From Schmidtea nova (lineage: Eukaryota): a stretch of 64,000 nucleotides of DNA. The stretch is taken from positions 262,446,001 through 262,510,000 of the forward strand of contig CM097882.1 in assembly GCA_044892505.1 (NCBI GenBank). The letters are read 5' to 3'. Below are positions 1-64,000 of this stretch, piece by piece (position 1 is the first letter of the stretch; each line of letters opens with the position of its first letter). The notes under the pieces are model-generated. The model saw only the letters and a program-made list of their open reading frames with translations. It searched no databases and was not told where the DNA came from. The position numbers were made by a program, and so were the translations under genes.

Positions 1-31
1 TGCTCGAGTCGGAAACCGTTTCAGCATCGGT

Positions 32-214
32 TTATTTAGACTGTATGCAAGTTGCCCCGATAACCAACTTTGAGTTTGTTTTTTCGAATTCAATACATTT
101 TTCCTTAGCTTTTCGACTCCACCGAAACCTGCTTCGTGTTTTGGGTTGGTCCAAATCTTCTCCATTACAACAAGATTTAAAGTTTAAATTAAGATTAGGC
201 AATGATTGTCCCAT
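32..214 (-). pseudogene. Unknown Polinton ORF (MGQSLP...); likely continued past a premature stop off the window edge
   Basis: ATG lies 3 nt after the stop of the pX-like ORF (TAA ACA ATG); the frame stays open after the TAA up to position 1. No recognisable domain. Confidence 0.35.
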
Positions 215-217
215 TGT

Positions 218-439
218 TTATGACTGTTTTCCTAATAAACCAGCACCTCCCAATAGTGATAATGCTAATGGTAACAATGCTGCAATAAATCCTCCTTGTT
301 GTTTATATATTATTTTACGCATTAATTTTCTATTTTTGGTTTTTACAAGTGATAACAATGGTTTCTTGTGTTTGTTCAAAACCCTTCTATTTGATTCACT
401 TATATTGATTTTACCTCTAACAACTTTAATTAAAATCAT
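218..439 (-). CDS. Adenovirus pX/mu-like basic core protein (Polinton/adintovirus)
   Basis: Lys/Arg-rich N-terminus followed by KQQGG|FIAALLPLALSLLGG, resembling adenoviral pX (MRGG|ILPLLIPLIAAAIG) with an adenain-like xxGG cleavage site. Confidence 0.65.
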   Translation of the reverse strand: MILIKVVRGKINISESNRRVLNKHKKPLLSLVKTKNRKLMRKIIYKQQGGFIAALLPLALSLLGGAGLLGKQS

Positions 440-569
440 TAGTAAATATAAAAACTTTTGAATAATAATAATAATAATAATAATAACTTATAAAAATCTT
501 ATAAAAACTTTAAAAAAATAGAACAATCAAAAACTAAAATTTAAATTACTAACATTTATTAAATAACAT

Positions 570-914
570 TTATGCATATCGTGCACTGTCAATTCTCCAA
601 ATTACAGTTATAACATCTTTTGTATCTACTTTATAACCCTGAATAATTATATTAATGAACCAGTGTTCTTGATCCTTGTATTCGATTGATTGGAACGCAT
701 CATGAAAACGAGTTTTTCTGTTGTTTATGTATATTTTTTCTTTGCAACTTAAATTTTTATTGATTTTTACAAAAACTTTATTTAGTACAACAACATCTTC
801 TTTAGATATATTTGCAGCTAAACTGTCATACAATGATTTTGTTAATTTAACCGGATACAATAATCTAAAAGGTATTTCTTCTACCAAGAAATAAATTTTA
901 TAGTCATAATACAT
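570..914 (-). CDS. Small beta-rich Polinton protein, possibly OB-fold ssDNA-binding
   Basis: Intact 114-aa ORF; C-terminal WFINIIIQGYKVD...VITVIWRI loosely resembles viral SSB OB-fold strands. Weak. Confidence 0.3.
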   Translation of the reverse strand: MYYDYKIYFLVEEIPFRLLYPVKLTKSLYDSLAANISKEDVVVLNKVFVKINKNLSCKEKIYINNRKTRFHDAFQSIEYKDQEHWFINIIIQGYKVDTKDVITVIWRIDSARYA

Positions 915-1562
915 TTGGACTGGTTTGACTTCTGTCTTGATTTTTCTTTTAATTCATTCTTTCTTGTTTTCTTCTCCATTGATTGGGTTGTTAAAAATAT
1001 TATCATAAGTAGGAAAATTTTCTTTGTGTGATTGCATTTTAATAATTGTGACATTATCTAAAAATAGCTTTGTATTTATAGTCATGAGTTTATGTCTTTG
1101 TCCAATGAAAATGAAGCATTCACACTGTGTGTTATGCATGTGTGTATGTTATGCGTGTGTGTATGTTATGCATGTATGTATGTCTTTGTTACATGTTTTT
1201 GTCGCATGTGTATCTTTGTCACATGTATTAAATAACTGATTCATGTGTGCGTATTTTTATGTAGTTAAATGTTTTATTTAATGTCTTTATTTAAAATGTT
1301 TATGTATTTAGTTAATATTTATATTTCTTTATATGTCAAATTATTTTAATAATGAAAACTTCTATATTAAGAAAAACATTACTATTTAAAATAATAAACT
1401 AAAAAACTGAACTTTAATATAAATTTATAAACAAACTAAAATACTAATACTAATACATTTATTAAATGAAAACTAAAAAATGTAATTACAAATTATAACA
1501 GACAAAAACATAAATAATAACAATAAAAATAAGATAAAACATAAAACATAAAATATATTCAA

Positions 1563-2166
1563 TCATTTATGTGGTGATGATTGATTGCAATCTATCATTT
1601 CACGATTGCATTCTTCGTAAACTGGAAGATCATCGGGAATCTTGCGATGACATTCCTCACAATCACGTGATTCTGGCAAAACGCATTGTGACGATTTATC
1701 ACATTGAATCGATTCGTCTGTAGGACCTGAACAATCAGCGGATCCATTGTAATCAGGGGTACTATTGGGCCATATTTCAGGTTCTTCTTCTTCTTTTGAG
1801 GATTCTAATTCGAATCTTTTTAGTTCCGTTCGCAAAATCCATATACGGAACCTCTCAGTTCGGTCAGTACAATGCCCGCATTGATAGGCACACAGGATGT
1901 GCTCGGCCATGAAAGGGATTTCGACATTTAGATTTGCGAGGTGGTCCAGCAATATTTGATTGATGTCTATTCCCGTAATACACTGGATCTTATACGGGAG
2001 TAGTTCCGGTGCTGTGTAAGTCAGCTGCGTCATCAAATTGGGGAATATTTCTTCCAGTTTTCTGTATAATACAGCCATCATCTTTTCTAAAAATGTAAAT
2101 TATAAAAAATGTAAACTAGTAATTTTTTAATTTACCATTTTTGAGATTTGCCGATGTGAGACTCAT
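1563..2166 (-). CDS. Spliced acidic/Cys-rich unknown Polinton protein (exon 2166-2136, intron 2135-2087, exon 2086-1563)
   Basis: A 49-nt GT..AG intron joins MSLTSANLKN-E-K in frame to the 172-aa ORF. Contains a CAYQCGHC motif and an acidic Cys-rich tail; its own TATA/CCAAT promoter lies upstream. Confidence 0.6.
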
Positions 2167-2198
2167 TTTAGATATAAATTATCACAAAATGTTCATGG

Positions 2199-2310
2199 TA
2201 TATATACGATAGTAACACACACAACATAGATAAAATAATACACACATAACCAATCAGATTCGAGTACACGTAATATGTCTTTATCTGTGATAAATACATA
2301 CATAGCCAAT
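2199..2310 (-). promoter_or_regulatory. Pol II promoter of the 2166 gene: two CCAAT boxes plus TATA
   Basis: TCTGATTGG twice (CCAAT at 2250-2254 and 2306-2310) and TATATATA at 2199-2206, about 35 nt upstream of the ATG at 2166. Confidence 0.55.
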
Positions 2311-2336
2311 CAGAATCGTGCATTACTATTGTAGGT

Positions 2337-2813
2337 TTATTGCAAACATGAGTCACATAATAATAAGAAATCTAAAAAGTCTTTATCCTCAATAATTGAT
2401 TTTATATCGATAATAATACTATCAACTATATTATAACAATCCCTATTTTTTAACCCTAATATCACTACTTTACCGCTTGCAAATATATTAACACACATAG
2501 GATTATATTTTATATATCTCAAAGCTGGAAATATTTCTGGCTCGTAAACACAATCCATTAATTTAGATAAAACATTTAAATTACAAATAAATCCCAAGTC
2601 TACCGTTACAGTAATTGATTGTATTTTTAAATCATAAATCTTTAAGTTTTCTTCACTAATAAATTCCTTGCATCCCATTATTCTAAATCTCCCGGTCTTA
2701 AAAAATATTATCGGGTACTTACCACTTCTATCAATAGTTTGCTATGGTTTCCCCTTTGGGAAATTCAAGTGAGATACATCAGTTTTACCCTTATAATTTA
2801 TGTTGCTAATCAT
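2337..2813 (-). pseudogene. TBP: Compact TATA-binding protein-like gene (158 codons, one in-frame TAG at 2742-2744)
   Basis: Repeat 2: KIQSITVTVDLG...YEPEIFPALRY...VNIFASGKVVILGLK. Upstream in frame, repeat 1: MISNINYKG...PIIFFKTGRFRIMGCK. Intronless. Confidence 0.85.
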
Positions 2814-2840
2814 TACTTTAATGAATATTTTTTAAATATG

Positions 2841-3000
2841 AGAACAGTAATGAAAACTATATTTTATAACAAATATAAACAATATAAAGAAATAAATATA
2901 AAGAAATAAATATATAAATATATTTTAAAACAAATATAAACAATATAAAGAAATAAATATAAAACAAATATAAACAATATAAAGAAATAAACATTTATTT
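2841..3000. repeat. AT-rich degenerate tandem repeat (AAATATAAACAATATAAAGAAAT-like)
   Basis: The unit recurs several times in 2870-2990. Confidence 0.6.
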
Positions 3001-3276
3001 CTAATTTAATCAGAAACTATTAAATTATTTTTTCTGATTAAAAAAAATAAATAAATGAAACAATATACAATACACCCATACCTCGCTTTACGGCCTAGAT
3101 ACGTTCTACGAAACTTGGCCGCAAAGCAAAAAGCCGTATAACGAATCAATTATTCTAATTATCAATGCAAACTTTAAGAATAAATTATCGATTAATTTCT
3201 GTTTAGGCGTTAATGGGTTAAATAAATACTTATTGTATTATATTGTTAAATTATCTACGTTTATTATTTAGAAAAA

Positions 3277-6200
3277 ATGGAAAAAAGAAAATTTAAAGGA
3301 GGCGCTCAAAACGAGAGAGAAAAGCGACAAAAAGTCATGCAAGAAGCTGCTAAAAATACTCTTAAATTAAGTGATATGTTTGCTTCAACTTCTAAGATCA
3401 ATGCATTTGATATTGAAAATTTGAATAAGGATTTGGATTTAAGTTCATCAGTTTCGAGGAATGATGATACTATTATGTGTCCCATTGGCGCAGATAAAGT
3501 TGAAACATCAATTCTCGAAGAAATAACTTCAGTTTCAACTTCCACCCAGGCCAATAATAAAATGATAACACCAACAAACAAAATGTTTAATTTCTTATCA
3601 GATAATTATTTCATAAGGCCAGGAAATCAAAATTATGAAGAGTTTTTTAAAAAACATCCATGCCAACCAACCATTGATGACATTACTAATTTACCTTTTA
3701 AACCAAATTTAATATTTTATAGAGAAGATAAAGTAAATAGGCGTTGGCTATCATATAGTTTGGAAAAAAATGCTCTATTTTGTACCATGTGTTTGGCTTA
3801 CAGTGATATTACAAACGAGAGTTCGTTTGTAAATCGTGGAATGACGGACTGGAGGCACACTTTGCAACGTGTTAAAGAACATGAAAATAGTAAAACTCAT
3901 GAAAATTGTGTAAATTGTCATATGCTCAAATCTAAAGGCAAAGATATTTATAATTTAATGTTCACAAATGAAGGAAGCATACGTCAGAAAAATATTATTG
4001 AACGAAAGCAAGTATTGGAAAGAATTATAGATGTTGTAAAATTAATTGGAAAAAGAGGATTAGCTTTTCGCGCTCACCGATCTGAATCTGTTTCTTCACT
4101 TTCACTTGAAAATAATCAAGAAGACCATGGTAATTTTTTAGAAATAATATTGCTACTCTCTAAATATGACGCTGTTTTAAAATTACATTTATCAAGAGTC
4201 ATCAAAGAAAAGAAGAAAAATAATGAAATATCTGCGGGAACTAAAGGTAGAGGCAGTTTCATTTCATTATTTTCAAAATCTACTATTAACCAGGTAATTT
4301 TGGCCAGTGGAAAATTAATTCAAGATAGCATTTTGTTAGATATACAGGAAGCAGGTATTTTTTCTTTGCAAATTGACACCACACAGGACATAACACAAAA
4401 GGATCAGTGCTCAATTGTTGTCCGATATGTAAAGGGAAATATTTATGAACGTGAAGTAGCTGTTTTAAATTGCAAATCTTCTACAGGGAAAGACATGTGC
4501 AATTTAATTAGTACTTTTATTAAAAACAGTGGATTAAATATTAAAAATTGTATCGGTAATTCGACAGACGGAGCAGCAAACATGCGTGGACAGTATCATG
4601 GCTTCACCAGTTGGTTAAGTAAAGAATCGCCTGGTCAAATTCACGTTTGGTGTTATGCCCACGTATTGAATTTAGTTGTCACAGATGCTACTAGTTCGGT
4701 AATTGAAGGTACTTCTCTCTTTCAAATACTCAACTCGTGTGCCGTATTTCTAAGAGAATCTTATCAACGTATGGATGTTTGGGAAAACACCAGTGTAAAA
4801 ATAAGGTATCAGAGACTTAACGTTATAGGTGAAACAAGATGGTCAGCAAAAGAAACAGCACTTAAAAAAATTTTTGGGCATTATGATAAAAAAGAAACCT
4901 CATTATATGTAGACTTATTGATAACTTTGAATTATTTTGTGTCTAATGCATCTTTTAATGCTCAAATTAGACACACTGCATCAACACTAATGGAGTCTTT
5001 ATTGAAATTTAAAGTTATACTTACAGCGCATACAGTGGCGTAGCAATAGGTTGTGCAGGTTGTGCAAGGCACAAGGGCCCAGGACGAAAAATTAGTAAAT
5101 TTTATACGTTTGAGCATTATAAATTCCCCGATTGTCATCAAACCAAGTATCGCTTGGGCGTTTGTTTTGTTTTTAATTAAGACAGCAACCACAGTTTGAA
5201 CGGTTTATACAGTTAATATTATTAGGAATCTATATTGGATATAGTTGTAAACCACATATGTCACACCCATTCATCTATTAAATTATTTATAATATCCCTT
5301 CAACCCCAACCGGAAACGCTACTATTTCTGTTTTAAAATGCGCAAATTTACTCAGAGAGTTGCTAATCACCTTCCTCCAAGCCTGTCTATGGTTTGGTTC
5401 CTCGGATCACTTCGTTCGACAAATATTTTGTGCGTCCCAAAATCTGCACAAGGGCCCCAGAAATCCTTGGTACGCCACTGAGCGCATATTTATTTAAAAA
5501 TTTTTCTATATTGGACCGTTATCTATATATTTATAAACCAGCAATTTAAATTATTTAACAGCTTATAACATGGTAACTTCCACATTAAATTCTTTAAAAA
5601 AGTTTTCACGTGATTTTAGTAATGTAAAAGAAAAGACAAATTCATTTGCTAAACGTGCGAATACACTACTTGAAGAGGAAAATTGTGAAATAATTGTCGA
5701 AGAAGATTTACCAGAAGAGAGATTTAGACGACGAAAGAGAATGCCCGACGAAATAACCGAAGATCATGAATTTCAAAACCCAATCGAAAAATATAAAATA
5801 ACCACGTTTAACGTAATTATGGATACCACAATAAATACTATAGAAAACCGTTTTAAAAATCATGGAAAATTATATGCAGACATGGCAATATTAGACCCTA
5901 AAAATTTTACCGACAATAAATGTTCAGAAAACAGTTTAGAAGAGCTCAGTAAATTACTAGTAAAATATCATAAAACAGCTACAGGCTCAAATTTAAGGGA
6001 GGAATTAACTGATTTAATGACAAAATGGGACGACTTTAAAATATCTATGCAAGATATATATAACACCGATGAATTAACTGATTCAGATTCAGAAATAATA
6101 AGTGAAGTATGCCTCAAAAACAAAAAGAGTTGCAAAAATTGTATTTATTGTTGCTTTAATTTCTTGGCTAAATATAATTTATATAGCAAAGTATACAGCA

Positions 6201-6442
6201 ATGTTTATTTTGCATTTAAATTTATTTTAACTTTATCTTCGACGCAAGTAGCTTGTGAACGTAGTTTTTCCAAATTAAAAATTATAAAAAATAGACTCAG
6301 ATCTTCCTTGTCACAAAATAATTTGCAGTTTTTGATGCTTATGGCGATAGAGAAGGATATTTTGGTTAATTTAAATAATTATACAATAATAGAGAAAATA
6401 AGAGAAAATGCTCCTGGTATTAGTAAATATTTAAATGGTTAA
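3277..6442 (+). pseudogene. hAT transposase (ZMYM1/DUF4371-like), split by a MITE, with frameshift and stop
   Basis: RRWLSYS..LFCTMC zinc finger, FSLQIDTTQDITQKDQ, STDGAANM, WCYAHVLNL, TRWSAK and C-terminal ACERSFSKLKIIKNRLRS. ORFs 3277-5043 and 5570-6442 rejoin after MITE removal. Confidence 0.92.
5033..5480. mobile_element. Non-autonomous hAT MITE (448 bp)
   Basis: TIR CAGTGGCGTA...TACGCCACTG; perfect 8-bp TSD AGCGCATA at 5025-5032 and 5481-5488. Confidence 0.95.
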
Positions 6443-6584
6443 GAATCTTTTGTTTATTTATTTTTTATTAAGTATGTATTTATATGTAATATTATATTAA
6501 AATGTTATTTTATATTATATTGTTTTTTTTAGGCCGGTCCACTTGGGGTTTCCCGGGCCGCTCAAATTTGCCAGTCCGCTACTG

Positions 6585-6610
6585 TATATATATATATATA
6601 TATATATATA
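6585..6610. repeat. (TA)n microsatellite (others at about 17984-18012, 21581-21636, 50880-50911)
   Basis: Direct reading. Confidence 0.95.
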
Positions 6611-6623
6611 TTTCAATTTTTAG

Positions 6624-9600
6624 CAGCTTCGAATGGTTCCAAGTTGAAGTATGAAGTCCCAGCGAATATTGTTTTAGGGCAAAATGGTATTTATTTTTAT
6701 TTTAAATATATTTTTTTTAATTTAAAATTTAAGAAATTCGACAAGTTAAATCAAATTTATTCAGACCGATAGACCAACGTGGACGCATTTTTCCCGCTGA
6801 TATTGATGCCGAATATACCAATGGTAATTTATTAATTAATATTAGATATTTTTATTTTAGAAATTATTTTAGAAAGTAATGACGAATGTAGAGAATCGTT
6901 GAAACAATTTAATAATAATGATGAAGATATGCCAAAGAATTCGGAGGAAATATATAATATTTCGGATGATGATGATGATATTTTGTATGAAAATGAGTCT
7001 GATGAATGTAAGTTTTTATTCTATTTTTATGGATCTCGACGCTTGTTAACTTTTAACGTCGAATCCCATAATATTAATCAAATTGCTGTCACAGAAAAAA
7101 TTTTTGTGCGGTTAAATAAAGAAATTATCAAAATGGGGAACGTAAAAATTCAATTCACCCTTAATATTGAATTTGAAAAAGATGGAGTCTTTAAGAACGA
7201 ATTTTGTCCACTAAAGCTGAGATCTTTTCAGATAATTTCTTAATAGAATGCATTAGGAAATTAAATAATAAAATAGAAAATTTTACACAATGGGATAGCG
7301 GCTGGATTGTTAATAAAATAATGGAAATCCATTTTATTTTGACAAAAATTTCTACCATGAATCGATTATCTGGCCACGGACATTTTGAAACTCCTAACCC
7401 ATTAAAAAATAAAAGGGCAATTATAAATGTAAAAAATTCAGATGATTTATGTTTTATATATAGTGTTTTGGCTATAACAAAATATAATTTAATCGTTAAT
7501 AATCATAGTTCAGCCTCGAGTTATGTACCGTATTTAAATGATTTAGTTTTTGACCCTATAGAAGACTGTCCCATGAAACTATGCAATATCCCTAAATTCG
7601 AAAATAATATCCCTGGCTTAGCCATTAATGTGCTATCTTATAACCCTAAAGTGATTAGAAATAACAATATAGATATAGAAGATGATGATTATGTTCCTCA
7701 TCATTCACACTTGCAAATAATCCATCGCACAAAATTAAATCATTTAAACCCTATTTATCTTTTATTATTAGAAGATAAGGGAATTTTCCATTATACTGCA
7801 GTTATTAATCTGCAAAGGTTAATGACCAGTAGTATAAATAGTACCAATAGGATTCAGTCGATATGGTGTCCCAGATGTTTAAACGGTTTCCGTATTCAGG
7901 AAACCTTTGATAAACATTTTAATTTATATAAAAATAATCAAATTGGTGCAACCCTTTATAGTCTACCAAAAAATAAATATTTAGAATTTAAGGACTATTC
8001 CAAAACCGTAACCCCACCTTTCGTAATTTATGCTGACTTTCAGTCAATTTTACCGGGTGATGACAGGTATCACCAAAAACATTTACCCATATCAGCAGGT
8101 CTATTACTTTTAAATAATTTAAATAATTCAAAATCATATTATGAATTTATAGGTCTTGAATGTGTATTAGAATTTTTAAAGAAAGTGGAGGAAATTGCTG
8201 TTAAAATAGTACTCCCGTATTATGATTTATTCAGAAATACTCCATTAGGGCCTTTATCATTTGCTGAGCAGGAAGCTTTTAAGACTTGTTCAAATTGTTA
8301 TTTTGAAGTATGGTCTGTCTGATTGTTCATCTTGGGAATTAAATATTATTCCGACTACTACAGAGAAATTTATTTCTCTTATAGCTCACATTGATAAACT
8401 TGCTGTTAGGTTTATTGACAGTTATCAATTTGTATCAGAGTCTTTTGATAATGCGGTTAAAACTCTGTCAGTTTTTCCCTTAACATCTTCAGTTTTCACT
8501 GGTTCAATTATGAATTGTAAGGGTATTTTCCCTTTTAATTTTGCTACGAGTCTTGAGGTCCTAGAATCCAATCTTGAATTGCCTCCGATTTGGGCTAAGG
8601 TGTCTGAGGCTGATTATTTACGAGCTCAACAAATTTGGACTGAAAATAATTGTCTCAACTTGTTAGACTATATGAAGGTTTATCTAAAATTGGATGTATT
8701 TCTTCTAGCGGATTACTTTCAACAATTTCGAGCTAAGTCCATTGCTCACAATGGCTTAGATCCCTTAAATTTTTATGGTATTCCCGGTATGAGTTGGGCA
8801 TCTGATTTGGTGACTTTGAAGGAACCCATTGAACTCCTTCAACACATGGAAATGTATAATTTCTATGAGGGAGGAATACGGTGTGGTTTGACGTTCGTCA
8901 ACAAAAAGTATGTAAAGACTGATGATGACACTGAGCTTTTATATATAGATATTAATAATCTATATGGTTGGGCTCTTAGCCAAAATTTTCCTTTTGGTGA
9001 TTTTAGGTGGGTACATAATGATCTTGATAATATCTTGACCGAATGCATGTCGACGGATATTGATGATCTTTCATATGGTTACACTATGGAAGTTGACATT
9101 AATATTCCAGAAAACTTGCATGTGTTTTTGTATGATTTTCCTCTTGCTCCGGAAAAGATGCACCCACCATTCTCGAAAGTTGAGAAGTTAATGCTCACGC
9201 ATTATCCGAAGTATAACTATGTTATACATTGGAGACTTCTCAAGATGTTTGTTTCTCTTGGGGTTCAGGTAGTAAATATCCATAGAGCGATTAGATTTAA
9301 GCAATCGAAAATCTATAAGGCTTACATCGATACGAATACTCAGTTAAGAGCAAACTCTACCAATAAACTCGATAAAAATTATTTTAAACTCCATAACAAT
9401 AGCCTATATGGTAAATCCGTCGAAAATCTGAAAAAACGGATGAATTTGAGATTATGTAATTCATCTGAAAAGATGATTATATATGCTTCAAAGCTGTCTT
9501 TCAGAAAGCCCATCAAAATTGATGACGATCTGATTGCAGCACATCTGAATAAAGATTTAATATGCTTAGATAGACCTAGTTATATCGGTCAAACGGTACT

Positions 9601-10283
9601 AGCTGCGGATGTATCAGCTGCAATATATTGAATTGCAGAAATATAGGGACCTCTTTGATTGTAAGATAGGAATTGTCGCCGGCGACACTGACTCGTTCTT
9701 TCTTGAGGTTAGGCACTGTAAACTTGATGTTCTCTTACCAGCTATGATTTCTGATGATCTTTTAGATACATCAAACTATGATCCCAACCATCCATTATAT
9801 TCACGACGTCTCGACTCTGGGTTAGGGAAATTTAAGGATGAAAGTAAAGGTCATAGATATGAGGAATGGGTTTTCTTGCGTCCTAAATGTTAAAGTTTTC
9901 TTGGTGATACTGAATATAACAAAGCCAAGGGGATTACACTTGATGAGACTGAAATAAAGCATCAATCTTATCTTGACTGCTATCTAAATGACCGGATAAT
10001 AACTGTTCCGCAAACGCGTATAGGAACTAAAAATCAGCAGCTTTATACGATAAAAAATACAAAAATAGCTCTTAGCAATAATGACGACAAGCGCGAATGG
10101 GTGGGGAGAAATGCAAGTCTCGCATTTGGTCATTATTTAGGAGTCAATGCTAGAACCTATTACGATAACATTCCACCGAATCAATTACCGGATGAATTAC
10201 CAAGTCAAATCAATGAGTCAAATAACTATACCGATTATCCGTACGATTTCGGTGAATGGGCTGATCCCTTTGAAAAAACTTAA
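6624..10283 (+). pseudogene. polB: Protein-primed family B DNA polymerase of Polinton, with spliced N-terminus and multiple lesions
   Basis: SGWIVNKI, IINVKNSDDLCFIYSVLA, YADFQS (Exo I), RFIDSYQF, YIDINNLYG (motif A), KLHNNSLYGK (B), GDTDSFF (C), KAKGI, DDKR, LAFGHY. Frameshifts near 7205, 8300 and 9610; TAA at 9891. 5' exons 6624-6686, 6734-6823, 6873 onward. Confidence 0.93.
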
Positions 10284-10437
10284 TCTTGGCTTTATTCAAC
10301 TTCATCACATCATCAACATTATTATGTGAATAATATTATTTTCGGCTTTAGTTTCAATAAATTTTCTGACTTAGAAAATGTATTTTTTTGTTAATATTAT
10401 TATTATTATTTATATTATTATTATTTTTGAAAGTCTT

Positions 10438-10647
10438 NNNNNNNNNNNNNNNNNNNNNNNNNNNNNNNNNNNNNNNNNNNNNNNNNNNNNNNNNNNNNNN
10501 NNNNNNNNNNNNNNNNNNNNNNNNNNNNNNNNNNNNNNNNNNNNNNNNNNNNNNNNNNNNNNNNNNNNNNNNNNNNNNNNNNNNNNNNNNNNNNNNNNNN
10601 NNNNNNNNNNNNNNNNNNNNNNNNNNNNNNNNNNNNNNNNNNNNNNN
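10438..10647. other. Assembly gap (N run); others at 33569-33982 and 34225-34352
   Basis: Runs of n. Confidence 1.
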
Positions 10648-10649
10648 CC

Positions 10650-11300
10650 TAATTTTTAACATAGAATAATTTTAAAGTTTTTATATTTGACCTACATAAT
10701 TCTTACAAAGAAAATTATCTAGTTGACCTACTTTTTTCTGACTTAGAAAATTTTTTCATGACCTAATTAATTCTGACAGAAAAAAAGTTCTTTATATTTG
10801 ACCTACTTATTTCTAACAGAAAAATTTTGAAAAAATTAAGTTGACCTACTTAATTTGTTGTCATAGCAACTTAAAATATTTGACCTACTTAATTCTGACA
10901 GAAAAAATTTGAAAATTATATTTGACCTACTTATTTTAACCTTAAATTCACCTTAACAATATTTGACCTACTTATTTTGTCCTTATCGTGACTTTAAATC
11001 GACCTACTTTTTGACCAAGTATTGTCCTTAAAATAACCTTAACCTACTTTATTGTCCTTAACCCATAAATTTGACCTTAAATTCACCTTAATATGGCCTT
11101 AAAACGACCCTGACCTACTTTTTTGACCTTAGTGTCCTCAAAATGACCTTAAGCGAAAAATCTGGCCTTAAAGTGACCTTGGGCGAACATTTTGACCTTA
11201 AATCGACCTACATAAAAAATTTGACCTTAAATTGACTTACATAAAAAAAAATTTAGGGGAGGGTCTTGACCTATATCTGATGCGCTCACATCTTACTACT
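10650..11300. repeat. Polinton terminal repeat region with many TTGACCTAC/TTGACCTT motifs, ending ACTACT
   Basis: More than 20 TGACCT cores in 600 bp; terminal CTTACTACT followed by the candidate 6-bp TSD AATGAT. Confidence 0.75.
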
Positions 11301-14300
11301 AATGATTGTGTCATAATGATTTTTATCAATTAATTAAGTTAATTTAACCGTATATCTGCAATTTATTCCGGGATTTTTATTATACTAGTTCGAATAGCTA
11401 AACATAAATTTTCGGTTGGATTCTAAAACATACAAATTTTTTTTAAGAGTTGAAATTAATTAACAAAAATAAACTGAAAAAAAGTGTAAATCATATTATT
11501 AGTATGGACCACTCTCGAAAATGTTCAATTTATAACATTTATCATCAAAATAATCCGCATTATAAATAAAATATATGAAAGAATGAAAATGCATAAGTGT
11601 ATGGGCATAAAAGCCGAAACAAATATTTCGAGGACGAAATTTTTTTAAGGGGGAGATATGTTGAAGTAATAAAATAAATTATTAAAATTCAAAATAAAAT
11701 TATATTTATAACTAAATGAAGGAGAGATGTGAAAATCGAGTCAGGTATAGAATTTATAGTGTGAAGAAATAAAAAGAGAACAAAGGCGTCAGAAAATGTA
11801 TCATTATGGGTGAAAAGCACAGAAATGTGAATTGTGAAAAATCGATAAAAGATTTAAATGTTCGAATTGAAATCTGGAAAATTGGTCATGGGGGGAACAA
11901 GTAGTGAGGAATAACATGGTGATAACGGAACTTTCAGAAAGTGCCAAGGGTGCGAAAAAGTACTTAGGAGTGCACACATCTGTCTACTCTTGAACCAACT
12001 CAAAAGAGATAAACAAAAACAATAAATTTGCAGAAAATCATGACACTTATAAATACTAAAGTGTAATTAGGCACATAATGGCCGAATTAAGAAAGAATGG
12101 AACAAATTAAAATAATAATTACCCAGTAATCATAACCAGCTGGCGAAATTTGATTGGCCGAGAGACTAGCCGAAAGAGTCAACTTTGTATCTTGAAGCAA
12201 ATTGTACTGGAAATAAAGGTATGGTTATTGTTTGTTTTATTAATCACTCTCATGATTTCCTATGTAAATTCAGCATGATGTTAAGGGCACGTACCGAAAG
12301 TCTAATGATGCACCGGGAAATCAGAATCGGTGATGAATGATCGATCGATGAATATACCCTACGATTGAAAGACTTGAAATTGAACGATATATTCTTATAT
12401 TAAACTTATATATTCGAGATTTACCGAAGACGTTGTAGTCGATGAATGATGTTATTTGTTAACCCCAGAAAAATTATGAATGCCGGGAAAACCAAATACT
12501 TAGAGAGAAATCTGAATCAAAACGAAAGAAATAGTAACCCAAATAGAGTGGCTGATTATATGCCACGGAACGAGAATTCAATCAACTTATCTGAAGAGAA
12601 TAAAACTAACGCTAAGTATTGCAATGCAAAAGAAAACAGGTGGTTTGTTGTAATTAACAAATATTGTCAGCTAATAATGATAGTTTGAATTAAGGAAATA
12701 TGAGTGTTTGTTTGAGTAAGGTAAGTTAGAACTCGAATGGTGCGACAAGTCAGGAGTATTTCTTATGAAGGAGCTTACCTGCTGACTAGCGATCGTCTGT
12801 TATGCACATTTCCAACGTGAATGATTAGGGTAATTCACGGGTCCATGAACAGTAAATGTTTTGTGTGTGTTGGACCCTAGAGAGCGAGAAATGTGTATTT
12901 TGGATGTAGGAACTTCACTAAAGGTAGAGTTAGTAAGCTGAAAATTGATTTGATTTTCACAACACACCAACAGTACTGATTAGATGAATTTGCGAATAGG
13001 GATGTTGTGAGATTCAAAGGAATAGTGTTAACGGATTTGGTGATGTGCAAATGTTTATATTATGGGATGTTGTGATTTGCAATGAATTGGTGACATAGTA
13101 TGTTGTAGCTGCAAATTTATATACTTTTATAGGTTTAATAACAAATTTTTCAGTGAGGAGATTGCATGCAAGAGATGAGTTTGAATAAAATGGGTAATTC
13201 AGTGATGGATATGATTAAGTGAGTTCTTGTGTGGAGTTTCTGGATGTAGAATGTCGATTGGTGTTAATGAATGAAATGATATACCTTGTGTGTATTGGGA
13301 GATGAAAAAGTTGTCGGTGTGGTCTTAGATATGGATAATGTTAATGAGTGATATGTATGTACCAATTTGCAAAGATTGTTTTATGAATTATATTTCTAGT
13401 TTTAGGTAGGGTATTTTATGAAATGATATATACATAAAATAAAATTTTCCAATTTTATGAAATAATAATATGATTTTAACATTTATAATTTTTTCTAATT
13501 TTTCCACGTAAATCTGGATATATTTAAATAAAATTTTTACAAGGATTATAAAATGATAAAGTTTTAGATTTAGAATTTTTATACAATTATTATTTAAAAT
13601 CCAACTTTTCACATCATAGTGTTTTCAAAAAAAGATTTTAACAAAAATTAATTTCGATCGTATGTGAATTCTCCAAGCAGTGTACACAAATTTTACGAGA
13701 CACTTCACTTGAAAACTTTACATACTCGAAATAATAGTTCAATTTAAATAATTTTAATGAGAAATCCTCTGTCTAAAATGAAGTACCACTAAATAAAATC
13801 AATTATTATTCATATAATCTAATACGATCTATTTTGAAGATTTTCAAAAATTCGATTTTTCAAATGATTGCGATTTCTTTCGTGATGAGGTGAAAAAGAT
13901 GTTCATGTGAACGAAGGTGAGTTACTTGTTGGATGTATTTGTGTCAACGATTTTTATTGTGATAAAGGCATGTAGGTCGATATCGATGCATAAGTGAGCA
14001 TCATTTGCATTGAATTATCAATTCACATCTTTAAAGAGTAGGTAAAATATATACTGAGATATAATCCAGATAAAATTACATTATTATAAATCAATTATTA
14101 TTAGTATAACAACTTTGCCCTTGGCCAAGCCACTGTTCCCCAACATCAGTGTATGGGATGAAGTGATCATGGATGTTTGGGATTCACTTTAGATAAAAAT
14201 ATGAGCTGGCCAGTTGATGGGCCTCAACTAACCAACGATCCTCCTAGTCTACCTCTATCAGTACAGCTCATGGCAAGCCTAACTTCACAATGTATGGAAG

Positions 14301-15630
14301 ATCAAAAGAATGTTATTTATTTGTTGTAATATAAACGAAATTCATGTAGATAAAATTTAAATATGGATCTTTAAGACAAGTTTCCTTTATATAACAATAT
14401 TTTAAAATTATTTTAAATTCAACATTATAAAAAGAAATTTAAAATCAATTTAAATAAAATATAATTCTGATAAAGTATAAATAACGTGCAGACTAAATAA
14501 AATTACTGGGTATGAAACGATCAGAGGGAAGGACTCTGAAAGCCCATACCGAATAAAAAGAGATTCTTACATCAAATAAAGATCGGGTGAGTTTTGATGG
14601 GTTGCTTGACAATTTCCTCTGGAATACTCTGACGTATTTCGGTGGCGTCTATTCTGATGTAATCGAATTGGAAGTCTGAATTAAAGTCCTTTTCGATGAA
14701 GTTAAAGTTGGGTAGTTTTTTATTTTTCTTTTTGATCAGCAATTCACTCGTGAGCTTTGGTCAAAAATTTTTCGCAGAGTTCAGTTTAATGAAAAATTTC
14801 GCCGGTTTGAGTTGCAAAATTCTGATAATTATAATTTTGATAGCGGATAGTACAAACGGAAAAGGCAGCGGTATCTGAGCCGACTGGTCAGAAATGTACC
14901 AGGGCATTTCCATTTGGGAAAATACATACCAGGTGAATACACAAGATACACATTGGTATGATATAACTTTGTCAATAATAATAATTAAAATTATATATAT
15001 TCATATTTATATAATAGCGTAAAAAGGTTAAATCGACAATACGTTCTAAACATGAAAATTTATATTTTATTTTTAGAAAAGAATATACAGGCAATACAAA
15101 GCAAGTCCCCACAAATTAAGGAAACCCAATCAATTCAGTCAACATTTTCGACCAATCAAATCTTTGCTACAATAATTTCAAAACCACAATAAATCTAGCT
15201 ATTTTTCTATCAAATCGTCACTACAAACAATTAAAAAACCCAATTAAGTCTCTCTCAAATCGTTCTCTATATATCAAAGATTCGAATCGTTACCAATCCA
15301 AATATGAATCTAAATCAGTCCCTTCATAATCAATCAAGAACCTACCAGAAGTACACATGTTTTATAAAAAACTCAACATAAGTTTCTACAAAAATCTCCA
15401 AAATAAAATATGTATTGACGGAACCCCAATTACAATTCCAAGTTTCCCAAATCAAATATACATCCCAAACGACATGAAAGTCGAAATAGAAGAGCGGGAA
15501 ATGCATTTAATAAAATTCAATGAAGCCCGGAGAGTCAAACTCATAGAGCTTATCGGAACCTTCGACAAATACAGAAACGTCGACAAAGAAGTTGCAGAAA
15601 GCAAGAGAATTCTTCATAGATTAGTATTTC

Positions 15631-16560
15631 ATGACTAAAACAGAAGTTGCAATATGTCAGAACAGAATCCCGTTAATCCCGTTAATCGTCACGAGCAACT
15701 GTTCAGCAGTCATCAAACTAGTAAGAGATGACAGAAGCATGTCAAATTATTTCAATGAGCTGACAGTGCAGATGAATAATTTACCATGTATGATAGCAAT
15801 CGAAGTGCTATACATTCCGACAATCCCAAATCCATTTACAAAATTGGACCCAATACAATCAATCATACAAATAAGTGAAGATATGATAAACCAGAAAATA
15901 TCCTTCACGCATCAAGAATTATCGACAGAAGAAAGACACTCGTTAACTGTGTTCGTATATATCAAAGTAATCCAAGACATAAACCAAAATCATAGATCAG
16001 TGGAGGTATGTATCAGAAGCAGAAAAGGAGCGACTCTATACAACAAATTTATCAGCCCAAGAACGAAGGTAGAAGTATTCTACACAGAAAAAACAAAAGC
16101 TACCAAAGAAAGCATAATTGGAAATGAGGACTAATACAAAGCTCTAAATGAAATTCGAAACCTTCTCTACGGAAAGATTATAGTAGGGTTCAACATCATA
16201 GATAAATTAAAACTATTGGCAATGGATTTAGATAACCTCATGGACATAAGAGAAATGGCAGAATACCGATTCATGCGCTCTTTTGTAAAAAACGTGGCCC
16301 CACCAAAAATAAAAATATCAAATTTGGCTAACCAGGTGATCAATTACCACAAAGGTTGGCACTAAGACAAAAAGTTAAATGACATACTGAGACAACCAGA
16401 ACTATTCTCAACAAAGATCACCATGATATTACTAAAAGTCATCTACGACATTACAGAAAACAAATGGGAAGAAATTGTCAGATGGGATTCCGCAACATTC
16501 TTTAAAAGAAAACAAGTGAATGGGGAGGAAGGGCAACTAGAAACAATATTTGAAAAATAG
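15631..16560 (+). pseudogene. DEDDh (REX4/ISG20-like) exonuclease homolog that appears to lack catalytic residues, in an A-rich element relic
   Basis: VEVCIRSRKGATLYNKFISPRTKVEVFYTEKT...NEIRNLLYGKIIVGFNII..KLL..DIREMAEY...KISNLA aligns by eye to the REX4 core. Stop at 16132-16134; frameshift near 16340. Confidence 0.6.
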
Positions 16561-17981
16561 GCAGAGAGCGAATATGAAGGAAAATGCATGGAACCGTCCC
16601 AATAGGAGTCAAAAGCTAATCATGATCAATCAAGAAAAACATTCATGAATGAGCTTATGGACAGCGACGAAGATGAACTCATATATAGTTACCTATAGTT
16701 ACAGTTCAAGAAATAAAAGCAAAACCCAAGATACAAAATGCTAATATGAAAGAATGGCCGAATGCGATCTAGATCCAGGTGAGGAATATTTCTCCATAGA
16801 TGAAAGCATGGAAGAACCTTCAACAAGCGGAAATAACAAAATGGAAGAAAATAGTGAAGAACCATCAACAAGTAGAAAGAACATAACTGAAGAAGATATC
16901 GGACCAGAGCCAAACGTCGAGAGATTGGACAGAACCGGAGGAATCAAATTTTATAATAGATAAAGAAAAGAAAAGTCTCAGAAAAAGATATCTGCACTCA
17001 TTTTGGAAGACAAATTGAGCACGACTAGACGATAAACATTGCATTAAAAATGGATTCCGAAAGACAACAATACAAAAGAGAAAGAAATCAACTTAATCTT
17101 GTGTGACTTAATCTTATAATAAGGACATTACTTTTATGTCCTCCTATCAGAAAATTATAGTATGGGATTCAACAAGTATAGTCAACATTTACGCAGAACC
17201 CGTTTGTGAAATCAGCAACCAAGAATCCCACCTAACAACCATGAATACCAATCAGTAAATTATTTCTTTCCTATATCAACAAATACAACCCTTAATAAAC
17301 AAACTAGGATCCAATAAATTCAAACGATAATAGCACCAGTGTGACATTGACAATTATTCTAAAATTGATATTCTATTCATTTAACATTTGATATTCATTT
17401 TGAATGCGCATATTATTATTTTTGTAAATGTATTGACAATTGTGAATGTGTATTTTAATTCTTATTTTATGACATATTTAATAAATGTTATTTATTTTAT
17501 AACTGTATATTATTATATTTATGTACTTTTTAATTACGAATTTATTACGACTTGATATAAATTGGAATATAAAATTAATTGTAGAAATTTGATACAAAGG
17601 AAATTAAAATATAGAAATAATTAATAGAAATTTGATAACGAAAAAATTAGTATATAAGGGACTTACAAATTTCAGATTTTGTCCACAATTTTTTCCAGAA
17701 TTTAGATTCTAGTAAACTTAGCGCAAACAATATTCTCAATGGGTAATCCTGAGAGAAGTTTAACATAAAGGACAGCACAAAAAAGTCCACCACATTTCGT
17801 TTTAAGGAAAAAAATAACACAACAAAAAAAATAACACGCACACAATAGAACTCCTTTATAAAATAGAAAATTGTTTAAAAATCGAAAAGACTATTGATAT
17901 ATTGGTGTGATTTCAAGTATTATTATTGGTCAATTTTTATTGTTAATAAAAATATAAATTCAACATTCGACTTTTGATTTG

Positions 17982-17989
<8 letters not shown>

Positions 17990-18018
<29 letters not shown>

Positions 18019-18520
18019 ACACCAATGCACGTTGAAGTCTAAACATTCGAGACGTCAAAACTTTTCCAATATTTTTAACATCTTCTAAGGCTGAATGGAT
18101 ATCAACTTGCATTTGTTCTCCTAATATTTCCTCGACAACTGTCTTCAGTTTGAAAAATTCGCCTTTTCGTGTAACTCTTTTGAATTGTAATGCTTGTGGG
18201 GTTAATGAGTCTCGAATGCCGTATAATTGATTCGTCCAGATTTTCAGATGTTGTAATTCCGCATGCAGATCATAGCCAACCAATATCTTTCAAATAGTTG
18301 AATTTTGAACCTGCTTCATTTCAGAATATTGATCACATTGGTTCCTGCTGGCAGTTTCTGTGAGGCCATTAATCCGCGATTGAAAGTGCCGTAATTTTCC
18401 TCTCGGGGCAAGGTATGTATTTTTAATTATCTTCCCGAAGTAGTTCATAATTGAGATGAATAATGGCACCATTTGTCCACTTTCTATGTGCCATATTCTA
18501 CGTCGATGAATAATATTTTG
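17990..18520 (-). pseudogene. DEDDh (REX4/ISG20-like) 3'-5' exonuclease relic
   Basis: ILFIDVEYG (Exo I), ISIMNYFGKIIKNTYLAP, KILVGYDLHAEL (Exo II), GIRDS, KLKTVVEEILGEQMQVDIHSALED (Exo III HxxxxD). One frameshift and stops. Confidence 0.75.
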
Positions 18521-19061
18521 TTTCTTATTTCCTCTGGTTTAATTCCTTTCTAAAAAACGATAACCTTCTCTTTAGCATGTTTTCTGATATCGGCAATAAT
18601 GTTGGATCTGTTGTTAGTTCCGAATCAATTTGTGGAACTTCTTGTCTGCCATATCTCAATCTTGTTTCCAGGACAATTATTGCGTCTTCTTTAGCTGCTC
18701 TCAACTTCTTTTTTAATACTTCTCGCATTCTCCATAATGAGCCTTGGTGCAGCTCCCACCATTTTCCTCTACCATTTCCACTTTTCCTTTCACCACATGC
18801 AATATGAGTTCCTCTTAATTTCTAGCTTTCCCATCCTCTATCAGTTTTATTACTGTTTTTCTGTTTATTCTACTGATCCTCGTTTTCATCCTCGTGTCAT
18901 CTATTCTTATATAAATTGGGATTTTTGTGTTGTCTCTTATTTGAAATTGACCTTGCCCCATGTGATTCCTGTAATTTGAGGTAGGTTTCATAAATATTTG
19001 AAATCCATTGAATCTGTTCCATCACTGAAATATTTATAATTTATAATTTTGTTTTATTTTA

Positions 19062-19118
19062 AAATTTGACGTTATTGGTAAAATTTGAAGTTATTGGTAA
19101 AATTTGACGTTATTGGTA
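19062..19118. repeat. 19-bp tandem repeat x3 (AAATTTGACGTTATTGGTA)
   Basis: Starts at 19062, 19081 and 19100; probably a MULE-type TIR remnant. Confidence 0.8.
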
Positions 19119-19156
19119 AAGTACCTTAGGTATACTAACCTGGCTGATGGTATAAA

Positions 19157-21104
19157 GCTTCTAGGACATTTACCCCCCGGACAATTCCCCCCGGACGATT
19201 ACCCCCGGACAATTACCCCCGGACAAAAAAACCACCAGGACAATAACCCCCCAGGACAATAACCCCCGGATAATAACCGCTTCTAGGACATTTACCCCCG
19301 GACATTTCATTTGAATTATTTCATTATTCATTATTCTTTTAAATTTAAATAAATAAAATACTCATAACATACTATTTCGAGTGGATAAGTGGTGACTTAG
19401 AGTGATTTTTAAAAAAAAAATAAATATTCAATATTATAGACCATCGATTAAAATTAAATATGGAATTTCTGAAATCAAAAAGAGGAGCGGAAAAAGTAGT
19501 TTTCGAAGGTTATATATATGTGAAGCAGAAAAATTTGGCTAATGGGGTTGTCTCATTTGAATGTGAAAAAAGGCGTAACAAGGCTGAGTGCAAAGCAAAA
19601 ATTAAAGTTCGTGGTGAAGATCTTGTGGGGCGCTTTAATGACCATTCTCATGGTCCAGATCCAGCACAAAAGGAAGTGCTGAAATCAGTTCAAAAAATGA
19701 AAAGATTAGCAGAAGAAACTGAAGAAACGCCTCAGCAGATAATTACGCAATCTGTTTCTACAATAAGTGAAAGTGCAAAAGCAAAGCTGACAACATTACA
19801 TCATTTACGTCGTAATATTAGACGTCAGCGTCAAGTTGTCAACAACCCTTTACCAGTGCCATTGAATGTTGACGCAATCGTAATTCCTGAACGTTATAAA
19901 GTAACAACTGATGGCCAGAATTTTCTTCTGTTTGATTCTGGTACAGATAGTAATAATAAAATGTTGATATTTGGAACAGATAACAATTTAAAACTTTTGG
20001 AATCAACATTTCACTGGTTTATGGATGGAACTTTTAAAACAGCTCCTATGCTTTTTACGCAGCTATATACAGTTCACGCATTAGCTAATGGGCGATGTAT
20101 TCCTTGTGTTTACGCATTACTGCAGAACAAAAGACAAGATACGTATAAAGAACTTTTTCAACAATTAAGTATTCTTAATGTCAACTTGAAGCCCAGAAGC
20201 ATTATGGTTGATTTTGAATTGGCAGTTATAAATAGTTTGAAGACAGTATTTCCTGACAGCCAAATAAAAGGATGTTTCTTTCATCTAAGCCAGAACATCT
20301 ACCGAAAGATTCAAGAAAACGGTCTTCAACAGCGTTACCAGGAAGATTCTGAATTCGCATTAAAAATACGGATGATTCCAGCACTAGCATTTGTCCCTCC
20401 AGAAGATGTAGTCGGCGCTTTTGAAGCATTGGCCGAATTGCTTCCTGCGAACGTTTTACCAATTGCAGATTATTTTGAAGATTTTTATATAGGCAGACCA
20501 CAACGGCGTGGACGACGTCAATCCACTTATAACATAGACATGTGGAATATGCACCAAAGAGCCGAATATGAATTACCAAAAACTAATAATGCAGTGGAAG
20601 GATGGCATAGAAGTTTTCAGTCCAACGTAGGAAGTTACCATCCTACCATTTGGAAATTTATTTCATTTATCCAAAGAGAACAAGCTCTGCAACAATTGCA
20701 CTGTGCTCAAATGCTGGCCGGTCATTCATCCCAGACGTCGAGAAAGAAGTATGCAGATGCAAATATAAGAATACTTTCAATAGTCCGTAGCTACCGTGAT
20801 CGCAGCATTATAGACTATCTACGTGGAATAGCGTATAATTTATCCTTTTAATTAAATTTATATTCAAATTTAATATTTTTTGGTTATTGTTTGTGATTGT
20901 TTTTTTATAAAAATATGTTTTTTTTAACAATTATAATAAATATTTTAATCTATATTTTTTTTATGAGGGGATTGTACGGGGGTTTTTAGCACGGAGGGTT
21001 ATTGTCCTGGGGGGTTATTGTCCTGGGGGGTTTTTTGTCCGGGGGTAATTGTCCGGGGGTAATCGTCCGGGGGGAATTGTCCGGGGGGTAATTGTCCTGT
21101 TACC
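19157..21104 (+). mobile_element. Complete MULE (Mutator-like) DNA transposon
   Basis: Long TIRs built of GGACAATTACCCCC repeats; 8-bp TSD GGTATAAA at 19149-19156 and 21105-21112; intact transposase. Confidence 0.93.
19460..20851 (+). CDS. MULE transposase with N-terminal FLYWCH domain (463 aa, intact)
   Basis: FEGYIY..FECEKRR..C..HSH; WFMDGTFK, IMVDFELA, GCFFHLSQ, TNNAVEGWH. Confidence 0.93.
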   Translation: MEFLKSKRGAEKVVFEGYIYVKQKNLANGVVSFECEKRRNKAECKAKIKVRGEDLVGRFNDHSHGPDPAQKEVLKSVQKMKRLAEETEETPQQIITQSVSTISESAKAKLTTLHHLRRNIRRQRQVVNNPLPVPLNVDAIVIPERYKVTTDGQNFLLFDSGTDSNNKMLIFGTDNNLKLLESTFHWFMDGTFKTAPMLFTQLYTVHALANGRCIPCVYALLQNKRQDTYKELFQQLSILNVNLKPRSIMVDFELAVINSLKTVFPDSQIKGCFFHLSQNIYRKIQENGLQQRYQEDSEFALKIRMIPALAFVPPEDVVGAFEALAELLPANVLPIADYFEDFYIGRPQRRGRRQSTYNIDMWNMHQRAEYELPKTNNAVEGWHRSFQSNVGSYHPTIWKFISFIQREQALQQLHCAQMLAGHSSQTSRKKYADANIRILSIVRSYRDRSIIDYLRGIAYNLSF

Positions 21105-21577
21105 GGTATAAATAATAAATATTAATTAAATTATTTACCTATTAAATTTTCAACATTATTCTAATTTATTAATTTAAGGATTCCCTTATATTCTTAATTT
21201 TATTTTTTGTTCAACCAATTAAATCCGTTTCCGATCGAAAGTGCAAATTTTACAATAATCACATAGATATGGATAAAAGAAAGTTTATACTATTACAGTA
21301 CCAATATATTATTATAATTGCATGCAAAATTAAATGTCTCACTATATAAACGTCTCCTCGTAGACAATCCACGGTCTTGGTGTCCTGGATTGACGTACTG
21401 TCTGATTGTATCCAATTACAGTGATTATGAAATATATAAATATTGTTATGAATTATTAGCCCTACTTTTTAATTTTGTTAATTTGTTAAGAGAAATAAAA
21501 GAGATTGTACGTTTATTCACCGTGAGTAGTGTTTTTTCTTTTATATTAAAAAAAGTTAAAATAGTTAAAATTTGTTG

Positions 21578-21637
<60 letters not shown>

Positions 21638-21840
21638 GAGCATACATCAAAATTACATACACACGTACACATTCACTCACCCCAATTGTCCCTACACCTT
21701 TTTACCGGAGACTCTGTTGGGCTCTACATTATCCTCCACAACAAACATTCTCACTACTAATATCAACAAACAACTAAATAAATCATCATCACCACAACTA
21801 TCTTAACCCCATATATTCCTAACCCTACCATTCCAACGAC

Positions 21841-24800
21841 TAGGTTAACCATAATAAATATAAAAAGAATATTTCAAAATTGGTGCTTATTATAACATAC
21901 ACAAATAATTTAAATTCTCTGCTAGTATATTAGTTCTTTAAATTATTGTATAGTTGGTTCATTAATTTATTATTATATTTTTTATGATTAAAAATCCCGA
22001 AAAGTGTAAATTTTTACAAAAATATACTGAAGAATATCCTTTCATAAAAAGGGAAAATATGAAACAAGCAATTTGTAAATACTGGAATTACAATTTCACT
22101 ATTAGTCAAAAACACAAATCTTCTGTTTCTTCATCAAGTAAGTGTAAAACATTGACAACTTTTTCGCAAAAAGTGATTATACCGAAGAAGACAAGGTAAT
22201 TGCTATTGAATTATGTTTTGCTTATCACGTTGTAAAACATCACCAGTAATTTAATTCAACTGATTGTATTAATAATTTTATACCAAAACTATTTTTTGAT
22301 TCAAAATCAGCAATGAAATATTCGACAGCCAGAACTAAAACAATAAAACTGGTTACTAGAGTACTTGTACCACATACATTGGATTTATTTTCAGAAAAAT
22401 TGTTAAAGTGCCCATATTATAGCATTAGCACGGATGCTGGTAATCAAAAGGCCCAAAAAATATTTCCATTAATTATTCAGTACTTCAATAAGACTGGAAT
22501 TAATGTTACGTTATTAAAGTTGGGTAATTTAAAAAGTGAATCTTCCGATTTTATTTTAAGCTTTTGCATACAAACTTTAAGCGATAAAAAATTTACATTA
22601 AAAATGTATAGCATTTTGTCTAGATAATACTAATGTTAATTTCGGTGGTAGAGAAAGATTGGGGAAAAACAATGTTTTCACAAAATTAAAAGAACAATTA
22701 GGTAGCAGCATTGAAAGCATAGGATATCTGCTCATATTTTGAACAATACCTTACAAACAGTGTCAGATCAATTATTTTATGATAATGACAAAAATTGATA
22801 TTGATTCAAAATTTTTAATTATTTTGCCATATATACAGTAAGAACCGAATGTTAGAAAGAATTTTGCGATTTTGTTAATGTAGAATACAAAACGCTCCTT
22901 TCGAATTATAACACAAGATGGCTTCACCTTTTGTGGCGAGTTAAAAGAATTTTAAAATTATTCGAAGCGTTGAAATCGTTTTTAATCTGAGGAGAGAGTA
23001 CCAAAGACTTTATTAAACTTTTTTAACAATACCATGGCAGAAGCATAATTTTGGTTTATACGTAGCCAAGCTAGTTCTATACAAACTCAAATTTTGAAAA
23101 TTGAGAGACGCAATAAACCAGTCATGAAAGTTTTAGAAGTTTCTTTACGACTTGCAGAAGAAAAGAGAAATAATAAATTTTTACCAGCAAACGTGAAGGA
23201 ATTTTAAGAAAAAATGAATCTGATCTGACAAGCAAACAAGATATTCATCAATTTTATGAAACACTAGTTGCTTATTTAAGTAAATGCATGACTCCGTTCA
23301 AGAAATATTCAGTATTTTCATGGATACATTTGAAATAAAAACTAAACTGGGAAAAGGTAGAAGAAACTTGTTAATATTTAAGAGAAACAAATGTAATTTT
23401 TAATGATAAGTTCCTATTCAACTAAATTACTATCGTTTAAATGGTAGCCGACGAGTTTATCGAAAACGAGTTTATCGAAAACGAGTTTATCGAAAGCGAG
23501 TTTATCGAAAACGAGTTTATCGAATGATTAATTGATCGAATGACGAGTTTATCGAAAAATATTATTTTTAAGGAATTAAAAACTTTTAAATTTTTTCTTT
23601 ATATCCAGAAACTTAAAATGTGTTTATAATAGCATTTGTTGCAAAAAATTCGTTTTAGGTAAAAATTATTGAAAAAATTAATTTGAAAATGGATTTACAA
23701 TTCTTTATTAGTGAAAAAGGAAAACAGAAATTGTTTTTAAATGGATGTTTATTCTATAAGGACAAAAGTTTTGAAGCCAAAATATATTGGCGATGTGAAA
23801 ATTATAAAACTAAATGCAGTGCTCGTGTAATAACGGAAAACGGCATTTTAGTTAATTTAAAAATATTCACAATCATGTGATAGATGCAGCAAGCGTTCAA
23901 GCTAAAAATGTCATCAGCTGCATTCGCCAGGAAGACCTCATTACTCGTGATGCACCACAATATATTGTGGCTTCATCTTCAGCATTAGTAAGCCGAAGTG
24001 TTGCCGCCAAATTGCCCAGCGTGCCGAATCTTGCGAGAACTATACGGAATGTTAGAGCGAAGAAAAATAAAGGCCCACCGATTCCCAGATCAAGGCTTGA
24101 TATTGTATTCAGTGATGAATATACAAAACAAACAAAAATGAAAAATTTCTTTTATATGATTCTGGAGCTGAGGATGACGACCGCATATTAATTTTTTCAA
24201 CACAAGCAAATTTGGATATTTTACGGCGTTCTCTTCATTGGCACGGTGATGGTACTTTTAAAACCGTTCCTCCATTATTTGAACAATTATATACTATTCA
24301 TGGATTGGAAGATAATAGATCAATTCCATTAATATTTGGTCTCCTCCCAAATAAACGAGAGGAAACATATGTACGTTTTTTGAAAGCAGTAAAAGAATTA
24401 ACTGGTCATTGCAATCCTCAAACTATAATGACGGATTTTGAAGTCGCAATGATCAACGCATTTCAACGAGAATTTCCACTATCCAGGCATTGTGGTTGTT
24501 TTTTTCATTTTAATCAATGTATTTGGCGTAAAATACAATCATCTGGACTAAAACAGCAGTATGAAAATGATCCAGAATACGCATTAAAATTTCGAATGCT
24601 TGCTGCAATGGCATTTGTTCCAACAAATGTTATTATAAACACATTTGAAGTTTTATGTGAAAGTAATATATTTACTGACGATATGCTACCTGTGGTTGAT
24701 TATTTTGAGGACACATGGATTGGACGACCTAATCGTCTCATAGGACGCCGCCCACCGAAATTTAATCACCAATTATGGAATTGCTATGAAGCAGTATTTC

Positions 24801-25700
24801 AGAATTTGCCCAAGACGAACAACAATGGCACAAGGATGGCACAATGGATTTCAGACATTGCTGAACGCTCTTCATCCAGGAATTTGGAAATTCATCGAAC
24901 TATTAAAAAAAGAACAAAGCTTAAATGAACTAAAAATAGAACAATATCTCAGTGTACAGCAACCTCCACAAAAGAAGAAAAAATATCGTGATCTTGAAGC
25001 AAGATTGTTGCGGGTTGTCAATCGTTGGGATGAAAATATTGATATAAATGATCATTTACGATCGATTGCTCACAATCTTTCATATTAAATTTTAAAATTA
25101 TAATATAAATAATATGTACATATATAAATAAAATATTTAAAAGTTTTTAATTTTTTAAGAGACATGCTTTTTTGAGATAAAATCCACAATTCGTAAGTTC
25201 CTTAAAAATAATATTTTTCGATAAACTCGTCATTCGATCAATTAATCATTCGATAAACTCGTTTTCGATAAGCTCGCTTTCGATAAACTCGTTTTCGATA
25301 AACTCGTTTTCGATAAACTTACCGGGAATCGTTTAAATATAGTTTCTGAAGAAAAAAATAAAGGTTGAAACGATTGGGATAGTATGATAACTGCCGATAT
25401 ATGGACCTATTTTTTCTAAAATGGAGACAGAATTTTCCGAGCAATACAATGATATTTTCAAAATATGTGAATATATATTTAGTATTCCTGTACATAATGC
25501 AATGTGGAACGGATATTTTAACTAATGGAAATTCAGTGGACAGACGAACGAAATCGATTATCTTTCAATGTATAGTCAATTTCGACTTCAGTTGCAGCGA
25601 AATATATAACTATGTTCTAAAAAATAAAGTGCTTTCGAAGGATGCAAGATCTAATAGAAAATATAATTAGATTCAATTTTTGTATTAATAGTTAATGGTG
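21841..25700 (+). pseudogene. Decayed hAT (Blackjack-like) transposon interrupted by a MULE
   Basis: TAGGTTAACCATA left end at 21841. Fragments KCKFLQKYTEEYPFIK, YYSISTDAGN and IPVHNA..ERIF..QWTDERNRLS resemble the 30.9-32.8 kb transposase; many stops. Confidence 0.75.
23443..25330 (+). mobile_element. Second MULE with frameshifted FLYWCH-MULE transposase (23683-25088)
   Basis: TIRs of GAGTTTATCGAAAAC repeats; TSD GTTTAAAT at 23435-23442 and 25331-25338; WHGDGTFK, IMTDFEVA, GCFFHFNQ. Confidence 0.9.
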
Positions 25701-26108
25701 TTTTAAGGTTTTTTGAATTTATTATATATTATTTAATTTAGAATTTATTATGTTTCTATGTTATTTATGTTATGTCTTTTTATTAATCTCAATGAATTGT
25801 CAACCTTTTTTAAAAATAAATTTTGAAACTTTTTCTATTTTATTTAAGTATTTGTTGTTGTCCCGGTTGGTCGTGGTAAAAATCTGGCAACCATACGCAT
25901 GGGTGATAGTCGCACCGTCGTAACTGTCAGAGTTATGCGGGTGCGGTGAGTTTTTATCTAACCTAATGTTATATGTAGAGGTGAACTCGGGTGGGGGGAA
26001 TGGATCCATTTAAATTTTCAACTAATTAAATTTTTGATTATTAATTAAGGGGAGGTACATAGGCAAGGAACTAACATCGATTCCATTATGGTAGTAAAAA
26101 TAAAATTG

Positions 26109-26770
26109 GAATCCCTGTTACGTTACCAACGTTACCATAATTGGTTTGTTATACAAATTCGACTAACACCTTAAGCAGAGAAGATATACGATCGACCAAA
26201 CACTAGAAACCGGCGTATACAATGAGTCGTAATTTATATGAATTTATAACAATAACTTCAATTAAATGACGTAGCACATCGTTTTTTGGCATTTATGAAC
26301 AACATGACATCAATAAAGACCATTTTATTGGAGTTGAAATAGTTAAATTGCCAGATATGAATGGTTAGAAGACGACCTCATTGGAGATAAATGGGAATCC
26401 CTATAAACCCTAGAAACCGGCGTATACAATGAGTCGTAATTTATATGAATTTATAACAATAACTTCAATTAAATGACGTAGCACATCGTTTTTTGGCATT
26501 TATGAACAACATGACATCAATAAAGACCATTTTATTGGAGTTGAAATAGTTAAATTGCCAGATATGAATGGTTAGAAGACGACCTCATTGGAGATAAATG
26601 GGAATCCCTATTACGTTACCAACGTTTCCATAATTGGTTTGTTATACAAATTCGACTAACACCTTGAGCAGAGAAGATATACGATCGACCAAACACTAGA
26701 AACCGGCGTATACAATGAGTCGTAATTAATATGAATTTTTAACAATAACTTCAATTAAATGACGTAGCAC
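26109..26770. repeat. Near-identical tandem duplication (about 200-286-bp units, about 2.3 copies)
   Basis: CTAGAAACCGGCGTATACAATGAGTCG starts near 26203, 26410 and 26696. Confidence 0.9.
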
Positions 26771-27186
26771 CACTACGGCCGTTGTCGTAAGCTACGAACT
26801 ATTCGAACTTGGAATGTACAGAGCAGGCGCGTGATCAATGCCGAATGCCTGCGAAAAAAACCAGAAAACGAGAATGTCACAATAATAATTTTGATCGAAA
26901 ATCACCACAATACTAAATAGCGAATCTATAATTTATTACTCTCACATCGTTACAAACCTCGGTAGTTTAGAGGGCTAGAGTAAACATCAGGTCTAATGAT
27001 GTTACTACAGAGTGAATATATGAATTATCTCGTATACCAAATGGCCGATCCAAAACTAGATTGTCGGTTAAACAATTATAGAAATGACCGAAGGCCGGTA
27101 ATCGTCAGTGTTAATTATTGAATTCAGAAAATCCATCTCATCCGATATTATTATAGCTTCCATCGTTTATATAGTAAACCAATAAA

Positions 27187-27603
27187 TGGGAAATAAAATC
27201 GAATCCACGAGTGAATAGATCGTGTTACCATTTAAATTCAGCTTCAAACATCTACCCAAACATCCGAGACGATCCGATACTAAAAGCCATTCCCGCAGAA
27301 ATCCTTCACGAAGTGAACACCTTCATGCGACAGTGGAGACGGGCAAAGAAAGCCCGAGCCTCTTTTTCCATTTGGGAATTGGCCCAAGAATATGATGCAT
27401 GATAGCACGACAGCTCTCATTGACGATTATCGAGGATCGCGAAAAGTCTAACGATTATACTAAATGGTTCATTCTTTGGAATGACAAGAAAGCCTAGCCA
27501 AATTCGTTATCAGGGGTATATTCCAAGAGGAGATTTCTTATGTAGATTACTATTTTGGGTACCCCAAAGGCTTCTGCAACACGAATCGCAACTAAAAACA
27601 TGA
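27187..27603 (+). pseudogene. Relic of uncharacterised cassette protein A (homolog of 56846-57325)
   Basis: LKAIPAEILHEVNTFMRQWRR...FSIW and, after frameshifts, KWFILWND.KPSQIRYQGYIPRGD match the 56846 ORF. Confidence 0.7.
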
Positions 27604-27865
27604 CCTAGGGATATCCTGTATCCATTCTACACGGCCGAACGAAAGAAGTGGAAACGCTCTATCTATGTTTTCACACAGGAATTGTTTAAAGACTCATTTG
27701 ATCAACGATCAACAATAGTCACATCATAAATCGATTTAGATAATTTTGTGAATTAATAAAATTTAGTTGTTGGCTTTTTTAATAGTTTGCTTTTTTAGTA
27801 GTTGGCTTTTTTTGAAAATATTTTATAATTCAAATTGAAAATAAAATAAACAAAAATAATTTTGT

Positions 27866-28150
27866 TTTTATTATTGATTACAACTAAAGTACGCACTAAA
27901 ATTATTTTGATTGTAAATAATAAATTGCAATAATAATAAATTTCAAGTTTTCAAATTTGGTATAAATACTGTAATAATTTCGGTCAGATAACCCATAAAT
28001 TTTTCGCTGACGATAAGCAGATTTCCGTTGATGCTCAAAATCTCGATCGAGAACAAGGAACCCATGGCCACAGATAACATTTCTTAACAGAATCATCGCT
28101 GGAGACGAGAAATGTTGTCTCTATGTGAATATGAAGCTAAGGAAAGAGTA
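27866..28150 (+). mobile_element. Mariner transposase fragment
   Basis: THGH...FLNRIIAGDEKCCLYVNMKLRKE (28080-28151) matches the first catalytic motif of mariner (RIVTGDEKW.LY.N). Left boundary approximate. Confidence 0.65.
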
Positions 28151-28336
28151 ATTCACCGATACCGGTATCACAGCCTAAGATTTGAAAGTTTACGAACTCA
28201 TAACCGTTTAGTAGTTGAATTATGAATTAAAATTCGCATGATCATTTTTTAAAATTTAAAATAGGGTAGGAGCGACGTTATGAATCAAATTCGATTGTGT
28301 CCATTTTGTTTTATTAGAAAATGGAACAAACTAACC

Positions 28337-31300
28337 CATCGGTTCTAGGGGACCGCGACGCAGTTTCGGTGGGACCGCGACGAACTAACGCATATTTATT
28401 TTTTTAAATCATTTAAAAAAAACATCCAAAAATAATTTAATCATTTCTGTTATTAAAAATCAATTCAACATTAGCCCCCTTACGGGGTAAAACTGCGTTT
28501 TGTGTCTCCAATATTTTGCGTGCATGTTGAGGTTGTATGCTAATTTGTGACGTCATTGTTTAAAATTGTAACGTTGTCACCTTGACTCGGTCCAACCTCG
28601 AGGGTTTATATAGCAGGCCTGTCTGCTTAATCTTTGCCTTTAATTGTATTTTCTCCGAGTGAACGACGCATCACATTTAGTATTTTATTTTCTTGTAAAC
28701 AGTTTGTGGTATAATAAACATTAACTTTTGCAGTATAATTTTATAATTTTATAATTTTATAATTTTATTTTATCGATTTTTTTAGATTTAAGATGCCCAC
28801 CAAAAAGAAAATGAGATATGACATTTCATATTTACAATATGGGTTTACTGTAATAAATTCGAAAGGTGAAGAGAAACCACAGTGTGTCTTGTGTTCTGAG
28901 GTGCTGGCACCCTCTTCTCTTAAACCCAGCAAGTTAAAGAGACACTTAGAAACGAAGCATCCCAGCTCAATGACCAAAGATGTCGACTTCTTTAAGCACC
29001 AAGCCGAACGACTGCACAACTCCAGGATTGATGACACAGGAATCTGGTCTGAGAACATTAAGGCTGGTCTGAGGGCGCCCTATGAGGTTTCAAGGAAAAT
29101 AGCTGCGGCCCAAAAACCACACAATATCGGAGAAGAGTTGATATTACCTTGCTGCAAAGATATAATATCAAATGTTCTGGGATGTTCGGAGCTCAGCAAG
29201 CTAAGTTACGTTTGCCTGTCAAACGACACTGTTCAGAGGCGAATAGCAGAAATGTCCGAAAACATTCTGTCGCAAGTGGTGACAAAAATTCAAAACTCAA
29301 CGTTCTCCTTCTTTGCAATCCAACTTGATGAAACGACGGATGTCGCCAACTTAGCACAACTTTGCGTCTACGTACGATATACGTATGATAAACACCTGGA
29401 AGATGAATTTTTGTTCTGTGAAACTCTCAATACCAGAACAACTGCAAAAGAAATCTTTGATAAAGTGGACAGATTCTTTGAAGCGCATGATATCAAATGG
29501 GATAATCTTATTGGCGTGTGTACTGACGGTGCTCCAGCAATGCTTGGTTGTCGTTCTGGGTTTCAAAATTTGGTTAAACAAAAATCCCCAAACATGATTG
29601 GTACACACTGCACTATTCATCGCTTTAATGGTAAAAACCATGCCTGACGAGTTGAAAAATGTTCTCAATCATGTGATTACAGCAGTAAATTTCATAAAAT
29701 CAAATGCACTTAACTCTCGTTTGTTTTCCGAGTTATGCAAAGAAAGTGATTCCGGAATTGAAAAACTCTTGTTGCACTCACACGTGAGGTGGCTTTCCAA
29801 AGGGAAAGTTTTAAAGAGGGTTTTTATACTCCATAAAAAAATTCAGCAATTTTTGAAAGATACCAAACCAGACATGCACACAAAATTCTCCGATGTCCGT
29901 TTTCTTATTTCCTTGTCATTTTTGGTAGACATATTTGAATCCGTGAATTATATCAATCTGGCGCTGCAAGGAAAAGATATCAGTGCTACATTGTCATGAA
30001 AAATTGACGGCTTTCAAAATGAAGCTCGAACTATGGATTACAAAGTTAGAGAATAAGAATTTTGCTCCATTTCCGAAGCTGAATACATATATTGATGAAA
30101 ATGAGCTTGAAGTCGATGCAGATATTCTTGAAATGATGAAACAGCATGTATTCGTTCTTAGCAAAGAAATGTCTCACTATTTTCCTGATCTGCGAGAATT
30201 TGAAAAACACTATCGGTTTATCACTAACCCATTTGAAGTATCCATTAGTGACCTGCCCTCGGACGACAATTTAGTTCAGGAACAATTTATTGATTTAATA
30301 AACGATGAGGGTGCAAAAGATGTTTTCCGTGGAACTTGCTGTAGTGACTTTTGGATTGAAATGGCACTGTCCTATCCTACGGTGACCATACGTACCACAT
30401 TGTGTGGTACAGTACAACATTTTGAACAGGCGTCCAACATTGTCAACTGCACCACATTTTGTACCACATTTAAGTCATTTCATTAATATATCGATTTAAA
30501 AAATTATCAATCATTTTTTGTAAAAGTTTTAAGTTTACTGGGTTGTTTTAGGAGTCGATATATTAATAACAAATATATCGATTTTAATTTATATCGCCGG
30601 AAGGAACGACAAATAAATTTCTTACAAAACCCTGTTTGTCAATTCACATCACTATGACATCTTTGACAGTTTAATATTTTAATTTAAATGCACTTCATAA
30701 GTAGGCTGTGTGGCTGTGTTTTAACGTGAAAAAAAATGTAATTAAAAATTCGGATGCGATTTTTTAAATATCAGCTTTATTATTATTTATTTCAACAATA
30801 AATTGTCAATTTAATTAAATTGCAAGTTAAAAGTAATAATTAATAAATATTTTATTTTCATTAAAAAAAATTCTTGAAGGATAAGCGATAATTATGTCAT
30901 CAAACGTAAATGTAAAGAGAAGAAAAGAAAATGTACTTTTACTGTTGAATTAGCAAAGGAATTTCCATATATCACCAAATGTTATAAAGAAAATGACACC
31001 AAACTAAAATGCGGCAAATGTTATGGAACATTTTCTATTACTTCGGGAAGATACGACATAAATCGACATATGCTATCAGAAAAACATAAATCTTCAGTGG
31101 CTGCAGCAGCTTCATCAAATAATATTAATAATTATATTATTAGAAACGAATATGGTGATAAAGAAAAACAGATAGCCATTGCTGAAGCAGTATTTGCTTT
31201 CCATACTGTTAATCACAACCATAGCTTCAGGTCGATGGATTGCACGTCCAAAATTTTGAGAAAATTATTTGACAACAAGTTTAAGTCTGCCAGAACAAAA

Positions 31301-33430
31301 ACGGAAGCTATAATCAAAAATATATTTGCTCCATATTCAATTGGCTTAATTCAAACAGAAATGGAAAAAACAAATTTTTTTTTCTATATATTCTGATGCT
31401 TCCAATCACAAAGATATTAAATTTTTCCCAACATTAATTCGTTATTTTGATTGGAAAGAAGGAATTAAAATCAGAATGCTAGATTTTTTATCATTACGAG
31501 GTGAAACTGCTGAAATGATAGCAAATTCAATCATTGATATATTAAAAAAATTTAATTTATCTTCAAAATTGGCAGCTTATTGTGCAGACAATGCAAACAC
31601 CAATTTCGGAGGATTAAACCGAAAAGATGGTAAAAATGTTTTTACAATTTTGAATAAAAATTTAAGCCAATCAATCGTAGGAATAGGCTGTGCTGCCCAT
31701 ATTGCACATAATGCAATTCAAACTGCAGCTGATTTACTCCCAATTGATTTAGAAACTATAATCATTAAAATTTATGGATATTTTCATATCTATACTGTAC
31801 GAGTAGCTTTACTGGAAGAATTTTGTGATGAAGCAGGTATTGAATATAAAAAAATAGTTGGTTTTTGTAAAACTCGTTGGTTATCTCTAATGCCAGCGAT
31901 AGAAAGAATCCTAAAGCTGTACCAACCATTGAAAAGCTATTTTTTATCAATAGAAAAATGTCCACAGGTAATCGAAACCTTTTTTAAAAATGATTCATCC
32001 GAATTGTGGTTGTTATTTGTTCACAATCAAGCAGCACTTTTTGAAAATACAATAAAATGTATGGAAGGAAGTTCTAAAAATGTTAATGAAATTTCTGAAA
32101 GTATTGATAATTTAAAATATAAATGTTATGAAAGAGCTAATGAAACATTTCTTCCATTAGCAGTCAAATGTTGTTTAAAAAAACTAGTCAACGACGGCTC
32201 TATTAATGAAACTTGGTTTCTATCGCACGTAAAAAATTTTTATCAGAACTGTTTTCAATATTTAGAGAAGTGGTCGTGTCAGTTTACTAACATTAAAACT
32301 TTTAAATGGATTTTACTTAAAACTTGCCCACAATGGCAAGAATTACAAAGTTCATATGAATTTGTTTCGAAAAATTTTCCAGATATTGAAATTAATGACA
32401 ACGTATTATTTGATGAAATCAGTTATATTAAAAAATATGTAACTGAAACGAAAATAAATTATTGGACTGAAAATAATATTACAACCGATATGAGATGGGT
32501 AGAGATGTTTCAGCATTTTGAGACTGAACACGTACCTTTTAAAAACGTTTTACAATTGGCAGAATATTCATTGTGTTTGCCACGTACAAATGCTGCCACA
32601 GAAAGAGTTTTCTCTTTAGTTAATAATATCTGGACTTCTGAAAAAACACAATTATCAGTAGAAACGTTAAAAGCAATACTAATTGTGAAATGTAATTTTT
32701 CTAATGATTGTGATAGTTTTTATGGCAATATTATAAAAAACGATGAGATTTTGAAAAAGATAAATTCTGCCGAAAAATATCTGTGAATTGCAATGTTGTT
32801 AAACATGTTATTTTATTTATTTTTGATATTTAATTATATTATTTTGAATTTAAAATACTGTACTGTAACAGTATAACATTTAATTTATGTTATTTTCTAC
32901 TTCTACTTAATTGAATGAATTGTTGACAATTACTTAATTTTTATTAAATTTAAATAAATTTGTGGTACAATAAATATGTGTCATAAATTAATATTTTTTT
33001 TTATTTTTGGAAAAACCACCCCTCTGTACCACATTCACTATCAAGAAATCTGGTCACCGTATCCTATCCTGATGTTGCAAAGATGGCTCTAAAAGTCCTC
33101 ATTCCATTTGCAACCACCTATGAGTGTGAGTCGGCTTTTTCTACACTACTTACAATTAAAACAAAAGCAAGAAATAGATTATGCGCAACAAATGATATGC
33201 GAGTTGCACTGGCCAAGACAAAGCCAAACATAAAAGCTCTAGTTCTGGAAAAACGACTGCATCCGTCGCATTAAAATTGTTATTTAACTTTTACGATGTA
33301 ATATTTTCTCAATATATATGTTTTATTTGCTATACCTTTTTTATTTTTTATTATTAGGGGTCCGCAAGCTATCTAACAATTTTTAAAGGGACCGCCTCGC
33401 AGAAAATTTCAAAGAATTTGAGAACCGCTG
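28337..33430 (+). mobile_element. hAT Buster/Charlie (ZBED5/ZBED8-like) transposon; transposase 28793-33274 frameshifted and interrupted
   Basis: KPQCVLCSEVL..KPSKLKRHLETKH, AIQLDETTD, CTDGAPAM, HVRWLSKG, PFATTYECESAFS; right end TTGAGAACCGCTG at 33430. Confidence 0.9.
30378..33061 (+). mobile_element. hAT (Blackjack-like) nested in the Buster element; transposase about 30893-32786 with frameshifts
   Basis: TIR TACGGTGACCA/TGGTCACCGTA; 8-bp TSD TCCTATCC (30370-30377, 33062-33069); removal restores MALSYPDVAKMALK. Motifs CADNANTNFGG, GCAAH, TRWLSL, TNAATERVFS. Confidence 0.95.
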
Positions 33431-34981
33431 GATTATAATTAATGACGAGGATGAAATGATGGAATCAAATATTATGTCAACTGGATGTTTGAACTCTGTT
33501 AATCAATCAAATATGAATACAATTATAATTAATTACGATGACGAAATTATGAAGGTTAAATATCATGANNNNNNNNNNNNNNNNNNNNNNNNNNNNNNNN
33601 NNNNNNNNNNNNNNNNNNNNNNNNNNNNNNNNNNNNNNNNNNNNNNNNNNNNNNNNNNNNNNNNNNNNNNNNNNNNNNNNNNNNNNNNNNNNNNNNNNNN
33701 NNNNNNNNNNNNNNNNNNNNNNNNNNNNNNNNNNNNNNNNNNNNNNNNNNNNNNNNNNNNNNNNNNNNNNNNNNNNNNNNNNNNNNNNNNNNNNNNNNNN
33801 NNNNNNNNNNNNNNNNNNNNNNNNNNNNNNNNNNNNNNNNNNNNNNNNNNNNNNNNNNNNNNNNNNNNNNNNNNNNNNNNNNNNNNNNNNNNNNNNNNNN
33901 NNNNNNNNNNNNNNNNNNNNNNNNNNNNNNNNNNNNNNNNNNNNNNNNNNNNNNNNNNNNNNNNNNNNNNNNNNNNNNNNNNTTTTATTATTTTTATCAT
34001 TAATATTTTTATTTATTATTTATCTAGAAAGAAGTTGAAAATCCGAATACATTTTCAAAAAAAGAAATCTATTATCGTTTTATAAATATTGTGAATTCCA
34101 CAAAAGACTATAATTTACCGATTTCAAATGAGGATAAATCTGAGAATAGAATAAGAAAAAATCGTTTTGCTGAAAGAATTGAGATAAAAAAAATTCAATT
34201 AAAAAATACCAACTCTTATTCTGTNNNNNNNNNNNNNNNNNNNNNNNNNNNNNNNNNNNNNNNNNNNNNNNNNNNNNNNNNNNNNNNNNNNNNNNNNNNN
34301 NNNNNNNNNNNNNNNNNNNNNNNNNNNNNNNNNNNNNNNNNNNNNNNNNNNNTTGTTATAATTTGCTAAATGTAATATTACGTAGTATAATTGACGTTAA
34401 GGTTTCCAAGATTATTATTTACTAGATTAATGAATTATCTTATTATGTAATATAATCAATTTTATAGTTTAATGATAATCACTTAGTGACTATTATACTC
34501 ATATATTCGTTTATGTTAATAATTGATGACTTTGACGATATTTTAACTATTACATAATAGATTAAAGTTTATCTTTCACAATTCTTTAAAAATAAAAAAA
34601 CTATCTTTATAAATTCAAAAGTTATAAATAAATTAAATACTATAAATAAAAAAATAGCAAATATAACTAATAATAAAACTAATGTTAAAAATATAAATGC
34701 TATAAATACTAATGACCTATATATGACTGGGACATCCTACTACTATTAGCATTACTATTACCGATAATCCTTAGGTTGAATTATATCAAATATTATATCA
34801 GTCAACACAGAAAAATATAAGTATTTTGTACCAGTAGCACCAGAAAGCTATCACGGAGATCATAGACAAATTAAGGCGAAGGATTATATATTTAGAGAGT
34901 AAAAAAAAACTGAAATCTCTTTCAATGATTAGTGACAATAAAAATTTTTAATAGAGCGTTGAGTTTTTGTTCGAACATTTT

Positions 34982-34999
34982 TGGTAGCAGAGCGTGGTT
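34982..34999 (+). promoter_or_regulatory. LTR-retrotransposon primer-binding site complementary to the tRNA-iMet 3' end
   Basis: TGGTAGCAGAGCGTGGTT, 4 nt after a CA (34976-34977), with AATAAA about 40 nt upstream. Confidence 0.8.
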
Positions 35000-36085
35000 C
35001 CCATCGGGGGACCACGTACTTTCTGGAGCTTGCAAACTATGGTTCTGGCTATCCAGCCAGAACAAGGTACGTTGGTATTATATTGTTTATTGTGAATTTT
35101 GTGTAATTTATCGTGTTAAATTTAAATTCTTTGAAACATTTCCTCGTCTGCCCTTTGCCATGTTTTGCGGCGGGTTGAGTCCATTAGGGAACCGGAAAAG
35201 ATGCTGCTATGGGCCCCAGCATTCTTTTCAATTGGGGGATGAACGAGCCAGGAGAGCAGATGAATATAGGAAATAAGTTATAAAAGATAAGTTATAGAAG
35301 ACCAAAGGTTGGAACTGGAAGCCTCAAGAATTGATATTGAAAAACTATGTCGTCAATGTCACATTGCAGAAGAATCTATTCTGCATGCACTTCAAACCCG
35401 CAAAATACATTTATCACTAAATTTGCTCACTTGTTTGAAACTCAAACGAGCGAGTTGATCTAATCATAAAAAACATTAAATTTCCGATTGACGGCATTAC
35501 GAATTTTCAAACAGTGGATAAAATTAACTTGCATAAATATGATCGCCTTAAAAATGAAATATACAGGCCAAACTAAGCTTTTCAGTCGAACTTGGCATCT
35601 GTATCATTAGATCTTTGGGCACAATACCTCAAAATACCATCGACCTTTTCCAAAAAAATTGGCCTCAACAGCTTAAAAATAAAAAGATTAATGGAACAAT
35701 GTGCGATAAGCAATATCACCAACTCTGCCAAAATATGGGTATATCAAACAACGGGAGTACTTCGGGAGTACAATGATAACATTTCATAAAAATTTCATAA
35801 TATAACACTTGTAAAATTATTTACCTCCAAAAACGAGGAATTCTTTATATGCAAAAATGTGACTTTCACCTTTTTTTTCAAAACCGATGAAATATATCAC
35901 ATCAATGTCAGGGAAATCTCGAAAGTTACAAATCATTTGAAAAAAAATACATCCTCAAAAACAATGTATATATTTATTGTGATATTATCTGTCTCTTGAT
36001 AATGTACACTCTTAAAGAGTATTCTCCTAGTAGAGCATTATCCCAATGTATAAAATGGTCAAATTTGTTATTTATAATAAATTTT

Positions 36086-36159
36086 ACCACGGGAGCTCAG
36101 TCGGTCAGAGCGCTGTACTTATAATGCGGAGGTCGAGAGTTCAAGCCTCTCTCGGGGCA
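36086..36159 (+). tRNA. trnI-TAT: tRNA-Ile(TAT), intronless, probably a pseudogene
   Basis: D stem GCTC/GAGC, anticodon loop CTTATAA, T arm GAGAG-TTCAAGC-CTCTC, T7 terminator downstream. Two acceptor-stem mismatches and G at position 8. Confidence 0.75.
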
Positions 36160-36239
36160 CATTTTTTTGCGATGAGATATAAATATTTTTTAGAAATAAA
36201 AGTCAAATCAAATCATGTTTGATAAAATAATCTTGCAAA

Positions 36240-39200
36240 AAAATATCAGCCACACGGTAAATGTTTGTGAAATCAGCGAATAACATTCAAGTTTTCAATG
36301 AAAATCCAAAATAGATAAGCATGAAAAAACACACTGATAAAATGAAACTCACATCTGATTGGTCTGCTAATTTATTAAGTAATATTACGCCATCAATTGA
36401 AAATCATTCAACTGATAAAAGCGCGTTATTTGAAACTGCTAATATTATTAAATCTTTTTTGGAGAATTTTTTGAAAGAATTTCAAAAGAACATCGACCTA
36501 ATGTATTTAAATGGATTATCTGATCTATCATAAAAGGTAAATTTTTTATTTTATTATTTAAGAGAATTTGCTGTTAATTTTGATGGTTTATTTAATAAGT
36601 TTAAAGATAATTTAATTAATGAAAATGATAATATTAATTCGTCAAACTTAAATATTGTTGGGCCAAGCAAATCAGAAACGAACTAAAAATTAAATTAAAG
36701 AAACAACAAGAAATAATCAAACAAATAACTAAATAGTCGACATTTTGACAAGCGCACAACAAAGCCTGAAAGGGTTAACAATAGATTAAATAAAATGTTG
36801 ACAACATAAACTTCCGCATGCAGAACGATGGAAGTAATAGAATAAAACTAGCTACTCAAAAATTGACAACGAGTAGGCGGATCAACCAGCACAAATCTAC
36901 AAAATAAAACAAATTAATAAAATAAAGTCACGGTTGATTAAACCGAAAACTCACTGGATTAAGCAAGTACGGACAAACGTTAAAAATAAAATATACACAA
37001 TAGCTGCATGCACAATGAATTCTGATTGGCTGGCCGGCAACATCATTTAGTATATAAGCAGCAGTCAAATTCAGTATATGATGTCATTTTTACCGAGAGT
37101 AAAATTTCTCACTGAGTCATTTTTTCTCTGTCTAAACGAATATCGATTGTTAGCGAGTCACTGTAAATTGAAAAATTCGAGGAAATAAAAGGTACGTTGA
37201 TTTAGAGTTTTTCATTTATTGTAAACCCTCATGATTTAAATTCATAAGGTTTGTCCCGAAGGTCATTCGATCTGACGGTATCTCGGCCTCTCAGCGCAAC
37301 ACATTTCCATGTGAGGGCTGATGCGGCGAGCCATTAAGTTTTCTAAAATCAGTTTGGGGGAGGGATGCACATGAATGGACGAGGTCAGTATTATAATCAG
37401 TAAAGTTTCGACAGTGTAGAGGAAAATACAGTTACTATCAGCATCGATTAATCAGTTGCAGTAAAACAGAATTAAAGGGTGCGTCTATACTTGACTGGAC
37501 AACAATGTCGTCACCGTAGAACCATACACAGACAGCCAGGGGTGGTATCATGATTATTAAAGCGTAGTAGGACCATTTCGATCGGAAGTCAATACCCTAG
37601 AAGCAAGTACGCGCAAGGAGTATAAACCTCTTGCATGAAGCCTGAATATAGGGGGATATCGTCTAGACTCCAGTAGGACGGATACATTCATAAAAGATTC
37701 CGAGATAGAGACGAACCCAAAAGAGTGACGTATCGTAGGGGGCCAGTTACTGACAATTCCGATACAAACACCGAAAACCCACTGCCGAATCATCCCTTGT
37801 TCTAAGAGAAATGTTAATATAGACGGTGATGATTTTTCACATCGAATGATGTAGAATGAAATGATGAGTGAGTATAACTGAGTAGGTGAAGTTGATCATC
37901 AATATACACATCGCTAGGTAACATCGTGAACAATGAACATTAACGAATCGATACATAAATGACAAATGTGAGTGGGCCTCACCACTAAATATAATATGAC
38001 TACGTATGAAACTGAACCATTTAGTCAAAAACACAAATGGATAATCAACAACTAACTGAGATGCAGGTAAGCAAAAATTCTTATTAATAAAATATGAGTG
38101 GATGATGTAGTATGAGGAATAGTTGGTATGATGGATGCATGTAGAGTTGACGGCTCAAACCAGGCAAAAACTAATTTAATACCATAATTCAAATGATATC
38201 GAAAAGAAGATCGCGACTATTACGAGCTCAGCCACGGAAGCCAACATTCTTAGAGGTTAATGCAATCCCAGAAACGATTAGGAGGGCAGCAGAACGCCAT
38301 CTCAGGGCGTGGAATCGTAGTCACGTAGATGCAAACGTGCGATCGGTGACATCCTCATTCAATACACTGATTCGGTGGAAAGGTGACCCATCGTGGCCGG
38401 CGTCTCCGATCGTTCAGATACCGGGACAGCAAAGATGGTTCATTCAGTTCGAGGACAAGCCGCTAAACTGATTGATGACCTTGGGGGTAGAACCTAGTTA
38501 CTAAAAACTGGCAATTATGAGGAGGCATAAAAATGGGAAATGAGCAAGATCGGTGGAACCTTGAATGCATAACACACTAATCCGCCCATTTTCTTTTTTA
38601 GATGTGTGCAGCAAAGACTCACGACTACCACGCAGAGGCAAAGGAATCCCGAAAAAGAGTCAAGGCCCTCGAGGGTCGGTTAGGCAGTTGGATGCCGAGT
38701 ACCAGTTGATAAAGACGACTTGGTTCCACCCGGAGCGGGAAAAGAGCATCCAACAGACCAGATATCGTGTTGAAAGAACAGCGTAAGAGCAGGCGCGAGA
38801 GACAGCAGCTGTCAAATTAGAGTTGAGCAATTACCTGCGGGCATCTACCAAGGAGTTCATTGAGCAACAATTACGACTGCTCATACGAACCAGCACCTTC
38901 GATCGATGGGTACAGTCTACTAGCGTCTCGATGGGCGTGCAGACTGATATGAATTTAAGTCCGAGTTCAGACGCCACGGAAAACTTGCAGAAATCAGGAA
39001 ATTAATTAAAAGTAAGAATTCTAATATTATATTAAATAAACTTGTTAGAATCCTTACAAATAAAGAAATGAAATTTTTATATCAATCATTCCCTCAATGT
39101 ATAACACATATAAAAAAGGAATCGATTTTTGAAAAAATTTCAAAAGAACAGCGATTTTATTGATTTAAATGGATTATCTGATATATCTGGCAAGCTAAAT

Positions 39201-41500
39201 GTTTTATTTTATTATTTAAGAGAATTTGATGTTAATTTTGATGGCTTATTTAATAAATATAAAGATAATTTAATTAATAAGAATGAAAATTAAATTTTAA
39301 TTTTAATTTTAATTCTTTAAACAATAATAATAAAGCTTTGGTTTCTCCTACTTTTATGAATTTTAAGGTTGTTGTGACAGGTGAGAAACGAACAGTGTCA
39401 CCTGTTTCTCCTGAATTTAATCATTATTTTCTAAAAGATGCAGCTTATAAAACTAATCAAATTGACGCTTCAAACTTTGAATGCATCTCAAATTTAATTG
39501 AAAAACCAACTCAATTACTAGATAATGAATCTCAGTTAACGGTTAATGAGAAATTAAACCCAATTATAAATAAACCTTTTCAAAAATCGGAAAATAAAAA
39601 GAAATTTATTAAAAGTAAGGATTCTATTATTATATTAAATAAACTTGTTAGAATCCTTACAAATAAAGAAATGATATTTTTATTACAATCATTCCCTCAA
39701 TGTATATCATATTTAAAAAAGAAGGAATCGGTTGATAAATTTAATTTAATTAATACTGAATTATCTAAAATATCAAAATTAAATAATCCCCTTAATATTA
39801 AAAAAATCGGAAAATAAAAAGAAATTTAATAACATTAATATTCAAGATAAAGCTTTGGTCTTTTCTACATTTATGAATTTTAAAGTTGTCGTGACAGGTA
39901 ACAAGCGAACAGTTTCACCTGTTTCTCCTGAATTCAATCATATTTTCCAAAAGATATATCAAATTAAAATAAGCAAATTAAAGCTATAGACGTTGAATGT
40001 TTCTCAAATTTAACTGAAAAGCCAACTCAAGGACACCATAATGAATCTCAGTTACCAGTTAATGGGAAATTAAACCCAATTATAAGTTAGCCATTTCAAA
40101 AATTTGAAAATAAAAAGAAATTTATTGAAAGTAAGGATTCTAATATTATAACAAATAAACTTGTCAGAATCCTTACAAATAAAGAAAAGAAATTTTTATA
40201 TCAATTATTCCCTCAATGTATAAAAGAAGGAATCGGTTGATAAATATAATTTAATTAATCATGAATTGTCTAAAATATCAAAACTAAATAACCCCCTTAA
40301 TATTATCGGATTTGAGAAGTTATTTTATCGAAACAACAACATTTGTGTTTCGAGTACTTTTAATAATAAAAAATCAACGATTTCATCAACTGGTTATAAG
40401 CCAAATGGAATCTGTATTATAAAATGACAAATTGTAAAATCTTACGACTCTAAATTAAAGTTTGTTCCTGCTTCTTATGCTATTAAAAAATTCTTGTTTG
40501 CCTTATCCAATAAACTTGCAGAAACAGTTGCAATAAAAAATGTAAATGCAAGAGTTGTTCAGATAAATAACATTCTAAAATCACTAAAAGATCACAATTT
40601 TCTTCCTGATTTTTTGACAAAATCACAAGTCAAGTACTGTGATGGTGATTTTGTAATGCTTGGGAAGATATGAATGAAACTGTAAATAATTTAGAAGTTT
40701 CACGTTCTCAACTTCTTGATTTATATGTCTCATTTCCAAAACTTCAAGAACTTTATCGAAATCTTTATCGAAAAGATGTTTTAAAAACCAGAAAAATTAA
40801 TAGAATTAATTAATAAACTCAAATTAAATAAAGGCTTCCCTGAGCAAATCTCATTTGTGGGGGGGGGGGGGTTAAATTTATAATAAATGATAAAAATATT
40901 AATATTGATAATTCACAATCATGAACTGTCAATTATATGATGTTTTATATTGGCTTGCTGAATTTTGTTGAATTATCTAAAGACAGTGAATTTAAATCAT
41001 TAATAAATAAACCACAATCCTCTGAAAAACTAGTAGATATCATATTTTATTTGAACTGTCTGAATTTAAAAACACCTTAAAATATAAATCAAACGGAACA
41101 TATGGTGAATATGTTCATAGCTATGTGAGAAATTGCTTATTAATGCACTCAATAACCAACATCGAATCATGCTCTTCACTTGAACTAGACAATGTTGAAA
41201 CCTGGGGTGCAGAGATGATTAAGGAGATTCCTTCTTCGTCATATTACTTCTCTAGCTGCCAAGAGAGAATTCTTAAGTTGAAACAAAGTAAACTGTCAGA
41301 GGAAATAGATAGGATTCACAACATCATTTCCCAGAAACCATAACTAAAGTAAACGACTTATTTGATTCTTTAGATAAATCTTTTCCTAATTATTTTGATC
41401 AAGTAAATAATTGGATAAAATTGAGTTCATTATTCAATGATTGGGAAAGTGATTCGAATAACGAAAATGAGTTAAAAGAAAAACGTCTTATGTATTTTGC
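36240..41500 (+). repeat. Locally multiplied, degenerate A-rich coding-like segments
   Basis: AAGTAAGGATTC..AATAAACTTGTTAGAATCCTTACAAATAAAGAAA near 39010, 39612 and 40130; GATGG.TTATTTAATAA.TATAAAGATAATT near 36583 and 39240. Confidence 0.7.
36690..39005 (+). mobile_element. Decayed copy of the promoter plus two-gene cassette
   Basis: ATTGG 37025-37029, TATATAA 37051-37057, donor AAG|GTACGT at 37192. ORF 38193-38471 resembles cassette protein A; 38565-39005 resembles cassette protein B. Confidence 0.65.
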
Positions 41501-41559
41501 TGTTATGGACAAGAAAATATATCTAGTTTTCTAACAATCGTTCCGCATCTATCAATCTT

Positions 41560-42095
41560 CATATTAATCTTACCAACTAGTTTTACACCCTAACCAGCTA
41601 GTTCTTAATATGAACCTTATAGCATTCAACCAACAAACTAATAATTCACTCTATACACATTACCCAGCCAAAAATCAAATACGTACTAACCAATTAATTT
41701 TACAGAATAACCGGTTAGTTTTACATTATTTTACCACAAAATAAACCACTTAATAACTCACTATATACATATTAACCACATGGAACCACGTACTCATTAA
41801 CCAACTAGTTCTTCATATTAACCTTATATCATTCAACCAACAACTTAACAATTCACTATATACACATAACTAGTCAAAACCAAGTACTTGATAACCAAAA
41901 CGTTTTACCACTACATCAACCAGCTAACAACTAACTATATACACTTTAACAACATAGAAACCAAGTTCTCATTAACCAACTAGTTCTTCAAATTAACCTT
42001 GTATCATTCAGCCAACAAACTAGCAATTCACCCTATACACATTAACCAGTAAGAAACAAAGTACTTACTAACCCACTAGTTCAGTACACATTAAC
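41560..42095. repeat. Degenerate about 175-230-bp tandem repeat x3 (AACCAACTAGTTCTT...CATTCAACCAACAA)
   Basis: Units near 41565, 41798 and 41971. Confidence 0.75.
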
Positions 42096-42144
42096 CGATT
42101 TTGAATTAATCATCAAATTAATAACGGTCTCGGTATATAAAAAT

Positions 42145-42237
42145 AGTTTGTCGGCCTTTTAGCCTGTCGGCTATTTGCACTTGTCGGCCTTTTGTCTATT
42201 CGGCATTTAGGTTTTCTGCCTTTTGTTGTAGACCCGA
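42145..42237. mobile_element. Isolated MULE-type TIR remnant
   Basis: GTCGGCCTTT repeats ending GTAGACCCG. Confidence 0.5.
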
Positions 42238-42932
42238 AATTATAATAGTTTCCCAGGGGATTTTTATTATCATATTTTTAATTATTTCAACTTTGAAATT
42301 CATGTTTAATTATTTTTATTTTTTTAATTATTTTATTTTTATTATTTTTAATATTTTTTTATTGTAACTTTTTTTAAATTTAATAATATTACAGTGTAAA
42401 TATTTTCTATTAAATTGATTTCGTTTTTAAAATTTATATTTGTATTTTTTATTTAGATATATCTTTATTAATTTATAATACGAATTATATAACAATGTAA
42501 ATAATTTCTATTAATTTGATTTTTCATAAAATTTTTTGATTTATTTTGTTACAAATTTCAATTTGTTTAAATTTTTAATTATTCAAATATTTTATAATTT
42601 TAAAATACATTTTGTATGCAAACATCTTAGAGTTTATCAATAATATTTTTTAGAATAATTGATAAATTCAGAGGTAAAACTTTTATATTATTTAGGGTTA
42701 CCGATATTTATTTTTCTATGATGAAGATACCGATGTCTACAATAAAGAATATGTCAAAGAAACTTCGCAAGATGAACATGAAAATGTCAATGACGATGAT
42801 GTTGATGATAACAAAGAAGATTTCAAAGAAAAACCGATTATTTTAATTTTTTTTTTAATAATAATTTTTTAATAATACATTGTTTGATCAAAATAAAAAT
42901 GATTTCAAAACGGTTTTCGCTCGAATCAAAAA

Positions 42933-42950
42933 TGGTAGCAGAGCGTGGTT
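42933..42950 (+). promoter_or_regulatory. Second tRNA-iMet primer-binding site
   Basis: Identical 18-mer TGGTAGCAGAGCGTGGTT, 4 nt after CA (42927-42928), with AATAAA upstream. Confidence 0.8.
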
Positions 42951-43559
42951 CCCATCGGGGGACCACGCGCTCTCTGGATTTTTCGGAATAATTACTTTAT
43001 TATAAGAATAATAACTTATTAATTTTTAATATTAATTTTTATTGTTATTATAATAAATTAATATTTTTTATTATTTTAACGAATTATTTTTTAATAACAA
43101 ATAATATTAATGTTTAATTTTTTAATTACTTTTAATATTAATAATAAAAAGAATTTTCTACTTTTATTTTTTAATTAATTTTTATTTTAATAAGAATTAT
43201 TTATTAATTTTATTTTTAATTATAATAATAATTTATTTTTAATATGAATATAAATTGGTTTTTCTCCAACTTTTTATCGGCAAGAAACAGAAATGTGCCA
43301 ACTGCAGAAAATATAATTAAACTGTTATATGTTCGATATCATCAAGGTTTTTAACAATAAAGGGCCAGCTTTGAAATTCAGGTCCAAAACCAACAGTGTC
43401 ATTTTCAGGTGTGACTTGAATATATCCCATTGGTGATTCCTACCCACCATATTGCGTTATGATAACATTGACACTATCAATCACTCTTTGAAATTTTTAA
43501 TACAAATTATCCGGTTCACAATGTAAACTAAAAAAAGGAAGATAGCAGAAGAAAAGAGG

Positions 43560-45150
43560 AAATTTAATATCCAATGGACTGAAAAATATTTAGTGTCAGA
43601 GTTATTTGGTAATATAATGTGTCTTATATGTAATGATAAGATTAGCGTATGCAAGGAATACAATATCAAACGTCATTATATTTTGAAACATGAGTCAGAA
43701 TATAAGACGTATAATGAAGAAAAACGAAAATTAAAGAATTGACAACGGTAATTAGGCCACAACAAGTCAGTCTTCAAAAACATGTTGTTAAAACTGGAAC
43801 ATGTACAAAAGTTAGTTACCTTATAGTTGGGAAATTAGCTAAGAAAGGAAACCCACTTGTTGATGGAGAATTAGTAAAATAATGTCTTGTTATCGCTTTT
43901 AATGAGTACTGTCCAGACAAAGTGAATTTAGTAAAGGAAACATGTCTATCACATCAGACAATTGGCAGAAGAATTGATGACTTGGGTGATAATATTGAAG
44001 GCACGCTGAGGGATAAATTGTCTGCATGCGTTCTTTACAGTTTAGCGTTGGATGAAAGTACTGACCAAAGTGATACTGCCAAATTAGTTATTTTCATCAG
44101 AGGAATCGATATAAATTTCAATATTGTTGAAGAAATGTTGGACTTATGTCACATGAAAGGCACAACAACAGACAGGGACATTTTTGAGTTGGTTAATTTT
44201 TCATTAGATAAATTCAATGTTAAAAGGAAACACATTGATTCGATTACAACTGATGGTGCTCCTGTCCTGACTGGTAAACACAATGGTTTTATTACTTTAT
44301 TCTGTCTGTTGATCATGAGATTCTCAGTTACCATTGCTTGATACATAAACAACAATTATGTGCTCAAAAGCTAAATATGGAACATTTGATGACTGATCTT
44401 ATCAAGGCTGTTAATTTCATCAGATCACGGGGTTTAAATCATCGTGAATTTAAAGCATTCTTGAAGGAAGTTGGCATGGTATATTTTTCAAAAGTTAGAT
44501 GGCTCAGTAAAGCAGCAACCTTAAAAAGATTTCAGTTATTGTTGCCTGAAATAAAAGGGTTCTTGGAAGAAAAGATGCAATATGTGGATTTTTTTAGAAA
44601 ATGAAGAATGGTTGAATGATTTATCTTTCTTTGTAGACATTACTGAAGTATTAGCTGAACTTAATTTGCATTTACAAGGAAAGGACCAGTTGTGTTCCTC
44701 AATATTTGAGCGGATAACTAGTTTCACAATGAAATTGGAACTTTTTATAGCACAGCTAAATCTGGTAAAATTGTACACTTCGTAGTCTATCTGAAAGAGA
44801 AAAAAATTTCTGTAAACTATGAAAAATATACTAAATTGTGTGAAGATTTCCTTGAAGAGTTTACAATTAGATTTTCCGAATTTAGAAAGATTGAAAACGA
44901 GTTAAAATTGTTTAACCCTTTCGCGGACAATGACGTGTATACACGTCATACTACTGCGTTCTGTTGGGACATGCGTCCGCGAAAGGGTTAATGATCCATT
45001 TTCATTTGAATATGATAAACCACCAGAGGAGTATCAACTTGAACTAATTGAGCTGCAAAGTCAAAAGGGTTTAAAAACTTTCCATAGAGAGAACACACTT
45101 CCTTTATTTTATAAGAAATGGGGTCGCTAGGCAAAATCTTGGGGTCGCGA
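43560..45150 (+). pseudogene. hAT Charlie-type (GTF2IRD2/EPM2AIP1-like) transposase relic
   Basis: QWTEKYLV..CLICNDKISVCKEYNIKRHY, SLALDESTDQSDTAKL, ITTDGAP, VRWLSK, LNLHLQGKD; multiple stops; carries a piggyBac MITE. Confidence 0.88.
44916..44987. mobile_element. 72-bp piggyBac MITE, copy 1
   Basis: TTAA TSD on both sides; 13-bp TIR CCCTTTCGCGGAC; removal restores KLFNDPFSF in the host transposase. Confidence 0.95.
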
Positions 45151-46026
45151 AATTTTAATGTAAAATGTTTAAATACTTGAATTTATAAAATCTAGATATT
45201 TAATTGTGACATAATCACACAAATTCTAAAACTATATTTTTCATATGTATCTTTATCTCCTTCCTGGTAATGAGACCCGGAGTAAGTCGACAGATGTTTA
45301 ACAGTAAAATATTAAAATTTTCCAAACCTTGGTAACGTCACAATTATTACATTATTAAATTAGTTAACCACAGTGAACCGAGATGCTTAAAAACTTATAT
45401 TTAACAGCAAGTTGTTATTTGAGAATTTACTTTAACAAAAGTAAATTAAACCAGTGTAGTTTACATTTACTTCACATTGAACCAAGCGTGAAACGTTCAA
45501 TTTCTTATAGTGAACCGATGAAGCGACCACTTGATTTTAAACACTAGCACATAAAATCAATGATTTGGACGTTAATAAATCTAAATCTATAGCCACGTAA
45601 ATTTTAATAGAAAAATTATAATCATATATCACCGTACGGAAACATAAAACAGGGGGAATAAACAATAATCTATGTGGTGAACTCAAAAGTTTATTATAAT
45701 TGTGTTTTTTTATTAGTATTTTTATTATTAGTGTAGTTATTTTGATCTTGGGTGGTATATGGAGTTAACTTTAATTTTATTATTATTATTATTATTATTA
45801 TTCATATTTGAATTTCAAATTTGGCTTGCTATAGCAAAAGCTATAGTAAGCCAAATTGACAATTAAAAAGAAAATTTAAAAAATCGATAAAAGAATTATC
45901 AATAATATCACCAAGGAATATTATGAAAATTAGCAATTAACGACAAATAACAAAATTAGACATCTCCGAATCAACGTATATAGGAATAATCAAAGAATTA
46001 GATATCTCAGAATTAACGCAGAAAGG

Positions 46027-46335
46027 AATAATCAAAGAATTAATAGAAGATTTTATCCTAAAGAAATATTTTCGCCGACATCAAAGCTGATCTTTAAAAG
46101 GAAACAATAATCAAAGAATTAATAGAAGATTTTATCCTAAAGAAATATTTTCGCCGACATCAAAGCTGATCTTTAAAAGGAAACAATAATCAAAGAATTA
46201 ATAGAAGATTTTATCCTAAAGAAATATTTTCGCCGACATCAAAGCTGATCTTTAAAAGGAAACAATAATCAAAGAATTAATAGAAGAGTTCATCCCAAAG
46301 AAATATTTTGGCCGACATCAAAGCTGATCGTAAGA
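46027..46335. repeat. 79-bp tandem repeat (3 perfect copies plus 1 diverged)
   Basis: Unit starts at 46027, 46106, 46185 and 46264. Confidence 0.95.
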
Positions 46336-47279
46336 AGATTATAGCGTAACAATTCTATCCGAAACATTAAAGGAAGTGATCAGTTCAGAACAAATTTATT
46401 ATTCTAAGAACTTTGGAAATTCAAAACTTTATTGAATTACGTGAGTATCGGTTTAGTCTTTAATTAAATAAAAGTTGTTATACGTTATTGTTGGTTGTTA
46501 ACATTCTCATTTACAACATACACACGCACGCACTCACACCAAAAAGACATACGCATACACCCCGAGTGTCCCAACACAAATCGGCGACTCTCTCGGGCCC
46601 TACAATCCTTCTTCACACCCGCATACATAAAAAAATATGAACAACCCAAACTAATATTGAAAAGTGATTAGATACTTCACAATCTACATCAATCGATAAA
46701 TGTAATTCCACGAAAAAGCTGTTAATTAACAACATTTTTCTTTAAATCAAACGTGAGTGACATAATTTTCTAAAATCTGTAGGGTAAAGATTGACTCAAA
46801 CTACGGCAACGACACCTTTGATTTGCCATATAAGAACCAACTAAATAGGGCCGAATTAGAATTTCAAAAGCAATCTAACAGTTTCACCACGAACACGCCA
46901 AATGCAATCCCAAACAATTCATTCACCTAATCAAGTATCAGTAAATATCGCGTTAGAATAGGCGCTCATGGAGGTCATGAACATTCTAATGCCTCTACCA
47001 TTTACAAGAAGAATGTTGAAGGAAGACGCCTTTCATCTATTTACGGAGGACAAAAAAAGGCTTTCCTATCCTATTAGTATACCAGTCAAAAGCAACCCTG
47101 AAACCATAATTATGGAACGCAATAATAAATAAAAAATTATTTTGTATACCGGAACAAAAATATTGCATATATGATATATCCATAGATAATATTTAATTAA
47201 AAATTAAATTGGTGAAAAAAAATTATTTTCTTTGGACATTATTTAATAAAAAGTATAGTATATCAGTTAAGAAATAATT

Positions 47280-48465
47280 TTTTATGTGAGTGATGAAAAA
47301 AAATATGTTTAAAGTGAATGGTATCTATATATTAAATGCAATTAATGGGGCAAGTAAAACACTTCAAAAAGTTGAAATAAACATTGAAGTAGGTGTTAAA
47401 ATATATAATAGTTTATATGTATTTCTGCAGAGCAAACGAGAGTTAGAGTCTTTCAATTTTTATAAAAAAGAAGGAATTTTAATAACTGGGTGCCAAGATT
47501 TTAAAACAACTAGGCAACATAAAAGAAAAAACAATTCGACGAAAGTAGTACACCAGATCATTTTTTGTAGTAATACGATTTTTCGTATAAATTCATATTA
47601 CGTAATTCTTGATAAACTTCTCCTAGAAATAAAAGAAAATGTAGTTATGATGAAATATATTTAAAATTCGGATTTATTTTCGATTTAAAAAATTTAGATG
47701 ATACTGAAATTAGGGAGAAAGCCTCTAAATTATGTGAAATATACACGAACGATCTAGATAAAAGTTTAATTGAAGAATGCCTATATTTTAAAAATTTTAC
47801 TGCCCATAACAAAACTGGTACTGAAAATTCACAATCAGAAATTCTTTTAAAAACAATAATTGAGTCTGATATCGGATCCACTTTTCCAAACATAGAAATT
47901 ACGTTAAGAATATTTATGAGTGTAGGATTAACTAAGTGTTCAGGTGCAAGATCTTTTTCGCTTCTAAAAAGATTAAAAAATCATCTTCGTTCTTCCTTGC
48001 GACAAGAAAAATTTAATAATTTAAGTATATTAGCCATTGAGTCTGAATTTTTTGAAAGTATTGACTGAAGAAATAGTTGATAGTTTTGCAAGACATAAAT
48101 CTAGAAAGAAAAAAATATTGTAATCGTTTTTCTTCATTATACATATTAATTCTATTTAATGTTATATTTTGATATTTATGTTTGAAAGAAATTTATTTTT
48201 TTCTTAATTTTTTTGTTTAAAGAAAACATTAGACTGTTGAATTTTTGTAAGCTAATGTTATTTTAATATTATTTTTTTATTGTTTTTTTTGTTCGTTTGT
48301 TAACCTAGTCATTGAAATAAAATGATGTAATATATAATATTAATATATGTATATGCAATAATGTGTAATATTATTATTAAACATAATATATTTTTGTAAA
48401 AATTGTTTTTTAGGGGCGCATTATAGTTTATAGCACAGGGCGACAAATTTCTAAAGACGCCTTTG
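47280..48465 (+). pseudogene. 3' fragment of a ZMYM1-like hAT with right terminus
   Basis: FPNIEITLRIFMS..SGARSFS.LKRLKNHLRS; terminus CTAAAGACGCCTTTG at 48465. Confidence 0.8.
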
Positions 48466-50879
48466 CCTGAACCCAATGAATTGTCTAGACATTAGTAGTC
48501 GTGGGGACGCAGTTCATCTTTTTCTAGGTATATCCAACCTCTTGAAGCAGTATCAAGTTGCCAAGCAACGAGTGTCAAGCGGGGAGAAAGATTTTATGCT
48601 GATGTAAGTGGATCAAGCAATAGCCAAAAGAACATAGTTTGTTAGAAATAACATCAATTATAAAAATTATCTTGCTTTTTTCTTGACAAAACCTCACCCT
48701 TGACAAAATTCTGGATAAGACACTGGTGTACAGTACTAATTCAAGGATCATCAGTAAATTATTGAGGGTGCATTGTAGTAGTAGTAATTATTATAAGGAT
48801 TATTTTTGTTAATTCTACACTTAATGCCTCTGTTTTTTAAAATTGTTTTGTTTTTGTGAATAGTTTGCACCTCCAGGTGATTTCATTATGTTATCTTGTG
48901 CACATGTAGGTGTTTAAAATTTCATTCATTACATTTTTAAAAGTTATTTATTTATCATTTTAATTTTCTAATAATATTGGTTTTATGCCGACATTCCACC
49001 ACCTAATTCAAAAAGTATCTGTGCACTATGATTGATGGGGTACGTTCAGTGTATTTTATCATATTTTTGATATTCACCATCGCCTGATCGTTTACACAAT
49101 ATTTGAAGAGTAAAATTTATTAAATTCAATTTAAGAATTTAAACTTTGTTTTTATTTCGAAGTGGATTTTATTTTTTTAATGAGAAAATATTATTTAAAA
49201 TTTATCTTTTTTGTTTTAATAATTTGAAATTTTACAGTGTCCTTTTTATATTTGCACAAGAAATTTTATTATTATAATTTAAAAATCGTTGTAAATTCAT
49301 TATATTGTCTTTGAATCTTCTTCAGTCAGCTATTAAGTCGATATTTCCCGTCACCAATTTTGTCATTTTGTATGTTTTTAATAATAATATAAATTTTCTA
49401 GTAAAATTTACGACGTAGAATAAAACTTTTTCCAAATAATTTCCTAAGTTTTGACATTGGTTATTCTTATTTTTCTTTTTTCAAAAAATAAATTTTGTGA
49501 AATGTAAGACAAAACAGAAAAAATAAATTGTTTAATCAACCCGAATAATTTAATAATATATATTTAGAAGATAAAAATTAATATTTACAAAGATAAATAA
49601 ATAAATAAATTATAAAAACATTATCGCGGTAATTAATATTTGCGTGGTTTGTCACATCGACCACTGACATGGATGTATTAACGGTGATTGTTCGCCGAGT
49701 ATGTGAGAGTGAGATGAATGAACCAATGAGTTACTACGGGACTTATGATCAGCAGCAGAGTGATTTAATGAGCAGTTGATGAATGTTACTAAAATAGTAA
49801 CATAAAAATATTTTGGAAAATACGTGCATGCAGTCTCGACAGAGTCAACATGCGAGCTTACATGTAGTGTCCGAGTGACTGGTGTTGGGGTCGATAAAGT
49901 GGTAAAAAATAGACGTATACAGCTACAATTATGCTAGTATTTATGTAGCAACCCCATATTAGTAGTAGCAACTCAAAATAGTGGACTTCAAAATAATTAA
50001 AAAACTGTTCTACTTTTTAAATAAACGCAAAAAAATGTTCTATATTTCGGAATGCCCCTAACGATATAACGATTTCCTATATTTAGTTTTCATTGACAAA
50101 GTATATCCAATTTCATCAATAATTTTTTTCTTTCCTCGTTTGGCGACATCACAATCTCATTTTAAAATATTTTCCCAAATAATCATGTTATTCTTTCTTT
50201 TGCTTAATAAAAATTGCTCAAATTGAGTATGCTCACTTTATTAAGTATGAATTTCACCGATATTTGTATATATAAAATGTATAAATTAAATTATAAATAA
50301 TTTTCGTATAGTAAATCTATAATGCTTTGAAACTTCGTTTAAAACTTTATTTTAGGAAAATTATTGATGTGATTAAGAGAAAAACTACGAAGATTTAAAA
50401 AAAGAAAATAAATTACAAATTGCAATAAATAACCATCCAAGCTATTGGTAATCACAGGAATCCTAGTAAGCACAGGCATAAATAAAAGCCGAAAAAAGAA
50501 GATTATAGAAGATCAAGAAAGAATAAAAGGAAAGATATTTAACCAAAGATATTTAACCAAATAATTTTATTAAGAAAATCCTAATAAGCCTGAGTACGTG
50601 AGTACTAGTTTAACGATATCTTTTTAAGAAAAAGTTGGTTTTTCAACGCTGTTCTTATTGTTATAATCATTTATTAGTATAATTTTGTTAAGACACTCAC
50701 TTGCATACACACGAACGCATTCACACAAAATATATAGCATTCACCCCAGCTGCCCCAAGACAGATTTTTATCGGAGACTCTGCTGGACTCTACATCATCT
50801 TCTTAAACAAATACATTCATAATAACACAACATAATAGTATAATTTTTTACAATAATATACATTCATAATATCAAAATA

Positions 50880-50914
<35 letters not shown>

Positions 50915-51699
50915 CGTTGAAAAATCATAACTTTAACACTTTTTGAAATCATAAATTTGCGGACAGTTAGTTTTGATTTGAGTGATTCCATCAGCCAGCA
51001 CTAATTATTTGGTTATTCAAGGAGAACGATTTACTGTGAGTTTATTCAGGTATATTTTGTTTTATTTCGCGTAATTGGAAGTTTCAATAAATTTTAATGG
51101 TGTCTAATAAATATTTTGAATTGTGATTTTGTGTTCATTAAATTCATCATGATTTACGATTAAACTTTACCCATAAAATAAATAGATGCGTCTTCCCGTT
51201 GTAATGCCATGAGGGTATAGATCCATTGCTGGGGATTCTTCGGAGTTCCGCAGGCGCGGTGAAAACAAACTAAAATTCATTGAATTAAATTTGGATGGTG
51301 GGTAAAAGTAACTAAAAATGGCAAAAAACTAATGCCTCGGATCAATGTGACCAAAATGGGAAAATTTAAGTTGAAAATGAGGAACCTGATCTAATTGGAC
51401 GTAAAGAAGTTGTGAATGCTGATTTCAAAATTCCAACTGATCGTTTTGCTCTAGCCTAGTTCATATTATTATAATTACTATTATTATTATCATTATTATA
51501 TTACAAATTAAAAATAGATTTGACTATATGCCGCGAGCGGTCCTTGAACTGGTGGACTTCAATGCAAATGTCCGTTCACTTGACAACTTAACTATGAGGA
51601 CCTTTACTGTCTGACAAACTAATAAGAGTTGCAGAAATGTGAAATAAATGAAACATGCGCCTACGAATAACCCATTTAATGGGCCCGGGAAAGTAAAAT

Positions 51700-54493
51700 G
51701 TGTTTCTCTTATTTCAGGAAAGGACCGATTCTCCCTGAGAAATCTGCATATCCAAAGACTACATTCTATGGTAAGGAAAGATCCTTTCAAGTCCAGTGGT
51801 ATAAAGATAGACCTTGGCTAGAATACGACGATGAAAAGAATTCAGTTTTCTGCTTTGGTTTCCGAGTTATGGGACAGGTGAAACATGACTCAACATTTCA
51901 GACAGTGGGTTATCGAAATTGGTCACAGGCTCTACAAAAAGTAAAAGGTTTTGACAAGCACAGTAAATCAGACTGCCATATTAAAAACTTGGAAAGGTGA
52001 TCAAACTTCGGAAGAACAGTCCCGATCGATGCTCAGCTAGCACTTATACGTAAGAAGCAATTGGAAATTGGTTGTAAAGAACGGCAGCAATTCCAAGAAA
52101 TATTATCCTTCCTCATAGACATTACCAACACATTGGCAAGGCTTAATCTTCCATTTCGGGACCATGAGGAAAGTACTGATTAATCAAACCGTGTGGTATT
52201 CTTGGAAATCCAGACCTAGCCGTCCACTTACAACGGTATTCTCAAAGCGCAAAGATAACCCAGCTATACGTCACCATCTTCTCAGAATGAGATGATCCAA
52301 ACTGAAGGCTGATATTACAGAAGTTAAAATGGCAAAATTCTTTGCAATTTGCATCGACACCTCACCGGACCTCAGTAAACAGGACCAGCTTTCATTTGTT
52401 GTAAGATATGTCAATCAGTCTAGAGATGTTATTGAGGCTTTACTGGATATGGAGCATGTCACCGAGGCTAATTCTAAAGGGCTGTTTGAGACACTCAACA
52501 GCTTATTAAAGAAACACGACTTGTCAATTACAAACATTCGTGGATTGGGTTATGACGGATGCTCTACTATGAGAGGTTACTAATCTGGATTACAATCACG
52601 TGTTAAGGAAGTGTCACAAACTGCTTATTACGTGCACTGTTTCTAACATCACCTTAACTTAGTTGTCGTCGATGCCTGTTCGGAGAATGTAATGGCGAGA
52701 AACTTTTTTGGTATCGTACAGAAACTATTTTGCTGTATTGAGGGCAGCACAAAGTGACATGGCCTATTTCAGTACATTATAGATTGGGAATCAGACAACA
52801 TGCAGTCTGGATGTCGAACCATGAAATCTTTGTGTTCGACACGCTGGAGCAGTCGAGCAGACAATTGTGCAGTGATTTTGAACACACTTCGAAAAATTGT
52901 GTAAACACTTGAACAGATCACAACAGATTCATCCTACGACCGTGAAACAACAAGTGGTGCATTCTCTCTGTTAAAAGCAGTCGATTTAAACTTTTGCTTG
53001 TGCCTCACAGTTATGCACGATATGCAACGTTTTATCCAAAACTTTGCAACTACAAGACTTAATATTTCAGCAGCTACCATCCAACTGAAATCACAAATCA
53101 AAACAATTGCAGATTCTCGGAATGAAACTTCATTTCATGCCTTGTGGGTAAAAGCGGAATCTGTTGCAGCCACGTCAAAGAAAAATATCAAAGAGAATAG
53201 ACGAAAATTGGGCCACACAGGTTCATCTCTCGGGCAAAGAAAAGAGCAGGTCTGATTTTTATTACGCAACCATCGATTTGTTGTTATCTGCTCTGAATAC
53301 TCGATTTCATGAAAATTTACTTTCTTTGTTATTGTAAAGATTTTATCAACATTGTTGTTATTTATATTGTTTTTGTTATCATTATGATTATTAATATTGT
53401 AATCGCTTTTATTGTCGTGGGCGTCCTTGTGGACACGGGATGACCCCTTTTTTATTTATAATTCAAATGAAGAAAATTAACAAGTTTAAAAAATAATCAA
53501 TTATCTATGACAATTAGATTTTGATTATTGAAAAAATTAATTAACTATAGGAATGAATAACCGAAAAGTTTACAGAACTTTATGAAAGTGAAGATTCCGG
53601 AACGAATAAAGAAAATTCAAGAAAATTAACAAAAGAAAACTCTAGTTATGAATTCAAAAGAACTAACTAAGAAAATTCAATAAATTTATAAAAGAAAACT
53701 AACGAACAAAGAGATTTAAAGAATTACGTGAGTACAAGTTTTATTAACATTGTTATTAAATAAAAAAGTGTTTCTACAATATTTGTATTTAGTTCATTTG
53801 TTGTTAATACACATTCACTATATACACACGCACGCATAAACACAAAATACATAGCATTAACCCCACTTGTCCCAAGACAGATTTTTACCGGTGACCCGAC
53901 TTGGCTCTTCAATCTCCCACAATACACATTCACAAACAATATACCTTACAACAAACCTCGACAAATAAATAAATAAATTACCTTCACTTGCCTGCCTAAC
54001 CTCTCCAAGGATATTGCAAGTCAATAAACTACGAACTCTATCCCCTTTTTATTCTGGAGATGTTGATGCCATTGTTCCAGAGTACCGAATCTTTTGTCAA
54101 GGAACATTTAAAAAATGAGACATACATTCCATATATAACTCAATATGACCAGCAATGATCTACTAAAAGTGTACCTTACTTTAGCAACTCTCTATCAATC
54201 GGTACTAACCTTGCCAGCGACCTCTTGCAGCTGCGAACGCTCGTTTTCAGCCCTTAAAATTGTAAAGAATAACTTCCGCACTAACCAGGTCGAAAGTCCG
54301 ACTTAATAGTCATCACAGTGGAGGCTGCACGATCGAGAGGAACGGATCCATTGCGAGCTACAAACCACTTCTGGAACTGTTTTGTTGATCGGCGTTAGCT
54401 GTTTTACTTTTATTAATACAAAACGAATCAGTTTTCTCTGCTATTAATTGATTTTTGAGCACACCCAAATATTTTAACCACACGACGCCACTG
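51700..54493 (+). pseudogene. Decayed ZMYM1-like hAT (TTF zinc finger to dimerisation domain) with internal insertion
   Basis: RSFQVQWYKDRPWLEYD..VFCF, FAICIDTSPDLSKQDQL, GYDGCSTM, TRWSSR, LPATSCSCERSFSALK; right end ACGACGCCACTG at 54493. Confidence 0.85.
53727..53940. repeat. Dispersed repeat family member (others near 21521-21760, 46440-46640, 50597-50830)
   Basis: Shared CGTGAGTA, CACAC-rich stretch and CCCC..TGTCCC..(TTTTTA)CCGG.GACTC..GG.CTCTACA core. Confidence 0.75.
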
Positions 54494-55288
54494 TCTAATT
54501 ATATTAATAAGATTATTTATTAGATAGTAGTTTAATTTGCGAAACACTGCTAATACTTATTGTAAATATATAATGCAAAACTATGTCAAATTTGTGTCGA
54601 TGAGATCGAAATTCACACTAGAGTAAAGAACGCCGAAAAGATTTCAAGTGAATTCAGCAAATTATTTAATATAGTATTGTTCTTTCTTACTATATCATAT
54701 TACTATTAAAAGAAGACTGTTTTGAATAAACTGATATTTTACTTTCAGATATTATTACCAGATATACATACCATAAAATTACAATAAAATTTGAAGTTAG
54801 AATATAGCATATAAAACTTTTGAACTTAGTTAAAATCACATATAAACTTATATCTTACACGATACAATGGAGATAAATTTATTCTATCTCATAAAAATAG
54901 TTAATTTTAATAATTAACAGTTAAATATTATTTTACTCTGAGACTTGTAAAGTTAATTATTATCAAGACAATATTATAAATAATCTTACTCGGGTAAATG
55001 TGTCATTTTTATGAACTAATAATAGATGGTACTATAAAAAAAATCCATGTTTTAATTTTGAAATGTTATTTAAATTTAAACAATTATATCAAGAAATTTT
55101 AAAATATGAAAACAAATAATGTATTAAAAACTTCTTTATATTTTAAAATAAGAACTTATTAATTATTTGGAAATTTTGTAATATAAGGTTGGTGCTAGTT
55201 TTAAAAATAAATGCAGTTTTTAAATATTAACTTTGAATATTACAATACAAAAAAGGAGCACATAAATTTAATTATGATAAAACATTAA

Positions 55289-55360
55289 CCCTTTCGCGGA
55301 CAATGACGTGTATACACGTCATACTACTGCGTTCTGTTGGGACATGCGTCCGCGAAAGGG
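55289..55360. mobile_element. 72-bp piggyBac MITE, copy 2 (identical to copy 1)
   Basis: TTAA TSD; same sequence as 44916-44987. Confidence 0.95.
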
Positions 55361-56070
55361 TTAATACTATAACTCTTTGGATAAGCATAAGGGAACCCAA
55401 CACAAATAATGGTAAAATCAATACTGACACCTAATTCGTTTTTGGTTATTCGGTAAACATCATAAACGTAGCGTTGACAGAAAGTGCACAGAACTTCGTT
55501 TTAGTGTTCTGTAATCATGGCAGACATGACACCATTCCCTTATTTCTATTGTTTAATTTGATCACATTGTTTTTTACAATTTCAGAAACTCCTAAAAGAA
55601 GCTGCTGGGTTCATGGAGGGGTTAGATGAAAAATGTTCTAACAATGACTAGGGATCCCTCATCCATGATCATGCATAAAATTGCAATCTTACACTCAAGC
55701 GCCCTTGATTATTTCCCTATATAATCAAGTTGGTGATGCGCAGGGTGGTTAAACAATGATGGGCAGGTGAGCACTATCGCTAGTACTACTCCCCATTTAT
55801 GTTTACGGGTTCATAGCTGCCGTTAGAAGGACTTATGCTTTAATCATCTACTTATGTATTCCGCGTTAATCTTTCCGAAAATTTATTTTTATCATTGCTC
55901 AGTCTGCGAGAAGAATTTCATCGAATGCTCGCCTAATTATTTAATTATCTCTATTTGATATTTTGTAAAATGAATTTATACTTTTGTTCTATCTTTATCT
56001 AATCATTGGTAAAGTTAATTAAATCAATTTAAACGAACGATAAAATTCTTAAGTCAATACAACAATTTAT

Positions 56071-56667
56071 TTAATTTTTAATGAGTTCGGTAAAAACTCC
56101 CGCTGGAGGAAAAATCTCCGTCAATAATGCCTCCTCGGTCATCTGATGTAGACCATCGACTTGGCTTTGTAGTTGCTGGGCAAATAATTTTCTCTGTCTC
56201 CGCCGTTTCTGCCCAATACGCTTGCGTTTCTGGTGCGCATTTGCCGTTGAGGTGGTTGGATTTGCTGCAGGAGCCGGCTCATTTTGGTTTTCACTTAGAT
56301 CGGCGACATCCGTGCCAATGGAATTTACAGTCTTCTTTTCGGATGTCCAAGCTTGGTACGTAACCGGACGGATTTGCTCTCTGAGCTCTTTCTCAATATA
56401 TGAGGCAGTTACGGAATGGAGACATTTTCGGAGTTCTATCTTTGTAGCCTCCCATTCCATTTGATAATCGGCTGCAGTCCGCTGGGCGCGCTCGGTTTTA
56501 CTGATTTGCTCCTTCATTCGGGCCGGAGCAAACCAGCTTTTGCGCAAGTATGCGATCTGTGCCTCTGCTTTGATCAATTGTGCCTTGAGGAGACCCAATT
56601 CTTTATCCTGGGCTCTCCGAATCCGCCACATCTTTTCCAATTCTTTCTGCATCAAATCGGGGTTCAT
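56071..56667 (-). CDS. Cassette protein B: coiled-coil protein with basic C-terminal NLS-like stretch (198 aa)
   Basis: Intact ORF with TTATAG|A ATG acceptor and QKRKRIGQKRRRQRK; homologous to the relic at 38565-39005. Confidence 0.7.
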   Translation of the reverse strand: MNPDLMQKELEKMWRIRRAQDKELGLLKAQLIKAEAQIAYLRKSWFAPARMKEQISKTERAQRTAADYQMEWEATKIELRKCLHSVTASYIEKELREQIRPVTYQAWTSEKKTVNSIGTDVADLSENQNEPAPAANPTTSTANAHQKRKRIGQKRRRQRKLFAQQLQSQVDGLHQMTEEALLTEIFPPAGVFTELIKN

Positions 56668-56845
56668 TCTATAATTTATTTAGGATATTTACTCTATGAT
56701 TTAATTATATGAAAATTAAAATCTGATCATAGGATTATTAGGTCACGAAGGTGAACTATCAAAATGCGAAACAAAACTCAAAAAACAAAAATTCACTAAT
56801 GAACTATAATATTTTAATACAATTTCAACATTTGTTAATCAGTTT

Positions 56846-57325
56846 TCATCTCCGAAACAAACAATGCAATTCGTTGTTAATCGGTTTCTGACGCAGACGA
56901 GCCCAAGAGAATGAGGGTTGTCCTTTCTGGCACTCCTTGCCGAACGGTTTTCGTGGCAGGAATTTGTGCAGACCTAGTTGGCATAGCTCTCGACGAGGGA
57001 TATGCCCCCAATAAATTACACGGCTTGTCCGTCCATCTGTGTCCTTGATCAGTACGACAAGTCGGCCAAATTTGTTCGAGTACGGCCTTTGAGAAATCGG
57101 CCAGTTCGGTCCTCCTCGATAGAGTATTTGGTCGTTCCCTCCTGTCCATATTGAGAACGGGCATTTTCGGCCAAACCCATGTCGCCACTTATATATCTGG
57201 CAATTGAGGGTTCGCAATATCGATGCCGGTAGATCCTTGAGCTGTGAAATCTTTCCATTCTGTATATTCCTTTGTTCCACATTCCGTAGTTGAGTTAATT
57301 GATTCCTAGGTTCAGCTGTCGACAT
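56846..57325 (-). CDS. Cassette protein A: uncharacterised 159-aa protein
   Basis: Intact ORF with ATATAG|ATG acceptor; conserved with two divergent copies in the window. Confidence 0.7.
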   Translation of the reverse strand: MSTAEPRNQLTQLRNVEQRNIQNGKISQLKDLPASILRTLNCQIYKWRHGFGRKCPFSIWTGGNDQILYRGGPNWPISQRPYSNKFGRLVVLIKDTDGRTSRVIYWGHIPRRELCQLGLHKFLPRKPFGKECQKGQPSFSWARLRQKPINNELHCLFRR

Positions 57326-58337
57326 CTATATTACATTTATTGGATATAAAATATATGCGTTAAGGGGGAAATTCGTTGATAATTTAATTATACTGTATAT
57401 GATCACAAAAGTTACTTAAAAATAAGATTAATTTGATTTCTCTCCGCCGTGATCTACCACGGTCGGAATAAAGAGTTCATAATTAGTCCTGTGCTATATA
57501 CAGCATTCAGGAATTTTCAAATTTAATCAAGATTTCCGCGCTATATACAGCGGTCGGATTATAACTTGGGAACCGCGCCATATACGACGATCGGCCTATT
57601 TTTAGTAACTAATTTAATTTGGATTTTCCGACGCATTCCATCGCGATCGGAATTTATCGATATTAAAATTTTGTAGGCGAGATGCTGATTCCGAATGAAA
57701 TCGGACTTTGGACTACGTTGGATTTTCTCATTTCAGCGAAATTATTCAAATTTAATTTTATTTGTTGCTCACTGTTTTTCCATGCGAGAGGTTCCATTTC
57801 GATTCAATCGACAAAAATTTAAATGATGAGTATGCCCTACCATGGGGTGTCCCTCCTTATCAATCCGCCCTCCGCAATCTCCCTATTTGGCCCTCGACCT
57901 CCGTCCGTTGTGCAACCCAGAATTAAATAATTAGTAAATGGTCTGTACTAGACTCAAAATTCAATCAAATTTTCTAAATGAAATTCCACATCTAAACTAA
58001 ATAATAAAAAGGTTGAACCGCCATGTGAGACCCTGAGGCCCCACAACGACGACTCGGACTCCCTCGCCGCGTGAGCAGCATAGGAAGTATAGCTATATGC
58101 ATTAAAGTGTCAATAAAAATAATCAATGAAAAAAATAAAATGACGTTTACATATAAAATTCTAATTAAATAAAAATCATGGGTACATCATATAAGATAAC
58201 ATAAAAAATTACTTCCGTACTTGAATGTGTGGTTCCTTGTATGAAATTCGGTTCTTTCAAAAAATTACTCAAATCAAAGTTTAGTCTTGATTGTGAGTGA
58301 AAAGGTAAAACGTCTGTTGTTGTGATTTTTGGATCGG

Positions 58338-58372
58338 TATTTATACTGATCCGTCTGGTTGGATTGACCAAT
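58338..58372 (-). promoter_or_regulatory. CCAAT plus TATA promoter upstream of the two-gene cassette
   Basis: CTGATTGG (58368-58375) and TATAAATA (58338-58345) on the minus strand; candidate donors at about 58212-58220. Confidence 0.55.
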
Positions 58373-58927
58373 CAGGATCAGGCCGTCCTTCAAAGTATTT
58401 TTATTATTTTATTCTAATCTAAACATTATTTTGTTTCCTTTTCCGGTTTCTTGCTGGGTGGTCCTGATTTTTCAAATAATTAATTAATTATTTGCACTAT
58501 TATTTTATTTAATTCTATCTTTTCTTATTTCAGGCCCCCCTTTTGCGGTTGTTTACCGGTTTATTTTCAAAATTTCCTTTTACTGAAAATTTATCAATTA
58601 TTATTTGTCGTTTTATTGTTATTTTTAATTTGTTTTTCTTGCTGTTTTTATTTTTATTATTTCTTTATTGTTTCGTGCTTTTGTTCGTTTTGTTGTGTTT
58701 TTTAGGTGATTTGGCGGGCCCAACATCACCCGGGGACCCCTAAAATTGCGTCCCGCAATTAATTATACATAAATACTTATATTCATCATCCATAAAAAGT
58801 TTTATAAAGTTATACATGCAAAGAAAAATCACATAAGGTGATCGAATTTATACATATCATAAAGTTTGTCATTAAATAGTCAAAATGTAATGATTTGTCA
58901 CAATAGTTCGATAAGTTATCATAATGT

Positions 58928-59497
58928 TTATACAATTTGTTCGATCGTCTGGCTCGCTTGGGGTTGAGTTCGGGTCCTCTCGTTGATTATTTGTAGCTCG
59001 TAGTGGGTTTGGATGTGGTTGAGATGGCTCCTTATTCGTCTTTGAGCTCGGTTATCTCGTCTGGAGGTTTGGTTGTAGATTTTCTGCTTTTGTTTTAGGA
59101 TTTTTATTCTATATGAGGCAATTAGGATTGTGATTGCGATGATAGTTGTGCTGACTGCTAGGATTATGATGATTGCTATGATCCATTTTTCTTGATATTC
59201 TATTTCAGCTTGGGATAGGCTTTTTATGGGCTCTCTACCTTCTCTCAGGATTTTTCGGGTTTCCTTTAATTTCAGTTGTTGGTTACCGAAGATTTGTTGG
59301 ATTTGATGATCTTGATTGTAGGGGTATTTCTGTCGGAATTCGTTGATTTCTTTAATTACTTCTTCGATTAGGCTGTCTACTTTCTGGTAGATTCTGTCGG
59401 GTAGAACTCGTAATTGGGTTTCGGTTAGTTGTAGATCTTCTCTCTGTAAGGTAATGGTTGTTAACCATAGGAGTGTTGCTATTGCGAGCTTTCTCAT
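58928..59497 (-). CDS. Type I membrane protein (signal peptide, helical ectodomain, TM, basic tail; 189 aa)
   Basis: MRKLAIATLLWLTTITLQ signal; WIIAIIIILAVSTTIIAITILIASY TM followed by RIKILKQKQK. First ATG is 59497 (the track start is a GTG). Confidence 0.7.
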   Translation of the reverse strand: MRKLAIATLLWLTTITLQREDLQLTETQLRVLPDRIYQKVDSLIEEVIKEINEFRQKYPYNQDHQIQQIFGNQQLKLKETRKILREGREPIKSLSQAEIEYQEKWIIAIIIILAVSTTIIAITILIASYRIKILKQKQKIYNQTSRRDNRAQRRIRSHLNHIQTHYELQIINERTRTQPQASQTIEQIV

Positions 59498-59572
59498 CTC
59501 TTTTATACATCGGTCAATACAGCTTGACACTTTTTATTTTACAAAATTTATTTACACTTGGTTTTCGCACAT

Positions 59573-60634
59573 TTATACAAGGGTTTCGTTGGGTTCGTGA
59601 AAACCTTCGTCTTGAGGTTCCACCTGATTTATGGGGAGTGGCATCCATATTACCGTGCTCCTCCACATTTCGACTTCTTCTCGGTATGTGTGGGATATCT
59701 GGATCTCTTCATCTAATAAGTATTCCAGATAGTTCGCTTGTTCTGTTAGGGTTTCAATTTGTTTTTCTAGTTCTGCCAATTTTTTCTCTCTCTCTTCCTT
59801 CTCCATCATTTCGGTCACTGCTGCTGTGATACTTGTTTCTTTTATTGGTGTTGGTTTTTCTGCCAACTTCTTTCTCAGTTCTTCGTTTTCTTTTGTCAAA
59901 TTTGTTATGTTCTCTTCATAACTCTGCCTCGTTTCTTCCAGTCTTTCTTTAGTTCTTTTTAATTCTATTTTCTTCTGGGTGATCACTCCTTGATATCCAT
60001 TTATGTCTCTTTTCATGTTTTCTTCCTTGTGATTCCACATTCCGGTCAGCATACCTTTTAATTGTTCTTGATTGGCTAAATCTTCTCCCATTCTTCGTAC
60101 TTGATAAGTTAATTCTTTTATTTTCTTGGCTTGTTCTCTGATAAATTGTTGTCTTTTCTTACTCCATACTTTATTTGACGCTTCTTGACTGATCTTTTGT
60201 CCTAATTCCTCTTTTAATTCATCGATCTCTTTAAACAGTTTCCAATCATCGCTGTACACTGTTCGTTCTATTATCTCCCTTGCTTCCTTGTAAGAGTCTT
60301 TTGCCTCTTTCTTCCAATATCTTGCTTGTTCTGTGATTGACTGAATCTTATGGTCTGTTTTTATTTGTTGTCTATCCCTATCCTCTCGTCGCTCTTTCAT
60401 CATCTCTTTGTAGTATTCGTTTTGTTGTCTTAGCAGTTTGTAGACTTCTTCTATTTTTTCTCGACTTCTTTGATTCGTTTTCTCGGCTTCTCTTAGTGCT
60501 TCGGTTTGTCTTTCTAATTCCTCCTGTTTTCGATAATAGGCATGAATCCATCTCCCAATCCGCTCCATGTGATTTCTGATCATTTCGTCTTGATGTACGG
60601 TTACTTCTTGTAAGGTTACCTCTATATTTCCCAT
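59573..60634 (-). CDS. Long coiled-coil protein (353 aa, SMC/myosin-tail-like composition)
   Basis: Intact E/K/R/Q-rich heptad ORF with TTATAG|AA ATG acceptor. Confidence 0.75.
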   Translation of the reverse strand: MGNIEVTLQEVTVHQDEMIRNHMERIGRWIHAYYRKQEELERQTEALREAEKTNQRSREKIEEVYKLLRQQNEYYKEMMKERREDRDRQQIKTDHKIQSITEQARYWKKEAKDSYKEAREIIERTVYSDDWKLFKEIDELKEELGQKISQEASNKVWSKKRQQFIREQAKKIKELTYQVRRMGEDLANQEQLKGMLTGMWNHKEENMKRDINGYQGVITQKKIELKRTKERLEETRQSYEENITNLTKENEELRKKLAEKPTPIKETSITAAVTEMMEKEEREKKLAELEKQIETLTEQANYLEYLLDEEIQISHTYREEVEMWRSTVIWMPLPINQVEPQDEGFHEPNETLV

Positions 60635-60745
60635 TTCTATAATTACAGATAAAAAGAATATTTAATCAGTTTTTATTTTTATTGTTTTTGATTATTTGTT
60701 ATTTCATATTGTTTCTACATTTTATTTACATGGTTATTTCCTTCA

Positions 60746-62122
60746 TTACGCCAACCATCCTTTTTTATCCGTTTTCTCATGCCTCTCCATCTCTATGTAT
60801 AGCGTGTCTGCATATAGTCGCTCCCACAGGTTTTCCTTCCTTATAAACATTGGTTCTCCTGCTGCTAGTCCGCATTCCGTTGTTGGTTTTTCACTTGTAC
60901 TCGTATGTTTGTCTGTTTCAAAGAACTTTTCTACTGGTTTTACCATACTTTTGATTCTTATAATGACTCCTACTTTCAAGGGCCATTCTATTAGGTCATC
61001 GTATTCTCCTTTACATAGTGAGAAGAATATTGACACGTGTGTTCCTTGTCCTCTTCCGTCTCCATTTGGGTATACTTTCAATCTTATTTTAGCCCCGTTT
61101 TTCCATAAGTAAAATGGTGGGCTTATTACTGCTGTTTTCGTCATATTTCTGGCTTCTGCTAGTTTGTCTCTGAACTCTGTTACTTTCCATAGGTAAGGTG
61201 CGATTGGTAAGTCCCTTCTTTCGTCAATTTCTCGTATTAATTGATTATATTGTATTTTCATTCCTTTTCCTAATTCTTCTATGGCTATTATTTTCTTTTC
61301 CATTCTTTCGCGAGTTAGTTCAAACTGCTCTCTTGTTTCTAGTAGTAAACTCATCATTATCTTATGTGATTCTACTTCTTTTTCTAATTTCTGAATTGTC
61401 CGTTCCGTTTCTTTAGTCGTTTCGTTTGTCATTTCCACATGCATTAGTGCTGCTTCTTCTAGATGTTGTTGCATTGTTTTTCGCGTCCGCTTTTCCTTGC
61501 ATCCATGCTTGTTATATGGGCATTCTCTTGGCCTTTCGGTACATAGTTTCCAATGTTCATGTAATTTTATTTCTTCTGTTATTTCGCAATTGTTTGGACA
61601 TTTACTTACATATTGTCTGCATACTTTCTCCTCTGTTATATTCAAGTGTTCCTCTTCGATTTTTCTCCTCGTTTCTCGAGTTTCACAATACTCGCATGCG
61701 ATTTCTTCTTCTTTACATTCTTCCTTGTGTTGTTCTCTCTTCTTTAGAGTTATTGTCTGTTGGCATTTCTCGCATTCGGCTCTCTTTTCCTCGCATTTTT
61801 CCATATGGTTTTCCAGATTGCTTATTTGTCCTTGCCATGTACAAGGTGTATTTACGCACTCCGTTGTGGTGCTCATAATTTCTCTTTGGGTTGCTTTGTC
61901 CGTTCTAGTTTCGTCCAACACTATTCTTCCCTCTTTACATTCTGGACATGTTGTTATTCCTGTTGCCTCTAATTCTTGTATACATTTTGTACATATTCTA
62001 CATCCACATATCGTTTGTCTGGGTTCTCGCAATAAATTATTACATTTTCCGCATGTGAGTCTCTTGCTCCATTTTCTGTTTTCTAGTCTCAAAATTTCGA
62101 TTATTCGTTCTTCTCTGTCCAT
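60746..62122 (-). CDS. TRAF: TRAF2/3-like adaptor: RING, TRAF zinc fingers, coiled coil, MATH (458 aa, intronless, intact)
   Basis: CGKCNNLLREPRQTICGCRICTKC..CPEC RING; CVNTPCTWQGQISNLENHMEKC fingers; YLWKVTEF..SPPFY..KIRLKVYPNGDGRGQGTHVSIFF..KGEYDDLIEWP MATH. Confidence 0.95.
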   Translation of the reverse strand: MDREERIIEILRLENRKWSKRLTCGKCNNLLREPRQTICGCRICTKCIQELEATGITTCPECKEGRIVLDETRTDKATQREIMSTTTECVNTPCTWQGQISNLENHMEKCEEKRAECEKCQQTITLKKREQHKEECKEEEIACEYCETRETRRKIEEEHLNITEEKVCRQYVSKCPNNCEITEEIKLHEHWKLCTERPRECPYNKHGCKEKRTRKTMQQHLEEAALMHVEMTNETTKETERTIQKLEKEVESHKIMMSLLLETREQFELTRERMEKKIIAIEELGKGMKIQYNQLIREIDERRDLPIAPYLWKVTEFRDKLAEARNMTKTAVISPPFYLWKNGAKIRLKVYPNGDGRGQGTHVSIFFSLCKGEYDDLIEWPLKVGVIIRIKSMVKPVEKFFETDKHTSTSEKPTTECGLAAGEPMFIRKENLWERLYADTLYIEMERHEKTDKKGWLA

Positions 62123-62215
62123 TTTCTACAATAATATATACATTCGACTTGTCATTTATTTTTTGATTTTTCTTGTTTTTATTTTTACATATTTACAGTT
62201 TTCCGCTTTATTTAT

Positions 62216-62572
62216 CTATGGCTCATTCGTTGAATCTGGTTCCGCTTCGTTGTTTAATCTATTTATTACCCAACTCATCCATCCTTCTTCGGATCCTTCT
62301 CTTTCTCCTCGTGTTAAATGGTTTATTTCTATTGCTTGTCTTTGATTGGTGTTGCTTATCGTTTGATTTTCTCTGGTGAGTTCAGTTATCGCTCTTTGTT
62401 GTTCTTCTATTCTGTGTAATTGTTCAAAACAGTTGTTATAACTTTCTGATAATAACATTTGTCTTTCCGCTAATTGGTTCTGTAATGAGTTGACTGTTCG
62501 TACTAATAAATCACATTGTGCCTTCCATCTCATAGCCATAGTTATTTCAGTTGTTTCGTCCTGTTCGGTCAT
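62216..62572 (-). CDS. Short coiled-coil protein (118 aa)
   Basis: Intact ORF with ATTTAG|AA ATG acceptor and heptad pattern. Confidence 0.65.
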   Translation of the reverse strand: MTEQDETTEITMAMRWKAQCDLLVRTVNSLQNQLAERQMLLSESYNNCFEQLHRIEEQQRAITELTRENQTISNTNQRQAIEINHLTRGEREGSEEGWMSWVINRLNNEAEPDSTNEP

Positions 62573-62696
62573 TTCTAAATTATATACATCATTTACTTTG
62601 TTTTTCTAGCTTTTTACAATTTTTATAATATCGATACCCATACTATTACGGTAATGCTTTGTTATTTACACTATTATTTACAGTCATAATCCGCCC

Positions 62697-63998
62697 CTAT
62701 ACCATCATTATCGTCTTTTCCTCGTATCGTTCTTCGTCTTCTATTTGTTTCCAGAATTCTTTACCTTTCGTTCTTCTTTGGAATTCTTGCTGTATCTCTT
62801 CTGGTATTTCTATTCTTTGCTTCATAATTTTAATATCTGGCCATTGTATGGCTGTCGCTTTGTTTCTCTTTCTGTATCTCCAATATATTATTATGCTTGT
62901 CGTCATTATCCCATATGCTATTAATATTCCTATACTGATTAATCCTATTACTGTTTTTCCACGGTTTGTTGCTTTGATTTTATTCTGATTCGCTTTTATC
63001 TCATTTTGGGTTTGAGCCTCTGGCTTCTTCTCCTTCTGTACTTGATTCTTGACTTTGTTCATTACTTCTTGTGTAGACCAATGGCGGTTTAGTAGTTGTT
63101 TGAAGTTATTTTCTTTTGTTCGGTTTTCCACGTTTCCTGGTTCGATCTGTTGTTGTAGTTTCTCTGAGATCTGATATAATCCGCATTCTGGTTTTTCTGA
63201 ACCTTTTCTAGTGAAGGTACATATCGCGTATGTCTTATTTACTTCCATTTTCTTTAATTCGACTTTTTCCTTATTCCCTGTTTCTTTACAGTGGGTTAGC
63301 TTGTCTTCTTCCCCTTCTGGGTTATGCTTTGTCCAACATATTCCTTTAACTGTCTGATCGAGTCCTGTTAATGTCAGAGTTCTTTCTGTCTTTGTTAATT
63401 CTTCTTCATCGAATTTCAGTATCTCTCCTTTTTGGAATGTCTTGCAATGCTCTATTCCCTCTTGGATTCCTCTCTCCCAGATACATATACTTCCTTCTTC
63501 ATTCATTTGTATTTCTTGTATTTCGATTTCCTTGTTTGTTCGTGATTCGTCGCTTGTCTGAACTTGGTATTCCTTCCTTGGTTCGTTGTATGTTCCCCAG
63601 CATAGTTTGTTGCTACTTGTTTTCCTTATTGTTATGGCCATTTGTTCTATTATTATTCCTTTATCGATACGTTTGGACATTGCTAGTATTAATGCTATGC
63701 ATACGCACTCCTGTTGGGGTAATATTCTTTCTCTCGTTTTATTGGTGCTTTTCTCTCCTTCTCCTGGTTTATCCGTTGTGTTTCTTATCTGAGTTGCTGG
63801 TTGATCTATGGTGTTTTTGATTTCTTTCTTTGTTGGTTTTACTCTATACCATTCGAGTCCAGGCGTTTCGTATTTTTGACATACGACTGTCTTAGGTAGC
63901 CCCGACTTCTTTTCCTTTCCTATTATGCATATCCTATGTATGATTCCTCTGTCCATCCCTTCTATTCGTACTATATCCTGGTCGGATTTTCTGATTAT
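62697..63998 (-). CDS. Type I membrane glycoprotein with FN3-like Cys-containing repeats; open to the window edge
   Basis: Frame open upstream of 63956 (IIRKSDQDIVRIEG). VRIEGMDRGIIHRICI and VELKKMEVNKTYAICT resemble FN3 E-F strands; N-glycosylation sequons; TM VIGLISIGILIAYGIMTTSIIIYW then RYRKRNK. Confidence 0.7.
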   Translation of the reverse strand: MIRKSDQDIVRIEGMDRGIIHRICIIGKEKKSGLPKTVVCQKYETPGLEWYRVKPTKKEIKNTIDQPATQIRNTTDKPGEGEKSTNKTRERILPQQECVCIALILAMSKRIDKGIIIEQMAITIRKTSSNKLCWGTYNEPRKEYQVQTSDESRTNKEIEIQEIQMNEEGSICIWERGIQEGIEHCKTFQKGEILKFDEEELTKTERTLTLTGLDQTVKGICWTKHNPEGEEDKLTHCKETGNKEKVELKKMEVNKTYAICTFTRKGSEKPECGLYQISEKLQQQIEPGNVENRTKENNFKQLLNRHWSTQEVMNKVKNQVQKEKKPEAQTQNEIKANQNKIKATNRGKTVIGLISIGILIAYGIMTTSIIIYWRYRKRNKATAIQWPDIKIMKQRIEIPEEIQQEFQRRTKGKEFWKQIEDEERYEEKTIMMV

Positions 63999-64000
63999 AC

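Follow-up and report, generated by a model that had tools for sequence, protein, structure and literature searches.

A miniature TATA-binding protein gene of Polinton elements and a variant TATA word upstream of their structural genes

The Polinton copy in the window

The window is a stretch of 64,000 nucleotides from the genome of Schmidtea nova (G000). The mini-TBP gene lies at 2337..2813 on the minus strand, a detail absent from the earlier note. Reading from 2813 to 2337 confirms the 158 codons, the single in-frame TAG (codon 24, 2742-2744) and the lack of introns described there, and the motifs YEPEIFP, IFASGK and IFFKTGR are all found in the translation, which is followed by a stop. The match to the Pfam TBP family is above the cut-off (E 5.5e-15), and the score for the TBP superfamily PF00352 is 55-57 bits against a cut-off of 22.9. 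The window copy differs from 29 open copies by 10-14 nucleotides. Relative to one open copy it carries 3 synonymous and 8 non-synonymous changes, and the dN/dS within its own subfamily is 0.61, a value based on 11 changes. The window gene is a broken, decayed copy of a fixed gene in an abundant Polinton family.

Two further reading frames lie on the minus strand. The Cys-rich ORF173 (1563..2081) is situated 3' of TBP in the G000 subfamilies and was not found among 52 metagenome loci; ORF155 (570..1037) is open in the window only from 953. A putative host-type promoter of ORF173 occupies 2199..2310 on the same strand and is comprised of the TATA sequence TATATATA at 2199-2206 and two CCAAT boxes at 2250-2254 and 2306-2310. 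With the two boxes beside it, this TATA resembles a common promoter of host type that would serve the next gene. It had been suggested as the probe for a binding test of the mini-TBP, which is probably the wrong choice; TATAAACA, described below, is the likelier site.

On the other side of the gene, four ATAAACA words on the plus strand (at 2875, 2936, 2970 and 2987; 2875..2993) are what remains of the ATPase promoter, multiplied in tandem. The ATPase gene itself is deleted in the window, and the likeness to the reference element stops at 2902. The place of the block from the ATPase to ORF148 is taken by a hAT-type transposon (3250..6584, plus) with DUF4371 and zf-C17orf113 domains; a terminal repeat-like end is present at 6576-6584, and the other end was not found. 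It is followed by a frameshifted pPolB gene of a diverged subfamily (6836..10283, plus; PF03175, E 1.6e-19), with 82-85% nucleotide identity to the reference copies, and by a terminal inverted repeat (10721..11300, no strand assigned) that ends in CTTACTACT at 11300. This pPolB gene is not the normal neighbour of TBP; the usual one, the ATPase, is missing.

At the left edge, the 3' part of ORF180 is found at 218-447 on the minus strand, within a segment (1..447) where the integrase region starts, with ATAAACA at 221 and 306. The element runs on to the left of the window through the integrase, penton, ORF121, MCP, protease, ORF148 and pPolB genes, and its left terminus is 11,177 nt beyond the first base of the window. 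Compared with this left-hand body, the TBP block (461-2902) runs in the opposite direction, and the part from the ATPase to ORF148 is gone on the right. Since the outer termini have no matching 6-bp duplication, the window copy is probably rearranged or chimeric.

The rest of the window contains ordinary repeats, among them Mutator-like or hAT-like transposase frames recognised by eye at 19424-20851, 23659-25088, 28763-32786 and 43883-44604. The region 56000-64000 is gene-dense and strongly strand-skewed, includes coiled-coil frames, and may represent another viral or mobile element. The frame at 60746-62125 (minus) is an intronless RING/zf-TRAF/MATH gene of 459 aa.

The element family, its relatives and its ancestry

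The best 150 of 19,044 first-look candidates in the genome were scored, a selection that favours intact copies and is not a census; 149 of them are open, the stop occurring in the window copy only, and they are 95-100% identical. The 29 open copies are on average 0.87 nt apart, with 190 of 406 pairs identical. This near-identity, set beside the distance of the window copy, indicates a recent burst and makes the window copy an older, decaying one.

The TBP gene is oriented head-to-head with the packaging ATPase gene, about 95 bp away, in all 16 other copies that were compared with their flanks, and an ATPase gene lies at most 1.5 kb from TBP in 29 of 30 loci, the exception being the window. One strand of the element encodes, in order, pPolB, ORF148, protease, major capsid, ORF121, ORF348, integrase, ORF180 and ATPase; the other encodes TBP, ORF173 and ORF155. 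ORF348 is probably the penton, judging by its position and size. Copy C, of 17,394 bp, ends in AGTAGT...ACTACT and is flanked on both sides by the duplicated GATGAT. It has the terminal inverted repeats with AG...CT ends and the 6-bp target duplication, which the rearranged window copy lacks. The Polinton hallmarks, pPolB (PF03175; one open frame of 1279 aa) and the rve integrase (PF00665), are present. The packaging ATPase matches Pox_A32 (E 1.1e-6), the capsid protein has a DJR-like match that is below the cut-off (E 7e-4), and the protease has HW and CGQHC motifs and no in-frame ATG. These genes, the terminal repeats and the 6-bp duplication are shared with the Polintons, Mavericks and adintoviruses, which have a double-jelly-roll capsid, as described in the available text of PMC8502044. 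The integrase gene of G000 is split by a 43-nt GT-AG intron and the 5' end of the protease gene is intron-like, both of which point to transcription by nuclear Pol II. No TFIIB-like gene was recognised in the 17-kb elements. The model of ORF155 (pLDDT 95) finds phage SSBs or SSB-like phage proteins in the top nine Foldseek rows, the best of which has a probability of 0.97 but a weak E value of 0.034. ORF155 is likely to be a single-stranded-DNA-binding protein with a predicted fold like that of phage Enc34 or T7 gp2.5.

Several derivatives of the element were noticed. Loci L047+L048, L049+L050, L063 and L067 are palindromic, with two inverted TBP blocks flanking a deleted centre, and several inverted TBP pairs of this type occur among the genomic matches listed. 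In the mosaic copies L057, L137, L147 and L149, the TBP, ATPase and integrase genes are almost identical to those of one subfamily and the penton and pPolB genes share no more than 50-65%, a pattern suggestive of an exchange of modules. Two penton-like genes are present in some elements, including L073 and L155. Accessory frames recognised by eye in related elements are ubiquitin-conjugating-enzyme-like (L073:222-719), dual-specificity-phosphatase-like (L081:4008-4319) and leucine-rich-repeat-like (L091:1918-3330).

The linkage extends beyond close copies. When a distant ATPase was used as the query, 12 of the 13 loci had a TBP gene within the 10 kb examined; these 13 loci and seven picked by TBP comprise several subfamilies of 58-88% identity. 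A protein search yielded 39 relatives among 52 candidates, the best 150 rows of a profile search are nearly all of the asymmetric type, including longer forms with first-repeat helices, and the database relatives number well over 100 at the 50% cluster level. A Polinton core gene is present in 23 of 52 metagenome loci and any element gene in 36; all 11 contigs of at least 4 kb carry an element gene, and the 16 loci that carry none are 1.0-3.1 kb long. Gene orders vary in the metagenomes, TBP being found by the ATPase, behind capsid-protease-ORF148, by pPolB or by the penton, and an SSB-like gene adjoins it in 18 of the 52 loci. The "Polinton-borne" character claimed earlier, and with it the expectation that relatives elsewhere adjoin Polinton genes, is borne out in both the genome and the metagenomes. 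A scan of viral contigs gave no relative of TBP or of the capsid protein; three distant ATPase loci were matched.

The mini-TBP family forms one clade on a long stem (support 100/100) in trees of 98 of the 195 rows and of 35 rows, which contain one archaeal-type outgroup and no large-virus or herpesvirus TBPs. The window sequence and the four host TBP-family genes as a clade, the arrangement expected of a recent retrocopy, are rejected (p-AU 1.9e-44), and an old split that makes the family as a whole the sister of the host genes is allowed (p 0.28, 0.36). As judged from codon comparisons, the family evolves under purifying selection, dN/dS being 0.07-0.19 in 12 of 15 subfamily pairs, with three saturated, and near the values for the capsid and ATPase genes. 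The host TBP-family genes of G000 are separate, and some have introns. At least four such loci were seen (L126-L130); two are divergent, and one lacks both first-repeat Phe.

The predicted protein and the promoter word

The product of an open genomic copy, modelled by AlphaFold2 with 35 relatives, reaches a pLDDT of 92. The first repeat of the model consists of four strands with no helix in residues 1-72, and its second repeat is normal. The model aligns with residues 66-240 of yeast TBP (1ytb) over 143 residues (Z 12.3, rmsd 3.0; Foldseek E about 1e-8), a span that requires both repeats; across cellular and archaeal TBPs (PF00352; 1ytb, 2z8u, 7egb_P) the saddle is matched over 139-143 residues with Z 12-13. 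The two-repeat architecture read from the letters in the earlier note is upheld by this prediction.

Residues were counted in 167 of 179 family rows, after exclusion of 12 rows in which the N69 column is empty; P0118, treated as family in the trees, is outside the 167. Yeast TBP numbers, which we take as column labels, are used throughout. The members were gathered with profiles and patterns that hold the invariant residues, so conservation is inflated and the rates are upper bounds. Like cellular TBP, the family keeps P191, N69 (159 of 167), three of the four intercalating Phe (F116 in 165, F190 in 166 and F207 in 166) and the glutamates of the TFIIB stirrup (E188 in 165, E186 in 153). Unlike cellular TBP, it has no conserved Phe in the variable F99 column and is shorter by about 28 residues in the first repeat, where the stretch bounded by the N69 and Q158 columns counts 61 residues instead of 89-90. 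The loss of the first stirrup Phe, the retention of the other three and of the TFIIB stirrup, and the shortening of repeat 1 are all as the earlier note had them. Both repeat-1 helices are absent from the model, and the basic helix 2 of the N-terminal lobe falls in a gap of the alignment. The DNA face carries residues that are not found in cellular TBPs: V122 is replaced by R in 165 of the 167 proteins, T124 by M in 167, L205 by N in 166, N159 by S or T in 166 and V161 by T or S in 165. All five columns are listed as contacting DNA in the ORF24/TBP table of PMC12529657. In the 105 short forms, V71 is replaced by N in 99 and I194 by R in 97.

When regions upstream of the structural genes were aligned, the word TATAAACA surfaced. 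It was scored as ATAAAC at -60..-16 from the ATG (wider form (T)ATAAAC(A)), with start codons assigned by homology, after upstream regions had been de-duplicated at 70% similarity (ATPase from 33 to 16, MCP from 22 to 7, penton from 25 to 6, ORF148 from 9 to 5 and TBP from 63 to 33). The word precedes 15 of 16 ATPase genes, against 0.9 expected by shuffling, and in 13 it lies at -31..-36. It is found before 5 of 7 MCP and 4 of 5 ORF148 genes, more rarely before penton (2 of 6) and ORF121 (1 of 5); in the scored window of the G000 protease there is none. It precedes 2 of 33 TBP genes (Fisher p 2e-9) and none of seven ORF173 genes. TBP genes have another type of promoter: 15 of 33 have a canonical TATA, where 5.9 are expected, and 9 of 33 have CCAAT, where 3.3 are expected. 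In one element the structural strand carries 12 copies of the word, where shuffled sequence gives 4.5 +- 2.1. The word that precedes the capsid gene falls within ORF121, and 7 of 7 elements read it there in frame as ATA AAC, a count uncorrected for shared ancestry; this goes contrary to codon usage, as in the capsid genes of the same elements ATA makes up 23-55% of Ile codons and AAC 18-38% of Asn codons. A variant TATA word confined to structural genes is what a late-promoter factor calls for, the late timing being presumed.

The TBP saddle is pseudo-symmetric, and its two repeats meet opposite halves of the TATA box. In the available part of PMC12529657, where the DNA-contact positions of ORF24 and TBP are tabulated, P191 of the second repeat touches the first TATA base. 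The P191 contact and the pseudo-symmetry together would make the remodelled first repeat face the 3' half of the word.

A second Polinton family of the window genome, found by Pfam, has no TBP by HMM and serves as a control. ATAAAC is present in the scored window before none of its 22 genes. The family still holds nine ATAAACA in 10.5 kb (4.6 +- 2.2 expected), and four of these words, in two pairs, precede two non-capsid genes by about 50-70 nt. Three distant Polinton-like contigs have no TBP and no word before their ATPases; one of them has ATAAACC about 65 nt before a probable capsid gene. No close TBP-less relative of the TBP-bearing lineage was found, and with controls from one TBP-less family and three distant contigs, the gene and the motif could share the descent of one lineage. 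In the TBP-less family (L157 at G000:C1:252.71 Mb, L160, L163, L166), AT-rich TATAAAA-like runs stand directly before the ATG, and one copy is nested inside a TBP-family element.

A putative late-promoter factor

The mini-TBP is probably the element's own late-promoter factor. By binding TATAAACA upstream of the genes for packaging, capsid and maturation, it would bring in TFIIB and Pol II of the host. The "element-encoded basal factor" proposed earlier holds as a putative role, given a fixed Polinton gene that keeps three Phe and the TFIIB glutamates. Host TBP would transcribe the TBP, SSB and ORF173 genes early from their TATA/CCAAT promoters. The mini-TBP would then bind TATAAACA; its intact second repeat would contact the 5' TATA half, and the remodelled first repeat would contact the 3' half, in which the word departs from the host consensus. 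The kept glutamates would dock host TFIIB, and the loss of helix 2 would free the protein from Mot1/BTAF1, TAF1, TFIIA and Brf1, the binders of that surface. If so, the mini-TBP should prefer TATAAACA over TATAAAAG.

Viral proteins of the TBP fold are known to direct late transcription. According to the available portions of PMC12529657 and PMC12197705, KSHV ORF24, HCMV UL87 and EBV BcRF1 act on late genes through a TATTWAA word. ORF24 resembles the mini-TBP in its polar substitutions at the DNA-face positions V122, T124, V161 and L205 (PMC12529657, in the same portion). It differs in being a large multidomain protein of a six-member complex, which has four Phe, no TFIIB glutamates and direct binding to Pol II, whereas the mini-TBP is a stand-alone protein of 145-160 residues with the TFIIB glutamates and without a Pol II-binding N-terminal domain or partner late factors. 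The herpesvirus late TBP mimics may serve as a working analogy; there is no sign of homology beyond the fold, and the mini-TBP is not one of them. In the accessible text of Ravarani 2020 (PMC7221094), two glutamates bind TFIIB and the basic patch of N-lobe helix 2 binds TFIIA, TAF1, Brf1 and Mot1; the known viral TBPs have diverged at both surfaces, and evasion of Mot1/BTAF1 is proposed. The TBPs of large DNA viruses have diverged TFIIB signatures and often a TFIIB of their own (PMC7221094, same text; BFVD matches), whereas in the mini-TBP the TFIIB glutamates are kept and the helix 2 surface is deleted.

A Polinton TBP is already in print as a map label: "TBP" stands in the legend of Fig. 5 of Starrett 2021 (PMC8502044), and in the available text the gene is not discussed; the one supplement at hand has no TBP matches. 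The promoter word and its placement before particular genes go beyond the earlier note. Beyond that label, no description of a Polinton TBP or promoter word was met with in the open literature, that is, outside subscription papers, Repbase and figures. "Polinton" is absent from the text and readable supplements of the TBP survey PMC7221094, and TBP is not mentioned in the accessible texts of a coral polintovirus paper or a giant-transposon review. For a polintovirus subgroup, the available part of PMC11131425 reports a VLTF3 transcription factor, not TBP.

It is unlikely that the mini-TBP is instead a general booster of all element promoters, or a tether of the genome to the Pol II machinery, with TATAAACA serving host TBP as a weak TATA or being recognised by another host factor, for instance one of the forkhead type. 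The TFIIB glutamates and the three Phe are host-like, as such a booster would have them, and ATAAACA matches the forkhead consensus RTAAAYA. Cellular TBP has been crystallised on a TATA variant with C at -25 (PDB 1qn3) and tolerates it, so the host could read the word. Against a booster stand the promoter type of the TBP genes, the TATA-like distance of the word and the invariant non-host residues on the DNA face. The composition of the word argues in the same direction: of the 30 NTAAAYA words that precede structural genes, 23 are ATAAACA and none is GTAAACA, and T precedes the word in 22 of 26.

The dominant-negative decoy that the earlier note had offered as a second option is not favoured. 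The kept TFIIB stirrup, together with the loss of one Phe and of the regulator surface, would suit a protein that sequesters TFIIB or blocks host TATA boxes in a host shut-off, but such a protein has no need of invariant new DNA-contact residues or of a co-occurring promoter word, and 150 or more open genomic copies of it would be costly. Because it is the surface turned to the DNA that holds the conserved novelties, and the structural genes have a matching motif in front of them, a decoy is quite improbable. There is only a slim chance that the word is read by the late machinery of a helper virus or marks replication or packaging, the TBP fold then acting on origins or terminal repeats; shared promoter motifs recur in virophage papers and an SSB-like gene is a frequent neighbour, but the spliceosomal introns, the fixed distance to the ATG and the kept glutamates speak against it. 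A recent retrocopy of a host TBP gene carried as passive cargo, for which the missing introns and the broken window copy might be cited, can practically be dismissed in view of the rejected grouping with host genes, the purifying selection and the many relatives.

Whether the late-promoter factor forms part of a two-stage programme with a one-gene switch in a widespread Polinton lineage, in which the smallest stand-alone TBP variant reads TATAAACA, is blind to host regulators and uses host TFIIB, is about evenly balanced. If it does, the gene and its word would make up an altered-specificity TBP-promoter pair of natural origin, a counterpart of the late system of herpesviruses, and the mini-TBP would be the first regulator to be defined for capsid expression in Polintons of the animal type. 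A single factor and a word of eight letters make the switching of Polinton capsid genes testable, and that switching bears on whether Polintons make particles. For TBP itself the family amounts to a natural experiment, a predicted saddle without first-repeat helices and with three Phe that is still kept under selection, and with its helix-keeping intermediates it suggests which residues set TATA specificity.

Four longer members (L114, L122, P0140 and P0148) keep the first-repeat helices and share the R/M/N substitutions. L114 adjoins an ATPase gene with ATAAACA at -36 and appears as an intermediate stage in the reduction of repeat 1.

Follow-up and report, generated by a model that had tools for sequence, protein, structure and literature searches.

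The 64,000-nucleotide stretch of the Schmidtea nova genome analysed here (the window) contains, within 30 kb, three divergent copies of a gene for a small protein, hereafter gene A, which raises the question of what this protein is, what carries it and what it may do for its carrier. A preliminary description had read the copies as an old, selected and mobile protein fold. All nine of the 8-9 aa motif starts assigned to the three copies (9/9) are found in the window, in the following frames:

56846..57325, minus strand: gene A of clade 1 (57 kb copy), a 159-aa open frame (57325-56846), basic, low-confidence model helix-three strands-helix; motif starts LKDLPASIL, ILYRGGPN and SRVIYWGH
27178..27603, plus strand: gene A relic of a third subfamily (clade 3; 27.2 kb copy), with in-frame stops and its middle piece out of frame; motif starts LKAIPAEIL (27280), KWFILWND (27462) and SQIRYQGY (27496)
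38193..38471, plus strand: gene A of clade 2 (38 kb copy), shortened, relative to its relatives, by a ~400 bp deletion near 38460; motif starts VNAIPETIR, IRWKGDPS and RWFIQFED (38175-38471)

Only the 57 kb copy has a complete A frame. The interval 27187-27603 is not an open reading frame: in-frame stops interrupt it, its middle piece uses a different frame and the ATG at 27186 is likewise not in frame. Homology among the copies was assessed by shuffling, with a clade-1 profile that includes the 57 kb copy and neither of the other two. On this profile, the N-terminal piece of the 27.2 kb copy reached 32.3 bits, a score equalled by none of 500 shuffles (maximum 6.6), its C-terminal piece 12.0 bits (0/500) and the 38 kb ORF 8.0 bits (0/500), the middle piece of the 27.2 kb copy by itself not being significant (22/500 shuffles). 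Compared profile against profile, clades 1 and 2 matched over 99 columns (probability 67%, E 5e-5), and an intermediate copy from a fourth subfamily, which bridges clade-1 and clade-2 A, matched both clade profiles (E 2e-35 and 1.5e-7, single comparisons). The three window copies align significantly and are real homologs. In a 33-row tree they fall into three separate groups, the 27.2 kb copy joining the relics L035, L036, L122, L125 and L073 with support 99/97. This copy is a dead relic of an LTR-borne gene pair; no LTR end, promoter or remnant of the partner gene (B, described below) was recognised beside it, and the LTR origin is the likely one given its kin, B lying downstream of A in its clade mate L125 and in the related L071 and L080.

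The other two copies lie, each together with a gene B, in LTRs, one of which belongs to a giant retroelement that extends beyond the window:

55603..58725, minus strand: 3' LTR of a 29.7 kb Burro-type element, 3123 bp, TG...CA, TSD GCTT
G000:C1:262528212-262531334: partner (5') LTR of the same element
56071..56667, minus strand: gene B of clade 1, a 198-aa open frame with coiled coil, SIGTD and KRKRIGQKRRRQRK
58726..64000, minus strand: 3' internal region of the element, with accessory ORFs and the polyprotein tail
58928-62605, minus strand: accessory ORFs of 201 aa (two hydrophobic stretches), 362 aa (coiled coil), 459 aa (TRAF-zinc finger/MATH) and 129 aa (coiled coil)
36656..39000, plus strand: clade-2 LTR beginning TGTTGGGCC, 3' end not recognised
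38602..39000, plus strand: gene B of clade 2 behind the acceptor TTTTCTTTTTAG, broken and 3'-truncated, matching the B of locus L040 at E 1e-52

The two LTRs of the 29.7 kb element are 99.84% identical (5 differences in 3123 bases), and the element is young. Six nucleotides past the LTR (at L032, after the 5' LTR end) lies a primer-binding-type site, TGGGGGCTCAGCCGGGAT, identical in clades 1 and 2, which we take to resemble a tRNA-Pro primer site. The interior encodes a RING ORF, a Gag CCHC zinc knuckle and then protease, RT, RNase H and integrase in Gypsy order, a fusion glycoprotein (PF24664, E 6.8e-66) upstream of the protease match, between gag and protease, and, as cargo, ankyrin repeats and a TRAF/MATH ORF; the polyprotein is interrupted in this copy. 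Among the four accessory ORFs at 58928-62605, three have a YAG 1-2 nt ahead of their ATG. As far as the accessible text of the published description goes, Burro/GYPSM1 are giant Gypsy-like LTR elements of planarians (PMC6431247), and the window element, assigned from that description, matches them in its size of ~30 kb, its Gag zinc knuckle, RT-RH-IN, ankyrin, MATH/TRAF and accessory ORFs and in an env-like fusion protein placed between gag and protease. Several of the BIR, BCL2-like, dUTPase-like and SUMO-like motifs were found in Burro by HHpred according to the same text (PMC6431247); none of them gave a Pfam match at E 0.01-0.1 in the 29.7 kb element. The clade-2 LTR of the window is probably truncated at its 3' end, and a relative in that clade (L063) is followed by the same primer site, a RING ORF, Gag and ORF1, with 46-65% identity to the window element. 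Gene A sits in 3.1-3.5 kb LTRs of Burro-type giant env-bearing Gypsy elements. It is mobile, as had been proposed, being carried in the LTRs of a giant Gypsy-type element, but it is no free-standing mobile fold: it is a passenger gene fixed inside a retroelement LTR and paired with B.

This pairing is found well beyond the window, B lying downstream of A at 38/40, 36/40 and 27/30 loci of three subfamilies (101/110 in total), and the two genes almost certainly constitute an LTR-borne coding cassette. Between clades, amino-acid identity is 21% for A and 32% for B, and blastn finds no DNA match over the ORFs between the 57 kb and 38 kb LTRs. Judged by sequence, the N-terminus of B is a coiled coil and its C-terminus a hydrophobic segment, and the protein has an Arg-rich, putatively RNA-binding stretch and a conserved S/G-V/I-Q/G-T-D motif; the Arg-rich stretch and a putative oligomerisation surface are seen in B and not in A. 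At the site of the conserved motif, clade-2 B proteins read SVQTD or GVQTD and clade-1 B proteins SVGTD or SIGTD. The clade-2 version, S-M-G-V-Q-T-D and variants just past the coiled coil, is a putative counterpart of the LC8/DYNLL-binding motif, given in the available part of its description as [D/S]-K-X-[T/V/I]-Q-[T/V]-[D/E] (PMC3078936), from which it differs by M for K, the clade-1 forms departing further as SVGTD/SIGTD. The genome also contains near-identical dynein light chain genes in tandem clusters (L202-L209, on G000:C2), with 61 family matches genome-wide.

Searched with the 57 kb ORF, the same genome returned 3977 candidates. The 150 that were scored have 85-100% identity, and for 87 of them a partner on the same strand lies 24-27.5 kb away. 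The corresponding searches for other subfamilies yielded 3193, 4147 and 3881 candidates, again with 150 scored in each. Solo LTRs with a 4-bp TSD account for 12 of 44 clade-1 and 13 of 50 clade-2 loci, all preselected for open A frames and with both ends findable in 23 and 28 of them, respectively. LTRs bearing A and B span at least four deep subfamilies, and most of the old A copies found in these searches are broken. Three copies occur within 30 kb because such LTRs are abundant genome-wide, without local clustering; the copies themselves thus stand and the idea of a local cluster falls. Elsewhere, at G000:C3:133804198-133858129, three LTR copies with identical scores lie 26.7 kb apart; either a tandem element has an LTR in common or the assembly contains a duplication here.

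Both A and B are under purifying selection, with dN/dS of about 0.1-0.45. Pairwise dN/dS was 0.21-0.38 for A1 and 0.20-0.45 for A2, values biased downward since these members were chosen by protein score and open frame; it was 0.15-0.18 in a young family (25 distinct copies) and 0.11-0.24 for B2. Over half of the A1, A2 and B pairs had reached saturation in dS. The four frames that do not share the third codon position gave mostly 0.9-2.8. The mirror antisense frame resembled the sense frame, so that selection alone leaves the strand undecided; the ATGs and splice acceptors decide it. Ten copies collected by DNA search, broken ones included, show a third-position excess over the three codon positions (0.12/0.10/0.19 for A, 0.10/0.08/0.27 for B). 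The earlier reading of A as old and selected agrees with the low dN/dS among copies and with this codon-position-specific conservation.

Protein A itself belongs to no recognised family, by sequence or by structure, in line with the preliminary description, and it maps to no ordinary transposon domain. Pfam profiles matched none of the 44 clade-1 members (0 families) and gave only stray sub-threshold matches in at most 3 of 50 clade-2 members. The window A and an alignment of A2, each compared with the near-length sequences of a 5.8-billion sequence set, found no homolog, and neither did an alignment of B under the same restriction; the A1 profile had 0 matches among 1.84 billion representatives, and comparison with PDB sequences gave nothing significant. 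These collections are mostly microbial, which leaves room for relatives in other flatworms. The ESM Atlas contained no usable match for A; weak clusters of plant 'hypothetical' and MULE-linked proteins (0.87-0.90, with low recognition) were rejected. Two separately built A models (mean pLDDT 53-55) agree in a shared core of helix-three strands-helix. Foldseek searches at E≤0.001 returned nothing from PDB for the A models and nothing from BFVD for the A2 model, and in VIA the best values for these low-confidence models were Z 3.2 (rmsd 4.8, 105 aligned) and Z 3.7 (rmsd 3.8, 75 aligned). GNAT-like rows among the VIA results were read as a common arrangement and not as a fold match. Both A and B proteins are basic (median pI 9-10), and clade-1 A has invariant Trp, Lys, Thr, Tyr and Ser residues.

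The LTRs contain signals from which the expression of A and B can be predicted, together with a conserved non-coding block near their 3' end (in the motifs, / marks the splice site):

58340..58372, minus strand: reverse CCAAT box and TATAAA, ~350-385 bp into the clade-1 LTR
57326..58212, minus strand: intron predicted from sequence motifs, GAA/GTAATT ... TAG/ATG
58220, minus strand: alternative donor CAA/GTACGG, from sequence
37025..37057, plus strand: reverse CCAAT box and TATA box of the clade-2 LTR
37189..37197, plus strand: predicted donor AAG/GTACGT of the clade-2 LTR
55709-55833, minus strand: conserved non-coding block holding a stem-loop, with the motif CCUUCUAACGG upstream
55759..55796, minus strand: the stem-loop, common to clades 1 and 2 at the DNA level

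The CCAAT and TATA pair was found at 28 of 44 clade-1 and 34 of 50 clade-2 loci. About 120 nt past the TATA, within 80-170 nt of it, a donor AG/GTAYG is present in 24/34 clade-2 LTRs against 2/204 control windows, and a donor GAA/GTAA in 12/28 clade-1 LTRs against 0/168; as the motifs were picked after viewing the sequences and the copies are related, these counts, like those that follow, measure conservation and are not independent trials. A YAG stands 0-3 nt before the ATG in 29/35 A1 and 36/42 A2 genes and in 11/12 B1 and 14/17 B2 genes, compared with 9.2% of 13,569 other ATGs. An ATG is missing near the start in 9/44 clade-1 and 8/50 clade-2 A copies, and the 38 kb copy has CAA instead of CAG ahead of its ATG. 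An AATAAA follows the A stop within 200 nt in 41/44 and 45/50 copies (14.5 and 11.3 expected), mostly at 38-55 nt, the 57 kb copy having ATTAAA instead. Spliced expression of A and B from the LTR along these lines is thus a likely prediction. Four sets of contigs of unrecorded type contained no junction at the predicted intron, a result that counts neither for nor against splicing. No second conserved TATA was found near the LTR end (at most 6/32 and 10/34 per 20-nt bin, with TATA-like maxima at different places in the two clades), which suggests that the upstream TATA drives the genomic RNA.

Conservation across clades is highest in the last ~230 nt of the LTR. In an alignment of 41 sequences, made up of L127 and 40 of the 56 sequences collected, 96.8% of the cells of the stem-loop are paired, against 22-42% in slid controls, and the loop is usually GCAA. 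Two-sided changes occur in 7/11 pairs, mostly along the clade split, a number that 386/500 shuffles also reach, and single-sequence folding gave z values of only -1.8 and -1.2. Rfam had no match on the LTR; twister- and HDV-like readings of this block were considered as candidates. Its role may be that of a packaging signal, a response element or a catalytic RNA, and the stem-loop could equally serve packaging or dimerisation.

What A and B might do for the element can be sketched from the predicted transcripts. The LTR promoter (CCAAT plus TATA, ~380 bp in) would give a short exon without coding sequence that is joined by splicing to A, whose poly(A) signal lies ~45 nt past the stop, or alternatively to B, and default processing would yield short mRNAs for A and for B. 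Genomic RNA made from the 5' LTR would have to keep the ~0.9 kb intron and pass the internal poly(A) signals, so that the element would need a switch. Since Rev-type factors and CERV solve this early/late problem, we propose, as a tentative reading that stops a little short of an even chance, that A and B are early regulators made on short spliced LTR RNAs that switch the element to full-length RNA. B, with its coiled coil, putative LC8-type dimerisation motif and Arg-rich stretch, would be the likelier RNA binder, a Rev/CERV-like factor; A (basic, with conserved Trp/Arg) would assist it as a nucleic-acid-binding co-factor, and a candidate for the cis element is the covarying stem-loop. That the pair acts in RNA processing or export at all is, for us, similarly close to balanced. 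Nothing links A itself to RNA metabolism, its models being of low confidence and no motif being recognisable in it; what resembles Rev is found in B, in features of a generic kind (a basic patch and a coiled coil), and clade-1 B has G at the Q position of the LC8 motif. In a broader and more speculative form, possible rather than probable, the Burro LTR might be a two-gene regulatory operon that combines alternative splicing with internal polyadenylation in a very long R/U5, its two new proteins (the fold of A being undescribed) acting on the LTR stem-loop to pass from early short RNAs to genomic RNA, a logic of complex retroviruses evolved independently in an invertebrate Gypsy lineage.

The basic character of both proteins would also suit a role on DNA. 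A, with B, might be a transcriptional activator or anti-silencing factor acting on LTR DNA or chromatin against PIWI/H3K9me3, functions for which Tat/Tas and VANC proteins are models. Early placement on the shortest transcript fits a positive-feedback activator, A has changed faster than B from clade to clade, which would suit a protein that binds specific sequences, and Burro elements are PIWI-repressed in planarians, at least in the accessible part of the relevant report (PMC8532177). Yet no DNA-binding motif was recognised in A, and this reading leaves unexplained how full-length RNA would escape the intron and poly(A) signals of the LTR; we consider it rather unlikely.

The cargo of the element suggests another possibility, less probable still, namely that A is a host-modulating or particle-associated accessory protein to which the LTR position merely gives expression. 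The same element carries several host-signalling domains (TRAF/MATH, RING, ankyrin), in four internal accessory ORFs a YAG likewise stands just before the ATG (a fifth lacks this layout), and MMTV sag, as far as the available text describes it, is an LTR-encoded host modulator (PMC11998498). Against this, the other cargo clearly matches host families whereas no match was found for A and B, and the Arg-rich stretch of B points to the nucleus or to RNA.

If A and B lay in U3 behind their own upstream promoter and genomic RNA came from a second promoter near the LTR 3' end, no switch would be needed; the strong conservation of the last ~230 nt across clades would fit such a promoter, but no TATA-like motif is conserved there and the 3' block behaves like paired RNA, which makes this arrangement highly improbable. 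That the ORFs are non-functional by-products of LTR sequence, as the mostly broken old copies could suggest, is largely refuted and hardly credible, given the codon-position-specific conservation, the protein similarity that persists where blastn sees no DNA similarity over the ORFs and the conserved start context.

With the switch reading as the working proposal, several known systems offer points of comparison. In MMTV, a vertebrate retrovirus, U3 encodes sag, a transmembrane superantigen. The positions of A and B are past the TATA box, and therefore in R/U5 if the TATA promoter makes the genomic RNA. Each Burro-type solo LTR is, moreover, a predicted self-contained two-gene unit, a further difference from MMTV. 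In the portions of the literature available, sag is an accessory ORF inside the LTR under purifying selection (PMC11998498) and MMTV Rem a Rev-like export factor from spliced RNA (PMC2661877); the likeness lies in an LTR-internal ORF under purifying selection and in a Rev-like factor from spliced RNA, the latter predicted for A/B. According to the accessible part of its description, CERV of the C. elegans element Cer1 is the product of a spliced mRNA, and unspliced Gypsy RNA depends on it for export (PMC10309623). Here too, a lineage-restricted regulator of a Gypsy-type element, from an mRNA that in our case is predicted to be spliced, would serve unspliced RNA; compared by description, A and B differ in being two small ORFs wholly inside the LTR (PMC10309623).

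The element class and the existence of LTR-encoded genes in retroviruses are already known, the latter from MMTV sag in the text available (PMC11998498). The accessible text on Burro/GYPSM1 does not mention a gene inside the LTR (PMC6431247), and an exact-phrase literature search, a weak instrument, found no description of genes inside Burro LTRs, which Grohme 2018, its supplements, Repbase or a figure of PMC6431247 may show. In the usual view LTRs are non-coding and solo LTRs inert promoters; here two selected genes, with predicted splice and poly(A) signals, are carried by the LTRs of a retroelement lineage that ranks among the largest known. If confirmed, they would offer small, RNAi-tractable handles on unspliced-RNA control and PIWI resistance of giant env-bearing elements in planarian cells, would add a protein family for which no homolog was found and would mean that LTR-masked annotation hides genes. 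Should the operon reading hold, thousands of solo LTRs would be potential trans-acting expression units in the host.

The rest of the window holds remnants of several other mobile elements. A broken protein-primed-type DNA polymerase B (6836-10283, plus strand; PF03175, E 1.6e-19) is Polinton/Maverick-like, and a stretch related to it, with 65% DNA identity, adjoins a Burro element at L033. Remnants of hAT-type transposases occur at 3250-6442, 28763-30486, 30878-32786, 43883-44341 and 47290-48068, with DUF4371, hAT dimerisation and BED/Spin-doc finger domains. Two MULE elements (19163-21098 and 23436-25337) carry subterminal tandem repeats of 14-15 bp besides their terminal inverted repeats, and in the first of them a FLYWCH-MULE frame of 475 aa is open. 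The minus strand has a TBP-like ORF at 2337-2741, and, just upstream of the 27.2 kb relic, positions 26103-26770 contain a near-perfect 207-bp tandem duplication with a partial third copy.

Follow-up and report, generated by a model that had tools for sequence, protein, structure and literature searches.

The closest described systems are the Burro elements of Schmidtea mediterranea (Burro1/GYPSM1 and Burro-2 to -4), presented in the Burro passages of PMC6431247 as multi-copy elements of ~30 kb with one giant polyprotein bearing three CCHC knuckles, an in-frame Env between Gag and protease, RT, RNase H, integrase and ankyrin repeats, together with MATH/TRAF, RING and coiled-coil (Smc-like) coding, all of which recur in the element described here. 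According to the same passages, the MATH of Burro1/GYPSM1 lies within a 4,873-aa polyprotein, and a Burro-like element of Dugesia tigrina combines a polyprotein of >5,000 aa, as here, with a separate MATH/TRAF accessory ORF described as upstream. The Burro1/GYPSM1 family proper has a BIR, and one Burro1 accessory gene, B-IAP (Lee et al. 2026, second-hand via an excerpt of PMC13465017), is reported to keep planarian stem cells from undergoing apoptosis, an instance of a Burro-borne gene acting on host cell-death signalling. The excerpts of the Burro literature that we found contain no description of 3' accessory genes, of post-integrase membrane proteins or of how downstream ORFs are expressed.

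The window analysed in the present study is a 64,000-nt stretch of the Schmidtea nova genome (GCA_044892505.1, CM097882.1:262446001-262510000), of which positions 58928..64000 had been predicted to hold a block of accessory genes within a large mobile element of the Burro kind. This five-frame block is the 3' end of a 29.7-kb Burro-like Gypsy LTR retrotransposon (29,732 bp, with an internal region of 23.5 kb and LTRs of 3,123 bp each), and the prediction is borne out by the LTR pair, the AAGC duplication, the polyprotein and the multi-copy state. Comparison of the LTR pair places the 3' LTR, with TG...CA ends, at 55603..58725 (minus strand) and its twin 5' LTR 26.6 kb beyond, at 82212-85334 in extended window numbering; the target-site duplication AAGC occupies 55599..55602, with the second AAGC just past the opposite LTR. 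The two LTRs of the window copy are 99.84% identical (5 mismatches), and this copy is a recent insertion of a multi-copy element. Judged by published descriptions rather than by Burro sequences, the element is of the Burro-like clade, having a length of ~30 kb with an internal region within the 25 kb upper bound, a giant polyprotein, an in-frame Env and the MATH/TRAF-RING-ankyrin combination. The adjoining hAT, MULE and pPolB frames were matched by Pfam and are DNA-transposon/Polinton pieces, in line with the flanks having been called DNA transposons. The A-rich coding strand that had been taken as a mark of the block is real: it has 43.5-47.9% A, and its AT skew is -0.43 to -0.52 across 59-64 kb, whereas none of the window's remaining 1-kb bins exceeds 0.37 in absolute value. 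It is not special to the block, since the A bias extends over the whole internal region (59-80 kb in extended numbering, where the AT skew ranges between -0.27 and -0.54).

The 3' LTR carries coding capacity of its own on the minus strand, namely a 198-aa ORF (56071..56667) with a TAG acceptor-like motif before its ATG and a 159-aa ORF (56846..57325) with TAG immediately before the ATG. Both are under purifying selection, and the former has a distant relative elsewhere in the genome (37%). A stretch with an ATTGG box and TATAAATA (58200..58380, minus strand) is the sole part of the LTR alignable to a second giant family and may function as the promoter. Between the last ORF and the LTR lies a 202-nt gap (58726..58927, minus strand), the final ~40 nt of which are nearly identical in the second family and would be the plus-strand primer position. 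At the other end of the element, a 153-aa RING ORF (Pfam 1e-11) precedes gag, again with a YAG before its ATG. This differs from the situation of B-IAP, as Pfam detected no BIR in the polyprotein pieces, the RING ORF or the downstream ORFs of the window copy.

Extension past position 64000 recovered gag, env, protease, RT, RNase H and integrase, as had been anticipated, in the single-frame order Gag-Env-protease-RT-RNase H-integrase-ankyrin (Pfam). Gag carries CCHC, and the Env-like fusion glycoprotein (PF24664, 6.8e-66) lies directly upstream of the protease in the same frame; since the element thus has its own fusion glycoprotein, cell-to-cell spread, one of the roles suggested for the block, needs no accessory genes as its explanation. 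In 7/10 fully fetched copies the polyprotein is a single frame of 5,658-5,686 codons ending at 62697 (about 5,490 codons from the first Met), longer than the 4,873 aa given for Burro1 in the Burro passages of PMC6431247, and one open frame spans all 15.8 kb fetched in 7/20 other copies. The window copy's polyprotein is interrupted by three in-frame stops and one frameshift. Programmed read-through at these stops was rejected, as other copies are open there, and a spliced leader (SL)-supplied AUG for the Met-less start of the frame was likewise rejected, the candidate acceptor being out of frame in some copies. No MATH was found by Pfam in the Gag piece, and comparison of MATH with the C-terminal 5,267 residues of a natural frame that is open gave a best E of 0.13. 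Neither Pfam nor phmmer against the PDB returned SUMO-like, BCL2-like or dUTPase-like segments, for which the literature finds used HHpred.

The first frame of the block (62697-63998, minus strand, open at the window edge) is the tail of this polyprotein and not a separate gene; it is split from the remainder in the window copy by an in-frame stop past the window edge. The FN3-like membrane protein of the original prediction therefore stands as to its predicted fold and membrane anchor but not as to its independence. It forms the second of two tandem units at the C-terminus (62697..64000, minus strand), and comprises three predicted FN3 domains, the first followed by a short hydrophobic helix, a predicted transmembrane helix at about 62885-62957 (minus strand), and a ~60-aa tail in which WPD[IV]K and W.QIEDEE.YE are conserved and whose hydrophobic C-terminus has Val as its last residue. 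A cleaved signal peptide and an N-out/C-in topology were assessed by hydropathy, which places basic residues behind the last helix; the extra hydrophobic stretch between FN3 domains makes the topology ambiguous.

Support for an FN3 fold in the ectodomain is moderate. A predicted model aligned with FN3 structures over 71 residues (Z 7.8, rmsd 2.3 Å), nearly all 50 rows of the structure comparison being FN3-containing chains, although both tail models are of low confidence overall (mean pLDDT 46-47) and Z stayed below 8. Foldseek matched the model to three-FN3 fibronectin fragments (6e-6), phmmer matched the tail to a protein with FN3-like-looking repeats (1.7e-5), and an Atlas score of 0.85 served as a lead only; Pfam found no FN3 in the polyprotein tail. 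Near-length proteins included no homolog of the tail at E≤0.001, and a further phmmer match (P0011) was disregarded as a low-complexity repeat. The two units have omega values of 0.25 and 0.44 (the latter for the window-borne second unit). The protease-type I-x-M-L-R motif is absent after the integrase/ankyrin border, and host signal peptidase may release the membrane units from the polyprotein end. Neither these post-integrase FN3 units nor the spacer signals described below are mentioned in the Burro text of PMC6431247. In smaller env-bearing sister families a membrane protein likewise follows the integrase, but there is no TRAF; that protein matched no Pfam family, and profile comparison revealed no similarity to the FN3 units (probability 2.6%).

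The predicted arrangement of five co-oriented stop-free frames separated by 124, 93, 111 and 75 nt was confirmed on the minus strand, the four downstream frames (118, 458, 353 and 189 aa) being uninterrupted in the window and remaining separate genes in every copy. The first (62216..62572, minus strand) encodes a 118-aa coiled-coil-like protein outside known families (omega 0.17; ~50% identity to the second family). The second (60746..62122, minus strand; omega 0.17; 51%) is an intronless, full-length TRAF of 458 aa, with RING, TRAF zinc fingers, coiled coil and MATH in that order; Pfam (MATH 6e-21, zf-TRAF 5e-7) and matches of its N-terminus to TRAF6/TRAF2 RING-zinc-finger structures uphold its earlier identification as a full TRAF. 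It lies second of four downstream ORFs, in contrast to the upstream position given for Dugesia tigrina and to the MATH inside the Burro1 polyprotein. The third (59573..60634, minus strand; omega 0.08; 54%) encodes a coiled-coil-like protein of 353 aa, also outside known families, with a conserved DEGFHE and an E-T-x-V end at its C-terminus; its Atlas neighbours are generic coiled coils only, and no homolog was found at E≤0.001 among near-length proteins. The last (58928..59497, minus strand; omega 0.26; 34%) encodes a predicted type I membrane protein of 189 aa, with a signal-like N-terminus, an ~85-aa ectodomain, one transmembrane helix and a basic tail by hydropathy.

At least 150 TRAF matches at 93-100% identity are present in the genome (150 scored of 2,463 candidates), and the block sits inside an LTR element, so that the alternative of a single-copy locus flanked by host genes clearly fails. 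LTR pairs are 99.78-99.98% identical in 11/11 copies, and the four downstream ORFs are full-length in 21, 20, 17 and 20 of 21 copies, which were picked as best matches to the TRAF gene, a choice that favours intact ones. The omega values above, from shared variants, and those of the tail units are below neutral (each p 2.5e-4 or less), showing that the four genes are kept by purifying selection and substantiating the claim of a virus-like accessory block. The second giant family has the same gene order, with 34-54% identity and spacers of 123, 90, 89 and 73 nt. The smaller sister families spread without the accessory block, which is thus not essential for the clade. Burro-like elements were already known; what is added here is that the accessory genes of this element are under selection, with exact candidate acceptors. 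Taken as a whole, we give a probability of about 0.7 to the reading that this is a Burro-like accessory region in which a polyprotein tail is followed by selected genes carried on processed mRNAs, with a role in host signalling.

The case for processed mRNAs begins with the spacers. Spacer 1 (62573..62696, minus strand, 124 nt) has TGTAAATA at +14 and +26 past the stop and a TTTAG acceptor 2 nt before the ATG; spacer 2 (62123..62215, minus strand, 93 nt) has TGTA at +18 and +26 and an acceptor-like TTGTAG 3 nt before the ATG; spacer 3 (60635..60745, minus strand, 111 nt) has TGTA at +15 and +26 and an acceptor-like TTATAG 2 nt before the ATG; and spacer 4 (59498..59572, minus strand, 75 nt) has TGTA at +16 and +29 and AAG before the ATG, a triplet that is AAG in most copies, TAG in a subfamily and CAG in the second family. 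Across both families, 8/8 spacers have one TGTA at +14 to +20 and a second at +26 to +29 (15 per family against 2 in shuffles), and the 403 nt of spacers hold every one of the 5 sense TGTAAATA present in the 29.7-kb element. A YAG lies ≤7 nt from the ATG in 7/8 block spacers, as against 134/630 and 147/658 ATGs in the two elements overall. Among 21 copies, variable sites amount to 1/60 in TGTA and 0/10 in acceptors, compared with 42/333 in other spacer positions and 96/315 at fourfold sites. As PMC5068929 reports that planarian poly(A) signals lack an upstream UGUA, a role of TGTA as the customary poly(A) upstream element was discarded. The near-identical host-type TRAF pair L078/L079 carries this doublet behind its stop although no gene follows, and the doublet is therefore not specific to intercistronic processing; TGTA(A/T)ATA motifs may act as Pumilio-type 3' UTR sites.

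One copy (L012) lacks an exact GT..AG segment, its polyprotein CAG/GT being joined to TAG/AAAATG at the spacer 1 acceptor. Together with the TGTA/YAG layout, this makes expression as processed mRNAs likely, the four genes probably being translated from separately processed mRNAs by use of the acceptor before each start codon. The spliced-looking junction was seen in 1 copy versus 91 unspliced, and its donor is not conserved among copies. Other internal deletions (L009, L017, L019, L021, L076) join at short microhomologies and not at GT..AG. Genome searches found no junction at the TRAF or 353-aa acceptor, the single match in the former search being a diverged subfamily (81% DNA identity) with CAG for TAG. 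Four runs of unspecified kind mapped to L046 gave contigs only, with no splice-like joints among those shown, and are counted neither way.

As for the 5' partner, the leading candidate, at slightly less than even odds, is the LTR leader in cis. In alternative splicing like that of complex retroviruses, every acceptor would be joined to a short leader exon from the LTR, yielding mRNAs that end in the 3' LTR. Candidate GTAAT donors lie 80-145 nt past the LTR TATA box in both families (~58268 and ~58212 here, minus strand, downstream of the promoter-like stretch), YAG likewise precedes the ATG of the LTR-borne ORFs and the 5' RING ORF, the only junction seen (L012) is cis, and the passage on Cer1 in PMC10309623 has that element making an accessory protein from a spliced mRNA. 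Such splicing, however, requires introns of up to 25 kb and a choice among seven acceptors, donor flanks differ among copies (GAA/GT versus AAC/GT), and genome searches yielded no leader-to-ORF junction, although RNAs of this type would lack the primer site and would seldom be copied.

A flatworm spliced leader in trans is a reasonable contender of lower probability; here each spacer would be a site of 3'-end formation, and the acceptor that follows would receive the SL by trans-splicing. The 73-124-nt spacers of both families fit the ~100-bp peak for trans-spliced genes of one free-living flatworm, and all 8 lie within the ≤300 nt by which SL operons are delimited; in flatworm and nematode operons, too, co-oriented genes stand ~100 nt apart with an acceptor before the next start (excerpts of PMC8629364 and PMC12582326). 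Those operons, however, consist of host genes with SL-bearing reads, whereas the present cluster belongs to a retroelement and is a candidate for SL addition. A conserved 3'-UTR-like motif opens each spacer, a feature that would be superfluous if the mRNAs were all cis-spliced and 3'-coterminal. The UUNYAG acceptors described in the cited part of PMC12582326 are found in full in 4/8 spacers, but the motif is common to cis acceptors; flatworm trans-splice acceptors often serve in cis too (same source), which fits L012. Weighing against trans-splicing, genome searches found no SL-bearing retrocopy, cleavage in the spacers would cost genomic RNA and so could only be partial, and poly(A) hexamers are not clearly enriched (AATAAA shows just weak enrichment in one family, p 0.025, and none in the other, p 0.32). 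If used, SL trans-splicing would be a retroelement strategy that a targeted literature search did not find in print. A more elaborate version, which we regard as doubtful, is a self-run operon of an enveloped retroelement, resolved by SL under Pumilio-type control, its full TRAF acting as an E3, DEGFHE as a constitutive beta-TrCP decoy, other products as PDZ ligands and the FN3 units, released from the polyprotein end, as receptor mimics; on this version element-borne copies would account for several hundred TRAF genes in such genomes.

Reinitiation or internal entry on unspliced RNA, or small internal promoters, with YAG and TGTA serving something else, is unlikely. Reinitiation after very long ORFs is inefficient, visual inspection of the 73-124-nt spacers showed no promoter-like motif, and the acceptors are invariant in 21 copies and kept across families. 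The fixed distance from stop to TGTA could nevertheless mirror a translation-coupled signal, the longer spacer of the small sister families has a CCAAT/TATA-like stretch, and for MDG1 elements, which have accessory ORFs, the relevant part of bioRxiv 2025.03.14.642691 describes unspliced RNA.

Returning to the preferred reading, in which the selected genes act on the host cell, the accessory genes probably tune host-cell survival or immune signalling, as their domain content suggests. They would probably adjust ubiquitin, NF-kB or cell-death signalling in the element's favour, the TRAF possibly serving host partners as adaptor or E3, together with the ankyrin domain and the RING protein encoded separately at the 5' end. 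The TRAF has the domain set of TRAF2/3/5-type adaptors and best PDB matches to TRAF3, TRAF5 and TRAF2 (5e-22 to 8e-20), but is intronless and has Cys in place of the RING His; it is 24-29% identical to its best full-length non-planarian relatives.

Canonical TRAF-binding sites follow P-x-Q-x-T/S/D, (P/S/A/T)-x-(Q/E)-E or P-x-E-x-x-aromatic/acidic. The original prediction of a self-contained module, in which the two membrane proteins would bind the TRAF through their cytoplasmic tails, is improbable, as no such motif is conserved between the two families: by this consensus none occurs in the 189-aa protein or the final tail, whose IPEE stretch is LPKE/LPKA in the second family. The small sister families have a membrane protein after the integrase, without TRAF. 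In its favour, the TRAF and both membrane proteins are retained together in two families, and the MATH receptor-binding region is intact in alignment to TRAF3. A complex prediction for the TRAF domain and final tail scored 0.00 with alignments not used, and counts neither way.

The donor of the element TRAF was not resolved by a 16-row MATH-domain tree, from which a motif filter had dropped several host loci and P0006, P0008 and P0009; in it, element TRAFs form their own long-branched clade (100/99). Host capture is plausible as the origin of the TRAF, since the Cys-for-His RING is shared with 3/3 readable host-type intronless loci, while 7/7 outside relatives have His. That the accessory genes are recently captured neutral passengers is nonetheless highly improbable, and as a description of their present state refuted, given purifying selection on all four, an order conserved at 34-54% identity in the second family, and the long-branched clade.

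The 189-aa protein resembles the sORF2/FAST-like fusogens of the MDG1 group (bioRxiv 2025.03.14.642691, in its sORF2 part) in being a small accessory transmembrane protein with a basic tail, a likeness of features; sORF2, by contrast, has ~70 aa, lies upstream of gag and occurs in Env-less elements, whereas the 189-aa protein has a signal-like N-terminus and an ectodomain and belongs to an element with an Env. Finally, ~240 or more MATH matches in the genome represent two dispersed multi-copy families, comprising 150 of this family and ~90 rows with a ~476-codon frame (3 fetched, all element-borne). This is relevant both to the TRAF expansion reported in PMC6109357 and to the way piRNAs target TRAF and ankyrin mRNAs (PMC6824462).

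All five co-oriented frames of the original prediction are present on the minus strand at 58928..64000, with the claimed spacers of 124, 93, 111 and 75 nt and a coding strand that is 43.5-47.9% A. The AT skew across 59-64 kb (-0.43 to -0.52) is the strongest of all window bins. The frame described as a full TRAF encodes 458 aa with MATH (6e-21) and zf-TRAF (5e-7) domains in Pfam, and in the RING-finger region it matches the structures of TRAF6 and TRAF2. As had also been noted, DNA transposons lie around it, with hAT, MULE and pPolB pieces present in the remainder of the window. The block is real and was rightly recognised as Burro-like, and it was partly misdrawn. Fragments at 1-2900 and 7195-9631, including a pPolB frame, are related to a Polinton/Maverick-like element that has long ORFs and inverted repeats of 508 bp and is located just beyond the 5' LTR (88.5-106 kb, with window numbering continued past 64000).

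Reading beyond 64000 for gag and pol genes, as had been suggested, revealed a 29,732-bp LTR element with Gag, RT and integrase. Its LTRs (55603-58725 and, in continued numbering, 82212-85334; 3,123 bp each, TG...CA ends) differ by 5 mismatches, and AAGC is duplicated on both flanks. The element encodes, in order, a 153-aa RING ORF, Gag knuckles and a fusion glycoprotein of Monjiviricetes type (6.8e-66), after which come protease, RT, RNase H, integrase and ankyrin repeats. This layout is that of the Burro-like planarian elements described in PMC6431247, bearing out the likeness drawn in the original prediction. The element is not Burro1 itself, because its MATH domain lies outside the polyprotein and no BIR was found. 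In a genome search, all 150 TRAF-domain matches scored, out of 2,463 candidates, were 93-100% identical; the block is multi-copy rather than single-copy. LTR pairs were 99.78-99.98% identical in 11/11 elements, two of which are in tandem with one LTR in common, and the family is large and young. The tandem copies lie head to tail at 133.80-133.86 Mb of contig G000:C3 (L006/L007), and a similar ~27-33 kb spacing of TRAF matches was observed on contig G000:C1, which carries the window at 262446001-262510000, at 171.9 and 590.8-590.9 Mb. Two tandem repeat arrays (units of about 29-33 nt) occur in the non-coding DNA that separates the RING ORF from gag (L002:6300-6950, in the window copy).

The FN3-like membrane protein, predicted as a separate gene, is the end of the polyprotein, because other copies keep the frame open to the stop equivalent to 62697. 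Three stops within the frame and one frameshift interrupt the polyprotein of the window copy; among the 20 other copies compared, which ranked highest by DNA match to the TRAF gene once the window was set aside, 7 are open through all 15.8 kb fetched. The frame spans 5,658-5,686 codons in 7 of the 10 fully fetched copies, which were picked as the least broken. At the C-terminus, two tandem units follow the ankyrin and acidic region, each made up of a signal-like stretch and a beta module, then another short hydrophobic stretch and further modules, and lastly a predicted transmembrane helix and a short tail. FN3 went undetected by Pfam in this tail; two models of low confidence (mean pLDDT of 46 and 47) give beta sandwiches resembling FN3 domains (Z 7.8 and rmsd 2.3 A for 71 residues; Foldseek 6e-6 against three-domain fibronectin fragments). 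The last protease-type I-x-M-L-R motif of the polyprotein lies at the integrase/ankyrin border and none occurs in the tail, for which reason we infer that the membrane units would be released by signal peptidase. At the other end, the frame is open from about 190 codons 5' of the first Met (L002:5166-5735, minus strand). Selection on this part is mild (omega about 0.45), and a second giant family has in common with it an AAA ATT GAG in frame; a non-AUG start is possible.

The four genes downstream of the polyprotein (118 aa, TRAF, 353 aa and 189 aa) are full length in 21, 20, 17 and 20 of 21 copies, respectively. Based on variants present in at least two copies, their omega values are 0.17, 0.17, 0.08 and 0.26, and those of the two tail units 0.25 and 0.44, whereas Env, PR and RT give 0.02. 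Every value is significantly below neutral by a simple site-counting estimate (transition weight 4) rather than a phylogenetic model. Judged by this sequence conservation, the four genes are functional. Two further ORFs within the LTR (window 56071-56667 and 56846-57325), each with TAG just 5' of its ATG, are also under purifying selection (omega about 0.14-0.25). They have distant relatives (29% and 37%) adjoining another element, are not found in the 1.7-kb LTR of the second family and have no match in Pfam.

The second giant family, detected via its MATH domain and represented by three fetched copies, shares the RING ORF, has a single tail unit where this element has two, and carries the four downstream genes in unchanged order, with identities of about 50, 51, 54 and 34%. 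Across all eight spacers of the two families, TGTA occurs 14-20 nt past the stop and again at 26-29 nt; the spacers of each family contain 15 TGTA, where shuffles have 2, and this element's 5 sense-strand TGTAAATA all fall within spacers. Among copies, 1/60 TGTA positions vary, compared with 42/333 other spacer sites (p 0.011) and 96/315 fourfold sites. TGTA(A/T)ATA matches the Pumilio element consensus. One host-type TRAF pair, which no gene follows, carries this doublet too, and UGUA is reported to be absent from planarian poly(A) regions (PMC5068929); for these reasons we read the doublet as a 3' UTR signal. An acceptor-like YAG ends no more than 7 nt from the ATG in 7/8 spacers, versus about 21% of all ATGs, and likewise precedes the RING ORF and both LTR ORFs.

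These signals suggest that the four downstream genes are likely expressed through spliced or processed mRNAs, with two routes fitting. SL trans-splicing in the style of flatworm operons would accord with the spacer lengths, which match the ~100-nt gene spacing typical of such operons (PMC8629364, PMC12582326). Cis-splicing from an LTR leader would draw on candidate GTAAT donors located 3' of the TATA box in both giant families. One genomic copy (L012) lacks 3.6 kb starting with GT in the polyprotein and ending at the TAG before the 118-aa ORF, as would be expected from reverse-transcribed spliced RNA. This junction occurs in 1 copy versus 91 unspliced, its donor lacks conservation, and a genomic search for junctions at the next two acceptors (TRAF and 353 aa) found none.

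Between the giant families (L001 versus L073-L074), identity is 97% in Env, 90% in RT, 74% in protease and 44% in ankyrin, the Env value pointing to either a recent exchange of this module or an unusual constraint. In a deleted second-family copy (L076:4071-7940), the Env-protease part is joined in frame to the TRAF MATH via microhomology, showing a route by which MATH can enter the polyprotein. Smaller env-bearing families of 15-17 kb (five copies fetched) are without the four-gene block, and their polyprotein ends in a predicted membrane protein of another kind, whose C-terminus is ETFV. In these elements (L049:7779-8927, L053:7773-8927, L058, L062) Env lies within a ~3,360-aa polyprotein, and downstream is a single 468-482-aa ORF that has an acceptor and a CCAAT/TATA-like stretch of its own; no family was found.

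What is already published for Burro-like elements includes their giant size, Env inside the polyprotein, and coding for MATH, RING, coiled coils and ankyrin. The FN3 tail and spacer signals are undescribed in the accessible literature on Burro and on LTR elements with FN3/TRAF, and Grohme 2018, Lee 2026 or the PMC6431247 figure may show these ORFs. A search on retrotransposon trans-splicing with accessory or subgenomic RNAs found nothing; the comparison also took in the available portions of PMC11410931, PMC6109357, PMC6824462, PMC10309623, PMC13238120 and bioRxiv 2025.03.14.642691.

The element TRAF is complete in the parts that make an adaptor/E3, and the receptor-binding domain of TRAF3 can be aligned with it. 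It was proposed to pair with the two cytoplasmic tails, yet neither conserves a canonical TRAF-binding motif. The FN3 unit tail conserves WPD[IV]K together with an acidic tyrosine motif, as well as a hydrophobic end in Val, and the 353-aa C-terminus conserves DEGFHE and E-T-x-V. Both Val ends resemble PDZ ligands. DEGFHE is similar to DDG-phi-x-D, a beta-TrCP ligand that does not depend on phosphorylation (PMC10487276); these likenesses are motif-level leads. Stem cells contain abundant Burro RNA, which is under piRNA control (PMC6884822, PMC8532177), and Burro1 B-IAP is reported, second-hand, to be anti-apoptotic (PMC13465017). Taken together with B-IAP, the RING ORF and the ankyrin repeats, the block genes would most likely tune ubiquitin, NF-kB or death signalling in cells with an active element. 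The TRAF RING has Cys at the His position, as in three host-type loci and unlike seven outside relatives, which suggests exchange between the element TRAF and the host TRAF expansion, in a direction not given by the tree. Host-type MATH/TRAF genes form a dense cluster at about 405-455 Mb near the end of contig G000:C2 (L077-L079, L083-L086), some intronless and some in tandem arrays.

Follow-up and report, generated by a model that had tools for sequence, protein, structure and literature searches.

The spacers between the accessory genes of a giant retrotransposon of Schmidtea nova are best regarded as conserved splice-site modules, the accessory open reading frames (ORFs) being expressed, with a probability of about 0.55, through subgenomic mRNAs cis-spliced from a short leader in the long terminal repeat (LTR). 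The extra proteins are thus likely to be made by alternative splicing rather than from a trans-spliced operon. The acceptor of the first spacer is used in cis in this family (family A), and in the related family E five spacer motifs act as donors at two acceptors; by comparison with the latter, the TGTA(A/T)A motifs of the present family are likely weak 5' donors of the form T^GTA(A/T), where ^ marks the joint. The window, i.e. the whole stretch of DNA analysed, comprises 64,000 nucleotides, and all the features located in it below are on its minus strand.

The four spacers belong to the 3' array of accessory genes in an env-gypsy element, so that the mobile element postulated in a preliminary description of this DNA can be identified as a 29.7-kb LTR retrotransposon. 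With LTRs of 3123 bp and an internal part of 23.5 kb, it falls slightly short of the 30 kb given in PMC6431247 (here and below, articles are cited for the portions of their text available). Its 3' LTR (55603..58725), with TG...CA ends and a 4-bp target duplication, is 99.84% identical to the 5' LTR (G000:C1:262528212-262531334). The C-terminus of a giant polyprotein, with a membrane-protein-like tail, occupies 62697..64000, and past the window, moving upstream, follow ankyrin, IN, RH, RT, PR, fusion glycoprotein and gag parts (Pfam order). Three in-frame stops and a frame change disrupt the polyprotein of the present copy; in four of six other copies it is a single frame of 5,663-5,682 codons, which rules out the stops being programmed. 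Pfam matches show MATH/TRAF, ankyrin and RING cargo, and no BIR or BCL2-like match in the present element, BIR being found in family E. By size, polyprotein order and cargo the element is a Burro-like giant gypsy, likened to Burro by description. A protein search for homologous elements in other species returned only distant host TRAFs (24-36% identity). The element TRAFs form a clade of their own in a tree, which rules out the derivation of the junction grammar from host TRAF genes.

The array consists of four ORFs: one of 118 aa, coiled-coil-like (62216..62572), with homologues in families B (48%) and E; a 458-aa TRAF with RING, TRAF zinc finger and MATH domains (60746..62122); a 353-aa coiled coil (59573..60634), with homologues in B (51%) and E; and a 189-aa protein with hydrophobic segments (58928..59497). 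Two further ORFs lie within the LTR, one of 159 aa (56846..57325), with TAG immediately 5' of its ATG and a U-rich stretch past its stop, and one of 198 aa (56071..56667), with TAG 1 nt 5' of its ATG and an AATAAA overlapping its stop. The LTR promoter has a TATA box (58338..58345) with a CCAAT-like box upstream, kept in family B, and about 130 nt past the TATA box lies a candidate leader splice donor, GTAATT (58207..58212), present in every family A and B LTR inspected.

The spacers amount to 403 nt (124, 93, 111 and 75 nt), in agreement with the earlier estimate of about 400 nt. Spacer 1 (62573..62696), 3' of the polyprotein, contains the donor-like TGTAAATA at 62675-62682 and 62663-62670, TGTATATA at 62581-62588 and the acceptor AG at 62575-62576. 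Spacer 2 (62123..62215) has TGTAAATA at 62190-62197, TGTAAAAA at 62182-62189, TGTATATA at 62135-62142 and the acceptor at 62126-62127; spacer 3 (60635..60745) has TGTAAATA at 60723-60730, TGTAGAAA at 60712-60719 and the acceptor at 60637-60638. Spacer 4 (59498..59572) carries TGTAAATA at 59549-59556, TGTAAAAT at 59536-59543 and a weak acceptor at 59500-59501 or 59498-59499; of the 33 other copies with the start anchor located, 16 have it as a TAG. The preliminary description had placed seven UGUAHAUA matches here, with the motif 14-18 nt past four stops and an AG 0-3 nt before each next ATG; all seven occur, as TGTAWATA, at those minus-strand positions, the first motif lies 14, 18, 15 and 16 nt past the stops, and the AGs lie 2, 3, 2 and 0 nt before the ATGs. 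Its signal between every ORF is present at all four junctions, with the refinement that the ORF counted first there (from 62697 upward) is the C-terminal end of the giant polyprotein. A second TGTA follows each first motif at 8-13 nt. In two near-identical host paralogues a similar doublet is found at +11/+24.

Enrichment against shuffled spacers and conservation in homologous elements, both suggested as checks in that description, turned out as it had anticipated. The TGTAWATA motif occurs seven times in the 403 nt of spacer, never antisense and never in 20.4 kb of coding sense strand, and none of 3000 dinucleotide shuffles of the spacers reached seven (mean 0.32, max 4). Two diverged families, whose TRAF proteins are 52% and 37% identical, repeat the layout; across families the first motif lies 14-21 nt past the stop at 14 of 15 junctions and a YAG 0-7 nt 5' of the ATG at 13 of 15. 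The grammar is absent from families C and D (env-gypsy elements of 16-17 kb). Among 30 copies column variation was lowest in the motif (0.0036, against 0.028 in other spacer positions and 0.043-0.071 at four-fold sites). Upstream ATGs, present within 13 of 14 regular spacers, rule out scanning reinitiation on unspliced RNA and would be deleted by splicing to the acceptor; stops in the spacers and frames that differ between families rule out programmed readthrough.

The spliced status of the acceptors is recorded in natural genomic copies. In a family A copy at G000:C1:268.37 Mb, 3,598 nt are lost relative to the present copy, precisely as CAG^GTTATA...TTTAG^AAA ATG; the loss ends at acceptor 62575/62574, LTR sequence flanks both sides, and the joint has a 2-nt AG microhomology. 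This copy is the sole genome-wide match with foreign letters 5' of acceptor 1. In family E, a T is joined to the acceptor before a 515-aa ORF in 41 copies; 29 of the 30 examined end within a spacer motif, at T^GTA(A/T), distributed over motifs 1-4 as 3, 15, 10 and 1. At a second family E acceptor, seven of nine matches end at the first TGTAAATA, one ends at T^GTAGGA 4,093 nt upstream, and one is not an element copy. Altogether 36 of 39 probe-selected family E loci have their joint in a spacer motif, at T^GTA(A/T), a T followed by GT being present at only some 6% of the positions upstream (10% within the final 150 nt); the probes are blind to joints not ending in T. The seven family E joints were without microhomology. 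A 41-nt GT..AG loss is found 5' of the gag ATG in two of five family E copies, and exact GT..AG removal thus concerns acceptor 1 in family A and three acceptors in family E. These excisions indicate that the acceptors are cis-splice sites. In a tree, the spliced family E copies are dispersed among intact ones. Host introns (n=14) have equally A/T-rich acceptors and donors of the GTAAAT/GTAATT/GTATAA type.

Deletions without GT..AG ends are also numerous in copies of families A, B and E; they were excluded from the splicing counts. Spacer-motif excisions were found in none of 112 copies at family A acceptor 2 (with a filter that misses one donor), in none of 40 further copies, at family B acceptor 2 in none, and in none of 20 unselected family E copies; at family A acceptor 3 there were no T-joins. 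The result for the unselected family E copies means that the excision events are rare and could be leaks. The donor of one spacer was never joined to the acceptor of a later one (0 of 38 family E element copies examined), so the skipping of ORFs is unsupported. Leader-joined LTR copies were absent among 81 variant matches, 78 of which represent a one-base variant retaining GT; such genomic copies are not expected because the RNAs would lack the primer site. Four sequencing runs behaved as genomic DNA (unique flank ~10x, element >1000x) and held no informative joints.

A uniform stop-to-ATG gap of 16-27 nt would result at 14 junctions from excision from the first motif, and of the 38 joined copies of element origin that were examined, 36 combine the spacer's own donor with the nearest acceptor. 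These observations would suit mini-introns, whose removal would set each ATG 16-27 nt past the preceding stop for termination-reinitiation along one polycistronic mRNA. Such a mechanism is very unlikely: reinitiation has a low efficiency past long ORFs and a chain of such events over 4-7 ORFs would be needed, an ATG is left in the part of spacers A1, B1 and A4 that stays after excision, and the most used family E donors are motifs 2 and 3, not 1.

The preliminary description envisaged an operon-like polycistron expressed by coupled 3'-end formation and trans- or alternative splicing. As an operon, the polycistronic pre-mRNA would be cleaved and polyadenylated within each spacer and a spliced leader (SL) added in trans downstream, the UGUA serving as a CFIm enhancer paired with an A-rich non-canonical signal. 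The AGs proved to be genuine splice acceptors, but SL trans-splicing is unsupported, the fossil products being cis; coupled 3'-end formation did not find support either, and the TGTA motifs, instead of being 3'-end signals, are themselves used as 5' donors in family E. AATAAA, the signal on which the poly(A) test was based and to which its reach is confined, is not enriched in the spacers of this family (8 seen, shuffle mean 4.8, 269 of 3000 shuffles reaching 8) or of family B (3 vs 2.9); it is missing from 5 of 15 spacers, is placed inconsistently, and the spacers are A-rich and without a U-rich flank. Planarian cleavage sites are described as U-rich, with no upstream UGUA (PMC5068929), and host 3' ends are U-rich as opposed to the A-rich spacers. 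The acceptors are used in cis with working donors 41-116 nt upstream, as seen in family E, while flatworm operon acceptors are reportedly strongly protected from cis-splicing (PMC12582326); moreover, 4-7 internal cleavage sites would be expected to reduce the full-length genomic RNA. Points that would agree with an operon are the spacer lengths of 73-244 nt, within the range of up to 300 nt given for flatworm operons (PMC12582326), the existence of SL trans-splicing in planarians (PMC10899757), the presence of CFIm25 and the absence of the motif past the last ORF. Trans-spliced or internally polyadenylated RNAs cannot become LTR copies, so the genome cannot reveal them; no poly(A)-tailed retrocopy was found at spacer 3, an anchor that had no positive-control count. 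The operon is on balance unlikely.

The U preceding GU is not accounted for by splicing alone, since 49 of the 60 GTAW sequences in spacers are preceded by a T, as against 64 of 256 in coding sequence, and 4 of 14 host introns have a T at donor position -1. This almost invariant U hints at a UGUA-binding protein. UGUAHAUA is the consensus of the Pumilio response element, and 12 of the 14 first motifs, at 14-21 nt from the stop, match it perfectly; none lies closer than 14 nt, i.e. all are beyond the ribosome footprint, while by contrast the AATAAA after the 5'/LTR ORFs may touch the stop. It is therefore possible, though less probable than splice modules, that leader cis-splicing occurs and that UGUAHAUA is mainly a PUF/Pumilio-type or CFIm25 site just outside the terminating ribosome, for instance a shield close to the stop that would protect from nonsense-mediated decay in the manner of the Rous sarcoma virus RSE, donor use in family E being a leak. 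All four TGTAWA motifs of one family E spacer served as donors, beyond the perfect 8-mer, and the second motifs are mostly UGUAHAAA, unlike the PUF 8-mer; the pattern is also missing from host 3' ends (1 of 30 GPCR loci), and PUF proteins are not known to have a protective role. A "ribosome shadow" (PMC4859803, PMC11529991), the precedent for a stop-proximal shield (PMC4764554), the CFIm25 gene carried by G000 and the planarian Pumilio cited in PMC8544814 speak for such a protein site.

DNA-level sites, forkhead-like (GTAAATA) or TATA-like, giving each ORF a small internal promoter, are highly improbable. GTAAA(C/T)A does occur five times in both the A and the B spacers, and env-gypsy families C and D carry a 396-nt TATA-containing spacer 5' of an extra ORF. 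Against this, the motifs are all on the sense strand and stop-anchored, their position 5 varies to T, upstream ATGs follow them, and the exact GT..AG losses are RNA-level events.

If the spacers are splice-site modules, each accessory ORF would be framed as an exon between its acceptor and the donors past its stop, with a common leader probably supplied by the LTR donor GTAATT, and the mode of expression would likely be splicing of the complex-retrovirus type. Weak donors may mark the upstream ORF as an exon and leave most genomic RNA unspliced. The exon junction complex sits 20-24 nt upstream of the junction (PMC8544814); a donor 15-22 nt past the stop would place it at or before the stop codon, so that the splice would not flag the mRNA for nonsense-mediated decay. 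The last ORF (58928..59497), with no TGTA motif 14-21 nt past its stop, would lack one because it is the terminal exon. A UGUA-binding protein (PUF or CFIm25) may in addition damp the donors. More speculatively, the modules may constitute a cassette code, in which captured genes slot between a standard acceptor and a dual-use UGUA donor cluster one ribosome-width past the stop, Pumilio or CFIm25, by covering the donors, switching according to cell type between the unspliced genome and spliced anti-apoptotic or immune-modulating mRNAs (TRAF, IAP), with no element-encoded Rev-like factor.

Planarian genomes abound in Burro-like elements, whose cargo includes apoptosis and ubiquitin genes; in the parts of the literature searched, no description was found of how their extra ORFs are expressed. 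For the Burro elements of S. mediterranea, RNA levels go up after RNAi of smedwi-2 (PMC8532177). The grammar gives exact junctions that can be checked in planarian RNA-seq or long reads and predicts the true start codons, one repeated splice module serving up to seven captured genes in a retroelement. The spliced genomic copies constitute a fossil record of RNA processing, and the fixed stop-to-donor spacing could serve as a natural test of whether nonsense-mediated decay in flatworms depends on exon junctions.

Among known systems, complex retroviruses such as HIV-1 and foamy viruses share with the element a single LTR promoter, weak splice sites, an acceptor ahead of each accessory ORF and the retention of unspliced RNA for packaging. 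Their accessory ORFs overlap, with weak donors before or inside the ORFs, whereas the present ORFs are non-overlapping and a putative donor cluster 14-21 nt past each internal stop is reused for unrelated captured genes. Burro/GYPSM1, the giant gypsy-like LTR elements known from dugesiid planarians (PMC6431247), are similar in their size of ~30 kb including LTRs, in a single 5,660-aa polyprotein that comprises gag, RT, RH, IN and ankyrin repeats, with a fusion glycoprotein in-frame between gag and protease, and in TRAF/MATH and RING cargo, plus BIR in family E; the available text of that article describes no splice or junction grammar. The present cargo differs in forming separate downstream ORFs, four in families A and B or seven in E, instead of lying in or upstream of the polyprotein, and in the two additional ORFs within the LTR. 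Operons of the C. elegans SL2 type and of flatworms likewise line up ORFs on one strand at intervals of about 100 nt, each ATG being preceded by an acceptor (PMC12582326), but the present family group has 5' donors in the spacers (working in family E), cis products and no consistent poly(A) signal. The RSE of Rous sarcoma virus is also a retroelement cis-element located directly past a stop with a long 3' region, being a pyrimidine-rich PTBP1 site of 400 nt that follows gag alone (PMC4764554), whereas the present element has an 8-nt motif pair past every internal stop, with donor activity in family E.

The four spacers, one ahead of each downstream accessory ORF, belong to a 29.7-kb giant gypsy element located on the minus strand and extending into the stretches adjoining the window (G000:C1:262446001-262510000); together with its copies it forms family A. 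Its LTRs, 3,123 bp each, are 99.84% identical to one another, the element ends are TG..CA, and there is a 4-bp target duplication. The Pfam domains come in the order zinc knuckle, viral fusion glycoprotein, protease, RT, RNase H, integrase, and ankyrin repeats, with a RING ORF 3' of the 5' LTR, and the downstream ORFs code for proteins of 118 aa, 458 aa (TRAF), 353 aa, and 189 aa. Three in-frame stops and a single change of frame interrupt the polyprotein of the window copy; an uninterrupted frame of 5,663-5,682 codons is found in four of six other copies, and the TRAF start anchor in at least 112 family A copies. Two related families with accessory ORF arrays were found by a MATH search (B) and a BIR search (E), and two smaller env-gypsy families are designated C and D.

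The preliminary description proposed a polycistron resolved by coupled 3'-end formation and trans- or alternative splicing, possibly under PUF control, from a junction grammar of TGTA motifs just after each stop and a splice acceptor AG just before each next ATG. The grammar itself stands: seven TGTAWATA matches (62675-62682, 62663-62670, 62581-62588, 62190-62197, 62135-62142, 60723-60730, and 59549-59556) and four AGs (next exon base at 62574, 62125, 60636, and about 59497) are in place in the window. The seven matches fall in 403 nt of spacer vs none in the 20.4-kb coding strand of the element, and none of 3000 dinucleotide shuffles of the spacers reaches seven. A second TGTA lies 8-13 nt beyond each first motif, that nearest the stop.

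The grammar recurs in families B and E. The accessory proteins of A and B show 35-52% identity and 62/136 four-fold sites are identical; gapped alignments, a method that favours A/T-rich DNA, give 72-84% identity for the spacers and 80% for the 3' UTR. Family E has an array of seven accessory ORFs, among them a TRAF (37% identical to that of A) and a BIR-RING gene for which A and B have no counterpart. In 15 junctions, from one copy per family (A, B, E), the first TGTAHA begins 14-21 nt past the stop in 14, where 2000 shuffles never gave more than 3, and YAG lies 0-7 nt 5' of the ATG in 13, where shuffles never gave more than 9, with the last spacer of E as the exception. No motif stands 14-21 nt past the stop of the final ORF in A, B, or E, or past the stops of the RING and LTR ORFs, and the grammar is absent from C and D; among host controls, TGTAWA 10-22 nt past the frame end occurs in 1/30 GPCR and 2/30 MATH loci, some of whose frame ends may be intron-side stops. 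Column variation in the window copy and 29 other A copies is 0.0036 in the motif, 0.028 in other spacer sequence, and 0.043-0.071 at four-fold sites. Judged by sequence comparison, the junction grammar is under selection.

Several other features of these families were observed. The primer-binding-site position right 3' of the 5' LTR is identical over 23 nt in A and E and common to B (L010:8175-8200; L065; L096). The family A LTR contains two ORFs (window 56071-57325), with TAG just 5' of each ATG and stops followed by U-rich or AATAAA sequence, and the family B LTR also holds two, but different ones; the LTR ORFs suggest a long U5 or R with its own terminal exons. DNA contig depth, summed as a rough measure, is at both LTR ends (window 55414-56027 and 57870-58483) several times that of the LTR middle, perhaps owing to solo or related LTRs. 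The 353-aa protein ends in NETLV (window 59573-59590), and E-T-x-V ends are also found in B (EETDV), E (EETFV), and the polyproteins of C and D (EETFV/DETFV; E-T-x-V loci L063, L085, L074, and L080), which resemble a class I PDZ-binding motif. In families C and D (16-17 kb; L073-L084) the fusion glycoprotein is part of a 3,400-aa polyprotein, and one extra ORF follows a TATA-containing 396-nt spacer. The inspected E copies have a short 1,036-aa gag-to-ankyrin ORF, often in tandem (L090-L098), and look non-autonomous, despite which the family gave 1,295 BIR candidates. An ORF cluster upstream of the element (1,408 aa, 406 aa, 347 aa, and a 207-aa P-loop protein; L011-L012), also present as an insertion in one E copy (L087-L088), resembles a Polinton/Maverick element. 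A large host TRAF/MATH gene cluster lies at L031-L060 (G000:C2:405-455 Mb); two host paralogues (L033, L035), which fall outside the element TRAF group, show TGTAAATA and then TGTAAA, at 11 and 24 nt past the stop.

Reverse-transcribed splice products are preserved in the genome. One family A copy, with LTR sequence on both flanks, aligns to the window copy from exactly 62574, next to the acceptor AG at 62575-62576, and is devoid of 3,598 nt between CAG|GTTATA in the polyprotein gene and TTTAG| at this acceptor; the joint shows a 2-nt AG microhomology. The donor GT is retained in all six A copies inspected, and the spliced copy is the sole genome-wide match with foreign letters 5' of the acceptor. 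The splice could yield a functional short isoform or reflect cryptic donor use. The donor (G000:C1:262512172, outside the window) lies just 5' of a hydrophobic, signal-like polyprotein segment, so the splice to 62575 drops the whole membrane-protein-like C-terminal part (about 1,150 aa). Among the family A and B copies searched, none showed excision from a spacer motif.

One spacer of family E has lost 105 or 81 nt in two of five copies, the loss running up to the acceptor from T|GTAAAG or T|GTATAC, and a 41-nt GT..AG piece 5' of the gag ATG is missing in two of five. Probes for a T joined to an E acceptor, which fix the T alone (a GT follows T at about 6% of upstream positions), gave 41 copies for that spacer; 29 of the 30 fetched end at T|GTA(A/T) of its four motifs (3, 15, 10, and 1), the remaining one, with an extra deletion, being left out of the count. 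Nine matches were found at a second E acceptor: in seven the joint falls at the first TGTAAATA, in one at T|GTAGGA 4,093 nt upstream, and the ninth is no element copy. Microhomology was found in none of the seven E joints. The spliced copies are interspersed among intact ones in a 1.2-kb tree (weak in places, L219 omitted), indicating several splice events. Spacer-motif excision was seen in 0/20 unselected E copies, and a donor of one spacer joined to the acceptor of a later one in 0/38 joined element copies.

Fourteen host introns have A/T-rich acceptors without a pyrimidine tract, of the same kind as those of the elements, and donors including GTAAAT, GTAATT, and GTATAA. The exact excisions in A and E copies, together with this likeness, show the AGs before the accessory ORFs to be cis acceptors (the one at 62575-62576 in family A; two such acceptors in E), and the TGTA motifs, including the UGUAHAUA formerly read as a PUF element, act as 5' splice donors, at least in E. 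The operon model, with poly(A) cleavage in the spacers and SL trans-splicing, loses weight because the acceptors have working donors next to them, and PMC12582326 reports that cis-splicing is strongly prevented at the acceptors of flatworm operons. It is further weakened in that AATAAA is not enriched in the spacers, no consistent poly(A) signal occurs there, and planarian poly(A) sites reportedly have no UGUA signal (PMC5068929). The model is unlikely rather than refuted, as its products would not be preserved in the genome, and trans-splicing occurs in planarians (PMC10899757).

Under cis-splicing, a short LTR leader would be joined to each acceptor, removing upstream ATGs, which are present in 13 of 14 regular spacers. 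A candidate leader donor, GTAATT, lies 100-140 nt past a conserved TATA box in the A and B LTRs; no copies joined at it were found among 81 variant LTR matches, and none are expected, because RNAs spliced from GTAATT into the internal region lose the primer site. Weak donors past each stop would frame the ORF as an exon and leave most genomes unspliced. The exon junction complex is placed 20-24 nt upstream of a junction (PMC8544814); a junction 15-22 nt past the stop would seat it on the stop codon or 5' of it, and the mRNA would then escape nonsense-mediated decay, if planarian decay uses that complex.

The main rival keeps the acceptors as cis sites and has UGUAHAUA serve as a predicted binding site for PUF or CFIm25 immediately beyond the reach of the terminating ribosome, a placement in line with the ribosome shadow and stop-proximal sites treated in PMC4859803, PMC11529991, and PMC4764554. 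The genome contains a well-conserved CFIm25 (CPSF5) gene (L135-L136; G000:C2:246839297-246840054), although PMC5068929 reports neither CFIm59/68 nor a UGUA signal at poly(A) sites in planarians. T precedes GTAW in 49/60 spacer cases vs 64/256 in coding sequence and 4/14 host donors, a preference for which splicing alone does not account. The donor and UGUA-protein-site readings can both hold.

The window element matches the Burro-like type of giant gypsy element known from planarians, from which it differs, as far as PMC6431247 describes that type, in carrying its cargo as separate ORFs in a downstream array; by this likeness the host group may be assigned. No description of the junction grammar was found in the literature searched, including the accessible parts of PMC6431247, PMC8532177, and PMC11410931. 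The arrangement is less exotic than a viral operon, but its grammar is real and conserved, has fossil splice products behind it, and lends itself to direct tests. The element type is of a known kind, and so is splicing to accessory ORFs, as in retroviruses.
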